Shown here piece after piece: positions 1 to 64,000 of a DNA stretch of 64,000 nucleotides. Under the pieces are notes generated by a model that had not been told where the DNA came from, did no database searches, and saw only the letters and a list, made by a program, of their open reading frames with translations. Position numbers and translations under genes: made by a program. Origin of the DNA: Planctomycetota bacterium (GTDB lineage Bacteria; Planctomycetota; UBA8108; UBA1146); assembly GCA_013911165.1 (NCBI GenBank), contig JACETR010000003.1:170-64169 (forward strand). The letters are read 5' to 3'. Within the stretch, counting starts at the first letter, position 1. Each line of letters starts with the position of its first letter.

Positions 1-19
1 ATCTGTTCTCAAAAGTGCC

Positions 20-634
20 GTGGTGATCGTCGCCTTGTCCTCTTTTCTGGCATTGACGACCAACGCCCTGAGGTCTTCCGGTTCTATCGATCTTTCCAGA
101 AACTACTTCCGTACCTTGCAGGCACCGGTAAATCCGGTGCAGGAACAGGATTCGAACGGGAGTAACTCTGAGGTCAACCCTGCAGGAAATACCGGCGAAA
201 GCATTTCTGATCAGGACACCACTTCCGGCCAGGAGGAAGCCCAGCCCGATGATGGTATCCAGAGGCTCACTTTCGAAGATGTGCATGATCACTTCATGAC
301 CGCTGAAGAGATGGTGGGCATGGGGGAATCCATCGTTGCTTTTGTGGATGCGAGGGTGCGTGATCAATATGAAGAGGGTCATATTCCGGGAGCTCTCTGG
401 CTCTATCATTACGAGTCGGGAGACTTGATTGATGCCTTGCGTCCCCAGTTGGAGATGGCTTTCTTCATCATCGTCTACTGCAACGGCGGGGACTGTGAAG
501 ACAGTTTGTATCTGGCAGCGGATCTGGGATCCCTCTACGGATTGCCACCGGAAAACATCTATGTCTATGAAGGTGGGTTCAACGAGTGGAAAGAGCGGGA
601 AATGCCCGTCGTCACTGGATCGGAGGCTCGCTGA
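20..634 (+). CDS. Rhodanese-domain (sulfurtransferase-like) protein with an N-terminal hydrophobic segment; may be 5'-truncated by the window edge
   Basis: ORF track 20..634 (GTG start); the frame stays open back to base 2. The C-terminal half (VDARVRDQYEEGHIPGALWL...IIVYCNGGDCEDS) fits the rhodanese fold with an active-site-loop Cys. Its TGA overlaps the next start codon (TGATG, 632-636). Confidence 0.75.
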   Translation: MVIVALSSFLALTTNALRSSGSIDLSRNYFRTLQAPVNPVQEQDSNGSNSEVNPAGNTGESISDQDTTSGQEEAQPDDGIQRLTFEDVHDHFMTAEEMVGMGESIVAFVDARVRDQYEEGHIPGALWLYHYESGDLIDALRPQLEMAFFIIVYCNGGDCEDSLYLAADLGSLYGLPPENIYVYEGGFNEWKEREMPVVTGSEAR

Positions 635-1128
635 TGGATGCCCTGAAGCGCCTGGATGCCACAGGATTCCCACTGTTGTTGGCCCGCATCGTGGTTGGGT
701 TTGTTTTTCTTTCCTACGGAATTGAAAAGGTCTCGGACCCTCTCGCCTTCCTCAAAAGTATCAAGAACTACGATTTGCTGCCTCTGGAGCCGACATGGTT
801 CATCAACAGCATTGCCGTCATTTTGCCATTCACTGAGATCGTTTGTGGCCTTGCATTATTGTCGGGGGTCGGCTTGAGAGCGGGCGGAGCCATCACTTCG
901 CTGATGTTGATGGCTTTTACTCCTGCAGTCTATTTGCTGGGCAGCAGTCTTGTTGGTACGACTGCCGAGTTTGATTCGCTTTGTAATGTGGTGGCCGATT
1001 GTGGCTGCGGATCCGGTGCGATTCCCATCTGCAACAAGCTTCTGGAAAATTGCGGGATGCTGATCCTGTCGCTTTGGGCAACCTTCAGCATGTCGAGCAA
1101 GTTTCGCGGCGGTTTGAGTACCGGATAA
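634..1128 (+). CDS. MauE/DoxX-family redox-associated integral membrane protein
   Basis: Taken from ORF 586..1128 using the internal ATG at 634, which overlaps the rhodanese stop. MDALKRLDATGFPLLLARIVVGFVFLSYGIEK... has several hydrophobic helices and a CGCGSG Cys cluster typical of MauE/DoxX proteins. Pairing with a rhodanese gene is common for this family. Confidence 0.75.
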   Translation: MDALKRLDATGFPLLLARIVVGFVFLSYGIEKVSDPLAFLKSIKNYDLLPLEPTWFINSIAVILPFTEIVCGLALLSGVGLRAGGAITSLMLMAFTPAVYLLGSSLVGTTAEFDSLCNVVADCGCGSGAIPICNKLLENCGMLILSLWATFSMSSKFRGGLSTG

Positions 1129-1152
1129 TCCGGTGGAAGGGTGGTTCGCCCT

Positions 1153-2256
1153 TCACTCTTTCTCAAGAAGTCGCTGGATCGTTGCCTCGAGCAATCCTTC
1201 GCCTCCGGCACCGACTCGCACCCATGCGATGTCGCCCTTTTTGTCGATCAGCACCACCATGGGAATGCCTCCGACCCGGTAGGAATCGAATCCCTGTTTA
1301 CCCGTGACCACGTAGGGGTACTCGACGCCGAAGCGGCGACGGAACTCGAGCAGGTGTTGCAGGAACGCTTCACGCGTCATCCCGCGCACGGTTTGGCCCC
1401 GCTGCTTGTTGTCTTTCTCTGGCAACCAGCCCTGGGCGTAAGGCTTGGTGACACCCAGTATCTGCAATCCCTTGTCGGCCCAGTGTTTCTGGATCTCGTC
1501 CAGTCCGGGCATCAACATGCGACAGGGCCCGCACCAAGTAGCCCAGAAATCGAGAAGGATCACCTTTCCCTTCATCGATTGAAGGCTTTGTTTTTTACCA
1601 CCAAACCAGGTGGTACTGCCGAGGCTGGGCGCTTTCTTGCCGAGCAGTGCCAAACGCACCGCCGAGTTTCTGCGAGCTCGAGCCTCGTCTCCGTGATTGT
1701 TGAGATCGTCGGTGAGGCGACTCCAGGCGCGTTTGGCAGGAAGAACTTCCCCGAGGGCCGCTTTCAGATCTCCGTTGAGTAGCCACGCTTCGCGAATCTC
1801 GACACTGCCCGGGCTGAGATAGGGAATTCCTTTGTCGAGGACTGCGAGAGCATCTTCGATCTGGCCCATTTCGGAATAGGACTGGGACAGGGGAAGAATC
1901 GTCCGGGTGGCGATCTTTCTTTGCGGTTCTTCTCCTGCGAGATTTTCATCGAGGATGGTTTTGAGAACCTCAACCGCTTTGGAAAATCTCTGGTTCAACT
2001 GGTGATCTTGACCGACCACTCTCTGGCAACCGAGGCGCAGGAGAGCATGCTCTTCACCGGGGATCAGAGTTAAGATGTCTTGATCACCGATTTCCTTGAG
2101 CAAGTTTCGGCGGTGCCGCATCACTCCCGAGAGATCACCCTTGTCTTCAGCCTGAATCAGGGAGTTGTAATGTCTGGTGATTTCTTCAACAGGGCCGATA
2201 GAAGAAGGCTGAGGCGACAGAGTCAAAATCATCAATGTGACGAGTAGTGTATTCAC
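1153..2256 (-). CDS. TlpA/ResA-like thioredoxin-fold thiol:disulfide oxidoreductase with an N-terminal helical (TPR-like) region
   Basis: ORF 1153..2325 (-). It carries a WATWCGPC (CxxC) thioredoxin motif followed by a TlpA-like C-terminal domain. I prefer the GTG at 2256 ([13 protein letters not shown] signal/anchor), which is preceded by GGAGGA (complement of 2260-2265). The 2325 GTG is the alternative start. Confidence 0.8.
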
Positions 2257-2392
2257 AGGTCCTCCGCTGACAGTGATTCTTGTGTCCCTATCATAGAATT
2301 TTTGAGAGTCATTTGTCGATATCACTGTGAAAACCCTGAATACTTCGGGGAGCGGTCCGCTTCCAGAGGCCAGAGCAAATAAAGGAGGAGTG

Positions 2393-3472
2393 ATGGTGAA
2401 AACGGTTCTGTTGGTCGGATGGTTGGCGTTGCTGGGTTCTTTCCCTCAGCAATCTTTGCCAAATACCGACGATCCGGCAAAAAAACCGCAGGTTTCCAAA
2501 GAACACGAACGCCTGGCTCAGGAGCAGGGGCTCTTCCGCTGGAAAGGGAAACTTGATTACACGTTTGGTCGGGTTGACCCACTGACCGGAGAGAAAGGGC
2601 CCAAGTACATTTCTCTGCAGGGAGAATCAACTTCACAGATGATCTTGGGTGAGCAGTTCCTGCTGACTCGGACCCTGACTCAGGGGAAGAAAACTCCTGA
2701 ATACCAGATCCGGGGTTACCGGAGCGATCTGAAACAGTACTTCGTCATCGTGATGGAGGAGTTACGGACACCTTTTTCCTACCGGTCCGGGAAAGAAGAG
2801 AAGGGGGAAAGAATTCTGAAGGATCCCTCAGGGTATGTGACCGAGGTCACTCGGTTTGATGCGGATGACCAAAGCAGTGAGAGCGAGATCTTTCTGGGAG
2901 AGGCGAAAACGCCCTTCCTTACCCTGAGTTCCGAACCGAAAAAAGGCAGGACTACCGACCTTTGGGCAAGCCTGATGGCTGCGAAACCGATTCCGAGGGT
3001 GGTCAATACATCCGACGAGCGCGATGATCCCGCAGAGAACTATTCCCCTGAGCATCAGCTTTTTCACAAGTTTGCAGGAGACATGACTACAGAGTCGGAA
3101 GAAGTTCTGCCACGGGCGGGGAGAATCATCTGTGACGGTCGTTTTCTGGCTCTTCTCAACGTTTCAGATATCAAGAATAAAAGCGTGTCCAGTCTCACCC
3201 TGATCGGATTCGACAGCACCAGGGGGGCTTTCCAAATGTTCGTGCTTCACGATAAAAGTCCAAACCCGGAATATTACGAGGGCGATTTCGATGGTGTGAC
3301 TCTGACCTTTCGCAATCCTTTCGCCGGGGAGGGTAAGGCAGATCAACCGGTACTGATTTACAACTTTGTGGCCAGAGGGCCCGGTTTCACGGAGACCGAT
3401 TTGCGCACCGAAGCGGGAAAGAAGGCGGAGCCGGTACTCTTTAAACCGAGTCGCAATTTTCGCAGAAAGTAA
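2393..3472 (+). CDS. Secreted hypothetical protein, possibly two tandem DUF1579-like beta-barrel halves
   Basis: ORF 2327..3472. The internal ATG at 2393 follows AAGGAGG (2382-2388) and gives a signal-like N-terminus, [18 protein letters not shown] recognise no catalytic motif. The domain guess rests only on a weak internal duplication pattern. Confidence 0.6.
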
Positions 3473-3485
3473 TCCGCAGCAGTTC

Positions 3486-3531
3486 AAAAAAACAGGCCCG
3501 CACTCCCGAAGGGTGTGCGGGCCTGTTCCGT
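3486..3531. terminator. Bidirectional intrinsic terminator between the convergent hypothetical gene and katG
   Basis: An A7 tract (3486-3492) precedes the stem caggcccgcac (3493-3503), which pairs with gtgcgggcctg (3515-3525). Read on the minus strand, the hairpin is followed by U7, so it terminates katG. On the plus strand the downstream T-run is weaker. Confidence 0.65.
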
Positions 3532-3550
3532 TTGATGATCAGTAGCGATC

Positions 3551-5746
3551 TCAGGAGAGATCGAAGCGATCTGCGTTCATGACCTTGTTCCAGGCGCTGA
3601 CGAAGTCGGCGACAAACTGATCTGACCCATCGTCGGAGGCGTAGACCTCGGAGATGGCGCGCAACTGGGAATTGGATCCGAAGACCAGGTCCACTGCGGA
3701 GGCGCGCCACTTCGGCTCGCCACTGTTGCTATCACTGCCCTCGTAGAGATGCTCGCAGCGCTCGGAGACCTGCCACTTCGTTCCCACGTCGAGCAGGTTG
3801 ACGAAGAAGTCGTTGCTCAGAACACCGGGGCGATCGGTGAAGACACCGAACTCGGTGTGGCCTGTGTTGGCATTGAGAGCTCTCAGTCCACCGACGAGAA
3901 CCGTCATTTCCGGCACACTCAGACCCAGCATTTGCGCACGGTCCACCAGCAACTCTTCCGAGGAACGGGTGCATGCTGCGGAGTAGTAGTTACGGAAACC
4001 ATCCGCCTGCGGTTCCAGCACAGCGAAGGAATCCACATCAGTGTGCTCGGCAGTGGCGTCGGTACGGCCAGGAGTGAAGGGCACGTTGACGGTGTGTCCA
4101 CCGGCAGCCGCGGCCGCTTCGACTGCGGCACAGCCTGCGAGGACGATCATGTCCGCCGTGGAGATCTGCTTGCCACCGGAGTGGGCATTGTTGAACTCAC
4201 TGCGAATGCCTTCGAGGGACTCGAGGACCTCGGCCAGCTGTGACGGGTTGTTCGCTTCCCAGTACTTCTGCGGGGCCAACTGGATACGGGCGCCGTTGGC
4301 ACCTCCGCGGTTATCGGTTCCACGGAAGGTGGAGGCGGAAGCCCATGCGGTGGCGACCAGCTTTTCACCGGCGATACCGGAGGCGTTGACCTTGGCCTTG
4401 AGTGAGGCCACGTCATCATCGTTGATCAGCTCGTGATCGACAGCGGGGACCGGGTCCTGCCAGATCAGGGCTTCGGCTGGAACCTGGGTACCGTAGCAAC
4501 GGCTGATGGGGCCCATGTCGCGGTGGGTCAACTTGTACCAGGCGCGGGCAAAGGCATCGGCGAACTGGTCCGGGTTCTCGAGGAAGTTCTTCGAGATGGG
4601 GCCGTAAGCCTGATCCTCACGCAGGGCAAGGTCGGTGGTAAACATCACCGGAGCATGACGCTTGCTGGAATCATGGGCATCCGGCACGGTGCCATCGGCG
4701 GCAGCATCTGTGGGGATCCACTGGGTCGCGCCGGCAGGGCTCTTCGTCTGCTTCCACTCGTAACCGAAGAGGTTCTCGAAGTAGTTGTTGTCCCACTGAA
4801 CCGGGTTGGTGGTCCAGGCACCTTCGAGGCCACTGGTGATGGCGTCGCCACCTTTTCCACTGCCGTAGCTGCTCATCCAGCCCATGCCCATATTCTCGGT
4901 CGGTGCGCCTTCCGGCTCAGGACCGACATGGGAATCGGGTGCGGCACCGTGGGCCTTGCCGAAGGTGTGTCCACCGGCGATCAGGGCGACGGTTTCCTCG
5001 TCATTCATCGCCATGCGACCGAAGGTCTCACGAATATCCTTGGCAGCGGCGATGGGATTCGGATTGCCATTAGGGCCTTCCGGGTTGACATAGATCAGAC
5101 CCATCTGCACGGCACCGAGGTGACCTTCCAGCTCGCGGTCGCCACTGTAGCGTTCGTCGGCAAGCCACTCCGTCTCGGATCCCCAATAGATGTCGTCTTC
5201 CGGCTCGAAGACATCCTGACGGCCTCCTGAGAAACCGAAGGTCTTGAAACCCATCGACTCGAGGGCGCAGTTGCCGGTGTAGACCATCAGGTCTGCCCAG
5301 GACAGGCTGCGGCCGTACTTCTTCTTCACGGGCCAAAGCAACATGCGTGCCTTGTCGAGGTTGGCATTGTCGGGCCAGCTGTTGAGGGGAGCGAAACGCA
5401 GGGTTCCGGCTCCCGCACCACCACGACCATCACCGATGCGGTAGGTACCCGCACTGTGCCAGGCCATGCGGATGAAGAGAGGTCCGTAGTGACCGTAGTC
5501 TGCGGGCCACCACTCCTGTGAAGTGGTCATCACTTCCTCGATGTCCTTGCTCAGTTCTTCCAGATCGACATTTTTGAACTCTTCAACGTAGTTGAAGGTG
5601 TCGTTCATGGGGCTCACTTGCGGTGCGTTCTGGTTGAGCACCTTGAGGTTGAGTTGATTCGGCCACCAACGCTGGTTTGCGCTGGTGCTGGCAGCGATGT
5701 GCTGCTGCGGGCCACCCATTGCGGGGCACTTGCTGATATCGCTCAT
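3551..5746 (-). CDS. katG: Catalase-peroxidase
   Basis: ORF 3551..5773 (-). Full-length KatG pattern: [31 protein letters not shown], and a duplicated peroxidase C-domain. Start taken at MSDISKCP (ATG ending at 5746), preceded by AGGAGA. Confidence 0.95.
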
Positions 5747-5994
5747 CCGTTCTCCTGTCTGTCCCCTCGACATTTGAGAGGGGAATTGAATGTTGGTTTG
5801 GGAGCCTCCGAGTTACGGCAGGCACCGCTGCGCACGATCCATCGATATCCCCAAGGATCTTTGACACAGGCCCTTTATGCTACCTTCCGCCATTCACGCG
5901 GAACAACCGAAAACCGACCGACTTTCCGGTCTACGGAGCCTTCTTTCGGGAACTTGGGATCGGGAGAGCCGCATTTTCCAGAATCAGCCAAGGC

Positions 5995-6014
5995 TCATGA
6001 CCTCCGGGTCATGA
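5995..6014. promoter_or_regulatory. Perfect 8-bp inverted repeat (TCATGACC-N4-GGTCATGA) in the katG / EEP-gene divergent intergenic region
   Basis: Read directly from the sequence: tcatgacc (5995-6002), tccg, ggtcatga (6007-6014). It lies ~250 nt upstream of katG and ~155 nt upstream of the 6170 start. An operator role is only a guess. Confidence 0.25.
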
Positions 6015-6169
6015 TCTTTTCTCACCTTTGCAGGCAGGGCCCCTGATTAAGGGATCGAAATGCCTGAGGCATCACTTAAAATAGGAATCACTATTTTGAA
6101 TGATCGATCAGCAGGCTGTGGGTGATCACCCGCAGTTTTCAGGGGACGTCGGAAGCAGAGGCAGTTTCA

Positions 6170-8614
6170 ATGTGGGCACGAAGATTCCCGGTGGTTCTGG
6201 CCAGTTTCCTGGGAGCCATGTTGTGGGCCGCAATTCCCTCATTTGCCCAGTCAGGCAATGAGGCCTGTTCCTCTCCCGGAATCACTTTTGGTGGAGAGAC
6301 GGGGACTCCCGTTTCGATTTCCGATTCGATCCAGATCAACGACAGCCTGATCATCGAAGACTTGCACGTTCGGGTGGACATTAGCCACGGCTTTGTTGCC
6401 GATCTGCTCGTCGATCTGAATTCGCCAACGGGCACCACTCTCCGGCTTCATGACGGCCTGGGAGGAGACCTCGATGATCTGCGGGTCATCTTCAGCGATG
6501 ACGGGGTGGCCAACGGGGCGGTGACCTATGACTTCGGCTGTTACATGCAGCCATCGAACGGACTCCTGAGTGTCTTCAGCGGTCAGAATACCCAGGGGGT
6601 GTGGACCCTGAATGTGGAGGATGATTTTCCTGCCAACAGTGATGGAGTCCTCAACAGCTGGTGCCTGCGATTCTTCAACTCGCCCGTCTCGGTTTTGCCG
6701 GCTGTGCAAAACTTTGCCTGCACTCCCACTCAGGACGGGGCCGTGCTCTCCTGGGATAACCCCCAGCCCTTCGGTTCCATCGAACTGACGGTCAACGGAA
6801 CAGTCCTGTCATTACCGGGAAGTACGACGACCCACACCCTCAATGGAGTTGCACCGGGAACCCTGTTGGAAATCTCTGTTGTGGGTGCAGTGGCACCTCC
6901 CGGTCAATCGGTTTCCTGTGCGGAAGTCTGTGCGGTGACCACCCTGAATGGCCCCCCGACCCAGGTGGCGGTGACCATCGACGAACAGTACGACGACTGG
7001 AGTGGTGTCATACCTCTACAGGACCCGATCGGGGATGCGGTTCCCGGCGGCCACGATCTGCTGTCCCTTTCCGTGGCCGATGATGACGAGTCCCTGTTTC
7101 TTCGTTTCGATTTTGCCGGGCCGGAAGTGCAGCTTGATGAAGGGGACACACTGATTCTCTACATCGATACCGATGCCAATCCCAACACGGGGCTGGCCAT
7201 CTCCGGGATCGGTGCCGAAGTGGAATGGGATTTTGGGGCCAGGCAGGGAACCGTGAGATCCGGGGGAGCGACCTTTCCGATCAGCCATGCGGATGTGGGC
7301 CTCGTCGCCGCACCCACCGTCTCGGGAACCCAGTTTGAAATCAGTCTTCGCAGAAACTCGCCACTGATCTCACTGGGATCGGAAGTTCGGGTGCTGTTGT
7401 GTGACGACCGACCCGGGGGAGATTGTCTTCCCGATTCAGGTGGGCTCTTTCACCCGCTGGCTCTGGGCCAATTACCTCCGGATGCCGAGATTCCCCTGAC
7501 CCGGGAGCAGGCATCCGATCTGCGGGTCGTGAGTTACAACGTTCTCACCGATAACCCGTGGCAGGGGCAGGGGAATCGGATCGGCCGACAGTTGGCGGCG
7601 GTGGCAGCGGATATCTACTGTTTTCAGGAGATCTACAATCACACACCGGCTGAAACCGCCTCTTATGTGAGTTCATGGGTGAGCCCCAGCGGCGGTGGGA
7701 ACTGGTTCAGTGCCGGTCAGTCCGACTGCATCTTTGTCAGCCGCTTCCCGATTCTGCAGACCTGGGCCCTGTCGGGGAACAGTGCGGCATGGATCGATAC
7801 CTCCAGTGAGTGGGGGGTACCGACGATGGTGATCAACGCCCACCTTCCCTGCTGTGCCAATGAATCGGGCCGGCAGAACGAATGTGATCAGATTGCCGCG
7901 TTTATTCGTGATCAGCGCCTGGCAGGGCTGCTTTCGACCCACCCGGAGGCGGCGGTGCTGATTGTGGGGGATATGAACTTTGTCGGCGAATCCCGTCAGC
8001 GGACGACCCTGTTGACCGGGGACATTCTCGACGAGACCCAATGGGGCTGGGACTACCCCATGGATGCAGATGGATCCGATCTCATCGATACCAAATCGCG
8101 CCATGTCGCCCGACGTCAAATCTACACCTGGCGCAACGACAACGGCAGTTACTCCCCCGGTTATCTGGATTACATCATCTATTCCGATTCGGTTCTGGAG
8201 CTGGGGCGCCATTATGTGCTTCTGACCGATGAGATGTCGAACAGCTCACTCGTGCAGAATGGACTGCAGTTTGATGATTCGAACGGGTCAGATCATCTGC
8301 TGGTGGTGGCGGATTTCCGCCCTCTGGCAGCTGATACGCTGTTTCGTCGGGGAGACTGCAACGCTGACGGGTCTCTCAATATTTCCGATGCGGTCGCTTC
8401 TCTGCTCACCCTCTTTGGCGGCGGAGCTCCTCCCAGTTGTCAGGATTCCTGCGATGCGAATGACGATGGCACCCTGGATGTGTCGGATCCGGTGACGCTG
8501 CTGGGAATGCTCTTCTCAGGTTTTGGCGATCTGCCCGCACCGGGACCGCAGAACTGTGGGGCCGATCCCACCAGTGATGCACTGGACTGCTCCACCTTCA
8601 GCGGTTGTCCCTGA
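6170..8614 (+). CDS. Secreted multidomain protein: proprotein-convertase P-domain, Ig/Fn3-like region, endonuclease/exonuclease/phosphatase (EEP) domain and C-terminal dockerin-like module
   Basis: ORF 6122..8614, with the start moved to ATG 6170 (MWARRFPVVLASFLGAMLWAAIPSFAQ signal peptide). P-domain pattern: IEDLHVRVDISHGFVADLLVDLNSPTGTTLRLHD...GVWTLNVEDDFPANSDGVLNSWCLRF. EEP motifs: LRVVSYNVL, CFQEI, GDMNF, SDHLLVVADF. The dockerin-like tail starts at FRRGDCNADGSLNISD. Confidence 0.85.
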   Translation: MWARRFPVVLASFLGAMLWAAIPSFAQSGNEACSSPGITFGGETGTPVSISDSIQINDSLIIEDLHVRVDISHGFVADLLVDLNSPTGTTLRLHDGLGGDLDDLRVIFSDDGVANGAVTYDFGCYMQPSNGLLSVFSGQNTQGVWTLNVEDDFPANSDGVLNSWCLRFFNSPVSVLPAVQNFACTPTQDGAVLSWDNPQPFGSIELTVNGTVLSLPGSTTTHTLNGVAPGTLLEISVVGAVAPPGQSVSCAEVCAVTTLNGPPTQVAVTIDEQYDDWSGVIPLQDPIGDAVPGGHDLLSLSVADDDESLFLRFDFAGPEVQLDEGDTLILYIDTDANPNTGLAISGIGAEVEWDFGARQGTVRSGGATFPISHADVGLVAAPTVSGTQFEISLRRNSPLISLGSEVRVLLCDDRPGGDCLPDSGGLFHPLALGQLPPDAEIPLTREQASDLRVVSYNVLTDNPWQGQGNRIGRQLAAVAADIYCFQEIYNHTPAETASYVSSWVSPSGGGNWFSAGQSDCIFVSRFPILQTWALSGNSAAWIDTSSEWGVPTMVINAHLPCCANESGRQNECDQIAAFIRDQRLAGLLSTHPEAAVLIVGDMNFVGESRQRTTLLTGDILDETQWGWDYPMDADGSDLIDTKSRHVARRQIYTWRNDNGSYSPGYLDYIIYSDSVLELGRHYVLLTDEMSNSSLVQNGLQFDDSNGSDHLLVVADFRPLAADTLFRRGDCNADGSLNISDAVASLLTLFGGGAPPSCQDSCDANDDGTLDVSDPVTLLGMLFSGFGDLPAPGPQNCGADPTSDALDCSTFSGCP
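8342..8611 (+). other. Dockerin-like module with Cys-rich tail (on the EEP protein)
   Basis: FRRGDCNADGSLNISDAVASLLTLF...SCQDSCDANDDGTLDVSDPVTLLGMLF...NCGADPTSDALDCSTFSGCP-stop. This is two EF-hand-like DxNxDG loops, each followed by a helix, then a conserved Cys tail. Confidence 0.7.
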
Positions 8615-8620
8615 TCGAGA

Positions 8621-9364
8621 TCATCGTTCTGCAATGCGTGGGATCTGCAATTCCGCACTGTGCAGCTGAATCGCGTCGACATGGCCCGATCGGGACCCTG
8701 AAACCACATGAAGGTGGCTGTTGTGCAGGTGGTGGGTCAGTTTTCCGGCGGATTTCTCAACATAGATTCCGACCAGTTCCAGAGGTTCCTCGATAATGGA
8801 ACCGCGCCAGGGAGGGATTCCCTGAGGGTCGGCAATGGGGCAGGAACCGGCAATCACGTGAAAATCGACGCGTCCTGCGACTCCACGGACCTTGACAGGA
8901 GTCGGCTTCAGAAGATCGAATCCGCGTTCCTTCAAGACTGCTGAAACTTTCTTTTCCATTTCAGAGTAGGTGGCACAGGGCCCCAGCTTTACCGATTCCC
9001 AGTGGGGAACCTCGGCGATGACAAGAAGTGTCGCCTGATCAGACTTCAGGAGATTTCGGGAGTGGGAGACTTGTTGATCGGATGAAGGATCAGTCGACCC
9101 TGAGGCGATGAAAGCGATTCCATCGATGAGGGTGATTTCTCCTTCGAGATTTGCCAGAGCCCCCACACCGATAGAGTTCGGGGTCACCACTTCAGCCAGA
9201 GGGACCCTGCCGGAAATTTTTCCCTCTTTCATAACCGCTCTCATACTGCCCCAGGTTTTGACCTCATAGTTGACGCCAGAAACCACCTTGTCCGGGCTCG
9301 AGGTACAGCTGGGCAGGAGAAGTGAGAGCAAAACAAGCAGGCAGAGAAGGCGGTGAATCACCAA
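8621..9364 (-). CDS. Alpha-acetolactate decarboxylase-family lipoprotein
   Basis: ORF 8621..9364 (-), TTG start. The lipobox-like LLLPSC is followed by GVGALANLEGEITLIDGIAFI and HLHVVSGSRSGHVDAIQLHSAELQI. These resemble the ALDC motifs G(L/I)GT...DGE(M/L)I..DG and HLHF...GGHVLD. Assignment is by motif memory only. Confidence 0.6.
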   Translation of the reverse strand: MVIHRLLCLLVLLSLLLPSCTSSPDKVVSGVNYEVKTWGSMRAVMKEGKISGRVPLAEVVTPNSIGVGALANLEGEITLIDGIAFIASGSTDPSSDQQVSHSRNLLKSDQATLLVIAEVPHWESVKLGPCATYSEMEKKVSAVLKERGFDLLKPTPVKVRGVAGRVDFHVIAGSCPIADPQGIPPWRGSIIEEPLELVGIYVEKSAGKLTHHLHNSHLHVVSGSRSGHVDAIQLHSAELQIPRIAER

Positions 9365-9399
9365 GTTCTGAAGCTTCCTGTGAAGAGGAGCGAAAAATG

Positions 9400-9473
9400 C
9401 GTCCCCGGCAGGATTCGAACCTGCGACCTTCGGATTAGGAATCCGATGCTCTATCCAGCTGAGCTACGGGGAC
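9400..9473 (-). tRNA. tRNA-Arg (anticodon CCT)
   Basis: The reverse complement reads GTCCCCGTAGCTCAGCTGGATAGAGCATCGGATTCCTAATCCGAAGGTCGCAGGTTCGAATCCTGCCGGGGACG. The 7-bp acceptor stem is GTCCCCG/CGGGGAC. The anticodon stem is TCGGA/TCCGA with loop TTCCTAA. A GGTTCGAATCC T-loop is present. CCA is not encoded. Confidence 0.9.
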
Positions 9474-9602
9474 AGCCTGAATCATGACTAACCATCACAA
9501 CCTGACCCGGGAGCGTATCGCCTTTGTCGAGATGGGTCGAGACGAACGGTAATTCATCTGCCAAATGCGACCGTTGTCGCAAAGGGTTCGATCCACGCCA
9601 TA

Positions 9603-9652
9603 TTGACAACGGCTCTTCTCTCATTGTCAAAAACTAACTAAATCAATACATT
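9603..9652 (+). promoter_or_regulatory. Inverted repeat TTGACAA-N14-TTGTCAA overlapping a possible sigma70-like promoter (TTGTCA-N17-TACATT) upstream of giant gene 1
   Basis: ttgacaa (9603-9609) and ttgtcaa (9624-9630) are exact reverse complements. TTGTCA (9624-9629), a 17-nt spacer and TACATT (9647-9652) lie in an AT-rich stretch ~55 nt upstream of the ATG at 9705. Promoter rules for this lineage are uncertain. Confidence 0.25.
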
Positions 9653-9704
9653 TAGTGGATCGGGAGAACTATAAAACTCTTCAATTTAATGGGGGAGAGA
9701 CCCA

Positions 9705-12700
9705 ATGAAGATCTTTTCTGTAACGACATCCTGTGTCGTATCTAGCCACGCCGCTTTCAAACGGCTCGGCCTTGTATTCATGTTTGTATTTGTTTCCCTG
9801 GGAATGTCAGGCACTCCACTGACGGCGCAGAACTGCGAAACAGGTTCTGAGACGTTGGCTGCCTCGGCAACCCATGTCGACAACTCCGGTTCATGGCTGG
9901 TTCGTGGTCAGGGCAGTGAGGTCGAGCTGTTACTCGAAGATCAGGGGAGTTGGACAAGCTTCCAGACTCTTGATCTGGGATTGCAGACTCTTCACTCGCT
10001 GGATCTGGATGGAACCTTGCTTGCCATCGGCCTGGGCAATGAGGTCCGCATCCTCAGTTATGACGGTTCCAGCTGGGTCGAGGAGTTTACTTTCGGACCT
10101 GCTGATCCCGCCTCGAGTTTCGGTCACAGCGTTGCCTTGTCCGGAAACCGACTGGCTGTGGGAGATCCAAACAACAATACGATCACTTTCTACACGCGAC
10201 TCTTTACCAGTGGGCAGGCTGCTTCCTGGTTCACGAGTTCCACAAATATAGGATCTCCCGGGGGAACTCTGGGAGATGAGCTGGAAATGGTGGACGGTTA
10301 CCTTGCCGCTGCGGACAGATCACTGGGTTCCATCGAGGTCTTTGTTCCGGTGGGAAGCCCATCTTTGGAATGGGAGGCTGATTCCAGTCTGACTCTGTCG
10401 AATGTTTCCGGATTCAGCCTCCATTCTTCAGGAGCTCATCTGGATCTTTTGGTTCCTTCTGCTTCCGGTGCACAAATTTATCGTCGTGCTGGAGCAGGTT
10501 GGGACCTGCAGAGTGATTTGTCTTTCACTGCAGGAGCCCGGCAGTACAGCGTTCTCTCCGCTGACAAGGCCGTCGTGACTACGGACTGTGGTCTGAGACT
10601 CTACTCGCAGGAAGCGGGCGTATGGGATTCAGGTGTTGAACTTCGCACACTCGATGCTGCTGTGGCTTGTATGGATTTGCATGGAGCACTGGACGATTCT
10701 CCGTTGGCCTTCGGTGACGCGGGAATTTACCTGAGCACCGCCTCCGACTTGCGTCTGATTTCCGGGTTGACCTACGCCGATTGTAATGGAAACGGATTGC
10801 CCGATTCCTGTGATCTGGCTGCCGGAACTCCGGACTGTAATGGCAATGGAATACCAGATAGTTGCGACTTCGCCAATGGTGACCAGGATTGCAACTCGAA
10901 TGGTGTGATCGACGTTTGTGAGATCAATAACGGATTTGCTGAAGACTGTAACGGAAACCAGATTCCGGATACCTGCGACGCAATCAATGGCGTTCAGTTT
11001 GATACGCTTCCTCCGGTGATCGCCGGTGTCCCGGAAAATCAGGAGATCCTCCTGAACCCGGGTGTTTGTGCAGCGATTGCTGATTGGGTGGAGCCGACCG
11101 CGTCCGATATTTGCAGCAACGCCACCATCTCTTCAGATGTGGCATTGGGTTCCGAGTTGTTCCCGGGTGTCAATACGATCACCTTCACAGCCGAGGATGA
11201 TCACGGCAACCAGTCCACCGCCAGTTTCACTGTGACGGTGAGTGAAAACATCCCGCCTGTTCTTGCCCAACTTCCGTCCATACCGGATTTTGATGCGGAT
11301 CCCCAGACCTGCACTGCTATTGTCACCTGGGATGAGCCTACAGCCTCCGATATCTGTTCTGACGTGACAGTGACTTCGAGTCATCCGAATGGCTCGGAAT
11401 TCCCACTCGGAGAGACACTTGTGGTCTTCACCGCAACAGATGTCAGCGGAAATACCGATATTGACGGATTCATCGTTCGTGTTGTCGACAACTCTGCTCC
11501 CTCGATCGAGCAGTTGCCCAACATTGAAGTTTCGGCTCCCGCAACAGCTTGTAATGCCACTGTCGACTGGATCGACCCAGTGGTTTCCGATTGCACCGGT
11601 GGGGTGACCCTTACACAGAACTTTGTGCAGCCTCTTGTCGGGTTGCCAGGCGTCAGGAATGTGACCTACACGGCAACCGATGCCAATGGACTGTCATCCA
11701 CGATGACTTTCACTGTCAACATTCTTGATGACACTCCGCCGACTCTGGTGGGTCTGCCTGCGGATATGATTCTTAACACTGACCCGGGTGCCTGTGGTGC
11801 TACGGTTATTTGGGATCCGCCGACCGTGGTCGATAACTGCGATCTTGAACTGGAGCCTGTCAGTAACTTCGATCCTCCCTCCACCTTCGGTGTGGGTGTG
11901 ACGACCGTGGTTTACACGGCCATCGACCCTTCCGGTAACGAGAGGGTGGGTTCATTCACGGTGACCGTGAATGACCTGGATATCCCTGTCTTCGTCAGTA
12001 CCCCTGGACCGGTCTCTGCAGCGACCAGCACAACAGATTGCTCCGAGCCAGTGACCTGGAATCCGCCGTTAGCCGTCGACTGCTCCGCCAACCTCACCTA
12101 CACCGCTTCTCATGATCCGGGAACCCCATTCCCGTTGGGAACCACGGATGTCACTTACGAGGTTTCTGATCTTTCTGGCTTCTCGTCGACGATTACTTTC
12201 CCTGTGACAGTGACCGATGGTTTCGGTCCGGAATTCCAGGGAGTGCCTGCAGACATCACTCAAGCGGTGACTCCGGGCGAGTGCAGTTCTCTGGTGACGT
12301 GGATCGAGCCGACAGCCACTGATTCCTGTGGAACTTCAACGATCAGTGGTTCCCATGCACCGGATACCGTCTTCCCTGTTGGTGTGACTCCGGTGACATA
12401 CACGGCGATCGATGACAGTGGCAATGTCAGCACCGCGACCTTCAATGTGACCGTGACCGATGGAAATGCACCAGCATTCAGTTCGGTGGTGACCGATCAA
12501 AGTGCCGCTGCTGCCATTGGAATCTGCCAGGCCCAGATTTTCTGGGATGAGCCTACAGCCACTGACGACTGTGCAGATGTTGTCATCACATCGTCCCATG
12601 CTTCCGGATCATTCTTTGACAAGGGAGTCACGACGGTGACGTACACCGCTTCCGATGGTGGTGGTGAAGTGGACCAGTTCTCATTCAACGTGACCGTGAC

Positions 12701-15700
12701 CGACGTGGAGGCTCCGAGTCTGCTCAATATGCCTGCAGATATCACTGTGGGTAATGTTCCGGGTGCTTGTGCCAACACTGTCTTCTGGTTGACTCCGACT
12801 GCATTCGATCATTGCGAGCCGGTCGGATTTGCCGCAAGTCATGTCCCGGGAACCAGCTTCCCGGTCGGTCAGACCGAGGTGACTTACACCTCTACAGATT
12901 CTTCCGGAAACACAGCAAGCGCCAGCTTCATGATTCTCGTGGAGGATCGGGATGCCCCGACCTTTGTCGATACACTGCCGAGTTTGACGACGGTGATCGA
13001 TCCGGGAACATGCGGAGCAGTGGTAACCTGGGCCGAGCCTTTGGCGTTGGATGCTTGTGATGCAGAATTGACCATCACTTCCAATCACCAGTCAGGTGAC
13101 ATCTTCCCGGTGGGAAGCACTCTGGTGACCTACACTGCTACCGACGATTTCAATAACTCTACAAGCCTCTTCTTCAATGTGGTCGTGGAGGACAACGAAG
13201 GTCCCACGATTGTCGGGATTCCGCAGAGTTTCACTGCTGGAGTCGATGAAGGTGTTTGTGGTGCAACGGTGACATGGCAGGAGCCAGCACCTCTGGATTG
13301 CCAGTCGATGACAGTCCAAAAGAGCCATGATAATCCAGCCTTCCTTCCTCTGGGTGACACAACGGTGACTTACATCGTCACCGACGCCAGTGGAAATGCG
13401 ACCACGGATTCATTTGTGATCACGGTTGTGGACGATCGTGCTCCGACATTCACGGCATTCCCTGAAAATATCTCGGTCTCGAATGATCAGGGAACCTGTG
13501 AGGCAACCGTGACCTGGGAGCCACTGCAGACGAGTGACCCCTGTTCAACTTCCTCATTCACCTTGAGTCATGAATCAGGATCCGTCTTCCCCCAAGGGGT
13601 GACGACAGTTACAGCGACCGCAACAGACCTTTCCGGTAACAGCCGTCAACAGAGCTTTACCGTCAGCGTTCTTGATACCGAGGCTCCAGTTCTTCTGGAA
13701 GCCCCTTCTGACCCGGTTTTCGTGGGTAACAGCACTCAAGAGTGTGATGCTGTCGCAAACTGGACCGTTCCTTCCTTCATCGACAACTGTGGTGGAGCAG
13801 TCACGGTCACTTCCAATCACCAGCCCGGTGATATCTTCCCGGTGGGAGAAACTCTTGTGAGTTACTCCGCTCTGGATGCGGACCTGAATGAGACGAACCA
13901 CAGTTTCACGGTGATCGTTCTCGACACCACTGATCCGACGGTGGAACAGCTGCCTGAACCGGTACATGTTTCAACGCCGATCGATTCTTGCACTGCCATC
14001 GTCACTTGGCCTGAGCCCGTTGCGACCGATTGTGGTCAGGTTACGGCTACCAGTGACTTTGCCAACGGTGCAGAGTTGGGGATCGGATCCCATATCATTA
14101 CGTACACCTTCTCGGATGATTCCGGAAACAGCACGATGGGTTCTTTCCTCGTCGTTGTTTCTGATGGCGAGAATCCGACGATCTCGAATATGCCTCAGGA
14201 TGTGACGGTGACAAATACCACCTCCATGTGTGGGGTGAACGTGATTTGGAGTGAACCCTCGACCAGTGACTGCTCCTTCAGCAGCATGACTGCCAGTCAC
14301 TCTCCGGGAGACTTGTTCTCCACGGGTGTGACGGAGGTTCAGTACACCTCAATCGATACCGAGGGTAACCAGTCGACAGCCAGCTTCCTGGTCACAGTCC
14401 TGGATGGTGAAAGTCCGCAGATCACTAATATGCCCACCGATATCACGGTGACCGCAGATCTGGGATCTTGTCAGGCAGCAGCCACTTGGGGCGACCCGCA
14501 GGCCATCGACTGTGTGTCTGCTGAATTGGCCTCCTCGCATCTTTCCGGAAGCCTTTTCGATATCGGTACGACTGAAGTGATCTACACAGCCACCGATACT
14601 GCAGGAAACTCCTCGCAAGCCTCATTCCACGTGACAGTGATCGATCAGGAAGCACCGCAAATCGCAAACATGCCGGATACGGTGATCGTCCAAAACAGCC
14701 CGGGCCTGTGCACCGGTGTGGCCACCTGGTCTGCACCGAGTGGAACCGACTGTTCCGGAATCGCCTCCATCACGCCCTCGATTTCTTCGGGGTCCGAGTT
14801 CCCGGTGGGAACCACCACTGTGTTCTACAGCGTGATTGACAACAGTGGTCTTGAGTCCGTAGCCAGTTTCCTCGTTGAGGTTCAGGACACAGAAGCGCCG
14901 ACAATCCTCAATCTGCCTGGAACGGTAACGGTTTCCAACATCGCTGGTAACTGCTCTGGCCCGGCAACCTGGGAGACTCCTTCCACCGAAGATTGCTCGG
15001 GTTCTTTCATCACTTCTGACTACAACAGCGGGCAAATGTTTGCGCTGGGAAGCACCACCGTTACCTACACGGCAATGGATGAATGGGGCAATAGCAGTCA
15101 GTCCAGCTTTGAGGTGATTGTTGAGGATACGGAATCACCCTTCTTCACCAATCTTCCGGCGACGATGACCTTCTCAAGTACTTTGGGTACCTGTGAGGGA
15201 TTGGCAACATGGCCGATGCCCACGGCGGCGGATCTCTGTAGCGCAGCTGCAGACGTCACCGTTACTTCCAGCCACGATTCTGGATCTGTGTTTGCTATCG
15301 GAGATCACACAGTGGTCTTCACCGCAACGGATGCCAGCGGCAATGAACATGCACAGTTGGTGACGATCAGCATTGTCGATATCGAGCCGCCGACGATCAG
15401 CGACATGCCTGCAGACCTTGTGGGAACAGCGTTGATCGGCGAGTGCGGAGTACCGATGTCCTGGAATCCGCCTGTGACCTCAGACTGTTCGGATGTCACT
15501 CTCACCAGCACATTCAGTTCCGGTGACCTGATTCCGATCGGCTTGAATACCATTACCTATACAGCGACCGACAGCGCTGGAAACTCTTCCAGTGCCTCGT
15601 TCTTCATTAACGTTGCTGATGCCGAAGCGCCGACCATCAGCAACTTGCCCGAAAATGTGATTTTGACCAATGACTTCGATTCCTGTGGAGCAATCCATTC

Positions 15701-16634
15701 ATGGGTTGAGCCGACCATCGAGGACTGCAGTGATCTGATGCCCATCAGTATTTCTCACAGCAGTGGTTCTTTCTTTGAGCCGGGTATCACTGAAGTCTCT
15801 TACTCTGCGACCGATTTCTATGGAAACAGCACAACACAGAGTTTCACGGTCAATGTTGTTGACAAGGATGGTCCCCAGTTCCTGAACGTGGTTTCCTACG
15901 TTGAGTTGAACAACTATCCCGGTCTTTGCGGTGCAAATGCGTTCTGGCCAGAGCCGACGGTGGTCGACAACTGTGAAGTATCCAGTCTGCAGTCCACCGT
16001 TGAGCAGGGCGATTTCCTGCCGTTGGGTGAAACAGTGGTCAACTACGTGGCCATCGACAGTGAAGGCAACGCCAACACGACCTCGATCACGATCAATGTC
16101 ATTGATAATGAAGCTCCGCAGGTGATCAACCTTCCGGCTCACATCTTCGCCGAGCCGGATCCGTCAACCTGCACTGCGATCGTGACCTGGCAGACTCCGG
16201 AAATCTCTGACAACTGTGACGGTGGTACGATTACCAGCTCGCATGAATCGGGAACAGAGTTCGAGGTGGGAACGCACACCGTGACCGTCATCGCTACTGA
16301 CGCAGTTGGATTTGTGACGGAGGTCAGCTTCCAGATCACGGTCAATGAGTGCGGAGTGTCCTTCATTCGCGGTGACACCAACAATGACGGTGCCTTCGAC
16401 ATCTCTGACGCGATTGGAATCCTCCAGTACATCTTTGGCGGGGCCATGACCGATCCGACCTGTCTCGATTCACTGGATGAGAATGACGATGGCATGATCT
16501 CGATTGCGGATGCGATTTACCACTTCTCCCACCTCTTCTCGGGTGGTCCTGCTCCGGCAGCACCTTTCGACAGTTGTGGAGTCGACATGACGGCTGATGA
16601 TCTGGGTTGCGAGAGCTACGGCGTCTGCCCCTGA
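9705..16634 (+). CDS. Giant secreted adhesin-like protein 1 (2,309 aa): FG-GAP-like region, 4 Cys-bracketed Ca-loop repeats, 22 HYR modules and a dockerin-like C-terminus
   Basis: Single uninterrupted ORF. GGGGGAGAG lies 5 nt upstream of the ATG. The N-terminus is hydrophobic and signal-like. FG-GAP-like strings occur (FGHSVALSGNRLAVGDPNNN). I counted 22 copies of the HYR core C-x-A-x-V-x-W-x-x-P-x-x-x-D-x-C ... G-x-x-F-P-x-G-x-T-x-V-x-Y-x-x-x-D-x-x-G-N. The tail begins FIRGDTNNDG. Confidence 0.95.
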   Translation: MKIFSVTTSCVVSSHAAFKRLGLVFMFVFVSLGMSGTPLTAQNCETGSETLAASATHVDNSGSWLVRGQGSEVELLLEDQGSWTSFQTLDLGLQTLHSLDLDGTLLAIGLGNEVRILSYDGSSWVEEFTFGPADPASSFGHSVALSGNRLAVGDPNNNTITFYTRLFTSGQAASWFTSSTNIGSPGGTLGDELEMVDGYLAAADRSLGSIEVFVPVGSPSLEWEADSSLTLSNVSGFSLHSSGAHLDLLVPSASGAQIYRRAGAGWDLQSDLSFTAGARQYSVLSADKAVVTTDCGLRLYSQEAGVWDSGVELRTLDAAVACMDLHGALDDSPLAFGDAGIYLSTASDLRLISGLTYADCNGNGLPDSCDLAAGTPDCNGNGIPDSCDFANGDQDCNSNGVIDVCEINNGFAEDCNGNQIPDTCDAINGVQFDTLPPVIAGVPENQEILLNPGVCAAIADWVEPTASDICSNATISSDVALGSELFPGVNTITFTAEDDHGNQSTASFTVTVSENIPPVLAQLPSIPDFDADPQTCTAIVTWDEPTASDICSDVTVTSSHPNGSEFPLGETLVVFTATDVSGNTDIDGFIVRVVDNSAPSIEQLPNIEVSAPATACNATVDWIDPVVSDCTGGVTLTQNFVQPLVGLPGVRNVTYTATDANGLSSTMTFTVNILDDTPPTLVGLPADMILNTDPGACGATVIWDPPTVVDNCDLELEPVSNFDPPSTFGVGVTTVVYTAIDPSGNERVGSFTVTVNDLDIPVFVSTPGPVSAATSTTDCSEPVTWNPPLAVDCSANLTYTASHDPGTPFPLGTTDVTYEVSDLSGFSSTITFPVTVTDGFGPEFQGVPADITQAVTPGECSSLVTWIEPTATDSCGTSTISGSHAPDTVFPVGVTPVTYTAIDDSGNVSTATFNVTVTDGNAPAFSSVVTDQSAAAAIGICQAQIFWDEPTATDDCADVVITSSHASGSFFDKGVTTVTYTASDGGGEVDQFSFNVTVTDVEAPSLLNMPADITVGNVPGACANTVFWLTPTAFDHCEPVGFAASHVPGTSFPVGQTEVTYTSTDSSGNTASASFMILVEDRDAPTFVDTLPSLTTVIDPGTCGAVVTWAEPLALDACDAELTITSNHQSGDIFPVGSTLVTYTATDDFNNSTSLFFNVVVEDNEGPTIVGIPQSFTAGVDEGVCGATVTWQEPAPLDCQSMTVQKSHDNPAFLPLGDTTVTYIVTDASGNATTDSFVITVVDDRAPTFTAFPENISVSNDQGTCEATVTWEPLQTSDPCSTSSFTLSHESGSVFPQGVTTVTATATDLSGNSRQQSFTVSVLDTEAPVLLEAPSDPVFVGNSTQECDAVANWTVPSFIDNCGGAVTVTSNHQPGDIFPVGETLVSYSALDADLNETNHSFTVIVLDTTDPTVEQLPEPVHVSTPIDSCTAIVTWPEPVATDCGQVTATSDFANGAELGIGSHIITYTFSDDSGNSTMGSFLVVVSDGENPTISNMPQDVTVTNTTSMCGVNVIWSEPSTSDCSFSSMTASHSPGDLFSTGVTEVQYTSIDTEGNQSTASFLVTVLDGESPQITNMPTDITVTADLGSCQAAATWGDPQAIDCVSAELASSHLSGSLFDIGTTEVIYTATDTAGNSSQASFHVTVIDQEAPQIANMPDTVIVQNSPGLCTGVATWSAPSGTDCSGIASITPSISSGSEFPVGTTTVFYSVIDNSGLESVASFLVEVQDTEAPTILNLPGTVTVSNIAGNCSGPATWETPSTEDCSGSFITSDYNSGQMFALGSTTVTYTAMDEWGNSSQSSFEVIVEDTESPFFTNLPATMTFSSTLGTCEGLATWPMPTAADLCSAAADVTVTSSHDSGSVFAIGDHTVVFTATDASGNEHAQLVTISIVDIEPPTISDMPADLVGTALIGECGVPMSWNPPVTSDCSDVTLTSTFSSGDLIPIGLNTITYTATDSAGNSSSASFFINVADAEAPTISNLPENVILTNDFDSCGAIHSWVEPTIEDCSDLMPISISHSSGSFFEPGITEVSYSATDFYGNSTTQSFTVNVVDKDGPQFLNVVSYVELNNYPGLCGANAFWPEPTVVDNCEVSSLQSTVEQGDFLPLGETVVNYVAIDSEGNANTTSITINVIDNEAPQVINLPAHIFAEPDPSTCTAIVTWQTPEISDNCDGGTITSSHESGTEFEVGTHTVTVIATDAVGFVTEVSFQITVNECGVSFIRGDTNNDGAFDISDAIGILQYIFGGAMTDPTCLDSLDENDDGMISIADAIYHFSHLFSGGPAPAAPFDSCGVDMTADDLGCESYGVCP
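10779..11000 (+). repeat. 4 tandem 18-19-aa Cys-bracketed EF-hand-like loops (DCNGNGxPDxCD)
   Basis: DCNGNGLPDSCDLAAGTP / DCNGNGIPDSCDFANGDQ / DCNSNGVIDVCEINNGFAE / DCNGNQIPDTCDAINGVQF, read in frame. Confidence 0.85.
11001..16350 (+). repeat. Array of 22 HYR (hyalin-repeat) modules, ~81 aa / 243 nt each
   Basis: Hand count of the C..W..P...D.C cores, from CAAIADWVEPTASDICSN to CTAIVTWQTPEISDNCDG. The array length divided by 243 nt gives about 22. Confidence 0.85.
16362..16631 (+). other. Dockerin-like module with Cys-rich tail (giant 1)
   Basis: FIRGDTNNDGAFDISDAIGILQYIF...PTCLDSLDENDDGMISIADAIYHFSHLF...SCGVDMTADDLGCESYGVCP-stop. Confidence 0.75.
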
Positions 16635-16655
16635 TCAATGCTGAAATCTGGATTT

Positions 16656-16694
16656 GCGGCTCCGATGGGATTCCCATCGGAGCCGCATTTTTTT
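16656..16694 (+). terminator. Rho-independent terminator after giant gene 1
   Basis: The stem gcggctccgatggg (16656-16669) pairs with cccatcggagccgc (16673-16686) across a 3-nt loop. It is followed by ATTTTTTT (16687-16694). Confidence 0.85.
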
Positions 16695-16754
16695 GATCGA
16701 AGTCTCCATCTCCTCGTTTAATCTGCATGCTCCTTAATCTGCTGATCCGGAGGA

Positions 16755-19700
16755 ATGATGGTCGCTAATTGGGTTCTCATATTGTCCTTGCTGGCATTCA
16801 GTCAGGATGGTTCCACCGAGGCTGCTGCAGATTCTTCTCTTCAGCCCTGGCCCCAGGGAGCACTGGAGGCTCTTGAGAGAATTCGAACCCCGGAAGGGGT
16901 CTCCAAACGCATCATTGCAGCGGGTCCCCTCGTCAGGGATCCGGTGGCCTTTGCTGTTGACCATCGGGGAAGGGCATATGTTTGCGAATCGGAACGTCAG
17001 GAATACGGCGTTGAAGACAATCGCTCCAGTCCGTTCTGGTTGCAGGATGATCTGGCTCTGCAGACGGTGGATGACCGCCTCGCCATGTATGAAAAACACA
17101 AGGATCGTCGCCTGGACGGAATGGGATATTACAGCGCACGCGAGGATCGGCTGACCTGCCTGAGCGATGAAGATGGGGATGGCATCATGGATACGGTGAA
17201 ACCCTTCACCGATCCATTTGCTGAACCACTGGATGGCACACTTGCTGGCGTTCTCGTCGATGAGGGAACTGCCTGGATTACCAATATTCCCCATTTGTGG
17301 ATTGCTACCGATGAGAATCAGGATGGTCAGGCCGAATCACGAAGGTCTGCCCAAAGGGGTTTTGGCGTTCGCATCGCCTTGCGTGGGCACGATATGCACG
17401 GGCTGGTCCGCGGCCCGGATGGGCGTATTTACTTCTCCATCGGTGACCGGGGTTTTTATCTGCAAACCGCTGATGGAAGACTTTTGCACGATGCCGGCTC
17501 AGGTGCAGTTTTCCGGTGTGAGCCGGATGGCTCTGCACTCGAAGTGGTGCATGTGGGGCTGCGCAATCCCCAGGAGCTCGCTTTCAATGACTTCGGAGAC
17601 CTTTTCACCGGTGACAACAATTCCGACGCGGGAGACCGGGCGCGTATCGTTCAGATCTTGCCTGGTGGGGAGACCGGTTGGCGCATGGAGTACCAGACTC
17701 TGGAAGGTGGCAATCAACGGGGGCCGTGGAATCAGGAAGGAATCTGGCAGGTGGAGCACCCGCTCAGACCTCGATGGGCATCGCCTCCGATTACCTCTCT
17801 GGGGAGTGGTCCTTCGGGATTGGTTTACCATCCCGGGACAGGATTTCGCTCCGATTTGGCGGGCAGTTTCTTCATGTGTGATTTCCGTGGTGACCCGGCG
17901 GCCTCTCTTCTGTGGAGGTTTCGCCTCGAGCCGGATGGAGCGGGGTATCGACTCTCGGAAAAGGAAAAGTTTATCGAGGGCGTCCTGTGTACAGATGTCG
18001 ATTTCACACCGAATGGGGCCTTGTGGATTTCTGCATGGGGGGGCGGTTGGGTTTCGACTGATCGCGGGCGGCTTTTTGAGTTCACCGATTCCGAAGGATT
18101 GCGCCCGCCCGTTGAAATGGGAGTCCAGGATCTGCTGACACGCAATGATCTGGATTCATTTGCTGCGGATCGGTTGGCGGGGGCGGTCACTCTCGAAAAT
18201 TGGCTGGGTTCCGCAGATCGCCGGGTTCGTCAGCGTATCCAGAACCACCTCGCCTCAGGAGGAGAAAAAGAAGCCGATCTTCTGGTCTCCATCGCACGGG
18301 GTGGAAAATCGGCTACCGAAAATCTGTTGGGCAGAATCCATGCACTTTGGGGATTGGAACAATGGACGCGTCGAAACCCCGGAGATCAGGGACAACGATT
18401 GTTGTCATTGGCCTCTCTGGAGGGTGACCCCCACGAAGAGGTCCGTCGTCAATTGGCACGGGTAATCGGGGATGGAGCAGGGACCCGTGGAAAGTCTGTG
18501 TTGATTCGGTTGTTGGAGGATCCCTCTCCCCGGGTTCGATCTTCAGCAGCATTGGCACTCGCAAAATTCGGTGTCCCCGAAGCTCGCGAGGATTTTTTCA
18601 GAATCGGTCTGGAGGCCGCCGCCGACGACCCGGTTCTTCATCATTCCGCAGTGATGGCTCTGGCGGGATCCTGTACAGAGGCTGAGCTTCTGCTGGAAGG
18701 CTTGTCGAGAGACTCTTCAAAGGAACGAAGAATGTTGGCTCTGCTGGCACTTCGCAAAAAACATCACCCCTGGTGGCTCTTTTCAGGAAAGCAGGGCAAT
18801 GTTGATGTCGCTGCGACTGAGCGAACTGAGCCCTTTGACCCGGCGGATCTTCTGCAATCGGGATTGCGATACAAGTTGAATGAAACGGGTTCCACTCTTG
18901 CCAGACCGGTTGCCCCTTCTCTGGCCCATTTTCTCAATGATGCAGATCCGGAGATCGTGGCAGAGGCAGCCCGGGCTATCCACGATCTGGATTGCACGGA
19001 GGCGATGAGTCCTCTGGCGGATCTGCTGATTCAGTGGTCGAAGATGCCTGCGGAAGAAGTGGCGGCCATGGGCGATTGGATCTGGCCGACGGGAAGAAGG
19101 GTGATCGATGCTGCCCAGCGTCATGGTGGGGCCCGACATCTCATAGCATTGGTCGAATTCGCCGGACGGACGGACGCCCCTGATGGGTTGCGTCGATTGG
19201 CATTGCAGGCTGCCGCCGAATGGAATTCTCCTCCCTCGAGAGAGGGAGTGAGAGGGCTGGTCAGGCCGGTGGAGCCTGAACAGCGGCCACAGGATTTCGT
19301 TCCCCGGGAAGTGATCGAAGACCCTCTTGGTCCATTGCTGAAGACCGGTTCCCTGAAAGGAGTGGCACTGAAAGTCGCTCTGGTTCATGGGATTGAGCTG
19401 GACCCATCCATCAACAGAACAGTTCTCGAGTCAGCGGAGCAGACTGCCGAATTCAGGATTCAGGCTCTCGAACAGTTACAGACCGTAATCTCAGCGGAGG
19501 AGCTGGCTGTCATTCTGAAACCTCTCGTTGGAAAAGGTGAAGCCAGTCTGCAACTGAGAATGGGTGAAGCATTGCAGGCGGAATCAGACCGACCGACTTA
19601 TCTGATGAACACCTACGAGCAGGGCGGAGAGTTGTCGCTACGTCAGTTGGCGATTCGGCGTCTGGCACAGCAGTATTCTGGCAAGGCCGGAGTGGTCGAC

Positions 19701-20156
19701 TGGTTGATACGACAGCTGGACCGTCTCGATCAGGGAGAAGTGAAACCGGAACTGACTCTCGATGTATTGAGAGCCTGTGAAGAGTCCGGCTCCGATTCTT
19801 TGCTGGAGCGTGCGCTCTCCAAAAGAATGGGGACCGATGAGGATCGGGTTGACGACCATTTCTGGGCACTCGCAGGGGGCAATGCAGTCAGGGGACAGAA
19901 GGTTTTTACAGAGCACCCGGCGGCCCAGTGTCTTCGGTGTCACCAGAGAGATGGAAATGGAGGGGTTTCCGGACCTGGTCTGGACGGACTCAGGGATCGC
20001 CGGGACCGGCGTCATATTCTGCAAAGCATCGTCGATCCATCCGCCGAAATCACCGAGGGGTACAGTGCCGAAAATGGCCTGTCTGCCATGCCGGAAGTGC
20101 ACTGGATTCTGGAACCGGAGGAGATCCGCGACCTGCTGGAATATCTCGGGAGTTAA
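16755..20156 (+). CDS. PVC-type membrane-bound dehydrogenase-domain / HEAT-repeat / C-terminal heme-binding (CxxCH) protein
   Basis: 1,133-aa ORF with a signal peptide. The N-terminal region is beta-propeller-like, resembling the soluble glucose/sorbosone dehydrogenase type (GLRNPQELAFNDFGDLFTGDNNSD). The central part has HEAT-like repeats (DPSPRVRSSAALALAKFG). The C-terminal cytochrome c motif is AAQCLRCHQRDGNG...ILQSIVDPSAEI, typical of the Pirellula/Verrucomicrobium-type heme-binding domain. Confidence 0.85.
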   Translation: MMVANWVLILSLLAFSQDGSTEAAADSSLQPWPQGALEALERIRTPEGVSKRIIAAGPLVRDPVAFAVDHRGRAYVCESERQEYGVEDNRSSPFWLQDDLALQTVDDRLAMYEKHKDRRLDGMGYYSAREDRLTCLSDEDGDGIMDTVKPFTDPFAEPLDGTLAGVLVDEGTAWITNIPHLWIATDENQDGQAESRRSAQRGFGVRIALRGHDMHGLVRGPDGRIYFSIGDRGFYLQTADGRLLHDAGSGAVFRCEPDGSALEVVHVGLRNPQELAFNDFGDLFTGDNNSDAGDRARIVQILPGGETGWRMEYQTLEGGNQRGPWNQEGIWQVEHPLRPRWASPPITSLGSGPSGLVYHPGTGFRSDLAGSFFMCDFRGDPAASLLWRFRLEPDGAGYRLSEKEKFIEGVLCTDVDFTPNGALWISAWGGGWVSTDRGRLFEFTDSEGLRPPVEMGVQDLLTRNDLDSFAADRLAGAVTLENWLGSADRRVRQRIQNHLASGGEKEADLLVSIARGGKSATENLLGRIHALWGLEQWTRRNPGDQGQRLLSLASLEGDPHEEVRRQLARVIGDGAGTRGKSVLIRLLEDPSPRVRSSAALALAKFGVPEAREDFFRIGLEAAADDPVLHHSAVMALAGSCTEAELLLEGLSRDSSKERRMLALLALRKKHHPWWLFSGKQGNVDVAATERTEPFDPADLLQSGLRYKLNETGSTLARPVAPSLAHFLNDADPEIVAEAARAIHDLDCTEAMSPLADLLIQWSKMPAEEVAAMGDWIWPTGRRVIDAAQRHGGARHLIALVEFAGRTDAPDGLRRLALQAAAEWNSPPSREGVRGLVRPVEPEQRPQDFVPREVIEDPLGPLLKTGSLKGVALKVALVHGIELDPSINRTVLESAEQTAEFRIQALEQLQTVISAEELAVILKPLVGKGEASLQLRMGEALQAESDRPTYLMNTYEQGGELSLRQLAIRRLAQQYSGKAGVVDWLIRQLDRLDQGEVKPELTLDVLRACEESGSDSLLERALSKRMGTDEDRVDDHFWALAGGNAVRGQKVFTEHPAAQCLRCHQRDGNGGVSGPGLDGLRDRRDRRHILQSIVDPSAEITEGYSAENGLSAMPEVHWILEPEEIRDLLEYLGS

Positions 20157-20795
20157 TGGGTTGACTTCGTTAACAAACTGGTTTACAAACATTGGTGTCC
20201 CAAAGACCCAATTTTCCCGAGTTGGGCCTTTCATTGCTTTGGACACTCTTGGGAACAGTCGTGGCCATCTATTGAATCTCTTCCGGGTCCCTCACTCCTC
20301 ACTCCACTTAACCCGGGAGTGGTGTTCTTTGTCATGACTGTTCCCAAGGGTAATAATCCCGCCAGTTAAGCCTTGTCTGTCGGGAAAGGCAGGTCTGGCA
20401 ACTTTCTCGTCGGGTGGTTGGCAAGGACCGATAAGTCGATACAATCAGAGTTGCTCGGGCTCGAGAATTTGATCAAAAGGAGGACACTTTGCGGGTTTCC
20501 GTTATGGGAACTTTCCCGTGTCATTCTAAGGTCGATTGGGGCTTTCCCAGACGGTCGAGAGCCTCGAGGAGGTGGGAAGGTGTGCGTCGTGGAGACTTCC
20601 GGTCCCCCGGCGTGCACTTCATTTTCTTCCCGCCAGGTGTGGACAGGTATAGATGCTGAAAACATGAACCCTGTGAGCGATTTATCCGACGAGGTGTGTC
20701 GGTGCGGTTTATCAGGGTCTGGAAAAACAAGACAACTTTAATGGGGTGTGTCGGGGCGACAAGCCCTGGAGTGAGACCGAAAGGAACACACGATT

Positions 20796-22043
20796 ATGCT
20801 TCGATCGATGATGATCATGCTGACCATTGCAATGGCAGTTTCTTTTGTGCCTGCAGTTGCTATTGCGGGCGGTAGTGCATTTCAGTTCAGCCTGACTGGC
20901 GGTGCCGGTGCAGCAGGTGACAGCTTCACCTCTTCTGCGCTTTTGGACAATGCCGGTGGTGGAGACGTTCAGGGTTGGTCCTTCGGTGTCTGCAGTGACC
21001 CTGCAGCCCTGACCGTAGACGGAGCCGCCAGCGGTGCCGACACGGAGACCGCCAAGAACGGATCTGCTCCTGACTTCAACCAGATCAGTACTTTTGCTGA
21101 CGGTGCCACCCAGGGTGTGGTTCTCTGCTTCACCGGCTGTGCCGTGATCGGAGACACCTCCGGTTTCGAGATGCTGACGATCGATTACACGATCGCCGGT
21201 TCCTCTGACACCACCATCGACTACTGCGGAACTCTGGGAGCTCCCCCGGTGAACACCGTGGTCGTGGTTGGCGGAGCCAGCCTTGCTCCCGCCACCAGTG
21301 GTGGATTGATCGACGTGATCAACCCGAACCAGTTGAGCGCCTCCAGTGGAACCGCCGTCCTCGGTGACGCCGCTTCCACCACCGTGAGCTTCAACAACGT
21401 CAACTACCCGGCCATCGACGCCGTCCAGATTAACCTCGGATACGACAACACCGTCGTTTCTGCGGCTTCTGTCGACGCCGATTTCGCCTTCGAGACCTTC
21501 CTGGTTCAGGACTTCACCGGCAATGGTGGTGAGATTGTGGTTGGCGGCCTTGCCGACATCACTCCTCCTCTGGACGGACTGATTCCGGCCGGTGCCTCCA
21601 CCGACCTCTTCACCGTGACCTGGAACACCGACGCCGAGGGTACCTCCGCCATGACCTTCCCGGCCACCGCCGGTAGCCCGGCTCAGGATCTTCTCTTCGT
21701 TGCTGGTCAGTCCAGCCTGGAGACCCCGACCCTGATCGACGGTTCCCTGACCGTGGTGAACTTCAACCAGTTCCTGCGTTCCGACTGCAACAGTGACGGA
21801 ACCGTCAACATTGCGGACGGTGTTTACGGTATCAACTACCTCTTCCAGGGTGGTGCTGATCCGGTCTGTGACGACGCCTGTGACTCCAATGACGACGGTG
21901 CCATCGACGCCGCCGACATGATCTACATCTTCAACTACCGCTTCCTTGAGGGCCCGGCTCCGCTGGCACCCTTCCCGAGTGCGGACCTCGACCCGACCCC
22001 GGGCGACGGACTGGGATGTGACGGCGACGCCGACGATCTGTAG
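20796..22043 (+). CDS. Secreted protein with two cohesin-like beta-sandwich modules (tentative) and a C-terminal dockerin-like module
   Basis: 415-aa ORF with signal peptide MLRSMMIMLTIAMAVSFVPAVAIAGG. Cohesin-like core strings are DVQGWSFGVCSDPAALTV...VVLCF...FEMLTIDYTI and IDAVQINLGYDNTVVSAASV...LFTVTWNT. The tail is FLRSDCNSDGTVNIADGVYGINYLF...VCDDACDSNDDGAIDAADMIYIFNYRF. The CDS call is solid; the cohesin assignment needs HMM or structure confirmation. Confidence 0.6.
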   Translation: MLRSMMIMLTIAMAVSFVPAVAIAGGSAFQFSLTGGAGAAGDSFTSSALLDNAGGGDVQGWSFGVCSDPAALTVDGAASGADTETAKNGSAPDFNQISTFADGATQGVVLCFTGCAVIGDTSGFEMLTIDYTIAGSSDTTIDYCGTLGAPPVNTVVVVGGASLAPATSGGLIDVINPNQLSASSGTAVLGDAASTTVSFNNVNYPAIDAVQINLGYDNTVVSAASVDADFAFETFLVQDFTGNGGEIVVGGLADITPPLDGLIPAGASTDLFTVTWNTDAEGTSAMTFPATAGSPAQDLLFVAGQSSLETPTLIDGSLTVVNFNQFLRSDCNSDGTVNIADGVYGINYLFQGGADPVCDDACDSNDDGAIDAADMIYIFNYRFLEGPAPLAPFPSADLDPTPGDGLGCDGDADDL

Positions 22044-22067
22044 AAATCACTGATTTCGAAACAAGAA

Positions 22068-22100
22068 GGCCGCTCGATCGATGATCGAGCGGCCTTTTTT
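22068..22100 (+). terminator. Rho-independent terminator after the cohesin-like gene (may also serve convergent hemL)
   Basis: ggccgctcgatc (22068-22079), loop gat, gatcgagcggcc (22083-22094), then TTTTTT (22095-22100). Confidence 0.85.
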
Positions 22101-22132
22101 CTTGTGTATTTTTGAAGTGATACCGAAGTGTT

Positions 22133-23449
22133 TTAAAGTTTCAGTTTGCCGATGGCCTCAGCAGTGAATTCGATATCTTCGGCAGTGTGTGCGAGTGAGA
22201 CAAAGCCCGCTTCATACGAAGAGGGGGCGATGGCCACACCTTCGGCGAGCAAGCCGTGGAAGAACTTCTTGAACAGCTCCACATCTCCCTGAGAGGCGTC
22301 ATGAAAGTTGTTCACCGTTTTCGCAGTGAAGAAGAGGCCGAACATCGATCCGACCCGATGCCATGAGTGGGGGATGCCATGCTGGTCCAGAGCCTCTTTC
22401 CACAGCTGGTGCAGTTGGGCTGAACGCTGATCCAGAGTGTTGTAGATCTCGTCTGAATCACTGCGCAGCCGCTTGAGCAGGGCGATTCCAGCGGCCACCG
22501 ACAGTGGGTTGCCACTGAGGGTTCCTGCCTGATAGACCGCACCGGTCGGAGAGAAATGCTCCATGTATTTCTGGGGTCCGCAGACGACCCCCATGGGCAT
22601 GCCACCACCGACAATTTTGCCCAGAGTGGTCAGGTCAGGAGTGACCCCGAGCAGACCTTGTGCGCATTGGGGGCTGACCCGGAAACCGGTCATGACCTCG
22701 TCAAAGACGAGCAGGGATCCATGTTTGTCACAAAGGTCTCTCAGCCCCTCCAGGAATCCCTCAACCGGTGGGACGCAGCCCATGTTGCCTGCGATCGGCT
22801 CGACGAAGATGGCTGCCACATCCGATCCGTGTTCCTGCATCAGGGATTCCACTGCAGCCAGGTCATTGAAGGGGGCAACCAGGGTCAGGTTGGCAGTGGC
22901 CTCGGGAACACCCGGGCTCGACGGATGGCCATGGGTTGCGGCACCGGATCCTGCGGCCACGAGGAAAGAATCGCCGTGTCCGTGGTAGCAGCCTTCAAAC
23001 TTGATGAAGAGTGATCGGCCGGTGATGCCCCGTGCCAATCGCAATGCGGACATCGTCGCCTCGGTTCCACTGGAGGTCAGGCGAGCCATTTCTGCGGACG
23101 GAACCATATCGACGATCAGCTCCGCGATTTCTACCTCTGCGGCAGTGGGCGCGCCAAAGGAGGTGCCATGGACAGCGGTCCTGGCGATCGCCTCCAGAAT
23201 CTCCGGATGGGCATGGCCCAGAATCATGGGGCCCCAGGAGCCGACGAAGTCGATGTACTCCCGGTTGTCTTCATCGAGGATTCGGCAGCCTTTGGCGGAG
23301 CGGATGAAGCGGGGAGTCCCCCCCACAGATCCAAAGGCGCGGACGGGGCTGTTGACCCCCCCGGGAATCAGCTTTTTTGCGCGGTCGAAGAGGGACTGGT
23401 TACCGTGACCGGCGGCATCGTTGAGTGATTCACTGTCATTGACGTTCAT
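22133..23449 (-). CDS. hemL: Glutamate-1-semialdehyde 2,1-aminomutase
   Basis: ORF 22133..23512 (-), with the start moved to MNVNDSES (ATG ending at 23449, preceded by GGGAGAG). Class-III aminotransferase/GSA-AM pattern: LIPGGVNSPVRAF, YIDFVGSWGPMILGH, LVFDEVMTGFR, GKIVGGGMP. Confidence 0.93.
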   Translation of the reverse strand: MNVNDSESLNDAAGHGNQSLFDRAKKLIPGGVNSPVRAFGSVGGTPRFIRSAKGCRILDEDNREYIDFVGSWGPMILGHAHPEILEAIARTAVHGTSFGAPTAAEVEIAELIVDMVPSAEMARLTSSGTEATMSALRLARGITGRSLFIKFEGCYHGHGDSFLVAAGSGAATHGHPSSPGVPEATANLTLVAPFNDLAAVESLMQEHGSDVAAIFVEPIAGNMGCVPPVEGFLEGLRDLCDKHGSLLVFDEVMTGFRVSPQCAQGLLGVTPDLTTLGKIVGGGMPMGVVCGPQKYMEHFSPTGAVYQAGTLSGNPLSVAAGIALLKRLRSDSDEIYNTLDQRSAQLHQLWKEALDQHGIPHSWHRVGSMFGLFFTAKTVNNFHDASQGDVELFKKFFHGLLAEGVAIAPSSYEAGFVSLAHTAEDIEFTAEAIGKLKL

Positions 23450-23640
23450 CGTGCTCTCCCTGCTGTCAATTTCCGGAAGTATATCCGCCACCGCTTCGAG
23501 GGGTACCCACACTACGGAGGCAGAGAGTAAAGAAGCAAGAGCACAGCGGTCCTCCCGCTCCTGAAATCTGTACGTTAAAGAGTGGCAACTACCTCTGGTT
23601 CGGGGGGGTGGATACGATGTGCGGGCGAAACGGAGTTGAA

Positions 23641-25350
23641 ATGAAACTGATACTTTTGGTGATGGTCCTTCTGCTGGTCAGTGCCCGGGTCTGTGGCGGG
23701 GGTGATCGGGTTTTCGGTCTGCCTCTGGCGACCCGTTCTCCTGCTCTGGCCAAAAATGGCATGGCCGCGACGAGTCAGCCGTTGGCCACGGATGCGGCCC
23801 TCGACATTCTCAAGGCCGGGGGCAATGCCATCGATGCTGCCATCGCTGCCAATGCCTGCCTTGGATTGATGGAACCGACCGGCTGCGGCATCGGCGGCGA
23901 CCTCTTTGCCATCGTCTGGGATGCGGAGGAGAGCAAACTTCATGGTTACAACGGTTCCGGAAGATCTCCTGGCGGTTTGACTCTGGAAAAGCTGAAGGAA
24001 GAACTCTCCGATCGCGGTCTCGATGAGATTCCGGCTCATGGAACCCTGCCCATCTCTGTTCCGGGTTGTGTGGACGGCTGGATCAGTCTTCATGAAAAGT
24101 TTGGAAAATTGCCCCTTGAGAAAGTGCTGGAGCCGGCGATTCGGCATGCCCGCGAGGGGTTCCCTGTCTCGCAGGTGATCGCTTACTACTGGCAGGCCAG
24201 TGTTCGCAAACTCGAGCCACAGCCAGGGTTCATGGAGACATTCACCCGCGACGGCCGTGCTCCTGTGGAAGGAGAGCTGTGGAAGAATCCCGACCTTGCA
24301 CAGAGTTACGAGCGGATTGCCAAAGAGGGTCGCGCCGGCTTCTACAAAGGTGAAGTGGCCGAGAGGATGGCCCGATTTGTTCAAGAGCATGGTGGCTATC
24401 TCACGGTGGAGGATCTCGCTTCCCACCGGGGAGAGTGGGTCGAGCCGGTGAGTACCAACTATCGCGGTGTGGACGTATGGCAGCTGCCCCCCAATGGGCA
24501 GGGGCTCGCTGTCTTGCAGATCCTGAACATCATGGAGGGGTATCCGGTAAGGGATTGGGGCTTCGGCAGTACTGAGCTGTTGCATCACTTCATCGAAGCG
24601 AAAAAACAGGTTTTCGAGGATCGTGCCCGGGATTACGTCGATCCGGATTTTCACAAGGTACCGATCAGGGATCTGATCTCCAGGGAGAGAGCCGCTCTGC
24701 AGAGAAGTGCGATCTCTTCAGAGAAGGCCGCCCGGTCCATCGATACCGGCAGGGCACAAACCCGTGATGGAGACACGGTCTACCTGTCCGTAGCGGACTC
24801 GGATGGAAACATGATCTCGCTGATCCAAAGCAACTATCGCGGAATTGGCAGCGGCGTTTGCCCACCGGGTCTCGGGTTTGGTTTGCAGGACCGGGGTGAA
24901 CTTTTTTCGCTGGATAAAGAGCACGCCAACGTCTACGAGCCTGGAAAGCGTCCTTTTCATACCATCATTCCCGGCTTTGCCTTCCGGGACGGAAAGCCCT
25001 GGCTTTCATTTGGAGTGATGGGAGGGGCAACCCAGCCTCAGGCACAGGCATGGGTCTTGCTGAACATGATCGATTTCGACATGAATCTGCAAGAGGCGGG
25101 AGACGCTCCCAGAGTCGTTCATGTCGGTTCTTCACAGCCCACCGGTTTTGTCATGAAAGATGGTGGAGAGGTGGCCATCGAAAGCGGCGTCTCTGCAGAC
25201 GTTATCGCCGAGTTGGAAAAACGGGGGCACGTCATTTCCAAAAAGCGGGGGCTCTTTGGTGGTTACCAGGCAGTGATGCGCGATCTCAAACACGGGACGT
25301 GGGTTGGAGCCAGTGAGTCGAGAAAGGATGGCCATGCGGCAGGGTATTAA
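23641..25350 (+). CDS. ggt: Gamma-glutamyltranspeptidase
   Basis: ORF 23608..25350, with the start at ATG 23641 (MKLILLVMVLLLVSA signal). GGT motifs: ATSQPLATDAALDILKAGGNAIDAA, CGIGGDLFA, DTVYLSVADSDGNMIS (the autoprocessing Thr region), PFHTIIP, FGVMGG. Confidence 0.92.
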   Translation: MKLILLVMVLLLVSARVCGGGDRVFGLPLATRSPALAKNGMAATSQPLATDAALDILKAGGNAIDAAIAANACLGLMEPTGCGIGGDLFAIVWDAEESKLHGYNGSGRSPGGLTLEKLKEELSDRGLDEIPAHGTLPISVPGCVDGWISLHEKFGKLPLEKVLEPAIRHAREGFPVSQVIAYYWQASVRKLEPQPGFMETFTRDGRAPVEGELWKNPDLAQSYERIAKEGRAGFYKGEVAERMARFVQEHGGYLTVEDLASHRGEWVEPVSTNYRGVDVWQLPPNGQGLAVLQILNIMEGYPVRDWGFGSTELLHHFIEAKKQVFEDRARDYVDPDFHKVPIRDLISRERAALQRSAISSEKAARSIDTGRAQTRDGDTVYLSVADSDGNMISLIQSNYRGIGSGVCPPGLGFGLQDRGELFSLDKEHANVYEPGKRPFHTIIPGFAFRDGKPWLSFGVMGGATQPQAQAWVLLNMIDFDMNLQEAGDAPRVVHVGSSQPTGFVMKDGGEVAIESGVSADVIAELEKRGHVISKKRGLFGGYQAVMRDLKHGTWVGASESRKDGHAAGY

Positions 25351-26596
25351 TCTTCTGATTTCTTCGCTTTGGATACCGATCTTCGTTGTGATCATCGTAT
25401 GGAGTTTCGGGGCCGATCAGAATGAAGCCCGATCCATAAAGATACAGCAGGTTGAGGTCCCCTGTCTCCCCGGTGGAGCCTTGCCATCCCTGACCCTGAA
25501 TCAATCAGGAATCCCGCTGATTTCCTGGGTCGACCGGGAAGCGGACGGAGCCGCTGTTCTGAAGTTTGCCAAGTGGCAAGGCAACGAATGGTCGCCGCCG
25601 CGGGAAATCGTTCGTGGAAAAACATGGTTCGTCAACTGGGCTGACTACCCAACGATGGCAGTTTTGGATGATGGGACTCTGGCGGTCCATTGGCTCGACA
25701 AAATTTCCTCTGATACCTATGCCTATGGAATCAAGATCTCCCTCTCCAGAGATGGCGGTGAAACCTGGAGTGATCCGGTGATTCCGCATTCTGACCGTTC
25801 ACCTTCGGAGCATGGTTTTCTCTCTCTGAAATCAGTGGGCGAGCGTTTTCATCTGGCTTGGCTTGATGGTCGTGAAACGCTGAAGGGCAAACCGATGACC
25901 CTGCGCTCACGATATTTGTCTGCCGATGGAACGATGTCAGATGAGATTCTTCTCGACGAATCGGTCTGTGATTGTTGCCCCGTGGATGCGGTGGTCGGCA
26001 AAGATGGTGTGGTGACTTTTTATCGCGACAGAGACCACATGGAAGTCAGGGACATCGCCTGGATAGAACAGGGGGTCTCCGACGGGAAGCCTGTCAGCTC
26101 GTCGCTGGTTCATGATGACCAATGGATCCAGCCGGGTTGTCCCGTGAATGGCCCTGCGGTTGCAGGCGACAGCGGACAGTGGGTCGCCGTCTGGTACACC
26201 GAATCCGGAAGCATGACAGCGAAAGACCGGGGCGCCGTCTTTCTGCGGAGCCTGGACACTGCCGAGGAGCGGTATGGAAAAGTGCACAGAATCGATGCCG
26301 GCAACCCTCTGGGGAGAGTGGATGTCTGCCAGGGTACAGACGATCGCTTCCTGATCTGCTGGATGGAAGAAGTGGATGGCAAGGCGGAGGTTTCAGTCAG
26401 ACCCTGGAAGTTGGGATCCCTGACCGAAAACCGGTGGGTGGTGGCGGAGACATCCGCTGGCAGGAAAAGCGGGTTTCCGCAGATCGTGCAGATTCCCGGC
26501 ACTCAGCAGGCACTGGTTGCCTACACCGTCTTTGACGAAGGAAATCTCAGCAGGGTGGAAACGGCATGGCTCAATTGGGGTCAAAATCAGCCCTGA
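25334..26596 (+). CDS. BNR/Asp-box repeat (sialidase-like beta-propeller) membrane-anchored protein, function unknown
   Basis: ORF 25304..26596. ATG 25334 follows AAGGA and gives MRQGINLLISSLWIPIFVVIIVW (a transmembrane anchor). There is one clear Asp-box, SLSRDGGETWSD. It overlaps the ggt stop by ~17 nt. Confidence 0.6.
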   Translation: MRQGINLLISSLWIPIFVVIIVWSFGADQNEARSIKIQQVEVPCLPGGALPSLTLNQSGIPLISWVDREADGAAVLKFAKWQGNEWSPPREIVRGKTWFVNWADYPTMAVLDDGTLAVHWLDKISSDTYAYGIKISLSRDGGETWSDPVIPHSDRSPSEHGFLSLKSVGERFHLAWLDGRETLKGKPMTLRSRYLSADGTMSDEILLDESVCDCCPVDAVVGKDGVVTFYRDRDHMEVRDIAWIEQGVSDGKPVSSSLVHDDQWIQPGCPVNGPAVAGDSGQWVAVWYTESGSMTAKDRGAVFLRSLDTAEERYGKVHRIDAGNPLGRVDVCQGTDDRFLICWMEEVDGKAEVSVRPWKLGSLTENRWVVAETSAGRKSGFPQIVQIPGTQQALVAYTVFDEGNLSRVETAWLNWGQNQP

Positions 26597-26689
26597 GGTG
26601 TTCAGGGAACTGTCCGTCATTGCCTTTCGTCCTTGTCACTGCGGAAGGCAGGGATAGGCTGGAAGGCTCAACAAAGCAGAGGGGTACCC

Positions 26690-27682
26690 ATGGATCACCT
26701 GAATAAGCCGGAAGAGGAAATCTCCGAATCCAATTATCTGAACCGACGGGATATTCTTCGTGGTCTCGGATACGGAGCCGCCGGATTGACCGCTCTCTCG
26801 GTTCCCGGTTTCCTTCGCGGCATGAACGGTTCACTACTGCTCGACGACGAAGCGGTCAAGGAAGCATTCAAGCCGGCAATAGGAGACCTGCACTCAGACC
26901 TGTTCCCTGCCAAAAAGTCGAAAGCCTACTCGATTGCACCGAGGACCCTGACAGAAGAGAAAGTGGCTTCCACCTACAACAACTTCTATGAGTTTACGAC
27001 GGTCAAGAATCGTGTCTGGCAAATGGCCAGGGGATTCAAGGCGACGCCCTGGAAGATTGACGTCGGAGGCGCAGTCGAGAAAGAGTTCACTCTCGATCTG
27101 GAAGATCTTCTCAAGTTGGCTCCCCTCGAAGAACGCACATATCGTTTTCGATGTGTCGAAACGTGGGCGATGCAGGTTCCGTGGACCGGTTACCCCTTGA
27201 GCAAGTTGATCGATCGTTGCAAGCCACTGGGCAAGGCCAAGTACATCAAGTTTGTTTCGATCCTCGATAAAGACCGGCTTCCAGGGCAATCAGACCCGCA
27301 GTGGCCATGGCCTTACTTCGAAGCTCTCCGTCTCGATGAGGCACGTCATGATCTGGCGATGGTCTGCGTGGGAATCTTTGGCCACGCTCTGCCGATGCAG
27401 TTCGGAGCTCCCTGGCGTGTGATCGTTCCGTGGAAGTACGGTTACAAGTCACCGAAATCCATCGTGCGGATCGAGTTCACTGAAGAGAAACCGAGTACCT
27501 TCTGGAACTCTGCGATTCCGAATGAGTACGGGTTCTATTCGAATGTCGACCCTTCAAAGCCGCACCCACGCTGGAGTCAGGCGATGGAGAGAGATATCGG
27601 AACCGGCAAGCGTCGACCGACCCTGCTCTACAATGGATACGCCGAGCAGGTGGCCAGCCTCTACAAGGGGGACGAACACTGA
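26690..27682 (+). CDS. msrP: Protein-methionine-sulfoxide reductase catalytic (molybdopterin) subunit
   Basis: ORF 26633..27682, with the start at ATG 26690. Tat-like signal RRDILRGLGYGAAGL. YedY/MsrP pattern: YNNFYEFTT, PWKIDVGG, RTYRFRCVETWAMQVPWTGYPL, PWKYGYKSPKSIV. Confidence 0.88.
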   Translation: MDHLNKPEEEISESNYLNRRDILRGLGYGAAGLTALSVPGFLRGMNGSLLLDDEAVKEAFKPAIGDLHSDLFPAKKSKAYSIAPRTLTEEKVASTYNNFYEFTTVKNRVWQMARGFKATPWKIDVGGAVEKEFTLDLEDLLKLAPLEERTYRFRCVETWAMQVPWTGYPLSKLIDRCKPLGKAKYIKFVSILDKDRLPGQSDPQWPWPYFEALRLDEARHDLAMVCVGIFGHALPMQFGAPWRVIVPWKYGYKSPKSIVRIEFTEEKPSTFWNSAIPNEYGFYSNVDPSKPHPRWSQAMERDIGTGKRRPTLLYNGYAEQVASLYKGDEH

Positions 27683-27695
27683 GCCTGTTTTCAGG

Positions 27696-28541
27696 TCAGG
27701 AAAAAGAATCTGCAGGCCAAAGTTCGTCGACCAGGTCGCCGATGGTCCCGGTTTCATTGCTGCCGATGATCCTGTCTGCCACATTTTTCAGTTCGTCCAT
27801 GGCATTGCCCATCGCCACTCCGAGCCCTGCTTCCGTCACCATAGGCAGATCATTGGTGGCATCTCCGATGGCCACCACCTCTTCCGGAGAAATCCCTTCC
27901 TCTTCTTGAAGATAGATCAGCGCTTCTTTCTTACCTTCGCAGGGAGGTTGGATATCGACGACCTTGAGGGGACTGTCCCGGAGTTCTGGCAAAAGGCTCA
28001 GGGGAAACCATGTCATGTAGGCATCGGCGTCATGAATCGCTCTGATTTCTTCTGCAAACTCTGCGGCATTTTCGTGGCGCTCAGAGAAAACGGAGAGACG
28101 GATCGGTTTTTCGAGGCGCAACTCTTCTTCGCTGACGAGGTCGATGTGGGTCATGTCATGCAGTGGGAATTCAAGGACCTGGGGTCTTGCTGTGAATGCC
28201 CGCTTTGTCTGTGCACACATCACGATGGGCATGAGATCTTCCCGGTGGGCGAAATCCAGAATGACGTCGAGTTGTTCCGCATCGATCAGACGTTCGCGGA
28301 TCAACCTGCGATCCTTGGGGCACCAGAGTGCGGCTCCGTTGTAGATGATGGTGGGCAGGTGAATGCCGAGATCGTCGATGGTCGGTGCCGCAGATTTTTC
28401 GGATCTGCCAGTGGCGACCATGACCCGGATCCCCTGGTCGTGAATTCTGTGCAAAGCTGCACGGGTGTGGGGGTGGATGACCCCATCATCGGAAACCAGT
28501 GTGCCGTCCAGATCGAGGATTATGGCCCTGTGACGTTGCAT
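27696..28541 (-). CDS. Cof-type HAD-IIB family hydrolase (sugar-phosphatase-like)
   Basis: ORF 27696..28595 (-), with the start at MQRHRAIILDLDGTLV (ATG ending at 28541, preceded by AGGAGAG). HAD motifs: DLDGTL, VATGR, GDATNDLPM. Confidence 0.85.
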   Translation of the reverse strand: MQRHRAIILDLDGTLVSDDGVIHPHTRAALHRIHDQGIRVMVATGRSEKSAAPTIDDLGIHLPTIIYNGAALWCPKDRRLIRERLIDAEQLDVILDFAHREDLMPIVMCAQTKRAFTARPQVLEFPLHDMTHIDLVSEEELRLEKPIRLSVFSERHENAAEFAEEIRAIHDADAYMTWFPLSLLPELRDSPLKVVDIQPPCEGKKEALIYLQEEEGISPEEVVAIGDATNDLPMVTEAGLGVAMGNAMDELKNVADRIIGSNETGTIGDLVDELWPADSFS

Positions 28542-28722
28542 GTTTCTCTCCTGCTCCACGATCGGGATGTTGCGGTCTGAGTCCCCTTTGGGCAAGGCTT
28601 CGGAATGACTTCAATGGCGGGGCTGACCTGTTTAGGATGGGATCAGAAGTGCTGGAGAACGACTGTGAGGATTGGAATCCCACAGGCGGAGCCACGGAAT
28701 CGGCAACGGGAGGAGCCCCACG

Positions 28723-28962
28723 ATGACCAGTCACGCAGAAAACGGTTTGAAAGTGATCGCCGTCTCTCTCGGCAAGGGAAAAGTCGCCTGGAAGGTTGAC
28801 TTTCCACCGGTAGGCCTCAAGGATTCGCGCCTGAAGGGCCATTGGGAATCTCTCGAGGAAGCTTTGACGGTCCTGAAAAATTCCTGCAATAAATCGGAAG
28901 TAGACCCGGAAACGGCTTCAATGGCCGATGAACACTGTCCAGATACTCCCTGGGCGAGCTGA
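28723..28962 (+). CDS. Small hypothetical protein (79 aa)
   Basis: The internal ATG of ORF 28672..28962 is preceded by GGGAGGAG (28708-28715) with a 7-nt spacer. It sits in an otherwise empty 647-bp divergent region between the HAD gene and pckA. I recognise no similarity. Confidence 0.35.
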   Translation: MTSHAENGLKVIAVSLGKGKVAWKVDFPPVGLKDSRLKGHWESLEEALTVLKNSCNKSEVDPETASMADEHCPDTPWAS

Positions 28963-29188
28963 CCAAAACTGGGCGGATTTACTCGCAAGAGTGGTCATCC
29001 TTGGGGAAAATACTGGAATATCGGAGAGCCGCTCTTGCCGGAATTGCCCCGCTCAAACGGGGAAACAGGTATTCTGCGGTTGAGTTGAAATCGTCCCCGC
29101 CCGGGCCTGTTGAGTCTGGAACGGGATCATTGCCAGAGGATCCCTTCAAAGAGGTCGATCCCTGCCAAGAGGAAGGTAAAGGAGAGGC

Positions 29189-30748
29189 ATGTCCACCTTG
29201 AACGAATTCAAAATCGAACCCAAGGTCACGATCTTCAGACCAACTGCAGAAGAGTTGCGGGCGATGACGGCAGAAATGCCGAATGCCTTTCATACTTCCT
29301 TCGACAACTACAACGTTCACGCAAAGGTCGACTCGCGCTCGAAAAAGTCGACTTATGTGATCGACGATGATCCGACTCGCCACAGTGACCAGTGCGTCAC
29401 CCGCGAGGAGGCGGATCGCCTGGCTGCCATGCAGGATGAGTTCATTCGTGGCGCAGAGATGATTTGTGTGGATGGATACATCGGTAACCACCCCCAGTAC
29501 CGTACCTCCGCCCGTCTTTGGATTGAAAAAGCCCACGCCAACATTGCAGGTATGCAGAACCTCCTTTATTACCCCCTGGACGGTGACGAGGGAGAAGACT
29601 GGAATCCGACACTGACCGTGGTTTACACCCCCAGCGTCAAGGCAGAGGGTTACCCGGATGATCGTGTCATCACCGTTGACCTCGAGGCCGGTGTGACCCG
29701 CGTCATGAACTCCGATTACTTCGGTGAGTCGAAAAAAGGTGGCCTGCGCATGTGGAATGCCATGGTCTACAACCAGGGCGGCTTGCCCCTTCATGCCGGC
29801 TGCAAGGTGATCCCCGTGGAAGACACGGCAAAGTGCGCCCTGATCGTCGGACTCAGCGGCACAGGAAAGACCACCACGACCTTCACCCGCCAGAACGGTT
29901 CGGGGCCGGTTCAGGATGACTTTGTGGCATGGATGCCGGATGGAGTGATCCAGTCCACCGAGAATGGTTGTTTCGCAAAGACTTTCGCACTCTCAGTAGA
30001 AGATGAGCCGACGATTCACGCCGCTGTTTGTCGTCACGAGTCTTACCTTGAGAACGTGGCACAAAAAGATGATGGAAGTGTCGATTTCTTCGACGAGTCC
30101 TACACACAGAATGGCCGTGCGGTGATCCGCATGCAGGATGTGGACGGTGCCATCGATGCACGGGAAGTTCCCAAGGCGGATTTCCTGCTCATCCTCAACT
30201 GCAACGAAAACATCATCCCGGGAGTTTGCAAACTCGACAACAAGCAGGCAGCAGCCTACTTCATGCTCGGTGAAACCCAGGGAACCAGTGCTGGCGGAAA
30301 AGATGAAGCAGGCAAGTTCCTGCGAGTCCCGGGAACGAATCCTTTCTTCCCGCTGCTCCATGCCCAGCAGGGAAATCGCTTCCTCGAGTTGCTCAAGAAG
30401 CAGCCGTTGGAAGTTTACCTGATGAACACCGGGCGAGTGGGTGGACCCGCCACCGACGATCGCTCGAAAAAGGTTCGCATTCCTCACTCCAGTGCCATCG
30501 TCAAAGGCATTGCTGAGAACACCATTACCTGGGAAGCCGACCCTGATTTCGGATACCAGGTAGCCAGTGCAGTTCCGGGAATTCCTGCTGAGGACATTGG
30601 AATCCTTCAGCCCAGGGTTCTCTACGCTGAGCAAGGCAGGGGTGACGAATACGGCGACCATGTCAGCAGGATCCAGAAGGAGCGTGTCGAGTACATGAAC
30701 TCCTTCCTTGGACTCGACGAGGAGATCATTTCCGCTCTCACCAGTTGA
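29189..30748 (+). CDS. pckA: Phosphoenolpyruvate carboxykinase (ATP)
   Basis: 519-aa ORF with the ATP-PEPCK kinase-1a P-loop GLSGTGKTT, plus DDFVAW, FNCGCFAK-like NGCFAKT, and GVCKLD...AAYFMLGE. Confidence 0.93.
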   Translation: MSTLNEFKIEPKVTIFRPTAEELRAMTAEMPNAFHTSFDNYNVHAKVDSRSKKSTYVIDDDPTRHSDQCVTREEADRLAAMQDEFIRGAEMICVDGYIGNHPQYRTSARLWIEKAHANIAGMQNLLYYPLDGDEGEDWNPTLTVVYTPSVKAEGYPDDRVITVDLEAGVTRVMNSDYFGESKKGGLRMWNAMVYNQGGLPLHAGCKVIPVEDTAKCALIVGLSGTGKTTTTFTRQNGSGPVQDDFVAWMPDGVIQSTENGCFAKTFALSVEDEPTIHAAVCRHESYLENVAQKDDGSVDFFDESYTQNGRAVIRMQDVDGAIDAREVPKADFLLILNCNENIIPGVCKLDNKQAAAYFMLGETQGTSAGGKDEAGKFLRVPGTNPFFPLLHAQQGNRFLELLKKQPLEVYLMNTGRVGGPATDDRSKKVRIPHSSAIVKGIAENTITWEADPDFGYQVASAVPGIPAEDIGILQPRVLYAEQGRGDEYGDHVSRIQKERVEYMNSFLGLDEEIISALTS

Positions 30749-30777
30749 AATGGTGTCCCGTCCGATAGGAACGACGG

Positions 30778-31611
30778 TTGACTCCTGATTCATTCGGTGC
30801 TTTGACCAATATCATCGTGATTCTGCTGACCGTGTTTTACGGTTCGCTGATCACGAGTGAGTTGTTGCATGCCAGAAAAGCTGTATCCACAGCTGATCAG
30901 ACGAAACCTCGCCTTCTCTGGCTCAACCTCGTCTTGTTGCTTCATTTTTCTGTGGTGCTTGCCCGTGGATTTGAAGTGGGATCCTGCCCGGTTGGATCAC
31001 GCTGGGAAGCTCTCTCTTTATTGGCTTTTCTCATCGCGTTTTTGCAGTGGTTTCTGGTGGTGATCAGTAAGGATCGGTCGACACTCCTTTACGGATTGTC
31101 TCTCGCATTTTTACTGCAGTTGGGCTCGACTACTTTCAGTCTGACTTTTGAGGGCCAATCGGTGCCTGTACTCGATTCCATCCGTTCATTGCATGCCTTC
31201 TCTGCTCTTTTCGGAGTTGCGGGTGTGGCGATCGCCGGGATCCATGGAATTCTTTGGGAACTCCTCAGACGTTCGATAAAAAAAGGGCAGTTCGGTGCTC
31301 TGTTCAATCAGCTGTCGAGTCTCGAGTCGCTTTCAAGACTGGTCAAACTCGCAACGGTTATTTCAGCGGTCACTTTGACGATCACTGTCGCGAGCGCGTT
31401 CTTGCTTGTGGATGAATCCAATCGTGATCGTTCATTGGGGTATGAAAGCCTGGCGACACTTCTGACCTGGTTGATCTTTTCCATACTGGCAATCTTTCCC
31501 AGAGCGACCCATAGCGTCACTGTTTGGCGGACATGGTTCTCCATAGCAGGTTTTGCGGTTGTCATCTTTGTGATCGTTTATGGATCCCTGAATGGATTCC
31601 ACGCGGCATGA
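30778..31611 (+). CDS. HemX-like polytopic membrane protein (cytochrome-c-assembly/CcsA-like fold, no obvious WWD motif)
   Basis: 277-aa ORF (TTG start; start uncertain) with ~7 hydrophobic helices. It lies immediately upstream of hemA and overlaps its start by ATGA (31608-31611), as in hemAX-type operons. Function is inferred from context only. Confidence 0.6.
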   Translation: MTPDSFGALTNIIVILLTVFYGSLITSELLHARKAVSTADQTKPRLLWLNLVLLLHFSVVLARGFEVGSCPVGSRWEALSLLAFLIAFLQWFLVVISKDRSTLLYGLSLAFLLQLGSTTFSLTFEGQSVPVLDSIRSLHAFSALFGVAGVAIAGIHGILWELLRRSIKKGQFGALFNQLSSLESLSRLVKLATVISAVTLTITVASAFLLVDESNRDRSLGYESLATLLTWLIFSILAIFPRATHSVTVWRTWFSIAGFAVVIFVIVYGSLNGFHAA

Positions 31612-32888
31612 AGGTCTACAGTCTCACAGTCTGCCACAAGGTTTTCCCGATTGAGTTACGGGAGAAAATCGCTTTCACCGACGAAGAAGCCACGAAGTTT
31701 CTGAAAGATTTGAAAGCCAAGCATTCCATCGAAGAAGCGCTGCTTGTTTCCACCTGTAATCGAACCGAATTATTCATCGGTACAGCGGATGTTCACAGGG
31801 GGCTGACTTCTCTGGAAGAGGTATTGCAGATCTGGGAGAGGGAAAGAAATTTCACGCTGCCACTTTGCCCTCCGCCCAACATCGTCGACCACCACCATTC
31901 GGTGGAGAGACTGCTGAGGGTGACCGCAGGTCTGGAAAGCCAGATCGTCGGTGAGTCAGAAATTCAGGGTCAGGTTCGTAATGCCATGAATCTCTCCGCA
32001 GATGCAGGAGTCAATGGACCCGTGATTCTGAAGTTGTGGGAGAAGGCGTTGCGTTGCGGAAAACGTGTACGCGCTGAAACCCCGCTGGGAGATGGTGCAC
32101 TCTCTGTGGCATACGGAGCGCTGGAAGTCGCAAGAAAGATTTTCGGTGAGTTGTCCAAATTGAATGTGACGATTATTGGTGCAGGAGAGGTCGCTGAGCT
32201 GGTTTTGAAAAACCTTCAGGGGCAACAGACGAAGAGTCTCAAGATTCTCAATCGCAGCCGTGAACGGGCGGAGCATCTTGCCCGGGAATATGACGCCCAG
32301 TTGGGTGGCCTCGATGAGTTGCCACAGGTATTGGCAGGGTCTGATCTGGTAGTGGTCTCTACCGGAGCCAGCGAACCGATCATTACGAATGAATTGGTTC
32401 GGCAGGCACAATCAGAAAGAAAAGGGGGGGCTCTGCTCCTCGTTGATCTGGGGCTTCCTCGGGATGTGGAACAGGAAGCCGGTTCACTGGCAGACGTCTT
32501 TCTTTTCAACCTCGATGATTTGGCCCGCCTCGTGGAAGGCAATCTGCAGAAGCGCAGGGAGGCGATTCCCGAAGCAGAGCAGATCGTTCAGCATGAGTCG
32601 CGGCAGTTTGCAAACTGGCTGGAATCCAGAAGATTGGATCCGGCAATCCGCTCATTGAGGAATGCTCTCGAGTCCGCAGGTCTCAAAGAACTGCAACAGA
32701 TGAAGGAAGAGCTGAATCCAGAAGAGTTTGAGCGTATGGAAAAAGTGGTTCGCAAGGTGATCAATCGCCTCCTTCACAAATCCACTCAGGAACTGAAAGA
32801 GTCTTCTGGACAGTTGGAAAAAGGGTTCCTCTCCCAATTGGAGTCCTTCTTTCAGATTGATCCGAGGAATGAGGAAGAGGCTCCATGA
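31608..32888 (+). CDS. hemA: Glutamyl-tRNA reductase
   Basis: ORF 31524..32888, with the start at ATG 31608 (MKVYSLTVCHK). It has the catalytic-Cys motif VSTCNRTE and the NADPH site IIGAGEVAELV. Confidence 0.92.
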   Translation: MKVYSLTVCHKVFPIELREKIAFTDEEATKFLKDLKAKHSIEEALLVSTCNRTELFIGTADVHRGLTSLEEVLQIWERERNFTLPLCPPPNIVDHHHSVERLLRVTAGLESQIVGESEIQGQVRNAMNLSADAGVNGPVILKLWEKALRCGKRVRAETPLGDGALSVAYGALEVARKIFGELSKLNVTIIGAGEVAELVLKNLQGQQTKSLKILNRSRERAEHLAREYDAQLGGLDELPQVLAGSDLVVVSTGASEPIITNELVRQAQSERKGGALLLVDLGLPRDVEQEAGSLADVFLFNLDDLARLVEGNLQKRREAIPEAEQIVQHESRQFANWLESRRLDPAIRSLRNALESAGLKELQQMKEELNPEEFERMEKVVRKVINRLLHKSTQELKESSGQLEKGFLSQLESFFQIDPRNEEEAP

Positions 32889-33814
32889 AAATTCGATTGG
32901 GAACCCGCGCCAGTTTGCTCGCCAGAACCCAGTCAGGTTGGGTCGCTGATCAATTGCGAGCTCTCGAACCGGGACTTGAGATCGAGGAAGTTCTGATCGA
33001 AACCGGGGGGGACCAGGATCAGGAAACTCCCCTCCATGAAGCGGGAGCACCGGGAGTGTTTACTGCGGAGGTGGAGAGAGCGTTGCTCGATGGTCGCGTG
33101 GACCTTGCAGTTCACTCACTCAAGGATCTGCCGATTCAGCAACCGGAAGGCCTGATTCTTGCGGCGATTCCGGAGAGGGAAGACCCCAGGGATGCGTGGA
33201 TTTCAGCGGACCATGCCTCTCTTGTGGATTTGCCAGAGGGCTCGGTGGTTGCGACGGGATCACTTCGCAGACGGAGCCAGATTCTGCATCGCCATCCACA
33301 TTTAAAGGTGGAGGGGATTCGGGGAAATATCGACACTCGCCTGGCGAAGTATCGTGAACAAGGTGCTGCAGGGTTGATTCTGGCTGCCTCAGGAATGAAC
33401 CGGGTTTCAAGGCAGGGCGATTATCGTGCCCTGATTTCAGTGACGGAGATGACCCCTGCTCCTGGTCAGGGAGCCTTGGCAGTGGAAGTTCGTCAAGCGG
33501 ATGAAGATCTGGTCCGCATCGTTTCAAAGTTGGATCACCTGGAAACCCGCGAGTGTGTGACTGCGGAGCGTGCTCTGTTGTCTGGCCTCGGAGGAGGCTG
33601 TCACCTGCCAGTCGGAGCGATCGCCGGAGTTTCCGGAGACCATCTCAGTCTGTGTGGAGTTCTTGGATCTCTCGACGGTGAGAATCTCGTAAGGTTGTCG
33701 GCAGAGGGACCCAGGACCGACTCCATCGGGATTGGTACCGAGCTTTCAGCGTTGATCCGAAAAACCGGAGGTGAGGAAATTCTCGCCAAACTGGATGCAG
33801 GATTGAATACGTGA
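32885..33814 (+). CDS. hemC: Hydroxymethylbilane synthase (porphobilinogen deaminase)
   Basis: MKIRLGTRASLLARTQ, HSLKDLP, RGNIDTRL, and the Cys-bearing GGGCHLPVGA cofactor loop. The ATGA overlaps the hemA stop. Confidence 0.92.
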   Translation: MKIRLGTRASLLARTQSGWVADQLRALEPGLEIEEVLIETGGDQDQETPLHEAGAPGVFTAEVERALLDGRVDLAVHSLKDLPIQQPEGLILAAIPEREDPRDAWISADHASLVDLPEGSVVATGSLRRRSQILHRHPHLKVEGIRGNIDTRLAKYREQGAAGLILAASGMNRVSRQGDYRALISVTEMTPAPGQGALAVEVRQADEDLVRIVSKLDHLETRECVTAERALLSGLGGGCHLPVGAIAGVSGDHLSLCGVLGSLDGENLVRLSAEGPRTDSIGIGTELSALIRKTGGEEILAKLDAGLNT

Positions 33815-34602
33815 TGGATTCTTCAGAACTTCAGGGGAGTTCCTGGATTCTCACCCGGCCGGCGGAGCGATCCGCACCTTGGGCAAAGTTTCTGGAGAAT
33901 CATGGAGCGCAGGTCCATTGTGATCCGGTTCTCCAATTGAGCCCGTTCAAGGGAGAGATCGACTGGGAGCCGGTCGGCTCCGCTTCCATGTGGGTCTTTT
34001 CCAGTGCGACCACCGTTCGTCACTTCTTTTCGCTGTTGCCCGATTCTTTGTCCTCCTCCTTGAACACAGAAGAGAAACCGTTGTTTGCCGCTGTTGGCCA
34101 AGCCACCGCTGAAGCGATCAGGGTTGCAGGCCAGTCGGTCACCTGTCAGGGGCCCGGGACAGGGGCAGATGATCTGGTTCGGGTCATTCTCTCGGGACCG
34201 AAGGTGGACTCAGCGGTCCACGTGACCAGCGATGCCGGCTTGCCGGTGATTCAACAGGGCCTGACTGACGGCGGCATCCCGTGTGAGCGGGTGGAGGTCA
34301 GTGAATCGACTCGGGTTCCTGATCTGGACATTTCCCGCTGGAAAAACCTCCGCGAAAATTGGAGTGGGATTGTCTACAGCAGTCCTGCCACCGTGGAGGG
34401 GGTTTTGGCCCAATCCGGGCCTTTGGCCGACTGGGTTCGGGCGATTCCCGGGATTGCGGTCGGGGTGAGAACGGCTGAGGCAATGCAGTCTGCCGGGATC
34501 CTCCAGAGACATGTCGCCGCCTCGGCGGACCTCGAAGGGATCTATGAGGCGTGCGTTTCAGTGATTTCTGCTGGTAACATGGGGCCCAACCTGAAAGATT
34601 GA
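33811..34602 (+). CDS. hemD: Uroporphyrinogen-III synthase
   Basis: 263-aa ORF lying between hemC and hemE, with overlapping stop/start codons on both sides. The family is weakly conserved, so the call rests mainly on operon position and size. Confidence 0.7.
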   Translation: MMDSSELQGSSWILTRPAERSAPWAKFLENHGAQVHCDPVLQLSPFKGEIDWEPVGSASMWVFSSATTVRHFFSLLPDSLSSSLNTEEKPLFAAVGQATAEAIRVAGQSVTCQGPGTGADDLVRVILSGPKVDSAVHVTSDAGLPVIQQGLTDGGIPCERVEVSESTRVPDLDISRWKNLRENWSGIVYSSPATVEGVLAQSGPLADWVRAIPGIAVGVRTAEAMQSAGILQRHVAASADLEGIYEACVSVISAGNMGPNLKD

Positions 34603-35684
34603 TGGGGCAGACCTCCCGCAGGGGGTCTGGGGAAAGGGAAAGACTCTTGGATCTCGAAAACTCACTTCTGATTCGCAAACTTCGCCGACAGCCCACCGAG
34701 AGAACTCCGGTCTGGTTCATGCGTCAGGCAGGAAGATACTTGCCGGGCTACCAGCGGATTCGCAAGGGGATGAATTTCCTCGACCTGTGCAAGGATCCTG
34801 ATCTTGCCGCGGAAGTCACCGTCGAACCTCTGGAAGTTCTGAATGTGGATGCCGTGATCATCTTCAGCGACATTCTCGTGCCCCTTGAGGCAATGGGACT
34901 GGGCGTGGAGTTTGGTGATCGTGGACCCTGCATGTCGGATCCCCTGAGTAGCCGTGCAGACATCGATGCTCTGCGAGTCCCGGATCCGGTAGCAGAAACC
35001 GGATTTGTGATGGACGTCATCCGAACCGTTCACCGCCATGTCAATGGGCGGGTCCCTGTCCTCGGCTTTGCGGGGGCTCCCTGGACCCTGACCTGTTATG
35101 CCCTTGAAGGGTCCCCCAGCAGAACTTTCGCCGCTGCCCAAAGGATGCTCTATGAATCTCCGGCGGATGTGCATGTCCTGATGGAAAAGATTGCCGATAC
35201 GGTCACCGAATACCTCAAGGCTCAGATCGCCGCGGGGGCCAACGCCGTGCAGCTTTTCGATTCCTGGGGAGGAATGCTCTCCCACCAGGCGTTCGATGAG
35301 TTCTCTCTCCATTATTGCCGCAGAATCCTCGAAGGACTCGACGGTTGTGGTGTTCCGCGAATTCTATTTATTCGCGGTGCTGGCAGCCACCTTGAAAAGA
35401 TCGCCCGCATGGTCGATGAGGTCGGAGTCGAGGCGGTTGGACTGGATGAAATGATTCCGCCGGAGCAGGCGATCCGGGTCTTTGGAGATCGTTGTGCCCT
35501 GCAGGGCAATCTCCCCCCGCAGGCCCTGTTTGCTCCCCAGGAGGATCTGCTCCAGAGAGTCCGCAACCTGCAAGAGGCGTTCAAGGATCATCCGGGGCAC
35601 GTCTTCAATCTGGGGCATGGCATCCTGCCTCCGACACCTGTGCCAAACGTGCAGGCGGTGGTTCGGGAGATCCGTGGGGAGTGA
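34602..35684 (+). CDS. hemE: Uroporphyrinogen decarboxylase
   Basis: RTPVWFMRQAGRYLPGY, IIFSDILVP and FDSWGG motifs. ATG 34602 overlaps the hemD stop (TGATG). A later TTG start is possible. Confidence 0.93.
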   Translation: MGQTSRRGSGERERLLDLENSLLIRKLRRQPTERTPVWFMRQAGRYLPGYQRIRKGMNFLDLCKDPDLAAEVTVEPLEVLNVDAVIIFSDILVPLEAMGLGVEFGDRGPCMSDPLSSRADIDALRVPDPVAETGFVMDVIRTVHRHVNGRVPVLGFAGAPWTLTCYALEGSPSRTFAAAQRMLYESPADVHVLMEKIADTVTEYLKAQIAAGANAVQLFDSWGGMLSHQAFDEFSLHYCRRILEGLDGCGVPRILFIRGAGSHLEKIARMVDEVGVEAVGLDEMIPPEQAIRVFGDRCALQGNLPPQALFAPQEDLLQRVRNLQEAFKDHPGHVFNLGHGILPPTPVPNVQAVVREIRGE

Positions 35685-37041
35685 TCCCCGCCGACGGATT
35701 GCTGTCATCGGTGGGGGGATCGCAGGTCTCTCTGCTGCCTGGCGACTTCGGCAAGCCGGTGTTGAAGTGGTGCTCTTTGAGTCCTCTTCCAGGCCGGGGG
35801 GTTGGATTCGCACCACTGAGCGGGAGGGTTTTTTACTGGAATGGGGCCCCCATTCGGTGCTCCCTTCCAGTCCCAGGCTGATCCAACTCGCTGAGGAAGC
35901 GGGAATCTCCGATTCATGGACGAGCGCCGCAGGAGCAGCCCGAAGAAGATATGTCTATCGGGCCGGGAAAGCCCGGGCCCTTCCCGGTTCGCCTTTCGGG
36001 ATTCCTTTTTCGACGGCTCTCAGTCCCTTCGGCTGGTTGAGGGTTCTCAGCGAACCTTTCCGCGCCAATGGGGGATCGGAAGAAGAATCGGTGAAGGACT
36101 TTTTCCAAAGGAGGCTGGGGGCGGAAGCTGCGCGGATTCTCGCTGATGCCATGGTCGCGGGTATCAGTGGTGGAGTGCCGGAGGATCTGGAGATGGCCTC
36201 TTTCGCTCCGGCAGTTGCAGAGATGGAGCGCAAACACGGGAGCCTGTTCAAGGGTTTGATTTCGAGATCGCGGCCGAAAGTGGTTCCCTTTCGGGGCACC
36301 GGAACCCTGAAAAGTGGAATGCAGTCTCTTCCCGAAGCACTCGCCCGAGGGCTCGGGGATGCCTATCAGGGAAGCAATACCGTCACCGAAATGTACCGGG
36401 AAAATCACCAATGGAATTTGTTGGTGGAGGGGGCGTACAGCAGGGATACGGATGGCTTTGATGGCGTAATTCTGGCGACCCCCTCAGCGGTCTCTGCAAA
36501 GTTGGCCCGTCCGCATAATTTACGCCTCAGCGGCCTGCTGGAATCAATTTCATACGCCTCCATGGTGCTCGTACAAATCGCATACGATGCCTCAAAGTGC
36601 CGTTTCAAGCCGGATGGCTTCGGTTTCCTCGTTCCCCGCCAGCAATCCCTGCAGATACTCGGAGCGATCTGGTCTTCTTCCATTTTCCCCTGGAGGGCTC
36701 CCTCCGGAAGAGATCTGGCGACCGTCTTCATGGGTGGAACCCGGGATCCCCTCCTGGGAGAAAGGTCCGATGAAGAGATCCTCGAAAGAGCGATTCCTGA
36801 CATGCAACGGGTCCACGGAAGCGGGTTCAATGCGGATTGGTGTGAGGTCGGACGGGCCCCCGTGGCGATTCCACAAGCTCGCAGAGGCCATGGTCGAAAA
36901 GTTTACGCCCTCCGCAATGAGTGCTCCCTCCTGGATGGCCTCGAGCTCGCGGGAGGCTATCTCGATGGCATCTCGCTGGAGAACTGTGCTCGATCGGGCC
37001 AGTGGGCAGCAGAGAGATTGCTTCAGGAAACCGGTTCCTGA
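35674..37041 (+). CDS. hemY: HemY-family FAD-dependent protoporphyrinogen / coproporphyrinogen III oxidase
   Basis: ORF 35482..37041. The upstream part overlaps hemE out of frame, so I take GTG 35674, giving (M)GSDPRRRIAVIGGGIAGLSAAWRL (a Rossmann GxGxxG). The size is ~455 aa and the C-terminal GGYLDGISLENC fits the HemY type. The exact start is uncertain. Confidence 0.85.
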   Translation: MGSDPRRRIAVIGGGIAGLSAAWRLRQAGVEVVLFESSSRPGGWIRTTEREGFLLEWGPHSVLPSSPRLIQLAEEAGISDSWTSAAGAARRRYVYRAGKARALPGSPFGIPFSTALSPFGWLRVLSEPFRANGGSEEESVKDFFQRRLGAEAARILADAMVAGISGGVPEDLEMASFAPAVAEMERKHGSLFKGLISRSRPKVVPFRGTGTLKSGMQSLPEALARGLGDAYQGSNTVTEMYRENHQWNLLVEGAYSRDTDGFDGVILATPSAVSAKLARPHNLRLSGLLESISYASMVLVQIAYDASKCRFKPDGFGFLVPRQQSLQILGAIWSSSIFPWRAPSGRDLATVFMGGTRDPLLGERSDEEILERAIPDMQRVHGSGFNADWCEVGRAPVAIPQARRGHGRKVYALRNECSLLDGLELAGGYLDGISLENCARSGQWAAERLLQETGS

Positions 37042-37536
37042 GGATCACCGGAGGCCTTGATTCCCCTTTCCGCCACAAAAGAAGTGAAAAGAACCGCCGG
37101 AATCACCGGGGGTTGAAATCCCTGGTTTGAGTGGGGGCATGCAAGTTCTTTATGACAGGTGATGTTCGTCACTCGGTGAAAATCCGGGAACGATTTCCGA
37201 ATCTTGCCCCACCCAAACAGCGTGCCCAAAAAAACTTTCAATAAACAGCCTTCAATGGATAACCACCCTAGGCAGATTACCGCTCAGGGATAAATTAGAG
37301 CCACTCTTCCAAAAACAATTCGGCCGGGAATCCCATCCCACAGGGCATGCAACCCATCCCTGGCTGTGGCACCTGCAACAGCCCCCTGTCACTTCGGTGA
37401 CTTTGCATCCCCTGCTTTCTTGGAGCTTCGGCCGTCCTAGACAAGTCAAACCCTGTTGTTTACCGGATTGGGAATTCCCCGGTCCTGAATACACCCTTTG
37501 CGACCTGCATTGTGCAGGTTTATTGGAGGTCAACCC

Positions 37537-40500
37537 ATGAAGACGTCTCCCCTCGCCTTCCTGGTGTTTGTGATTCACCTTGTTGCGGTCACCACTTTTG
37601 TGGGTGCCCAGTGCGACCCTGTTGTCGACTGCAACGGGAATGGAGTCTTGGACAGTTGCGATATCGCTGATCACAACAGCGACGATTGCGACGGTGATGG
37701 CATTCCTGATGAGTGCCAGATCAGCTCTGACCCGAGCCTGGACTGTAACCAGGATCTGATCCTCGATGCCTGCGAGAGCAGCCTCGAGCAGATCCTGAAT
37801 GGTTCTGGATCGGATTATGGCAAGGGCCTGGACATGACGTCCAACTGGCTCGCCATAGGAGCACCGGATCATTCGACCGGAGGGAACTCCGTCGGCGCTG
37901 TCCATCTTTACCGCAATATCGGTAGTAGCTGGGTTTCTGCAGGAATGCTGCAGGCGCCATCTCTCTCTGCTGGAGCAGAGTTCGGCTACAGCGTTGCGAT
38001 CACGGATGACCTTCTCGTGATTGGTGCACCGGGGACCGACAGCAGCGGTAACTCTGACGAGGGTGCCGCCTACATCTACCGCAGAAGTGGCCTGAACTGG
38101 ATTCTTGAACAGGTTCTTGAGCCTGCAGGAAGCAACAGTGACGCCGAGTTTGGTATCTCCGTTGCTGTCGACGGCGAGCGTGTGGCTGTCGGTGCATGGT
38201 ACGCATTGACCACCAGTGATTCCGGCAGTGTCTACCTCTACAGCAATGACGGAAACGGTTGGAACCTCGACCAGTTGATCGAATCCCCCGATTCCAGTGG
38301 AGACAAGCACTTCGGATCCTCCATTGAGCTTTCTGGCGATTTTGTTGCCGTTTCCGATCCGCGTGCGGATGCCGGGCCGGTCGATGACGCTGGTGCTGTC
38401 TACATCTACAGAGCATTTAATGCGAGCCTCTGGGCGTTTTCACAGAAGATCACCTCTTCTTCGCCTGTCGATGGCGGCAAGTTTGGTTACTCCATCGATT
38501 TGCAGGATGGCCAGCTTTTTGTGGGTGCTCCCAACAGTGGATCTGATGCCCGGGGAGAGGCGCATCTGTTCACTCTTGGCGGCAGCATCTTCAGTTTCGA
38601 GATTGTTTTCACCGGTCTTTCCTCCAACTCAAACCTTGGACAGGACGTGGCAGTTGCCGACGGTGGCCTTGCTGCCGGTGCCTGGAAAGCCAATGGAAAT
38701 CTGGGGCAAGTCCTCGTTTTCCAGAAAGACGCCAACGGAACTTACCAGTTTGAGTCCTTTGATCCCCAGGGAGCACAGAGCGGAGACCGCTTTGGTGAGC
38801 GTGTTGCCGCGGGTGGACGTTGGATTGCCGGAGCCAGTTTGGTCGATTCATACGTGGCTCTCGATCGACTGATCGATCTGCCCGACTGTGATGAAAACGG
38901 TGTCGACGATCCCTGTGACATTTTCCTCGGTAATTCCCAGGACTGTAATCAGGACGGTAAGCCTGATTCCTGCCAGATTGCTGATGGAGAAGTCTCCGAC
39001 TGCAATCTGGACGGGATTCCCGATTCCTGCCAGTTGGATGACGGCTCTGAGCCGGACTGCAACCTCAACGGTGTGATCGACTCCTGCGATATCGACTTTG
39101 GAACCTCTGACGACTGTAACCACAACCAGATTCCCGACGATTGTGAATCTGACTGTAACCAGAACGACATCGAGGACAGTTGCGAAATCGCAGCAGGAAC
39201 CGCTGCGGACTGTAACTCCAACGGACTTCTCGACGCGTGTGATTTGATTGCTGGAACCGATACGGACTGCAACAACAACTCGATTCTTGACGGTTGTGAA
39301 ATTGCCGACGGCAACGCCACGGACTGTGATGAAAATGGAATTCTGGACGTTTGCGATATCCTGCTGGATTTCAACAACGACTGTAACTCCAACCAGATCC
39401 TCGACTCCTGCGAGATCGCCAACGGCACGGCCTTTGACTGTAACAACAACAGCAAGCCGGATATCTGCGACGTTGCATTCGGTATTTCACCGGATTGTGA
39501 CAATGACCTGATTCCCGACGAGTGCGAGTTGCAGGATGGCAGTGAGCCGGACTGTAACGGCAACAACATTCCCGACTCCTGCGATATTCTTGCGGGAATC
39601 GAGCAGGACTGTGAAGGAAACGGTATCCCGGACACCTGTGATGTTGCCAATGGTGCTCTGGACTGTAATGAAAACAATGTCCCCGACGTTTGCGAAGTGG
39701 ATGTTGATACCCAGCTGCCGACCTTCGAAGGCCTGAGTGGTGACCTTTCCATCAGTGCTCTCGAGGGAAGCTGCGAAGCACCGGCAACTTGGTCTGAGCC
39801 GACTGTCACGGATGATTGTGGCGTCGATTCTGTCATCAGCAGTCACACCTCCGGAGATTCCTTCCCGGTGGGCGACACTCTGGTGACCTACACGGCCACC
39901 GATGTGAGCGGCAACGTGAACACGGCCTCCTTTACGGTGACCATCACCGATGATCAGTTGCCTTCCATTGCCAACGGCCCCACGGACATCTCTGTCTCTA
40001 ACGATGCCGGCACGTGTCAGGCTGTGGTGAGCTGGGATGAGCCGAGCGCCGCAGACAACTGTGGAATCGCTGATCTTTCCAGCAACCATTCCGCCACCGA
40101 TTCTTTCCCTGTGGGAACGACCACGGTGACCTACACCGCAACCGATGTGAATGGCAACCAGACGACCCATTCCTTCAACGTCACTGTTTCTGACGACGAT
40201 CTTCCGGCGATCCACGGACTGCCCGGACCCGTCTTTGTGAACAGTAACCCCGGGTTCTGTACCGCAGCAGTCAGCTGGCCGGCACCGACCTTCTCCGACA
40301 ACTGTGACGATGTCACCGTCGAGGTGAATTATCAGTCCGGTTCCGCATTCACGGTGGGTGTCACCCTGGTGACCTACACCGTCACCGACGCAGCCGGAAA
40401 CATTGCGGAGGCCTCCTTCGAGTTGACCGTTCTGGATAACGAACTGCCGACCATCACCAATGTTCCGGCAGATGTGGTCCTCAACAATGATGAGGATCTC

Positions 40501-43500
40501 TGTGGTGCTGCCTACGTTTGGGAAGAGCCTGCTCTTTCCGACAACTGCGGTGCACCGGCGCTGACCTCCAGCCTCCAGTCGGGACACGTCTTCCCCGTTG
40601 GAACGACCTTCGTCAGCCTGACCGTGGATGACGGAAACTCCAACCTTGTAGAGACCGGATTCACCGTCACCGTTGTCGACAACACCTCTCCCCTGATCTC
40701 CAGAATGCCCACTGATATCGTCATCGAGGCTGATCAGGGTGGCTGTGACACTCTCGTCGAGTGGGAAGAGCCAGAGGCTGCCGACAACTGCGGAGTTTCG
40801 ACCCTCGTCGCCAACAATGTCCCGGGAATTTACGCCGTCGGAACCACGGAAGTGGTCTACACGGCTCAGGATATTCACGGCAACATCACCCTTGAGTCCT
40901 TCACTGTGACCGTGGTCGACAGTCAGTCTCCGGAGCTTTCCGGTCTGCCCGTTGATCTTTCCACCGACAACCTGTTGGGTCTTTGTGGCGCAAACCTCGC
41001 CTGGCCTGAGCCGAGTGCCGCAGACAACTGTGGAGTGGAAAGCATCGAATCCACCCATTCCCCGGGTGACGAGTTCCCTGTGGGAATCACGACCGTCATT
41101 TACACGGTGACCGATATCAACGGTAACGTAACCAATGAGTCGTTCCAGGTGACCATTCACGACGTGGACGCCCCTGAGATCGACAACATGCCCGCCGACA
41201 TCACCACGACCAATGACGAAGGTGACTGTGGCGCACTGGTCAGCTGGACTGAGCCGGTGGCATGGGATAACTGTGAAGTGATCGAACTTGTCTCGAGCCA
41301 TGAGAATGGCGGATTCTTCCCGGTGGGCACCACTGAGGTGACCTACACCGCGAAAGATGACTCCGATCTGGAGTACAGCGAGTCCTTCCTGATCACCGTT
41401 TCCGACGACGAAGCCCCGGTCCTGATTGGACTGGCCGAGCAAGTGACCTACAGCAACGTTGAAGGTCTTTGCAGTGGTTTGGCCACCTGGGACCTCCCCA
41501 GTGCCAGTGACAACTGTGAAGTCAGTGAGATCACTTCAACCCACGAGCCGGGTTGGTCCTTCAATGTTGGAAGCACCCTGGTGACCTACACTGTGACCGA
41601 TATCCACGGCAACTCTTCTCAGGAAGTTCTGATCGTGGTCATCGAAGACACCGAAGCACCGACTTTCGTCAGTGTGCCGGATGACATTCAGGCCACCACT
41701 GAGCCTGGAATCTGCACGACGATCGTCAACTGGGATATCCCGGTTGTTGACGACAACTGTGAGATCTTCAGCCTTTCGACCAGCAACCTTCGCGGAACCG
41801 AGTTTGGTGTCGGTGTGACCACCGTCACTTACACGGCCACCGACATTCACGGAAACTCCACCGATCACAGCTTCGTGATTACCGTTTCCGACGACGAAAT
41901 GCCGGTGATCGACCCTGTTCCGGAGATTATCGAGGTCAACACCGATCCTGGACAGTGCAACGCCATCGTTCACTGGGAAGATGCGTTCGCCACCGACAAC
42001 TGTGGAATCCTCAGTTACGAGGCGAGCCACGAGTCCGGTGACCTCTTCGAGCTGGGAACGACGACCGTGACCCTGACCACCATGGACATCCACTTCAACG
42101 TCACCACTGAGACCTTCGACGTTGTTGTGACCGATGCCGAGGCGGCCGAGTTCACTTCCTTCCCCGATGACATTCAGCTGATCGCCGAGCCGGGACTGTG
42201 CTCTGCCATGGCCGATTGGGATGCTGCCACTGCTTCCGACAACTGTGGTGTGGCGAGTATCGTCTCTGATCGTCAGCCCGGAGAGCACTTCGATGTGGGT
42301 ACCACTGAAGTGACCTTCACCCTGACCGACGTCAACGGCAATGTGACCGAGGATTCGATTCTGATCACCGTGGAAGACCTCGAGCTTCCTGTGATCACCA
42401 ATCTTCCCGATCGCATCACCGTGGGAACCGAACCTGGAATCTGTCTTGGAACCACTTCCTGGACGACTCCGGATGTTTCTGACAACTGTGCTGTCGACAC
42501 TCTCGTTGCCAGTGTGGAGAGCGGAACGATGTTGCCGATCGGTGAAACCGCCGTGACCTACACCGTGACCGATATCCACGGAAACTCCAGCAGCCAGAGC
42601 TTCATCGTGACTGTTCAAGACCAGGAGCTTCCGCAGATCATCAACATTCCTGCCGACATCACCCAGACCAACGATACCGGTGCCTGTGGCGCGGTCATCA
42701 TGTGGGATGCTGCTGACGCCCTCGACAACTGTGAGGTTGCCGACCTTCAGAGCAGCCACAACAGCGGAGATTTCTTCCCCGTTGGAACCACGACGGTGAC
42801 TCTGACAGCGACCGACACCACCGGAAACAGTCACTCTGAGACCTTCGAGGTCACCGTCACCGACGATGAGAATCCGATTCTCTCCGGTGTTTCCGGCGAC
42901 CTTGTCAGCGACAGCGACGCCGGTGAGTGCGGAGCGATCGTGTCCTGGGCCGATCCGACCGCCACCGACAACTGCGGTGATTTGACCCTGACCTCCAACC
43001 ACAACCCGGGAGATTTCTTCCCGGTGGGTACCACAGTCGTGACCTACGTGGCAGTGGACCAGTACGGCAACGCCACGACCCAGCATTACTCGGTGACGGT
43101 GAACGACGTCGAGGATCCGCAAATCAGTGGCATGCCTGCGGACATCCAGCAGAACACTGATCCGGGCATCTGTGGTGCCGTGATTGAGTGGACTCTTCCG
43201 CAGTCCTCCGACAACTGTGACGTGCTTTCCCTGACTTCGGATTACCAGTCAGGTGAGACTTTCCCCGAGGGAACCACCACGGTGACCTACACGGTGGAAG
43301 ATATTCACGGCAACAGCAGTAGTGCCAGTTTCCAGATCACCATCAGCGATGCCGAGGCTCCGGAGTTCACCTCCGTGCCCGCACCGATCTCCGTCAACAA
43401 TGACCTTGGAGATTGTGGAGCGATCGTCGAGTGGAGTGCACCGCAGGCACAGGACAACTGTGACGTTGCGGGAATCACCCTGAGCCATCAGTCCGGAGAC

Positions 43501-46500
43501 CAGTTCCCGGTCGGTGAAACGACGGTGAGCCTGACCGTGACCGATATTCACGGCAACAGCACTGACGACAGCTTCACTGTGACCGTCACCGACAACGAGA
43601 ACCCTGTGATCACCGACAGCCCGGACAGCATCACCCTGACCAATGATCTTGGTGAGTGCGGTGCGGTGGTGACCTGGGCCGAGCCGAATGCCGCTGACAA
43701 CTGTGAAGTCAGCACCTTCGAGCCGAGCCTGCCCAGCGGCAGCTTCTTCGAAGTCGGTGTGAATGTGGTGACCTACACGGCCATCGACATTTACGGTAAC
43801 TTCAGCACCGAGAAGTTCTTTGTGACCGTGACTGACAATGAGAACCCTGCGTTCGAGAACATGTCAGCGGATATCACCCTGAACTCCGAGCCGGGGCTTT
43901 GCTCCGCAGTCGTCACCTGGGTGGATCCCCAGCCTGTCGACAACTGTGAAATCTTCGACAGCTCCTCTTCGCACCTTCCGGGAGACACTTTCCTGGTAGG
44001 CACGACCGAGGTCAGCTACTCGACTACCGATATCCACGGCAACTCCTTCAGCACCAGCTTCAATGTGACGGTGCTGGACGAAGAAGCCCCAATGATCATG
44101 GACATGCCTGCCAGCCGTCAGCTGCAGACTGATCCGGGTCAGTGCGGTGCTGTGGCCCTGTGGACCGAGCCCTCCTCGACTGACAACTGCCAGGTGGACA
44201 CTTTCGTCTCCAGTCACAACTCCGGAGATTTCTTCCCGGTGGGTGACACGACGGTGACCTACACTTCCACCGACATTCACGGCAATGAGTCGAGCGAGAC
44301 TTTCGTGATCACCGTCGACGACAACGAGAACCCGCAGATCAGTGGTCTTTCCCTCGATCTGACCCTCGACAACGACGCCGGTGAGTGTGCGGCTGTGGCC
44401 ACATGGACTGAGCCTTCTGCCTCAGACAACTGTGACATCCAGTCCTTCACCAGCTCCCACGCCAGCGGTGACTCGTTCCCTGTGGGATCCACGACCGTTT
44501 CCTACACGGCTCTGGATATCCATGGCAACGAAACCACCGAGTCCTTCAGCGTGACGGTCCTCGACACCGAGAACCCGGTGATTCTGGGACTCAGCGGTGA
44601 TCTGGCCTCGACCAACGATCCTGGTGCCTGTGGTGCCCTGATCACCTGGACGGAGCCGACTGCCGAGGACAACTGTTCCATTCAGTCCTTGACCAGCACC
44701 CACAACAGTGGCGACTTCTTCGAGGTCGGAACCACGACGGTGACCTACACCGCTCTGGATATCCACGGCAATGAGTTGAGTGGCTCCTTCAACGTCACCA
44801 TCAGTGACGACGAGAACCCGGAGATCCTCGGACTCAGTGGTGACATTGCTTCAACCAATGACGCCGGTGCCTGTGGTGCCGTGATCGGCTGGACCGAGCC
44901 GACTGCCATCGACAACTGTGACGTTCAGTCTCTGACCAGTAGTCACAACAGTGGCGACTTCTTCGAAGTCGGAACCACGACCGTGACCTACACCGCCATG
45001 GATATCCACGGCAACATGATCAGCGGCTCCTTCAATGTTTCGGTGAGCGACGACGAGAACCCGGAGATTCTGGGTCTCAGCCTCGATATCACCGTCTCGA
45101 ATGATCTGGGAGAGTGTGGTGCCAATGTCAGCTGGACCGAGCCGACCGCTCAGGACAACTGCGAAATCCAGTCCTTCACCCAGACGCATGTCAGCGGAAC
45201 CTACTTCGAAGTGGGAACCGAAACCGTGACCTTCACGGCCGTCGATATCCACGGCAACACGACCAGTGGATCCTTCGACGTGACCGTCAATGACGAGGAA
45301 AGCCCGATCATCAGCGGCTTGACCGGTGATCTCACCGTCAACAATGACGCCGGTGATTGCGCTGCAATCGTGACCTGGAACGAGCCGACGATCACCGACA
45401 ACTGTGATTTCGTCAATGTCACCCGCAGTCACGACAGCGGTTCTTCCTTCCCCGTGGGTACCACTGAGGTTCTCTACGAAGCGGAAGACATTTACGGTAA
45501 CCAGGTGACCGAGACCTTCTCGGTGACCGTGATCGACGCAGAGAACCCGGAGATCCTGGGCCTCAGCGGTGACATTGCCTCGACCAACGATGCCGGTGCC
45601 TGTGGTGCCGTGATCGGCTGGACGGAGCCGACCGCCGAGGACAACTGCGGAATCCAATCCTTGACCAGCAGTCACAACAGTGGTGACCTCTTCGAGGTTG
45701 GAACCACGACCGTGACCTACACGGCTCTCGATATCCACGGCAATGAGCTCAGCGGCTCCTTCAACGTCACCATCAGTGACGACGAAAACCCGGTCATTCT
45801 GGGTCTCAGCGGCAACATCGCTGCGTCGAACGACGCCGGTGACTGTGGTGCCGTGATCACCTGGACCGAGCCGAGTGCTATCGACAACTGTGACGTTCAG
45901 TCTCTGACCAGCAGTCACAACAGTGGCGACTTCTTCGAGGTCGGAACCACAACCGTGACCTACACTGCACAGGATATCCACGGCAACGAGATCAGCGGTT
46001 CCTTCGACGTCACGGTCAGTGACGACGAGAACCCCGTCATTCTGGGTCTCAGCGGCAACATCGCTGCGTCGAACGACGCCGGTGACTGTGGTGCCGTGAT
46101 CACCTGGACCGAGCCGAGTGCCATCGACAACTGTGACGTTCAGTCTCTGACCAGCAGTCACAACAGTGGCGACTTCTTCGAGGTCGGAACCACAACGGTG
46201 ACCTACACCTCCATGGACATTCACGGCAACATGATCAGCGGCTCCTTCGACGTCAGCATCAGCGACGACGAAGCACCGGTCTTGGCCAACGTTCCCATGG
46301 ATATGGTCCTGACCAATGATCCGGGTGATTGTGGTGCGATTGCAACTTGGGCGAACCCCTCCTCCAGTGACAACTGCGGAGTCTCCCTGAGTCAGCAGTC
46401 TCACGACTCCGGAGATTTCTTCCCGGTGGGAACCACGATCGTCTCCTTCGATATCGAGGATGAGGCCGGCAACTCAGCGAGTGCCAGCTTCCAGATCACC

Positions 46501-47964
46501 GTCCTCGACGAAGAGAACCCGTCGATCTCTGGCCTCTCCGGAGACCTTACGGTCAACAATACTCCGGGCGAATGCTCCGCGGTGGTGACCTGGTCGATGC
46601 CTTCTGCCAATGACAACTGTGGCATTGCCTCCTTCGAGTTGAGCCACGACAGCGGCAGCACCTTCCCGGTTGGTACCACTCTGGTGACGGCTACCGCCAC
46701 CGACGACGCCGGTAACGAGACAGAGGAATCCTTCGAGATCACCGTTCTTGATAACGAGAACCCGGCGATCCTCAACCTCTCCGGTGACATCAACCTTTCG
46801 AACGAGATTCGCGAGTGTGGTGCGACTGCCACCTGGGCCGATCACATTGCGGTCGACAACTGTGGATTTGTCGCTGTGACCACCAGCCATGATTCCGGTG
46901 ACTTCTTCCCGGTGGGATCCACGGTTGTCACCGTGACCGCCACGGACGACGCCGGTAACGAGACCACGGGCACCTTCACCGTGACCGTGATCGACGACGA
47001 AGATCCGAGAATCCTTGGCACGCCGACCGACATCTCCCTGGAGAACGATCCAGGTGAGTGCGGCGCAGTGGCCACCTGGAGTGCGTTCGGTGTGGTCGAC
47101 AACTGCCCGGGAGCTTCTCTCGAGATCTCCCATGATTCCGGCACCCAGTTCCCTGTGGGCCAGACCGAGGTGGTTCTGACGCTGACCGATACCGCTGGAA
47201 ACCAGGTCCTGTTGTCCTTCTTCGTCACTGTGGCCGATACCGAAGCCCCGACGATTGAAGCCCCGGCTTCCATCGCTGTCGACGCCACCCCTGAGTCCTG
47301 TGACGCCACCATCGTGGTCGCCGGTCCTCAGGTTTCCGATAACTGTGACGTGGCCACTGTGACCAACAGCTACACCGGTGCCTCCGACGCCAATGGAACC
47401 TACCCGCTGGGTGACACTGTGATCACTTGGACGGTGACCGATATCCATGGCAACGAGAGCAGTGCCGATCAGTTGATCACCGTCAATGTTGATCAGACGG
47501 ACTGTAATGCCAACGGTACACCGGACGTCTGTGAGATTGCCAGTGGCGCAGCCAGCGACTGCAACTCGAACGGAATCCCGGACGAGTGTGAAGCAGACTG
47601 TAACGGCAACGGAACTCCGGATGATTGCGACATCGCTTCGGGCACCAGCCTCGACACCAATGGAAACGGCACACCGGATGAGTGTGAGACCCAGTTCCAA
47701 CGTGGAGATGCCAACGCCAGTGGCAACGTCAATGTCACCGACCCGATCTACATTCTTCAGTATGTAATCGGAACCGGACCGACTCCGACCTGCCTTGACA
47801 GTGCAGACGTCAACGACGACGAGCAGCTGGATCTGACTGACACCATCAGTCTTTTGCAGTACCTGTTCATGGCTTCAACTCCGCCGGGTGCACCTTTCGG
47901 TAACTGCGGAATTGATCCGGACGGCGAAAGCATCGGCTGTGAGAGCTTCTCGACCTGCCCCTGA
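37537..47964 (+). CDS. Giant secreted adhesin-like protein 2 (~3,475 aa): 3 + 15 + 4 Cys-bracketed Ca-loops, FG-GAP region, 32 HYR modules and a dockerin-like C-terminus
   Basis: ORF 37498..47964, with the start at ATG 37537 (GGAGG 8 nt upstream; MKTSPLAFLVFVIHLVAVTTFVGAQ signal). There are several FG-GAP-like units (FGYSVAITDDLLVIGAPGTDSSGNSDEGAAYIY). HYR cores were hand-counted from CEAPATWSEPTVTDDCGV to CDATIVVAGPQVSDNCDV. Confidence 0.95.
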   Translation: MKTSPLAFLVFVIHLVAVTTFVGAQCDPVVDCNGNGVLDSCDIADHNSDDCDGDGIPDECQISSDPSLDCNQDLILDACESSLEQILNGSGSDYGKGLDMTSNWLAIGAPDHSTGGNSVGAVHLYRNIGSSWVSAGMLQAPSLSAGAEFGYSVAITDDLLVIGAPGTDSSGNSDEGAAYIYRRSGLNWILEQVLEPAGSNSDAEFGISVAVDGERVAVGAWYALTTSDSGSVYLYSNDGNGWNLDQLIESPDSSGDKHFGSSIELSGDFVAVSDPRADAGPVDDAGAVYIYRAFNASLWAFSQKITSSSPVDGGKFGYSIDLQDGQLFVGAPNSGSDARGEAHLFTLGGSIFSFEIVFTGLSSNSNLGQDVAVADGGLAAGAWKANGNLGQVLVFQKDANGTYQFESFDPQGAQSGDRFGERVAAGGRWIAGASLVDSYVALDRLIDLPDCDENGVDDPCDIFLGNSQDCNQDGKPDSCQIADGEVSDCNLDGIPDSCQLDDGSEPDCNLNGVIDSCDIDFGTSDDCNHNQIPDDCESDCNQNDIEDSCEIAAGTAADCNSNGLLDACDLIAGTDTDCNNNSILDGCEIADGNATDCDENGILDVCDILLDFNNDCNSNQILDSCEIANGTAFDCNNNSKPDICDVAFGISPDCDNDLIPDECELQDGSEPDCNGNNIPDSCDILAGIEQDCEGNGIPDTCDVANGALDCNENNVPDVCEVDVDTQLPTFEGLSGDLSISALEGSCEAPATWSEPTVTDDCGVDSVISSHTSGDSFPVGDTLVTYTATDVSGNVNTASFTVTITDDQLPSIANGPTDISVSNDAGTCQAVVSWDEPSAADNCGIADLSSNHSATDSFPVGTTTVTYTATDVNGNQTTHSFNVTVSDDDLPAIHGLPGPVFVNSNPGFCTAAVSWPAPTFSDNCDDVTVEVNYQSGSAFTVGVTLVTYTVTDAAGNIAEASFELTVLDNELPTITNVPADVVLNNDEDLCGAAYVWEEPALSDNCGAPALTSSLQSGHVFPVGTTFVSLTVDDGNSNLVETGFTVTVVDNTSPLISRMPTDIVIEADQGGCDTLVEWEEPEAADNCGVSTLVANNVPGIYAVGTTEVVYTAQDIHGNITLESFTVTVVDSQSPELSGLPVDLSTDNLLGLCGANLAWPEPSAADNCGVESIESTHSPGDEFPVGITTVIYTVTDINGNVTNESFQVTIHDVDAPEIDNMPADITTTNDEGDCGALVSWTEPVAWDNCEVIELVSSHENGGFFPVGTTEVTYTAKDDSDLEYSESFLITVSDDEAPVLIGLAEQVTYSNVEGLCSGLATWDLPSASDNCEVSEITSTHEPGWSFNVGSTLVTYTVTDIHGNSSQEVLIVVIEDTEAPTFVSVPDDIQATTEPGICTTIVNWDIPVVDDNCEIFSLSTSNLRGTEFGVGVTTVTYTATDIHGNSTDHSFVITVSDDEMPVIDPVPEIIEVNTDPGQCNAIVHWEDAFATDNCGILSYEASHESGDLFELGTTTVTLTTMDIHFNVTTETFDVVVTDAEAAEFTSFPDDIQLIAEPGLCSAMADWDAATASDNCGVASIVSDRQPGEHFDVGTTEVTFTLTDVNGNVTEDSILITVEDLELPVITNLPDRITVGTEPGICLGTTSWTTPDVSDNCAVDTLVASVESGTMLPIGETAVTYTVTDIHGNSSSQSFIVTVQDQELPQIINIPADITQTNDTGACGAVIMWDAADALDNCEVADLQSSHNSGDFFPVGTTTVTLTATDTTGNSHSETFEVTVTDDENPILSGVSGDLVSDSDAGECGAIVSWADPTATDNCGDLTLTSNHNPGDFFPVGTTVVTYVAVDQYGNATTQHYSVTVNDVEDPQISGMPADIQQNTDPGICGAVIEWTLPQSSDNCDVLSLTSDYQSGETFPEGTTTVTYTVEDIHGNSSSASFQITISDAEAPEFTSVPAPISVNNDLGDCGAIVEWSAPQAQDNCDVAGITLSHQSGDQFPVGETTVSLTVTDIHGNSTDDSFTVTVTDNENPVITDSPDSITLTNDLGECGAVVTWAEPNAADNCEVSTFEPSLPSGSFFEVGVNVVTYTAIDIYGNFSTEKFFVTVTDNENPAFENMSADITLNSEPGLCSAVVTWVDPQPVDNCEIFDSSSSHLPGDTFLVGTTEVSYSTTDIHGNSFSTSFNVTVLDEEAPMIMDMPASRQLQTDPGQCGAVALWTEPSSTDNCQVDTFVSSHNSGDFFPVGDTTVTYTSTDIHGNESSETFVITVDDNENPQISGLSLDLTLDNDAGECAAVATWTEPSASDNCDIQSFTSSHASGDSFPVGSTTVSYTALDIHGNETTESFSVTVLDTENPVILGLSGDLASTNDPGACGALITWTEPTAEDNCSIQSLTSTHNSGDFFEVGTTTVTYTALDIHGNELSGSFNVTISDDENPEILGLSGDIASTNDAGACGAVIGWTEPTAIDNCDVQSLTSSHNSGDFFEVGTTTVTYTAMDIHGNMISGSFNVSVSDDENPEILGLSLDITVSNDLGECGANVSWTEPTAQDNCEIQSFTQTHVSGTYFEVGTETVTFTAVDIHGNTTSGSFDVTVNDEESPIISGLTGDLTVNNDAGDCAAIVTWNEPTITDNCDFVNVTRSHDSGSSFPVGTTEVLYEAEDIYGNQVTETFSVTVIDAENPEILGLSGDIASTNDAGACGAVIGWTEPTAEDNCGIQSLTSSHNSGDLFEVGTTTVTYTALDIHGNELSGSFNVTISDDENPVILGLSGNIAASNDAGDCGAVITWTEPSAIDNCDVQSLTSSHNSGDFFEVGTTTVTYTAQDIHGNEISGSFDVTVSDDENPVILGLSGNIAASNDAGDCGAVITWTEPSAIDNCDVQSLTSSHNSGDFFEVGTTTVTYTSMDIHGNMISGSFDVSISDDEAPVLANVPMDMVLTNDPGDCGAIATWANPSSSDNCGVSLSQQSHDSGDFFPVGTTIVSFDIEDEAGNSASASFQITVLDEENPSISGLSGDLTVNNTPGECSAVVTWSMPSANDNCGIASFELSHDSGSTFPVGTTLVTATATDDAGNETEESFEITVLDNENPAILNLSGDINLSNEIRECGATATWADHIAVDNCGFVAVTTSHDSGDFFPVGSTVVTVTATDDAGNETTGTFTVTVIDDEDPRILGTPTDISLENDPGECGAVATWSAFGVVDNCPGASLEISHDSGTQFPVGQTEVVLTLTDTAGNQVLLSFFVTVADTEAPTIEAPASIAVDATPESCDATIVVAGPQVSDNCDVATVTNSYTGASDANGTYPLGDTVITWTVTDIHGNESSADQLITVNVDQTDCNANGTPDVCEIASGAASDCNSNGIPDECEADCNGNGTPDDCDIASGTSLDTNGNGTPDECETQFQRGDANASGNVNVTDPIYILQYVIGTGPTPTCLDSADVNDDEQLDLTDTISLLQYLFMASTPPGAPFGNCGIDPDGESIGCESFSTCP
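38884..39699 (+). repeat. 15 tandem ~19-aa Cys-bracketed EF-hand-like loops
   Basis: DCDENGVDDPCDIFLGNSQ / DCNQDGKPDSCQIADGEVS / ... / DCNENNVPDVCEV, counted by hand in frame. Confidence 0.85.
39700..47490 (+). repeat. Array of 32 HYR modules (31 canonical plus 1 divergent terminal module)
   Basis: Regular 81-aa period with the C.A..W..P...DNC core and ...FPVG.T.VTYTA.D..GN... Confidence 0.85.
44563..46263 (+). repeat. Seven exactly 243-nt HYR units, five of them near-identical at the DNA level
   Basis: Units start at 44563, 44806, 45049, 45292, 45535, 45778 and 46021. By manual alignment, 45778-46020 and 46021-46263 differ at ~18 of 243 nt. Only 4 of those differences fall in the first ~190 nt. 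Confidence 0.85.
47695..47961 (+). other. Dockerin-like module with Cys-rich tail (giant 2)
   Basis: FQRGDANASGNVNVTDPIYILQYVI...PTCLDSADVNDDEQLDLTDTISLLQYLF...NCGIDPDGESIGCESFSTCP-stop. Confidence 0.75.
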
Positions 47965-47985
47965 TAACGATTGAATGAAAATGAA

Positions 47986-48011
47986 CCGGGCAACCCGAAA
48001 GGGTTGCCCGG
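47986..48011 (+). other. Stable 11-bp GAAA-tetraloop hairpin between giant genes 2 and 3, with no U-tract
   Basis: ccgggcaaccc (47986-47996), gaaa, gggttgcccgg (48001-48011). It is followed by acgaatcccc, so it is not a canonical intrinsic terminator. Confidence 0.5.
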
Positions 48012-48110
48012 ACGAATCCCCTACTCTTTCACGGCGAGTTGTGCCGTGAACAACACAACCTGGTTGACGCAAGGATCCCCCGTCTCTGCGTCATACCTAA
48101 TGGAGGTACG

Positions 48111-51100
48111 ATGTTCCCCCGTATCGCCCTTTACACAGGTGCACTCTTCTGTGTGCTGATCTTTGCTCAGGCTTCTGCCTCGGCTCAATGTCAGCCCACT
48201 GTGGACTGCAATCAAAACGGTGTCGCAGACCAATGTGATATTGATCTGGGTACAAGTGATGATTGCAATGGCAACCTGATCCCCGATGAGTGTGATCTCG
48301 AGCTCGCAACGAGTGAGGATTGCAATCTGGATGGAATCCCTGACGAGTGCAGCCCAGGCACCGCCGATCTGGTGGGCATCGGACTCGCATTTGGAGGAGG
48401 TTTCGGATCTGCCGTCGATTCCACCGCTGATTTTGCAGTGGTCGGTGCTCCCGATGATGATTTGTTGGGCACCAACACCGGATCTGCAAACATCTTCAAG
48501 CGTACCGGAACCCGCTGGGCCGAAGAGATGAAGATCTTCGGTGTGGCGGCCACATTGGAAGATCGTTTTGGAGCTGCTGTCGCCATCGAAGGTGACCTTG
48601 CAGCCATCGGCGCCCCCGGAAAACTCCAGGGTCGCGGAGCGGTCTTTCTTTATCGCAGGGTTGGCAATGGCTGGTGGAACTACGAGGGAACACTCACCGC
48701 CTTTGATGCCCCCCTTGGCGCCGCATTCGGCAGCGCCATCGCCATCGAAAATGAAACCATCTTTGTCGGAGCTCCAGGCACACTCAATGGCCTCGGTTCC
48801 GGCTCTGTTTACGTCTTTACCCATGAAAGTGGCATGTGGTTACAGGATCAGAAGTTGGAATCTGATCAGTTGACCGATGGGGACATGCTGGGTTGCTCGA
48901 TTGCTGTTCACGGAGGAACCGTGGCCATCGGTGCACCGGGTCACGAATCCGGTGGTGTAACCAACTCAGGAAGCGTTCTGATCTTTGAGGAATCCGCAGG
49001 TATCTACACTGAGAGTTTGATGCTGAGTGCAGAGACTCCCAGCCCGTTTGCGACCTTTGGATACTCTTTGGATGTCAATCATGACCATCTCTTGGTGGGA
49101 GCACCCGGTGAGAATGTTGACAGTGGTGCAGCCTATCTGCACAACCGCCTCGCCAGCATGTGGATTAACCAGCAAAAAATTGAACCCGAAGATATTGATG
49201 AGAGTGGTCTCTTTGGAGCCGACGTGGGGCTGGATGTCAAAACAGCCGTGATCAGCGCTCCTGCCGCAGGATCTGATCAGGGTCAGGTGGTGATCTACAG
49301 AAAGTCGGGTCTCGACTGGATCAAGGAAGCCCCCCTGAGTCCTGTCTCCGATCGAATCGCGGGAGATTTCTACGGAAGTTCGCTCAGTTGCCAACTTCCT
49401 TTCCTGATCGTCGGAAGTTCAGGAGACAGCAGCGGTAAGAGTATTTGGATCTCGGTATACAACGACTGCAATGAGAACCTTGAGGATGACATCTGTGATG
49501 TGACTCAGGGAATTGAAGCAGACTGCAACATGAACCTGATTCCTGACGCCTGTGAGATTGCCGACGGCACCAAACAGGATTGTGATGGAAATGGTGTCCC
49601 TGACGAATGCCAAATCTCTTCGGGTGAGTTGCTCGATTGCAACATGAACGGTGTTCCCGACGGTTGTGATGTCACCAGCGGATTCTCCCTGGATTGTAAT
49701 CAGGACCAGATTCCTGACGAATGCCAGGTGGATGCAGATCCCCTGTTGCCGACGATTTCCAACATGCCGAACCCTTTCAACGTCAGCACCGATCTGAATG
49801 AATGCGGAGCGGTTGTGACTTGGGACGAGCCGATTGCCACAGACAACTGCGGCATCGCTTCCCTTGAGACGACCCATCCTTCCGGGAGCTTCTTTTCCAC
49901 CGGCTTGACCATCGTGACCTACACCGCCACCGATGTCAGTGGAAACACTCGTGCAGCGATGTTCACTGTGGTGGTCACCGATGACGAGCTTCCGACCCTT
50001 ACAGGATTCCAGAATGTCGTTTCTGTGGATTCTTCAGAAGGAATCTGTGAGTTGGCCGTGAACTGGCCCGCTCCAAGCCCCGTGGACAACTGTGGAATCT
50101 TCTCAATGACTTCCACGCATCAGCCCGGTGATATCTTCCCCGTCGGTACCACGACGGTGACCTACACCCTGACTGATACCAATGGCAACGTTTCTGCCAT
50201 CAATCTGGATGTTGTCGTTGTCGATACGGTAGCTCCGGAAATCAGCGGAATGCCCGCTGACATCGATCTTCTGACCGAACCAGGAATCTGCACTCGTTTG
50301 GTGGAATGGGTCGAACCGGAAGCCAGCGATGATTGCAATGTCGCGTCTTTCACTTCAAACATTGCCAGCGGCACTGTCTTTGAATTGGGGACGACCACTG
50401 TTACCTACACCGTCATCGACGGTTGGGGGAACGTGGTTTCTTCCAGCTTCAATGTCACCATCAGGGATGAAGAACTTCCTGTTTTTGCGGCAGCACCTGC
50501 CGACATCGTTTCAGGAAATGACCCCGGTGAGTGCCACGCCCAAATTTCATGGGCTCCTGCCACCGTGCAGGACAACTGCGGAGTCAATTCTGTCGTCAGC
50601 AGCCATCAGCCTGGAGATATCTTCCCGCTGGGTGATACAGAAGTGACGATTACCGCAACGGATGACAACGGTAATGTGAACCTTCATCAGTTCACAGTTT
50701 CCATCCTTGATACAGAAGCGCCGTTGATCAGCAATATTCCGGAAGACTTTGTTCTCAACAATGACCCGGCCCAGTGCTCTGCTGTGGTCAACTGGCAGCT
50801 CCCGGGAATCTCCGACAACTGTGGAATCAGTGTCTTCTCCGGTACTGCCAACTCCGGAGATGCCTTCCCCATCGGAACGACAGTGGTGGAGTACACCCTG
50901 GTCGACAACTCCGGAAATCAGACCAACGCCAACTTCAGCATCACGGTGACCGATACAGAAATGCCGATCCTGCTCGGATTGCCGCAGGATATTTCGGTCT
51001 TCAACGACCCCGGACAGTGTGGTGCCAACGTGACATGGGAAGTTCCGACTCCATGGGACAACTGTGAATTGGTCGACTTTGACGGCTCTCACGAGCCGGG

Positions 51101-54100
51101 CGCTTTCTTCCCGAAAGGCACCACAGAGGTGACCTATCTGGTCATGGATGGAATGGGTCAGGTTACAACCGGGTCTTTCGATGTCTCCGTCGATGATGAC
51201 GAAGCTCCCCAGATCAGTGGTATGCCTGCAGACAGAACCATCTCTGCAGACGCAGGCCTTTGCTCTGCCATTCACAGCTGGACGGTTCCGGTACCTTCTG
51301 ACAACTGCGAAGTGGTTTCCTTTATCGCAACCCATGAGCCGGGAGAAGCTTTCCCGGTTGGAGTGACACAGGTTTCCTACACGGTGATCGACAGTATGGG
51401 AATGACCACGACTGACCAGTTCAGCATCACGGTGGTAGACAACGAAAATCCTCAGATCATCCGCATTCCTTCTGACATGACAGTCGTTGTCGAAGAGGGG
51501 GATTGCACCATTCCGGTCAGTTGGATCGCCCCCGATTCACAGGATAACTGCGCCATCGACACTTTCAGTCTCTCGCATGCATCCGGCAGTGAGTTCCCGG
51601 TCGGATTGACCACGGTGGAGATCAACACCGCTGATATTCATGGCAACACTTCTGCAGCCAGTTTCACTGTCACCGTTCTGGATCAGGAAACTCCTGTCAT
51701 CCTCAATCTTCCCGCAGACATTTCCCTCACTTCGGATGGAGATGCATGTGGAACGACGGTGACCTGGATTGAACCCCAGGGAGCTGACAACTGTTCTGTC
51801 AGTGACCTTTCTTCAGACCAGGTGAATGGCGAGTTCTACCCGGTGGGAATCACCGTGGTGACCTACAGCATTCTGGATGCTTCCGGGAACTCGGATGAGG
51901 CCAGTTTCGCCATCGAGATTACTGACACGACTGCTCCGGCATTTGTTGAGATTCCGCAGGGAATCCAGATGTCTACAGATCCGGGTCAGTGTGGAGCCAT
52001 CGTTTCCTGGAATCCGGTGACCGCAGATGACAACTGTGAAGTAGATACGATTTCCGGATCCCATTCTTCAGGCATGTTCTTCAATACTGGCATCACCACG
52101 GTCGATTACCTGGTGACGGATATTCATGGAAACCAGACCTCCCACAGCTTTGACGTGGAGATTCTGGATCAGGAGCAGCCGCAGATTATTGGAATCGACG
52201 AGAATATCGTGATGACCAATGATGGCGGACAGTGTGGAGCAAATGTCAGCTGGGTCCAGCCTGAAGCAACCGACAACTGCCTCGTCGACAGTTTGACCCA
52301 CAGCATTCCTTCCGGAGCCTTCTTCTCCGTGGGAACGACACAGGTCTCCTACCTTGCTGTCGACAACAGTGGCAATGAAACCGTCAAATCATTCAGTGTT
52401 ACCGTTGAAGATAACGAGAAGCCCGCCTTCGTGGCGATTCCCGAGCTGGTCAGCGGAACCACCACGGAAGGAACCTGCGACGGCATCGTGAACTGGGACG
52501 AAGTGACCGGAAGTGACAATTGCCTTGTCGATTCCATCACCCTGACCCACGCCTCCGGGGATGTCTTCCCCCTTGGTGATACGACGGTGACGGCAACGAT
52601 CACCGACATTCATGGAAACATGCACACCTCTGACTTCACCGTCAGGATCGAAGATGACGAGCTTCCCCAGTTGCTGGGTACGCCCACAGACCAGTTCAAG
52701 ATCAATGATCCCGGAGAGTGTGGCGCCATCGTGGATTGGATTATCCCGGGTACGTCTGACAACTGTCAGGTTCAGATCCTCGAGGGTACTCACGTTCCAG
52801 GCAGCTTCTTTGAGCGGGGAACCACGGTTGTCAGTTACACGGTGACCGATGCTTCCGGAAATTCCTACATGGAGAGCTTCGAGGTCAACATTGTCGATCT
52901 TGAGACCCCTGAGATTCTGGGAACCCCGGCAGATATCGTGGCCGTTGCGGACACCGGTTCCTGCGGAACGAACATCTCCTGGATTGAGCCGACCTCTACC
53001 GACAACTGCTCGGTTCAGGCGTTGATCTCCAGTCACAACCCCGGTGATTTCTTCATCACTGGAACGACAGTGGTTTCCTACACTTCACAGGATCCCACTG
53101 GAAACATCACCACCACACAATTCAATGTCACCATTCTGGATGAAGAGTTCCCGACCTTTGGAACTTTCCCTGAATCGGTCACTGTCAGCAACGACGCAGA
53201 TCAGTGTGGTGCGAGTGTCAGCTGGATCGAGCCCCAGATGCTCGACAACTGCAGCATTGGCAGCAGTGGATCTGATCATCAGTCCGGAGATTTCTTCCCG
53301 ATCGGCACGACAGTGGTGACCTACGAAATCGCTGACCCCTCGGGGAATACCATCAGCGACAGCTTCAGTATCACCGTAGAGGACACACAGGCACCGGACT
53401 TCCTGACCTTTGTCAGTAGCACGGTACTTGAGAATGATCCCGGAGAATGTGGAGCGGTTCACACCTGGGGTGTGCCGGAAGTGTTTGAAAACTGTCCGGA
53501 ACTTGAAGTGGTTTCTTCGCACAACCCCGGAGACTTCTTCAACACGGGTCTGACGGTGGTCAGTTACACCGCCACGGACGGTGCCGGTCTTGTGAGCCAG
53601 TTGATGTTTACGGTGATTGTTCTGGATACCGAGAACCCCCAGATCGCGGGCATGCCGGCTGATATCACCCAGGCCACGGATCTGGATTCCTGTGGCGCCA
53701 TCGTCGATTGGGCTGCTCCCCAGGCTTCTGACAACTGTGATGTTCTGAGTTTCACTTCTGACCATGCTCCGGGAGACTTCTTCCCCAAGGGCACGACGAC
53801 CGTGACCTACAGCGTTCTTGATACGGCTGGTTTGCTCGTGACGGAGAGCTTCAATGTCACCATCCTTGATCAGCAGCTGCCCTCCATTACTGCCATGCCG
53901 CAGAGCGTGACCATCAACAGTCAAAACGGACTGTGCGGATCCATGCATGCATGGGATCTTCCTCAGTCTTCTGACAACTGTCCGGATCATGTCTTCTCTG
54001 GTTCTCACCAGCCTGGAGACTTCTTTGAGGTCGGATCGACCACTGTTGCCTACACGGCCATCGACAGTAGCGGAAATGTATCTTCTGCAGACTTTGTCGT

Positions 54101-57100
54101 GACGGTTGTGGACAATGAAAACCCTGAGATTGTTGGTGCGCCGCAGGACATGGTGATCATTGCAGACGAAGGTGTCTGCAGCATGCTTGTCATGTGGGAT
54201 GCCCCGACATTCGAAGACAACTGTGGAATTGACACCTTTGCCATTTCCCGTGAATCCGGCAGTGAGTTCCTTCTCGGAGACACACTGGTAGAAATTACCA
54301 CGACTGATATCCACGGAAACTCTTCGGCGGCCAGCTTCACTGTGACGATTCTCGACCAGGAGCTTCCGCAAGTCGTCGATCTTCCGGCGGACATGAGTGT
54401 CGAAAATGATCTCGACAGCTGTGGGGCCGTCGTTTCATGGATTGAACCGACCTCCAGCGACAACTGTGAAGTGACCTCTTTGACTGGAAATCAGATCAAT
54501 GGCGGGACCTACCCGATTGGAATCACTGTGGTGGAGTACACCGTGGTGGATTCTTCCGGAAATACGAATCTTGCCAGTTTCCAGATTGAAGTGTTGGACA
54601 CCCAGCTGCCGGAACTCTTTGCCATGCCGGACTCTGTTCTGCAGGTCAATGACGCCGGTGCATGTGGAGCAGTGATCGGCTGGGATCTTCCCCAGACTTC
54701 AGATAACTGCCCTGATCAGATTCTGACGAGCACCCATAACCCCGGAGACTTCTTCAGTGTTGGTGAGACTACGGTTTCCTACACAGTGACGGACGCTTCC
54801 GGAAACACCCGCAGCCTGAGTTTCGATATCCAGATTGTCGATCTTGAGATTCCGGTGGTGGTGGATGGTCCTCAGGACATTCTGGTTGAGGCCGAACAGG
54901 GACTGTGCGGTAGCACCATTTCCTGGATCGAGCCGACTGCGATCGACAACTGTGAAGTTTTCGATCTCAAGCCGAGTAACTACCCGGGTGAGTTCTTCGC
55001 TGTGGGTACAACGCTTGTTTCCTACACCGCCATCGATACCACCGGCAACATCGCCGTGCATGTGTTCAATGTCACGGTTGAGGATACTCAGGCTCCGATT
55101 ATCGACGGTTTGACCGGAGACATTTCCGTCAATACCGATTTCAATCAGTGTGACGCCATCGTCACATGGACTGAGCCCACCATTAGCGACAACTGCACGG
55201 TGGTCTCTGCCAATGTCGATATCTCCTCTGGAACCGCATTCCCGATTGGTACGACGACGGTCACATACACTGTGATTGATTCCGCCGGTCTCGAGACAGT
55301 CCAGAGCTTCGACGTCACGGTTTCTGACAACCAGATTCCGACATTCGAAAACATTCCCGGAAATGTGGTTCTGTCCGTGGAGCCCGGCACCTGCCAGAGC
55401 CTCCATCACTGGATTGAGCCGACGATTACAGATAACTGTCCCGGATTGACCGTGACTGCGAGCCATCAGCCAGGAGATTCGTTCCCCGTAGGCCTGACCA
55501 TCGTCAGCTACCAGGCAGCGGATGCCCATGGCCAGAGCAGGCAGATCATGTTCACCGTGGTCGTTCAGGATGACGAAAACCCAGTCCTTGCCGGTATTCC
55601 GGAAGATGTCATTCTCGAGAATGACCTGGATCAGTGTGGTGCCGTTCACCAATGGGTAGAACCGACCGCTTCGGACAACTGCGCCACGGTCGGATTCAAC
55701 ACGACTCACCCGAGCGGTTCCTTCTTTGATCTGGGAACGACGGAAGTCGTCTACTCCGTCTCTGATCCGAGTGGAAACATGGTTTCTGCCAGTTTCAATG
55801 TGACGGTGGTGGACCTTCAGCTTCCTGAGTTCGTGACGGTTCCGGAGACCGTTTCCCTGAATACCGATCCGGGTGTTTGTGGTGCGGCCCATTACTGGGA
55901 TCTGCCCAACGTCTATGACAACTGTGAAGAGATCAATCTCGCCTCCAGCCATCAGCCGGGGCACGTATTCCCGATCGGAACCACAGTGGTGACCTACACG
56001 GCGCAGGACCCGACCGGCAATGTTGTGAGTACTGATTTCTCAGTGACTGTCAGCGACTTTGAGGATCCCGACTTCGAGGGAATCCCGGGTACGATCACAG
56101 TGAACACCGAGCCGGGTCTCTGTGATGCAGCGGTCGATTGGGTTGCCCCTATTGCTGTGGATAACTGTGAAGTGCAGTCCCATTCCAGCAGCCATCAGCC
56201 GGGTGACCGCTTCGAGTTGGGTCAAACTTCTGTGATCCTTTCGGCCACAGACATCTACGGTAACGACTTTACGACCTCCTTCCTGGTGATCGTGGAAGAC
56301 CATGAACTTCCGGTGATCAGTGGAATGCCCGAATCGGTGACGATTCCCAGCATTCAGGGTTTCTGTGGTGCGTCTCACCTCTGGGATTCCCCAACCGCTT
56401 CTGATAACTGCGACACTTTGGCACCGACTGCTGATTACCTCAGTGGACACTTCTTCCCTGTTGGATCGACGACTGTGACCTACTCAGTGACCGATGAAAG
56501 CGGCAACTACACCGAGGATTCGTTCATCGTCACAGTTGAAGATGTTGAAGCACCGGTGTTTACCGCCATTAGCACAGATTACACCGTCTCTGCTGACGCT
56601 GATCAGTGTGGAACGGCAGTCATCTGGCCCGACGCAGAGGCTTCCGACAACTGCGGTGTCGACAGCATTACCTACGACAGAACAAACGGTCTGTTCCTTG
56701 AACTGGGCGACCACCCGGTCAATGTCACAGTGACAGATATTCACGGACTTCAGACCACACAACAGTTCGTCATTACCGTTGTCGATGACACGGCACCGGT
56801 GATCCACGATCTCCCCGCTGACATTCAGCTGACAGCCACCGAGGGTCAGTGTGGAGCAGTGGCTACATGGATTGAGCCGACCTCCACCGACAACTGCCCG
56901 GGCAGATTGCTGGCCAACAACATTCCGTCAGGAAGCTTCTTCCTTGTCGGTCAAACGACTGTCTCCTACGTGTCTACCGATGCCTCAGGAAATACGACGA
57001 CAGAGTCCTTCACGGTGACGGTCGAAGATGATCAGTTGCCGACCCTTGCGGGTATTCCCGACGATATCGTTGTCAGCAATGATCAGGGTATCTGTGGAGC

Positions 57101-60100
57101 CCAGGTTTCATGGACCCCGCCCGCTGCTCTGGATAACTGCGGGATTGAAACCCACGTGTCGAGTTACAACCCGGGTGACCTGTTCAATCTGGGAACGACG
57201 ACCGTGGAAATCGTCGCCACTGATTACAGTGGAAACTCCGTGACGGGCACCTTCCTGGTTACCGTCGAAGATACGGAGGCACCGGGGATTGCCAATCTTC
57301 CGGAGAACATGACCGTTGAGTCTGAGGTCGGCATGTGTGGTGCCAATGTCAGCTGGGTGGAGCCCTTCACCGTTGACAACTGTGCCACCGGAACACTGGT
57401 TTCAGACATCGCCAATGGAGCGTACCTCAATGTGGGTCTCCACCAGGTGACTTACACAGCGACCGATCTTCATGGCAACGTCACGACAGATTCGTTCTCG
57501 ATTGAAGTGGTCGACGCTGAAACCCCAATCATCCTGAGCGCACCTTCCTCTGTTGAAATCCAGGTGCAGGATGGGCTGTGCGGTTCGATTTACAGTTGGT
57601 TTGAGATTCAGGCAACCGACAACTGTGCCATCGACAGCATCACCAATAGTCATGAGAGTGGGTCTTTCTTCCCGAAAGGAACCACGCTTGTTCAGCAGAC
57701 CGTCAGTGACGCTGCAGGTAACAGTGTTTCTCATGAGTTTGAAGTGACCGTGGTCGACCACGAGGCTCCGCAGTTCAGCTCTTCGATTTCAGGGCTCAGC
57801 CTTCAGAGCGTCAGTGGTGCATGTGGAACCAGTGCTTCATGGACTGAGCCGGAGATTTCCGATAACTGTGAAATCGCCAGTTTGACCAAATCCCATGAGC
57901 CTGGAGACTTCTTCGAAGTGGGTGAAACTCTGGTGACCTACACTCTCGTCGATGGAAGTGGCAATGAGACCAGCATCGATTTCCTCGTGTCGGTTGAAGA
58001 CGTTGAGGCTCCGGTGATCTCTGGCCTTCAAAGTTCAGTTTCCGTATCCACGGATCCGGGATTCTGCGGAGCAACCGTTTACTGGGATGCTCCTGTGATC
58101 ACCGACAACTGCCTTGTTGACAACATTCTGTCTACCCATCAGCCGGGCGACTTCTTCCCGGTTGGCAACACGGTTGTGACCTACAGCGTTTCTGACAACT
58201 CTGAGTTGGTTACCACCGTTGAGTTCCTGATCACTGTTACCGACAATGAGACGCCTCAGATCAACAACATTCCTTCGATCGACCTGATCGAAACGGAGCC
58301 GGGTCTTTGCGGTGCAGTTGTTGCATGGAGTTCTCCGAGTGTGACCGACAATTGCCAAGTGACGAGCTTGACCTCAGACATCCAGAATGGAACCTTCCTG
58401 GAAATCGGTCAGCACACCATCGTCTTCACCGCCCTCGACATTCACGGTAATGAATCGACGGCCGGATTTACTGTGACGATCATTGACGGAGAGGCACCGA
58501 CGATCACCGATCTTCCCACTGTGGTCGAGGGTGTGAGGACCAGTGACAGCTGCATGGGCAGCGTTAACTGGGCAGAGCCCCTGATCAGTGATAACTGCGG
58601 AGAGTTCGCATTGGAAACGAGTCACCAGAGTGGAGATTCCTTCAACCTTGGAATCACCACGGTGACTTACACTGCCACCGATCTGCAGGGCAATACCCAA
58701 TCAGCCAGCTTCGAAGTACACATCGCGGATGTCCATGGCCCCGAGATCAGTGGCTTGCCGCTGGAAATCAGCAGCGATACGGATCCGGATTCCTGCCTGG
58801 CCATCGTGGACTGGGCTGAGGCGTCTGTAATGGATCATTGTGGCGATTTCAATCTTGAGAAAACCCACGAGCCGGGTACTGCTTTCCCCGTGGGAACCAC
58901 GGAAGTGGTTTACACCGCGACCGATCTGGCTGGAAACGTCACACAGGTCAGCTTCCCTGTGACCGTAACGGACGTTCAGGCTCCCCTGATCACGCTGATT
59001 CCCGAGGATCAGACGATTCTGGCCAATGAGGATGAGTGCACCATGATCGCCAACTGGCCAGCACCGACTGCTACCGACAACTGTGGAGTGGCGTCCATCG
59101 TCACCAGCCACAACTCTGGTGACCTTTACCCGGTCGGTGTAAATACTGTTGAGATTCTGGTGACGGACGTTCATGGAAACACCACGACCGCCTCTTTCCA
59201 GATTAACGTGATCGACAGTATTGATCCGATTCTGACCGGAGTTCCCGCAGATATCACGACGGTATCTGATCCGACAATCTGTGGTGCGGAAATCACTTGG
59301 GTCGAGCCCAACGTGATTGAGAACTGTGCTCTGCTGAAGTTGGAATCGGACTATGCACCTGGAACGATTTTCCCTGTGGGTCTGACGGTCGTGAATTACG
59401 TGGCTGTTGACCTCAGCGGCAACAGCACCTCCGCTTCTTTCACTGTCACGGTGATTGATGATGAGGCTCCGACTATCGAGATTCCTGTCCCGGTGATCGT
59501 GGATGCTCCTGAGGGCTCTTGCGAAGTCTTCGTCGAGGTTCCGCTGTTGGAGGTCTATGACCGCTGTGGTGTTTCCCAAATCACCAACAGCTTCAACGGT
59601 ACAGCTGATGCTTCGGGGATTTACCCCCGTGGTGAAACCCTGATCCTCTGGTCGGTCAGTGACGAGAGTGGAAACATTTCGACGATCACTGGAGTGGTCA
59701 GTGTTCAGGTCAGTGGACCGGACTGTAATGCCAATGGTGTCCCCGACGTGTGCGATATCGCAGAAGACATTTCCACAGACTGTAACCAGGATGGCATTCC
59801 TGACGAGTGCCAGGCTGACTGCGACGACGATGGCATTCTCGACGTCTGTGAAATCACTCAGGGACTCGTCCTCGACTGTGATTTGGATGGAGTGCCCGAC
59901 GATTGTCAGATCGCTTCTGGAATCGCAGCGGACTGTGACGGTGACGGACTGATCGACTCTTGCGAGATTCTGACCGGATCTGGTCTCGACTGTGACAACA
60001 GCGGGGTTCTGGATTCGTGTGAGATTGCGCAGGGTACTGTTGCGGATTGCAACAACAACGGTCAGCCGGACCTTTGCGACATTGCTCTGGGAGTCGAAAG

Positions 60101-61667
60101 TGACTGCAACAACGATGGAATTGCTGACGCATGTCAGATCGCCAGCGGATCTGAAGTTGACTGTAACGCTGACGGCGTGATTGACACTTGTGAGTTGGCC
60201 AACGGTTCTGCTTCCGACTGTAATGGCAACGGAACGCTGGACGTTTGTGACCTCGCCACCGGAAATGCAGATGATTGCAACCAGAACTCGATTCCGGATT
60301 CCTGTGACATCGCTTCCGGTATCGCATTCGACTGCAATGCCAATGGTCAGTTGGATATCTGTGATATCGAGCAGGGCCTGGCAGACGACTGTGACACCAA
60401 CAACGTTCCTGATGCCTGCGACGTGGCTTCCGGTGCAACACCGGACTGTAACAGCAATGGCATTCCGGATTCCTGTGACCTTTCGAGCGGTGCCTCTGAA
60501 GACTGCAATGGAACGGGAATCCCGGACAGTTGTGAAGTCGCCAGTGGTGCGACACCGGACTGTAATGGCAATGGTGTTCCGGACAGCTGTGATTTGGCCA
60601 ACGGAACAGCAGATTGTGACAACAACAATGTGCCCGACAGTTGCCAGATCGCTTCTGGAGAATCACCGGATTGTAATGGCAATGGTGTACCGGACGCCTG
60701 TGATATCAGCTCCGGTGCGGCGCTTGATTGCAACACCAATGGAGTTCCTGATTCCTGTGAGGTGGCTAACGGACAGGCTGCAGACTGCAACAGCAATGGA
60801 ATCCCCGACAGCTGTGATATCGCCAGCGGCGTTGAATCTGACTGCAACTCTTCTGGTGTGCCCGACAGTTGTGAGGTGACCAGCGGTACTGCGCTGGATT
60901 GCAACGACAACGGTATTCCGGACAGCTGCGATATTGCCTCAGGCAACTGGCAGGACTGTGATGCCGACGGCAACCTGGACAGTTGCGAAATTCTGGTGGG
61001 TACTGAGCAAGACTGCAACGGTACCGGAATCCCTGACGCATGTGAGATTCTCTCCGGTGCTGCCGACGATTGTGACGGCAACCAGATTCCGGACAGTTGT
61101 GATCTCGTGACAGGCGTTCTTTCTGATTGCGATCAGAATGGCACCCCGGATACCTGCGATATCCTCGCTGGGGGTGTTGAGGATTGCGACGGAAACCAGG
61201 TTCCCGACAGCTGCGATTTGCTCACTGGTACTCTGGAAGACTGCAACCAGAATGCGGTTCCGGACTCTTGCGAAATCGCTGCCGGTGATACAGAGGACTG
61301 TGATGGCAACGGAATCCCCGACTCCTGCGACATTGCTGCAGGCCTTCTGTTGGACGCCAACCTCGACGGAATCCCGGACCAGTGTCAGCTGAACTTCCTC
61401 AGGGGAGACGGCAATGACGACGGGATCGTCAACATCGCTGACGGTATCTTCCTGCTTCAAAGCCTCTTTGCTGACGGAGCGGATTCCACCTGTAATGATG
61501 CGGCGGATGCCAATGACGACAGTTCAATCGACGTATCCGACGTGATCAGCATTCTTGGATACCAATTCAATGGAACCAATCCTCCTCCTGCTCCTTACCC
61601 GAACTGCGGAGTTGATCCTGCAGGCGGAGTGAGCCTCGGGTGTGAGGCCTACACCAGTTGTCCCTGA
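48111..61667 (+). CDS. Giant secreted adhesin-like protein 3 (~4,518 aa): 3 + 5 + 30 Cys-bracketed Ca-loops, FG-GAP region, 41 HYR modules and a dockerin-like C-terminus
   Basis: ORF 48039..61667, with the start at ATG 48111 (GGAGG 48103-48107; MFPRIALYTGALFCVLIFAQASASAQ signal). FG-GAP-like units are present (FGSAVDSTADFAVVGAPDDD, FGAAVAIEGDLAAIGAPG). HYR cores were hand-counted from CGAVVTWDEPIATDNCGI to CEVFVEVPLLEVYDRCGV. Confidence 0.95.
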   Translation: MFPRIALYTGALFCVLIFAQASASAQCQPTVDCNQNGVADQCDIDLGTSDDCNGNLIPDECDLELATSEDCNLDGIPDECSPGTADLVGIGLAFGGGFGSAVDSTADFAVVGAPDDDLLGTNTGSANIFKRTGTRWAEEMKIFGVAATLEDRFGAAVAIEGDLAAIGAPGKLQGRGAVFLYRRVGNGWWNYEGTLTAFDAPLGAAFGSAIAIENETIFVGAPGTLNGLGSGSVYVFTHESGMWLQDQKLESDQLTDGDMLGCSIAVHGGTVAIGAPGHESGGVTNSGSVLIFEESAGIYTESLMLSAETPSPFATFGYSLDVNHDHLLVGAPGENVDSGAAYLHNRLASMWINQQKIEPEDIDESGLFGADVGLDVKTAVISAPAAGSDQGQVVIYRKSGLDWIKEAPLSPVSDRIAGDFYGSSLSCQLPFLIVGSSGDSSGKSIWISVYNDCNENLEDDICDVTQGIEADCNMNLIPDACEIADGTKQDCDGNGVPDECQISSGELLDCNMNGVPDGCDVTSGFSLDCNQDQIPDECQVDADPLLPTISNMPNPFNVSTDLNECGAVVTWDEPIATDNCGIASLETTHPSGSFFSTGLTIVTYTATDVSGNTRAAMFTVVVTDDELPTLTGFQNVVSVDSSEGICELAVNWPAPSPVDNCGIFSMTSTHQPGDIFPVGTTTVTYTLTDTNGNVSAINLDVVVVDTVAPEISGMPADIDLLTEPGICTRLVEWVEPEASDDCNVASFTSNIASGTVFELGTTTVTYTVIDGWGNVVSSSFNVTIRDEELPVFAAAPADIVSGNDPGECHAQISWAPATVQDNCGVNSVVSSHQPGDIFPLGDTEVTITATDDNGNVNLHQFTVSILDTEAPLISNIPEDFVLNNDPAQCSAVVNWQLPGISDNCGISVFSGTANSGDAFPIGTTVVEYTLVDNSGNQTNANFSITVTDTEMPILLGLPQDISVFNDPGQCGANVTWEVPTPWDNCELVDFDGSHEPGAFFPKGTTEVTYLVMDGMGQVTTGSFDVSVDDDEAPQISGMPADRTISADAGLCSAIHSWTVPVPSDNCEVVSFIATHEPGEAFPVGVTQVSYTVIDSMGMTTTDQFSITVVDNENPQIIRIPSDMTVVVEEGDCTIPVSWIAPDSQDNCAIDTFSLSHASGSEFPVGLTTVEINTADIHGNTSAASFTVTVLDQETPVILNLPADISLTSDGDACGTTVTWIEPQGADNCSVSDLSSDQVNGEFYPVGITVVTYSILDASGNSDEASFAIEITDTTAPAFVEIPQGIQMSTDPGQCGAIVSWNPVTADDNCEVDTISGSHSSGMFFNTGITTVDYLVTDIHGNQTSHSFDVEILDQEQPQIIGIDENIVMTNDGGQCGANVSWVQPEATDNCLVDSLTHSIPSGAFFSVGTTQVSYLAVDNSGNETVKSFSVTVEDNEKPAFVAIPELVSGTTTEGTCDGIVNWDEVTGSDNCLVDSITLTHASGDVFPLGDTTVTATITDIHGNMHTSDFTVRIEDDELPQLLGTPTDQFKINDPGECGAIVDWIIPGTSDNCQVQILEGTHVPGSFFERGTTVVSYTVTDASGNSYMESFEVNIVDLETPEILGTPADIVAVADTGSCGTNISWIEPTSTDNCSVQALISSHNPGDFFITGTTVVSYTSQDPTGNITTTQFNVTILDEEFPTFGTFPESVTVSNDADQCGASVSWIEPQMLDNCSIGSSGSDHQSGDFFPIGTTVVTYEIADPSGNTISDSFSITVEDTQAPDFLTFVSSTVLENDPGECGAVHTWGVPEVFENCPELEVVSSHNPGDFFNTGLTVVSYTATDGAGLVSQLMFTVIVLDTENPQIAGMPADITQATDLDSCGAIVDWAAPQASDNCDVLSFTSDHAPGDFFPKGTTTVTYSVLDTAGLLVTESFNVTILDQQLPSITAMPQSVTINSQNGLCGSMHAWDLPQSSDNCPDHVFSGSHQPGDFFEVGSTTVAYTAIDSSGNVSSADFVVTVVDNENPEIVGAPQDMVIIADEGVCSMLVMWDAPTFEDNCGIDTFAISRESGSEFLLGDTLVEITTTDIHGNSSAASFTVTILDQELPQVVDLPADMSVENDLDSCGAVVSWIEPTSSDNCEVTSLTGNQINGGTYPIGITVVEYTVVDSSGNTNLASFQIEVLDTQLPELFAMPDSVLQVNDAGACGAVIGWDLPQTSDNCPDQILTSTHNPGDFFSVGETTVSYTVTDASGNTRSLSFDIQIVDLEIPVVVDGPQDILVEAEQGLCGSTISWIEPTAIDNCEVFDLKPSNYPGEFFAVGTTLVSYTAIDTTGNIAVHVFNVTVEDTQAPIIDGLTGDISVNTDFNQCDAIVTWTEPTISDNCTVVSANVDISSGTAFPIGTTTVTYTVIDSAGLETVQSFDVTVSDNQIPTFENIPGNVVLSVEPGTCQSLHHWIEPTITDNCPGLTVTASHQPGDSFPVGLTIVSYQAADAHGQSRQIMFTVVVQDDENPVLAGIPEDVILENDLDQCGAVHQWVEPTASDNCATVGFNTTHPSGSFFDLGTTEVVYSVSDPSGNMVSASFNVTVVDLQLPEFVTVPETVSLNTDPGVCGAAHYWDLPNVYDNCEEINLASSHQPGHVFPIGTTVVTYTAQDPTGNVVSTDFSVTVSDFEDPDFEGIPGTITVNTEPGLCDAAVDWVAPIAVDNCEVQSHSSSHQPGDRFELGQTSVILSATDIYGNDFTTSFLVIVEDHELPVISGMPESVTIPSIQGFCGASHLWDSPTASDNCDTLAPTADYLSGHFFPVGSTTVTYSVTDESGNYTEDSFIVTVEDVEAPVFTAISTDYTVSADADQCGTAVIWPDAEASDNCGVDSITYDRTNGLFLELGDHPVNVTVTDIHGLQTTQQFVITVVDDTAPVIHDLPADIQLTATEGQCGAVATWIEPTSTDNCPGRLLANNIPSGSFFLVGQTTVSYVSTDASGNTTTESFTVTVEDDQLPTLAGIPDDIVVSNDQGICGAQVSWTPPAALDNCGIETHVSSYNPGDLFNLGTTTVEIVATDYSGNSVTGTFLVTVEDTEAPGIANLPENMTVESEVGMCGANVSWVEPFTVDNCATGTLVSDIANGAYLNVGLHQVTYTATDLHGNVTTDSFSIEVVDAETPIILSAPSSVEIQVQDGLCGSIYSWFEIQATDNCAIDSITNSHESGSFFPKGTTLVQQTVSDAAGNSVSHEFEVTVVDHEAPQFSSSISGLSLQSVSGACGTSASWTEPEISDNCEIASLTKSHEPGDFFEVGETLVTYTLVDGSGNETSIDFLVSVEDVEAPVISGLQSSVSVSTDPGFCGATVYWDAPVITDNCLVDNILSTHQPGDFFPVGNTVVTYSVSDNSELVTTVEFLITVTDNETPQINNIPSIDLIETEPGLCGAVVAWSSPSVTDNCQVTSLTSDIQNGTFLEIGQHTIVFTALDIHGNESTAGFTVTIIDGEAPTITDLPTVVEGVRTSDSCMGSVNWAEPLISDNCGEFALETSHQSGDSFNLGITTVTYTATDLQGNTQSASFEVHIADVHGPEISGLPLEISSDTDPDSCLAIVDWAEASVMDHCGDFNLEKTHEPGTAFPVGTTEVVYTATDLAGNVTQVSFPVTVTDVQAPLITLIPEDQTILANEDECTMIANWPAPTATDNCGVASIVTSHNSGDLYPVGVNTVEILVTDVHGNTTTASFQINVIDSIDPILTGVPADITTVSDPTICGAEITWVEPNVIENCALLKLESDYAPGTIFPVGLTVVNYVAVDLSGNSTSASFTVTVIDDEAPTIEIPVPVIVDAPEGSCEVFVEVPLLEVYDRCGVSQITNSFNGTADASGIYPRGETLILWSVSDESGNISTITGVVSVQVSGPDCNANGVPDVCDIAEDISTDCNQDGIPDECQADCDDDGILDVCEITQGLVLDCDLDGVPDDCQIASGIAADCDGDGLIDSCEILTGSGLDCDNSGVLDSCEIAQGTVADCNNNGQPDLCDIALGVESDCNNDGIADACQIASGSEVDCNADGVIDTCELANGSASDCNGNGTLDVCDLATGNADDCNQNSIPDSCDIASGIAFDCNANGQLDICDIEQGLADDCDTNNVPDACDVASGATPDCNSNGIPDSCDLSSGASEDCNGTGIPDSCEVASGATPDCNGNGVPDSCDLANGTADCDNNNVPDSCQIASGESPDCNGNGVPDACDISSGAALDCNTNGVPDSCEVANGQAADCNSNGIPDSCDIASGVESDCNSSGVPDSCEVTSGTALDCNDNGIPDSCDIASGNWQDCDADGNLDSCEILVGTEQDCNGTGIPDACEILSGAADDCDGNQIPDSCDLVTGVLSDCDQNGTPDTCDILAGGVEDCDGNQVPDSCDLLTGTLEDCNQNAVPDSCEIAAGDTEDCDGNGIPDSCDIAAGLLLDANLDGIPDQCQLNFLRGDGNDDGIVNIADGIFLLQSLFADGADSTCNDAADANDDSSIDVSDVISILGYQFNGTNPPPAPYPNCGVDPAGGVSLGCEAYTSCP
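49731..59714 (+). repeat. Array of 41 HYR modules (40 canonical plus 1 divergent terminal module)
   Basis: Hand count of the C..W..P...DNC cores. The array length divided by 243 nt gives about 41. Confidence 0.85.
59721..61388 (+). repeat. 30 tandem copies of the 19-aa (57-nt) Cys-bracketed EF-hand-like loop
   Basis: 556 aa running from DCNANGVPDVCDIAEDIST to DANLDGIPDQCQ. Twenty-seven units are exactly 19 aa. There are two Cys per unit, and I could find no Lys or Arg in the whole stretch. Confidence 0.9.
61395..61664 (+). other. Dockerin-like module with Cys-rich tail (giant 3)
   Basis: FLRGDGNDDGIVNIADGIFLLQSLF...STCNDAADANDDSSIDVSDVISILGYQF...NCGVDPAGGVSLGCEAYTSCP-stop. Confidence 0.75.
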
Positions 61668-61704
61668 CCCAACATGTGGGTTGAGATAGATTTGAGTGGG
61701 GATC

Positions 61705-61751
61705 GGCGTCGGTGACGTGTCATTCATGACCGCACCGGCGCCATTTTTTTT
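61705..61751 (+). terminator. Strong rho-independent terminator after giant gene 3
   Basis: The stem ggcgtcggtg (61705-61714) pairs with caccggcgcc (61733-61742): 10 bp including one G-U pair. It is followed by ATTTTTTTT (61743-61751). Confidence 0.85.
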
Positions 61752-62146
61752 GGTCCTGGGGCTATCCGTGTGTAAACCCGGGGGCAGTTTATTTACTTTA
61801 GAAACGTAGTTAACATTTCAGTTTCGATATATCCATAAGTGTAGTTTTTACATTGTGATAGATAGTTCTGATCTCGTTTCTATTTGGGGAAAAAGTGGTT
61901 CTGAAGCATTAACAAAGTCGGTATAAAATGCTGGTAGAAGCCTCCAGATAGGCCGGGGAATCCGGTCTCTCATTCGCGGTTATTCGCGGTATTGAGGGAT
62001 GGGAATCAGTTATTCAGCCCCGAAGGTCTGGAAGGCTAACTTTGGAAACGGCGGTTTCCTGGCACCCTGGGGTAGATGGGGGTGGGTTCGCCGTATTTAG
62101 GGGTTGTGTACTCGACATTTCTATTCAGAGAGTGGGAGGGTTTCCC

Positions 62147-64000
62147 ATGCGTATTTTTGTAAGTGCGTTCACTGCACTTTTGCTGCTCGTAGCGACAGTT
62201 GACAGTTCTGCGCAGGTCTGTCCGCCAACTGTAGACTGCAATGCCAATGGCCAGGCTGATTCCTGTGATATCTCGCAAGGACTCAGCGACGATTGCAACT
62301 TCAACGGGATTCCCGATGAGTGTGATCTCAATGCAGCTCTCAATGCAGATTGCAACATGAACGGGATTCTCGACATCTGCGAGCCTGTTCCTCCGGTGCA
62401 ATTGATCGGTGGAGCGGCAACTTCCAATTCCGCGATGAATGGGAATTGGATGTTGGTCGCGGATCCTGCTGAGCCGCCTCCTGCTGATGAGCCTCCTCCT
62501 CTGCCCGGAGAAATTCACCCTCCTGTGGTGAGGATCGTTGAGGTCTTCAAGCGTGTCGGTACCCGTTGGCTTCTCGATGGATATCTCGTTCCGAATGACC
62601 CCACTGATCAGGACAATCTGGATGGTTTTGCATTCAGCATGGCCATTTCTGGAGATACCGCAGTGATTGGTGCTCCGATGGGTAATGGCCATACGGGTAA
62701 AGCCTATGTGTTCCAAAGAACTGAAAACGGTTGGATTGAAGCACAGGTCTTGCAGGCCGAGTTGCCCACCTTTGGAGCGCTCTATGGATTCTCGGTAGAC
62801 ATCATGGGCTCTGATATCGTCATTGGTGCCCCTCAGGCACCCCTCGGCGACGATGGAGACGATGATGCCGATCCGATCGGGCCGACCCCTGGCGGATACG
62901 CTGAAATCTGGTCCCAAACCGGGACCGGTTGGGAGAGGGCAACACGCCTTGCACCCACCAACCCTGTCACCGGTGGTGGTGAAGAGATTGGAACCTCCGT
63001 TGCGTTTGCCAGTGATGGTTGGGTATTCCTCGGAGCTCCTGCTGCCGGAGGAACCTCTTCAGGCCATGTATTCGGATTCCGTAATTTCGGTGGAGGTTGG
63101 GTATTGATGGAAACGCTTCAGGCGTTCGACAGTACTCAAGGACACCGTTTTGGTGCCCAGATTGCGGTCAGCGGCGACACCATGGTGGTCGGAGCTGAGC
63201 GCGCGCCAGCCGGATTAAACGCCGGCCCGGTGGGCGCGGTCTATACCTTTGACCGGTCTGCTGGTGGTGGCGATTGGATTGCTGGAGGAAGAACGGTCAG
63301 CAGTACTCCGGATACCAATGGATATGCTGATTCTCTGGCAATGACTGGAGACCTGATGGTCGTCGGCGAGCCGAGAGCGGATGCTACCCGTGGTTTTGCT
63401 CATGTCTACAACAGAGCAGATGATGGTTCCTGGACACTCATGGATTCAATCAGGCCTGTCGGTACCGTCTCTGGAAATGCCATCGGAAGTAATGTTGCGA
63501 CAGATGGAGAATGGATTTTCTACAGTGCTCCTGAAGTGATCGCATTTACCGAGTTCCGTGAAATCACTCCCGATTGCAATGCCAACGGCTTTGATGATCG
63601 TTGTGAGATCAATAGTGGCCTGGAGTCTGATTGCAACGGCAACATGTTGATCGATTCCTGTGAAACCCTTTCTGGTGCAGAAGAAGACTGCGATGCAAAC
63701 GGGATTCCGGACTCCTGTGAATTGGCCAGCGGTGCATTTGACTGTAACAACAACGGGATCCTTGATTCCTGTGATATCAGTGGTGCCTTGAGCCTCGATT
63801 GCAATGCCAACGGCATTCCCGACGATTGTGAAGACGATTGCAACGGCAATGGAATCCCCGACAGTTGTGATCTTCTTTCCGGGGCACAGGACTGCAATGC
63901 CAACGGAATTATCGACAGTTGCGATATCGCCAGTCAGATTGATGCAGACTGCGATGGCAACGGCACTCCCGATTCCTGTGACCTGGCGTCCGGAGCAGGG
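62147..64000 (+). CDS. Giant adhesin-like paralog 4, 5' fragment (at least 618 aa, runs off the window): signal peptide, 3 Cys-loops, FG-GAP region, at least 8 Cys-loops
   Basis: Not in the supplied ORF track, because it has no stop codon in the window. I translated it by hand from ATG 62147 (GGGAGGG 62134-62140). It reads MRIFVSAFTALLLLVATVDSSAQVCPPTVDCNANGQADSCDISQG... FAFSMAISGDTAVIGAPMGNGHTGKAYVF ... PDCNANGFDDRCEINSG ... DCDGNGTPDSCDLASGAG and stays open to base 64000 (618 codons exactly). Confidence 0.9.
   Translation, partial: MRIFVSAFTALLLLVATVDSSAQVCPPTVDCNANGQADSCDISQGLSDDCNFNGIPDECDLNAALNADCNMNGILDICEPVPPVQLIGGAATSNSAMNGNWMLVADPAEPPPADEPPPLPGEIHPPVVRIVEVFKRVGTRWLLDGYLVPNDPTDQDNLDGFAFSMAISGDTAVIGAPMGNGHTGKAYVFQRTENGWIEAQVLQAELPTFGALYGFSVDIMGSDIVIGAPQAPLGDDGDDDADPIGPTPGGYAEIWSQTGTGWERATRLAPTNPVTGGGEEIGTSVAFASDGWVFLGAPAAGGTSSGHVFGFRNFGGGWVLMETLQAFDSTQGHRFGAQIAVSGDTMVVGAERAPAGLNAGPVGAVYTFDRSAGGGDWIAGGRTVSSTPDTNGYADSLAMTGDLMVVGEPRADATRGFAHVYNRADDGSWTLMDSIRPVGTVSGNAIGSNVATDGEWIFYSAPEVIAFTEFREITPDCNANGFDDRCEINSGLESDCNGNMLIDSCETLSGAEEDCDANGIPDSCELASGAFDCNNNGILDSCDISGALSLDCNANGIPDDCEDDCNGNGIPDSCDLLSGAQDCNANGIIDSCDIASQIDADCDGNGTPDSCDLASGAG

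What the first reader, a model, noticed from the sequence alone, without database searches (positions are those of the whole stretch)
61395..61667. Cys-stapled dockerin variant ending in an invariant ...C-x10/11-C-x5-C-P-stop tail, shared by four proteins
Four unrelated-length proteins terminate with the same module and stop right after Cys-Pro:
- EEP protein: ...LFSGFGDLPAPGPQNCGADPTSDALDCSTFSGCP*
- Giant 1: ...LFSGGPAPAAPFDSCGVDMTADDLGCESYGVCP*
- Giant 2: ...LFMASTPPGAPFGNCGIDPDGESIGCESFSTCP*
- Giant 3: ...QFNGTNPPPAPYPNCGVDPAGGVSLGCEAYTSCP*

Upstream of the tail are two EF-hand-like loops, each followed by a helix, as in dockerins. An extra conserved Cys lies between them (P[TS]C[LQN]D[SA].D.NDD).

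The first loop begins F-x-R-G-D-x-N-x-[DS]-G in these four proteins, which is a conserved RGD tripeptide. The cohesin-like protein has FLRSD instead. It also lacks the CP tail and ends ...PFPSADLDPTPGDGLGCDGDADDL*. That suggests two dockerin sub-types, comparable to type I/type II specificity in cellulosomes.

The tail does not look like the sorting signals I know (PEP-CTERM, LPXTG, T9SS CTD), because it has no hydrophobic helix plus basic tail. It could be a disulfide-locked recognition or sorting element specific to this lineage.
Basis: seen in the sequence. Interest (0 to 1): 0.8.

Follow-up and report, generated by a model that had tools for sequence, protein, structure and literature searches.

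The report
Cysteine-braced extended dockerin of Planctomycetota
Four secreted proteins in this marine planctomycete window end in a real, widespread but undescribed version of the dockerin protein-docking domain, lengthened by a 30-residue tail that appears to be pinned by disulfide bonds; it is a self-contained domain, not a terminal sorting signal.

Summary
Four signal-peptide proteins (an EEP nuclease/phosphatase and three HYR-repeat giants) end in the same ~93-aa module, and a fifth protein carries a variant of it.

The module is a dockerin. It has two intact Ca-binding loop-helix repeats. The AF2 model has pLDDT 93, and 28 of 29 Foldseek PDB matches are dockerins. It also carries a conserved 30-aa tail, P-A-P-[FY]-P-x-C-G-x-D-P-T-x-D-x-L-x-C-x5-C, that has no Pfam or NCBIfam model and no solved relative.

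Cysteines come in co-occurring pairs across 462 homologous modules:
- C36/C85 is the core pair.
- C74/last-Cys is optional (222/17/15/208).
- C9/C40 is optional.

This supports "Cys-stapled".

The "invariant CP-stop sorting tail" reading fails. Complete modules also occur N-terminally, internally and in tandem, often alternating with cohesins. Only 40-53% of C-terminal copies end in C-P.

The fifth protein is a double-cohesin adaptor. The most likely function is therefore Ca-dependent cohesin docking of varied secreted cargo, as in the published "planctosome" idea.

Verdict: a new variant of a known kind, of moderate interest. Disulfides, Ca binding and cohesin binding are inferred, not shown.

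The parts
61386..61664 (+). Giant 3 extended dockerin module (93 aa, 4-Cys class). Ca loop 1 lies at 61407-61442, Ca loop 2 at 61506-61541 and the Cys tail at 61569-61664. The stop codon is 61665-61667.
   Evidence: 142 bits. AF2 pLDDT 93.1. Foldseek PDB matches are dockerins.
47686..47961 (+). Giant 2 extended dockerin module (92 aa, 4-Cys class)
   Evidence: Dockerin_1 28.6 bits, above the gathering score; 150 bits
16353..16631 (+). Giant 1 extended dockerin module (93 aa, 4-Cys class)
   Evidence: 143 bits
8333..8611 (+). EEP protein extended dockerin module (93 aa, 6-Cys class: also carries C9 and C40)
   Evidence: 137 bits. 95% identical to the copy in MAG SW42618_bin_2.
21762..22040 (+). 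Variant dockerin of the adaptor protein. It has FLRSD and Cys at 9, 36, 40 and 85, lacks the C74/last-Cys pair, and has a conserved acidic end GC[DN]GDADD[LI].
   Evidence: Dockerin_1 28.3 bits; 88 bits
20874..21761 (+). Two cohesin-fold modules of the 415-aa adaptor protein (aa 27-176 and 178-322). These are candidate receptors for the dockerins.
   Evidence: Pfam Cohesin 30.2 bits. AF2 pLDDT 85.5. Foldseek: cohesin dyad 3l8q E 1e-11, single cohesins TMt 0.75-0.82. The two modules are homologous to each other.
6122..8614 (+). Cargo gene 1: signal peptide, P-domain, endonuclease/exonuclease/phosphatase domain, dockerin. The likely start is Met17, at 6170.
9705..16634 (+). Cargo gene 2 (Giant 1): signal peptide, 22 HYR repeats, dockerin
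37498..47964 (+). Cargo gene 3 (Giant 2): signal peptide, FG-GAP, 31 HYR repeats, Cys-bracketed repeats, dockerin. The likely start is the Met at 37537.
48039..61667 (+). Cargo gene 4 (Giant 3): signal peptide, FG-GAP, 40 HYR repeats, about 21 Cys-bracketed repeats, dockerin. The likely start is the Met at 48111.

Best explanation
The ~90-aa module is a self-contained, extended dockerin domain.

**Anatomy**
- Its first ~62 residues are a normal dockerin: two Ca-binding loop-helix repeats with all ligand positions kept.
- A conserved, proline-rich 30-residue tail follows: P-A-P-[FY]-P-x-C-G-x-D-P-T-x-D-x-L-x-C-x5-C.
- The tail folds back onto the N-terminal F-x-R strand and the inter-loop linker.
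- It is most likely pinned by a core disulfide between the inter-loop Cys36 and tail Cys85/86.
- Two optional extra pairs occur: C74 with the last Cys, and C9 with C40.

**Proposed function.** The proteins are exported by Sec signal peptides and oxidised outside the cytoplasm. The module then docks very different secreted cargo (nucleases, haem peroxidases, lectin-like domains, giant HYR adhesins) onto cohesin modules of adaptor or scaffold proteins, such as the double-cohesin protein encoded in the same window. This would build cell-surface assemblies of the kind proposed as the 'planctosome'.

**Shown:** homology, predicted fold, co-occurring Cys pairs, positional freedom, cargo diversity, and a cohesin-fold partner in the window.

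**Inferred:** actual disulfides and their exact pairing, Ca binding, cohesin binding and its specificity.
For: **Dockerin identity**
- Dockerin_1 hits in all five modules, two of them above the gathering score.
- Ca-ligand positions conserved across 462 modules: D8 98%, N10 89%, D12 87%, D19 100%; D41 98%, N43 77%, D45 83%, D52 100%.
- AF2 pLDDT 93.1, pTM 0.85, with helices where dockerins have them. 28 of 29 Foldseek PDB matches are dockerins, TMt 0.6-0.79.

**The tail is part of the domain**
- Solved dockerins match profile positions 3-64 only.
- The tail is as conserved as the Ca loops: P70 98%, G75 95%, D77 94%.
- DSSP bridges fall at F4, C36, G75 and C86. The F4 and residue-75 equivalents are also bridged in the second model.
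- Tailless tandem dockerins lack both C36 and F-x-R.
- Of 403 tail hits, 396 follow a full core. The other 7 follow a half-core or are truncated.

**Cys pairs**
- C74/last-Cys 222/17/15/208, p 1e-89.
- C9/C40 36/9/6/411, p 7e-39.
- Both associations survive reduction to below 45% identity.

**Not terminal**
- Full modules occur N-terminally, internally and in tandem.
- 17 of 122 modules in genome loci are not C-terminal.

**Docking**
- A cohesin-fold adaptor lies in the window.
- Doc-Coh-Doc is a common architecture.
- Cargo is diverse and extracytoplasmic.
- A similar cohesin/dockerin + P-domain + HYR system has been proposed in Planctomycetes (PMC6461901).
Against: - No experiment exists. 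No coordinates were returned, so Cys-Cys distances could not be measured.
- From my memory of dockerin structures, the two Ca loops lie at opposite ends of the domain. If so, a direct C9-C40 bond needs checking.
- Three of the four modules score below Pfam's Dockerin_1 gathering threshold.
- Cohesin binding is inferred only from co-occurrence and fold. Many non-cellulosomal dockerin-like modules have no demonstrated cohesin partner.
- The homologue sets are biased. The top representative hits favour multi-copy proteins, and the genome loci favour close relatives of the query.
Confidence: 0.7

Rival explanations
1. The module, or its Cys tail, is a C-terminal sorting or secretion signal. A lineage-specific export or anchoring machinery would recognise it, in the way the T9SS C-terminal domain is recognised, and might remove or modify it.
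For: - It is mostly C-terminal in genome loci: 103 of 122.
- The protein usually ends 0-2 residues after the last Cys, with C-P-stop in 40-53% of cases.
- It is attached to very diverse secreted cargo.
Against: - Complete 4-Cys modules occur after signal peptides, internally and as tandem arrays of up to seven copies.
- The fold is a helical dockerin, not a beta-sandwich CTD.
- There is no hydrophobic helix or basic tail.
- No sortase-like or exosortase-like gene lies in the window. The intervening genes are haem biosynthesis, PEPCK and similar.
- In the sequences held, the tail is never seen without a dockerin core.
Confidence: 0.1
2. It is a dockerin-like, Ca-stabilised, disulfide-locked end-cap that does not bind cohesins. 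It might instead attach proteins to a cell-envelope glycan, the S-layer or another receptor, or simply stabilise the termini of long extracellular proteins.
For: - Dockerin-like modules without known cohesin partners are widespread outside cellulosomes. This is established background (Peer et al., cited in PMC6461901).
- The window has five modules but only two cohesins.
- The extra tail could create a new binding surface.
Against: - Cohesin-fold modules are found in the same window and often in the same polypeptides as the module (Doc-Coh-Doc).
- 27 ORFs with cohesin-like hits lie within the 80 six-kb loci.
Confidence: 0.15
3. It is an ordinary dockerin whose cysteines are incidental and have no structural role.
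For: The core matches Dockerin_1 and solved dockerins.
Against: - C36 is 96% conserved and C85 87%.
- Cys gain and loss occurs in pairs, with very strong association that survives redundancy reduction.
- C36 is absent exactly where the tail is absent.
- The tail is conserved in tens of MAG lineages.
Confidence: 0.03

Closest known systems
Type I dockerin modules of cellulosomes (Pfam PF00404; e.g. PDB 1OHZ, 2MTE, 5M2O)
   Same: - Two duplicated Ca-binding loop-helix segments with the same ligand pattern.
- The same predicted three-helix fold.
- Mostly C-terminal but positionally free.
- Attached to diverse secreted cargo.
- Cohesin-fold partners encoded nearby.
   Different: - About 30 extra conserved residues follow helix 3, with no counterpart in any solved dockerin.
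- A conserved F-x-R precedes the first loop.
- One to three co-occurring Cys pairs are present.
- The host is an aerobic marine planctomycete.
- The cargo is adhesins, nucleases and oxidoreductases rather than cellulases.
The 'planctosome' hypothesis: cohesin/dockerin proteins of freshwater Nemodlikiaceae (Andrei et al. 2019, PMC6461901)
   Same: - Planctomycete secreted proteins combine dockerin, cohesin, proprotein-convertase P-domains and HYR repeats.
- There is an adaptor with both a cohesin and a dockerin.
- No link to cellulose degradation.
   Different: - In the passages I read, that work describes the modules at Pfam-domain level. A full-text search found no mention of a Cys-braced tail or of Cys classes.
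- It concerns a different, freshwater lineage.
- It is itself an untested model.
T9SS C-terminal domains and other C-terminal sorting tags (PEP-CTERM, LPXTG)
   Same: - A ~90-aa module, usually at the extreme C-terminus of many unrelated secreted proteins in one lineage.
   Different: - A helical Ca-binding fold rather than a beta-sandwich or a TM helix.
- It also occurs N-terminally, internally and in tandem.
- No associated sorting enzyme was seen.
Fungal (Neocallimastigomycota) dockerins, which are Cys-rich (from memory, not tested here)
   Same: - Docking modules stabilised by disulfides, used outside the cell.
   Different: - An unrelated fold and sequence family. This is an analogy only.

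Membership tests
Dockerin (PF00404 / dockerin fold) | Two tandem ~22-residue Ca-binding loop-helix repeats with acidic/Asn ligands at loop positions 1, 3, 5 and 12 | tested here: met
   D8-x-N10-x-D12...D19 and D41-x-N43-x-D45...D52 are invariant in the four window modules. They are 77-100% conserved in 462 homologous modules.
Dockerin (PF00404 / dockerin fold) | Match to the Pfam Dockerin_1 HMM at or above the gathering score (22.9 bits) | tested here: inconclusive
   Giant 2 (28.6 bits) and the adaptor (28.3 bits) pass. EEP (17.0), Giant 1 (20.1) and Giant 3 (14.2) fall below. Multi-copy homologues score up to 96.6 bits.
Dockerin (PF00404 / dockerin fold) | Three-helix dockerin fold | tested here: met
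   AF2 pLDDT 93.1. 28 of 29 Foldseek PDB matches are dockerins, TMt 0.6-0.79, rmsd 1.5-3.9 A. This is a predicted structure only.
Dockerin (PF00404 / dockerin fold) | Ca-dependent binding to a cohesin module | not testable with these tools
   A double-cohesin protein is encoded in the window, and Doc-Coh-Doc homologues are common. No binding data or complex prediction was possible.
Dockerin (PF00404 / dockerin fold) | Compact ~60-70-aa module with no further conserved elements | tested here: not met
   A conserved 30-aa Cys-containing extension lies beyond profile position 64, and no solved dockerin matches it. It is therefore a variant, not a canonical member.
C-terminal sorting signals (PEP-CTERM, LPXTG, T9SS CTD) | Strictly C-terminal position | tested here: not met
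   Among the representative hits, 32 4-Cys modules are N-terminal and 16 internal. 17 of 122 modules in genome loci are not C-terminal. Tandem arrays exist.
C-terminal sorting signals (PEP-CTERM, LPXTG, T9SS CTD) | Hydrophobic helix plus basic tail (PEP-CTERM, LPXTG) or beta-sandwich CTD (T9SS) | tested here: not met
   The sequence ends ...C-x5-C-P with no hydrophobic stretch. The predicted fold is helical plus coil.
C-terminal sorting signals (PEP-CTERM, LPXTG, T9SS CTD) | A dedicated processing or sorting enzyme co-distributed with the tag | not tested
   Only the window was inspected. The genes between the carriers are haem biosynthesis, PEPCK and others. A genome-wide co-occurrence analysis was not possible.
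'Planctosome' cohesin-dockerin system (PMC6461901) | Secreted planctomycete proteins combining dockerin or cohesin with P-domain and HYR modules, including a cohesin+dockerin adaptor | tested here: met
   EEP protein: P_proprotein + dockerin. Giants: HYR + dockerin. 415-aa protein: 2 cohesins + dockerin.
'Planctosome' cohesin-dockerin system (PMC6461901) | Membership of the Nemodlikiaceae lineage and an LTD-anchored scaffold | not tested
   The closest record is a marine 'Planctomycetia bacterium' MAG, 90.5% DNA identity. No LTD protein lies in the window. LTD was seen once among 88 carriers elsewhere.

The most novel reading that the evidence does not exclude
Planctomycetota may have evolved a distinct, disulfide-locked class of dockerin suited to oxidising environments.

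- Its 30-residue lasso could add a third structural element, possibly a further Ca site in the G-x-D-P-T-x-D-x-L-x-C segment.
- Its Cys-pair classes (2, 4 or 6 Cys, plus the adaptor-specific acidic ending) could encode a hierarchy: cargo binds adaptor, and adaptor binds anchor.
- That hierarchy would organise giant adhesins and enzymes on the cell surface.
- Doc-Coh-Doc proteins could self-polymerise into extracellular chains.
Probability: 0.25. Interest if true: 0.65.

Novelty: new variant of a known kind. Interest (0 to 1): 0.45.

Why it matters
Dockerin-cohesin pairs are the classic high-affinity building blocks of extracellular protein machines, and they are widely used in protein engineering. 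Nearly all structural knowledge comes from anaerobic Firmicutes.

A large, conserved, cysteine-braced and extended dockerin class in aerobic marine Planctomycetota would matter in four ways:
- It gives concrete sequence rules for annotating thousands of 'hypothetical' C-termini in MAGs.
- It suggests how giant HYR adhesins and secreted enzymes are held on planctomycete surfaces.
- It makes the so-far speculative 'planctosome' directly testable, with a defined cargo set and a defined double-cohesin adaptor from a single locus.
- It may provide redox-stabilised docking modules for synthetic biology.

Tried and rejected
- **NCBIfam scan of the five tails.** There is no model for the module. My recollection of a 'GC-type dockerin' NCBIfam family could not be confirmed in the library or in the literature.
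- **Pfam at E<=1.** Nothing covers the tail.
- **Tail-only database search.** That pool is biased, because it was gathered with the full module.
- **Third homologue search, using the adaptor's dockerin.** It returned only 8 fragments, so I could not establish whether that subtype is exclusive to adaptors.
- **Cys-Cys distances.** Structure prediction returns no coordinates, and /data holds no model files. Only DSSP bridges could be used.
- **Terminator scan downstream of Giant 3.** It found nothing, so I make no claim about a terminator.
- **RGD as an integrin-type adhesion motif.** Rejected: G-D is the canonical start of the dockerin Ca loop, and the tripeptide sits inside the folded domain.
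- **Pfam Excalibur or EF-hand families for the tail.** No hit. The resemblance to DxDxDGxxCE is from memory only.

Full report
**1. The observation**

The window (55.6% G+C) has five large ORFs on the + strand whose products start with signal-peptide-like sequences:

| ORF | Size | Pfam content |
|---|---|---|
| 6122-8614 | 830 aa | P-domain + endonuclease/exonuclease/phosphatase |
| 9705-16634 | 2309 aa | 22 HYR repeats |
| 37498-47964 | 3488 aa | FG-GAP + 31 HYR repeats |
| 48039-61667 | 4542 aa | FG-GAP + 40 HYR repeats |
| 20796-22043 | 415 aa | Cohesin + Dockerin_1 |

Coordinates 61395-61667 run from F-L-R-G-D to the stop codon of the largest gene.

The four modules are 43-47% identical over 93 residues, with 24 invariant columns. 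A six-frame HMM scan finds exactly five copies in 64 kb and nothing else below E about 1.

**2. What the module is**

*The core is a dockerin.*
- Pfam gives Dockerin_1 for the first ~55 residues of all five modules. Two pass the gathering score and three fall just below it.
- NCBIfam has no model for the module.
- A profile search of PDB sequences returns dockerins, and they align only to profile positions 3-64.
- An AlphaFold2 model of the last 99 residues of Giant 3, built on a 60-sequence alignment, is confident (pLDDT 93.1, pTM 0.85). It has helices at residues 23-34, 43-46 and 56-68, followed by a well-ordered non-helical tail.
- 28 of 29 Foldseek PDB matches are dockerins (TMt 0.6-0.79). 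None extends over the tail.

*The tail is part of the same domain.* In 462 homologous modules:
- The Ca-ligand positions of both loops are 77-100% conserved.
- The tail is equally conserved: P70 98%, G75 95%, D77 94%, P78/T79 about 78%, D81 82%.

So this is a dockerin core plus a conserved 30-residue extension: P-A-P-[FY]-P-x-C-G-x-D-P-T-x-D-x-L-x-C-x5-C.

*The conserved 'RGD'.* G-D is the standard start of a dockerin Ca loop. The lineage-specific part is the preceding F-x-R (F 90%, R 98%).

*Contacts suggested by DSSP.* DSSP marks isolated bridges at F4, C36, G75 and C86 of the model. In the second model only the F4 and residue-75 equivalents are bridged. This suggests that F4 pairs with the C-G segment and C36 with C86.

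**3. The cysteines**

The table gives co-occurrence counts over 462 modules, in the order both present / first only / second only / neither.

| Pair | Counts | Fisher p |
|---|---|---|
| C74 with a Cys 3-10 residues after C85 | 222 / 17 / 15 / 208 | 1e-89 |
| C9 with C40 | 36 / 9 / 6 / 411 | 7e-39 |

- C36 is present in 96% of modules and C85 in 87%.
- The main classes are 2-Cys (177), 4-Cys (164) and 6-Cys (30).
- The associations persist when modules are thinned to below 45% identity: n=61, C74/last-Cys 23/6/3/29, p 2e-8.
- Tailless tandem dockerins that the same profile picks up lack both C36 and F-x-R.

This is the pattern expected for a core C36-C85 disulfide with two optional additional disulfides. 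It rules out 'incidental cysteines'.

In the window:
- The EEP protein is 6-Cys.
- The three giants are 4-Cys.
- The 415-aa protein has C9, C36, C40 and C85.

*Caveats.*
- No coordinates were returned, so no distances could be measured.
- From my memory of dockerin structures, the two Ca loops lie at opposite ends of the domain. A direct C9-C40 bond therefore needs checking.

**4. Terminal sorting signal or domain?**

The 92-position profile was scored against 1.84 billion representative proteins:

| E-value cut-off | Hits |
|---|---|
| <= 1e-3 | 39,611 |
| <= 1e-10 | 22,909 |
| <= 1e-30 | 559 |

These counts are upper bounds for the extended form, because tailless and multi-copy dockerins also score.

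*Position in the protein.*
- The top hits carry 2-13 copies.
- Complete modules, including the last Cys, occur directly after signal peptides, internally and head-to-tail.
- Among these representatives, 4-Cys modules are N-terminal 32 times, internal 16 times and C-terminal 46 times.
- In a less biased set of 80 loci from GTDB species genomes, 103 of 122 modules are C-terminal and 17 are not.

*The C-P ending.* Residues after the last Cys of C-terminal copies:

| Set | P | none | E | other |
|---|---|---|---|---|
| | 63 | 17 | 12 | various |
| (103 copies) | 55 | 8 | 3 | 37 |

C-P-stop is therefore common, at about 40-53%, but not invariant.

*Other points.*
- A tail-only HMM finds 403 tails in the sequences held. 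Of these, 396 follow a full core, and the other 7 follow a half-core or are truncated. The pool is biased.
- The genes between the carriers in the window are haem biosynthesis, PEPCK and similar. No sortase-like enzyme is present.

Together these results disfavour a terminal sorting tag. They fit a positionally free domain that, like classical dockerins, is usually placed at the C-terminus.

**5. Likely function**

*The partner in the window.*
- The 415-aa protein is predicted (pLDDT 85.5) to be a signal peptide, two beta-sandwiches and a dockerin.
- Foldseek matches a type II cohesin dyad (3l8q, E 1e-11). Many single cohesins also match at TMt 0.75-0.82.
- The two sandwiches are homologous to each other.
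- Its orthologues (45-98% identity) keep a distinctive dockerin ending, L-D-P-T-x-G-D-G-L-G-C-[DN]-G-D-A-D-D-[LI]. Paralogues have the 4-Cys ending.

*Architectures elsewhere.* Doc-Coh-Doc is the commonest mixed architecture, 27 of 150. Doc-Coh-Doc-Coh-Doc also occurs.

*Cargo.* The 88 regions upstream of C-terminal modules carry varied extracytoplasmic domains:
- FG-GAP
- di-haem oxidoreductase
- laminin-G
- beta-helix
- TIG
- P-domain
- Ig
- Kelch/galactose-oxidase
- 5'-nucleotidase
- endonuclease I
- EEP
- LTD

This is the signature of a docking tag.

*Best explanation.* The module most likely mediates Ca-dependent docking of secreted cargo onto cohesin-bearing adaptors, with the tail and disulfides bracing the small domain in an oxidising extracellular environment. 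Binding, Ca dependence and any type I/II-like specificity of the Cys classes remain inferred.

**6. Distribution and what is known**

- Named sources are almost all uncultured Planctomycetota MAGs, with several loci per genome.
- The closest record is a marine 'Planctomycetia bacterium' MAG, 90.5% identical and syntenic over window 6154-11596.
- Andrei et al. 2019 proposed a cohesin/dockerin 'planctosome' with P-domains and HYR repeats in freshwater Planctomycetes (PMC6461901).
- A 2024 survey noted that Dockerin_1 in huge proteins comes mostly from Planctomycetota (PMC11573180).
- Full-text searches found nothing about a Cys-braced dockerin extension.

The carrier system is therefore known at Pfam level. 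The extended, disulfide-paired dockerin is an undescribed variant.

**7. Verdict**

- **Observation:** confirmed.
- **Interpretation:** partly supported. 'Cys-stapled dockerin variant' holds; 'invariant terminal C-P sorting element' does not.
- **Novelty:** new variant of a known kind.
- **Interest:** moderate, 0.45. The family is large, clean and structurally distinctive, and it gives a testable cargo/adaptor set from one locus. It remains an elaboration of a well-known module, and its function is unproven.

Noticed in passing
window 59724-61359 (Giant 3 aa ~3896-4440); also Giant 2 aa 3336-3390 and the N-terminal regions of both: There are arrays of ~19-aa Cys-bracketed repeats, D-C-[DN]-x-N-G-x-P-D-x-C-[DE]-[IL]-x-x-G. 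Giant 3 has about 21 copies and Giant 2 about 10. They lie directly upstream of the dockerin and look like Ca-binding, thrombospondin-type-3-like units. Pfam gave no family for them.
   Followed up: partly
window 20796-22043: This 415-aa protein (signal peptide, two cohesins, dockerin) forms a tight orthologue family in marine Planctomycetota MAGs. Its acidic C-terminal ending GC[DN]GDADD[LI] is almost invariant, even at 45% overall identity. The conservation of that ending is unexplained.
   Followed up: partly
P0121, P0123, P0124, P0127, P0131, P0137 (homologues, not in the window): Some proteins consist of up to seven full extended dockerins in tandem. Others alternate them regularly with cohesin-like ~180-aa modules (Doc-Coh-Doc-Coh...). 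Such proteins could in principle self-polymerise.
   Followed up: partly
P0143 and P0168 (homologues): Other Cys layouts exist. P0143 repeats lack C36 but have a Cys near position 68 plus C85. P0168 has half-modules (one Ca loop, a helix and the tail) repeated.
   Followed up: no
tail segment, e.g. window 61605-61643 (G-V-D-P-A-G-G-V-S-L-G-C-E): The conserved G-x-D-P-T-x-D-x-L-x-C(-E) stretch resembles a half EF-loop, or the DxDxDGxxCE Ca motif of Excalibur domains. The resemblance is from memory only. It might be a third Ca site. Pfam gives no Excalibur hit.
   Followed up: no
L016/L063 (labelled Bacillota MAG 7), L047 (labelled Parcubacteria group bacterium, 539-kb contig), L061 (labelled Proteobacteria MAG): A few records with non-planctomycete labels carry typical modules. 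Their contig sizes and gene content suggest mislabelled or mis-binned Planctomycetota rather than true spread to other phyla.
   Followed up: no
window 31524-37041 (+) and 22133-23512 (-): There is a haem biosynthesis cluster: glutamyl-tRNA reductase, porphobilinogen deaminase, uroporphyrinogen-III synthase, uroporphyrinogen decarboxylase and an amine-oxidase-type oxidase. A hemL-like gene lies on the other strand (identified by eye from its translation, no family search). PEPCK is at 29189-30748. All of this sits between the dockerin-bearing genes.
   Followed up: partly
window 16755-20156 (+): This 1133-aa secreted protein has DUF7133, GSDH-like, HEAT-repeat and C-terminal cytochrome c (CxxCH) domains. 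From memory this architecture is common in Planctomycetes. It carries no dockerin.
   Followed up: no
window 6154-11596 vs L001 (JAAXJX010000050.1): The window is 90.5% DNA-identical and syntenic with a contig of 'Planctomycetia bacterium isolate SW42618_bin_2'. The source is therefore a related marine, uncultured planctomycete.
   Followed up: yes
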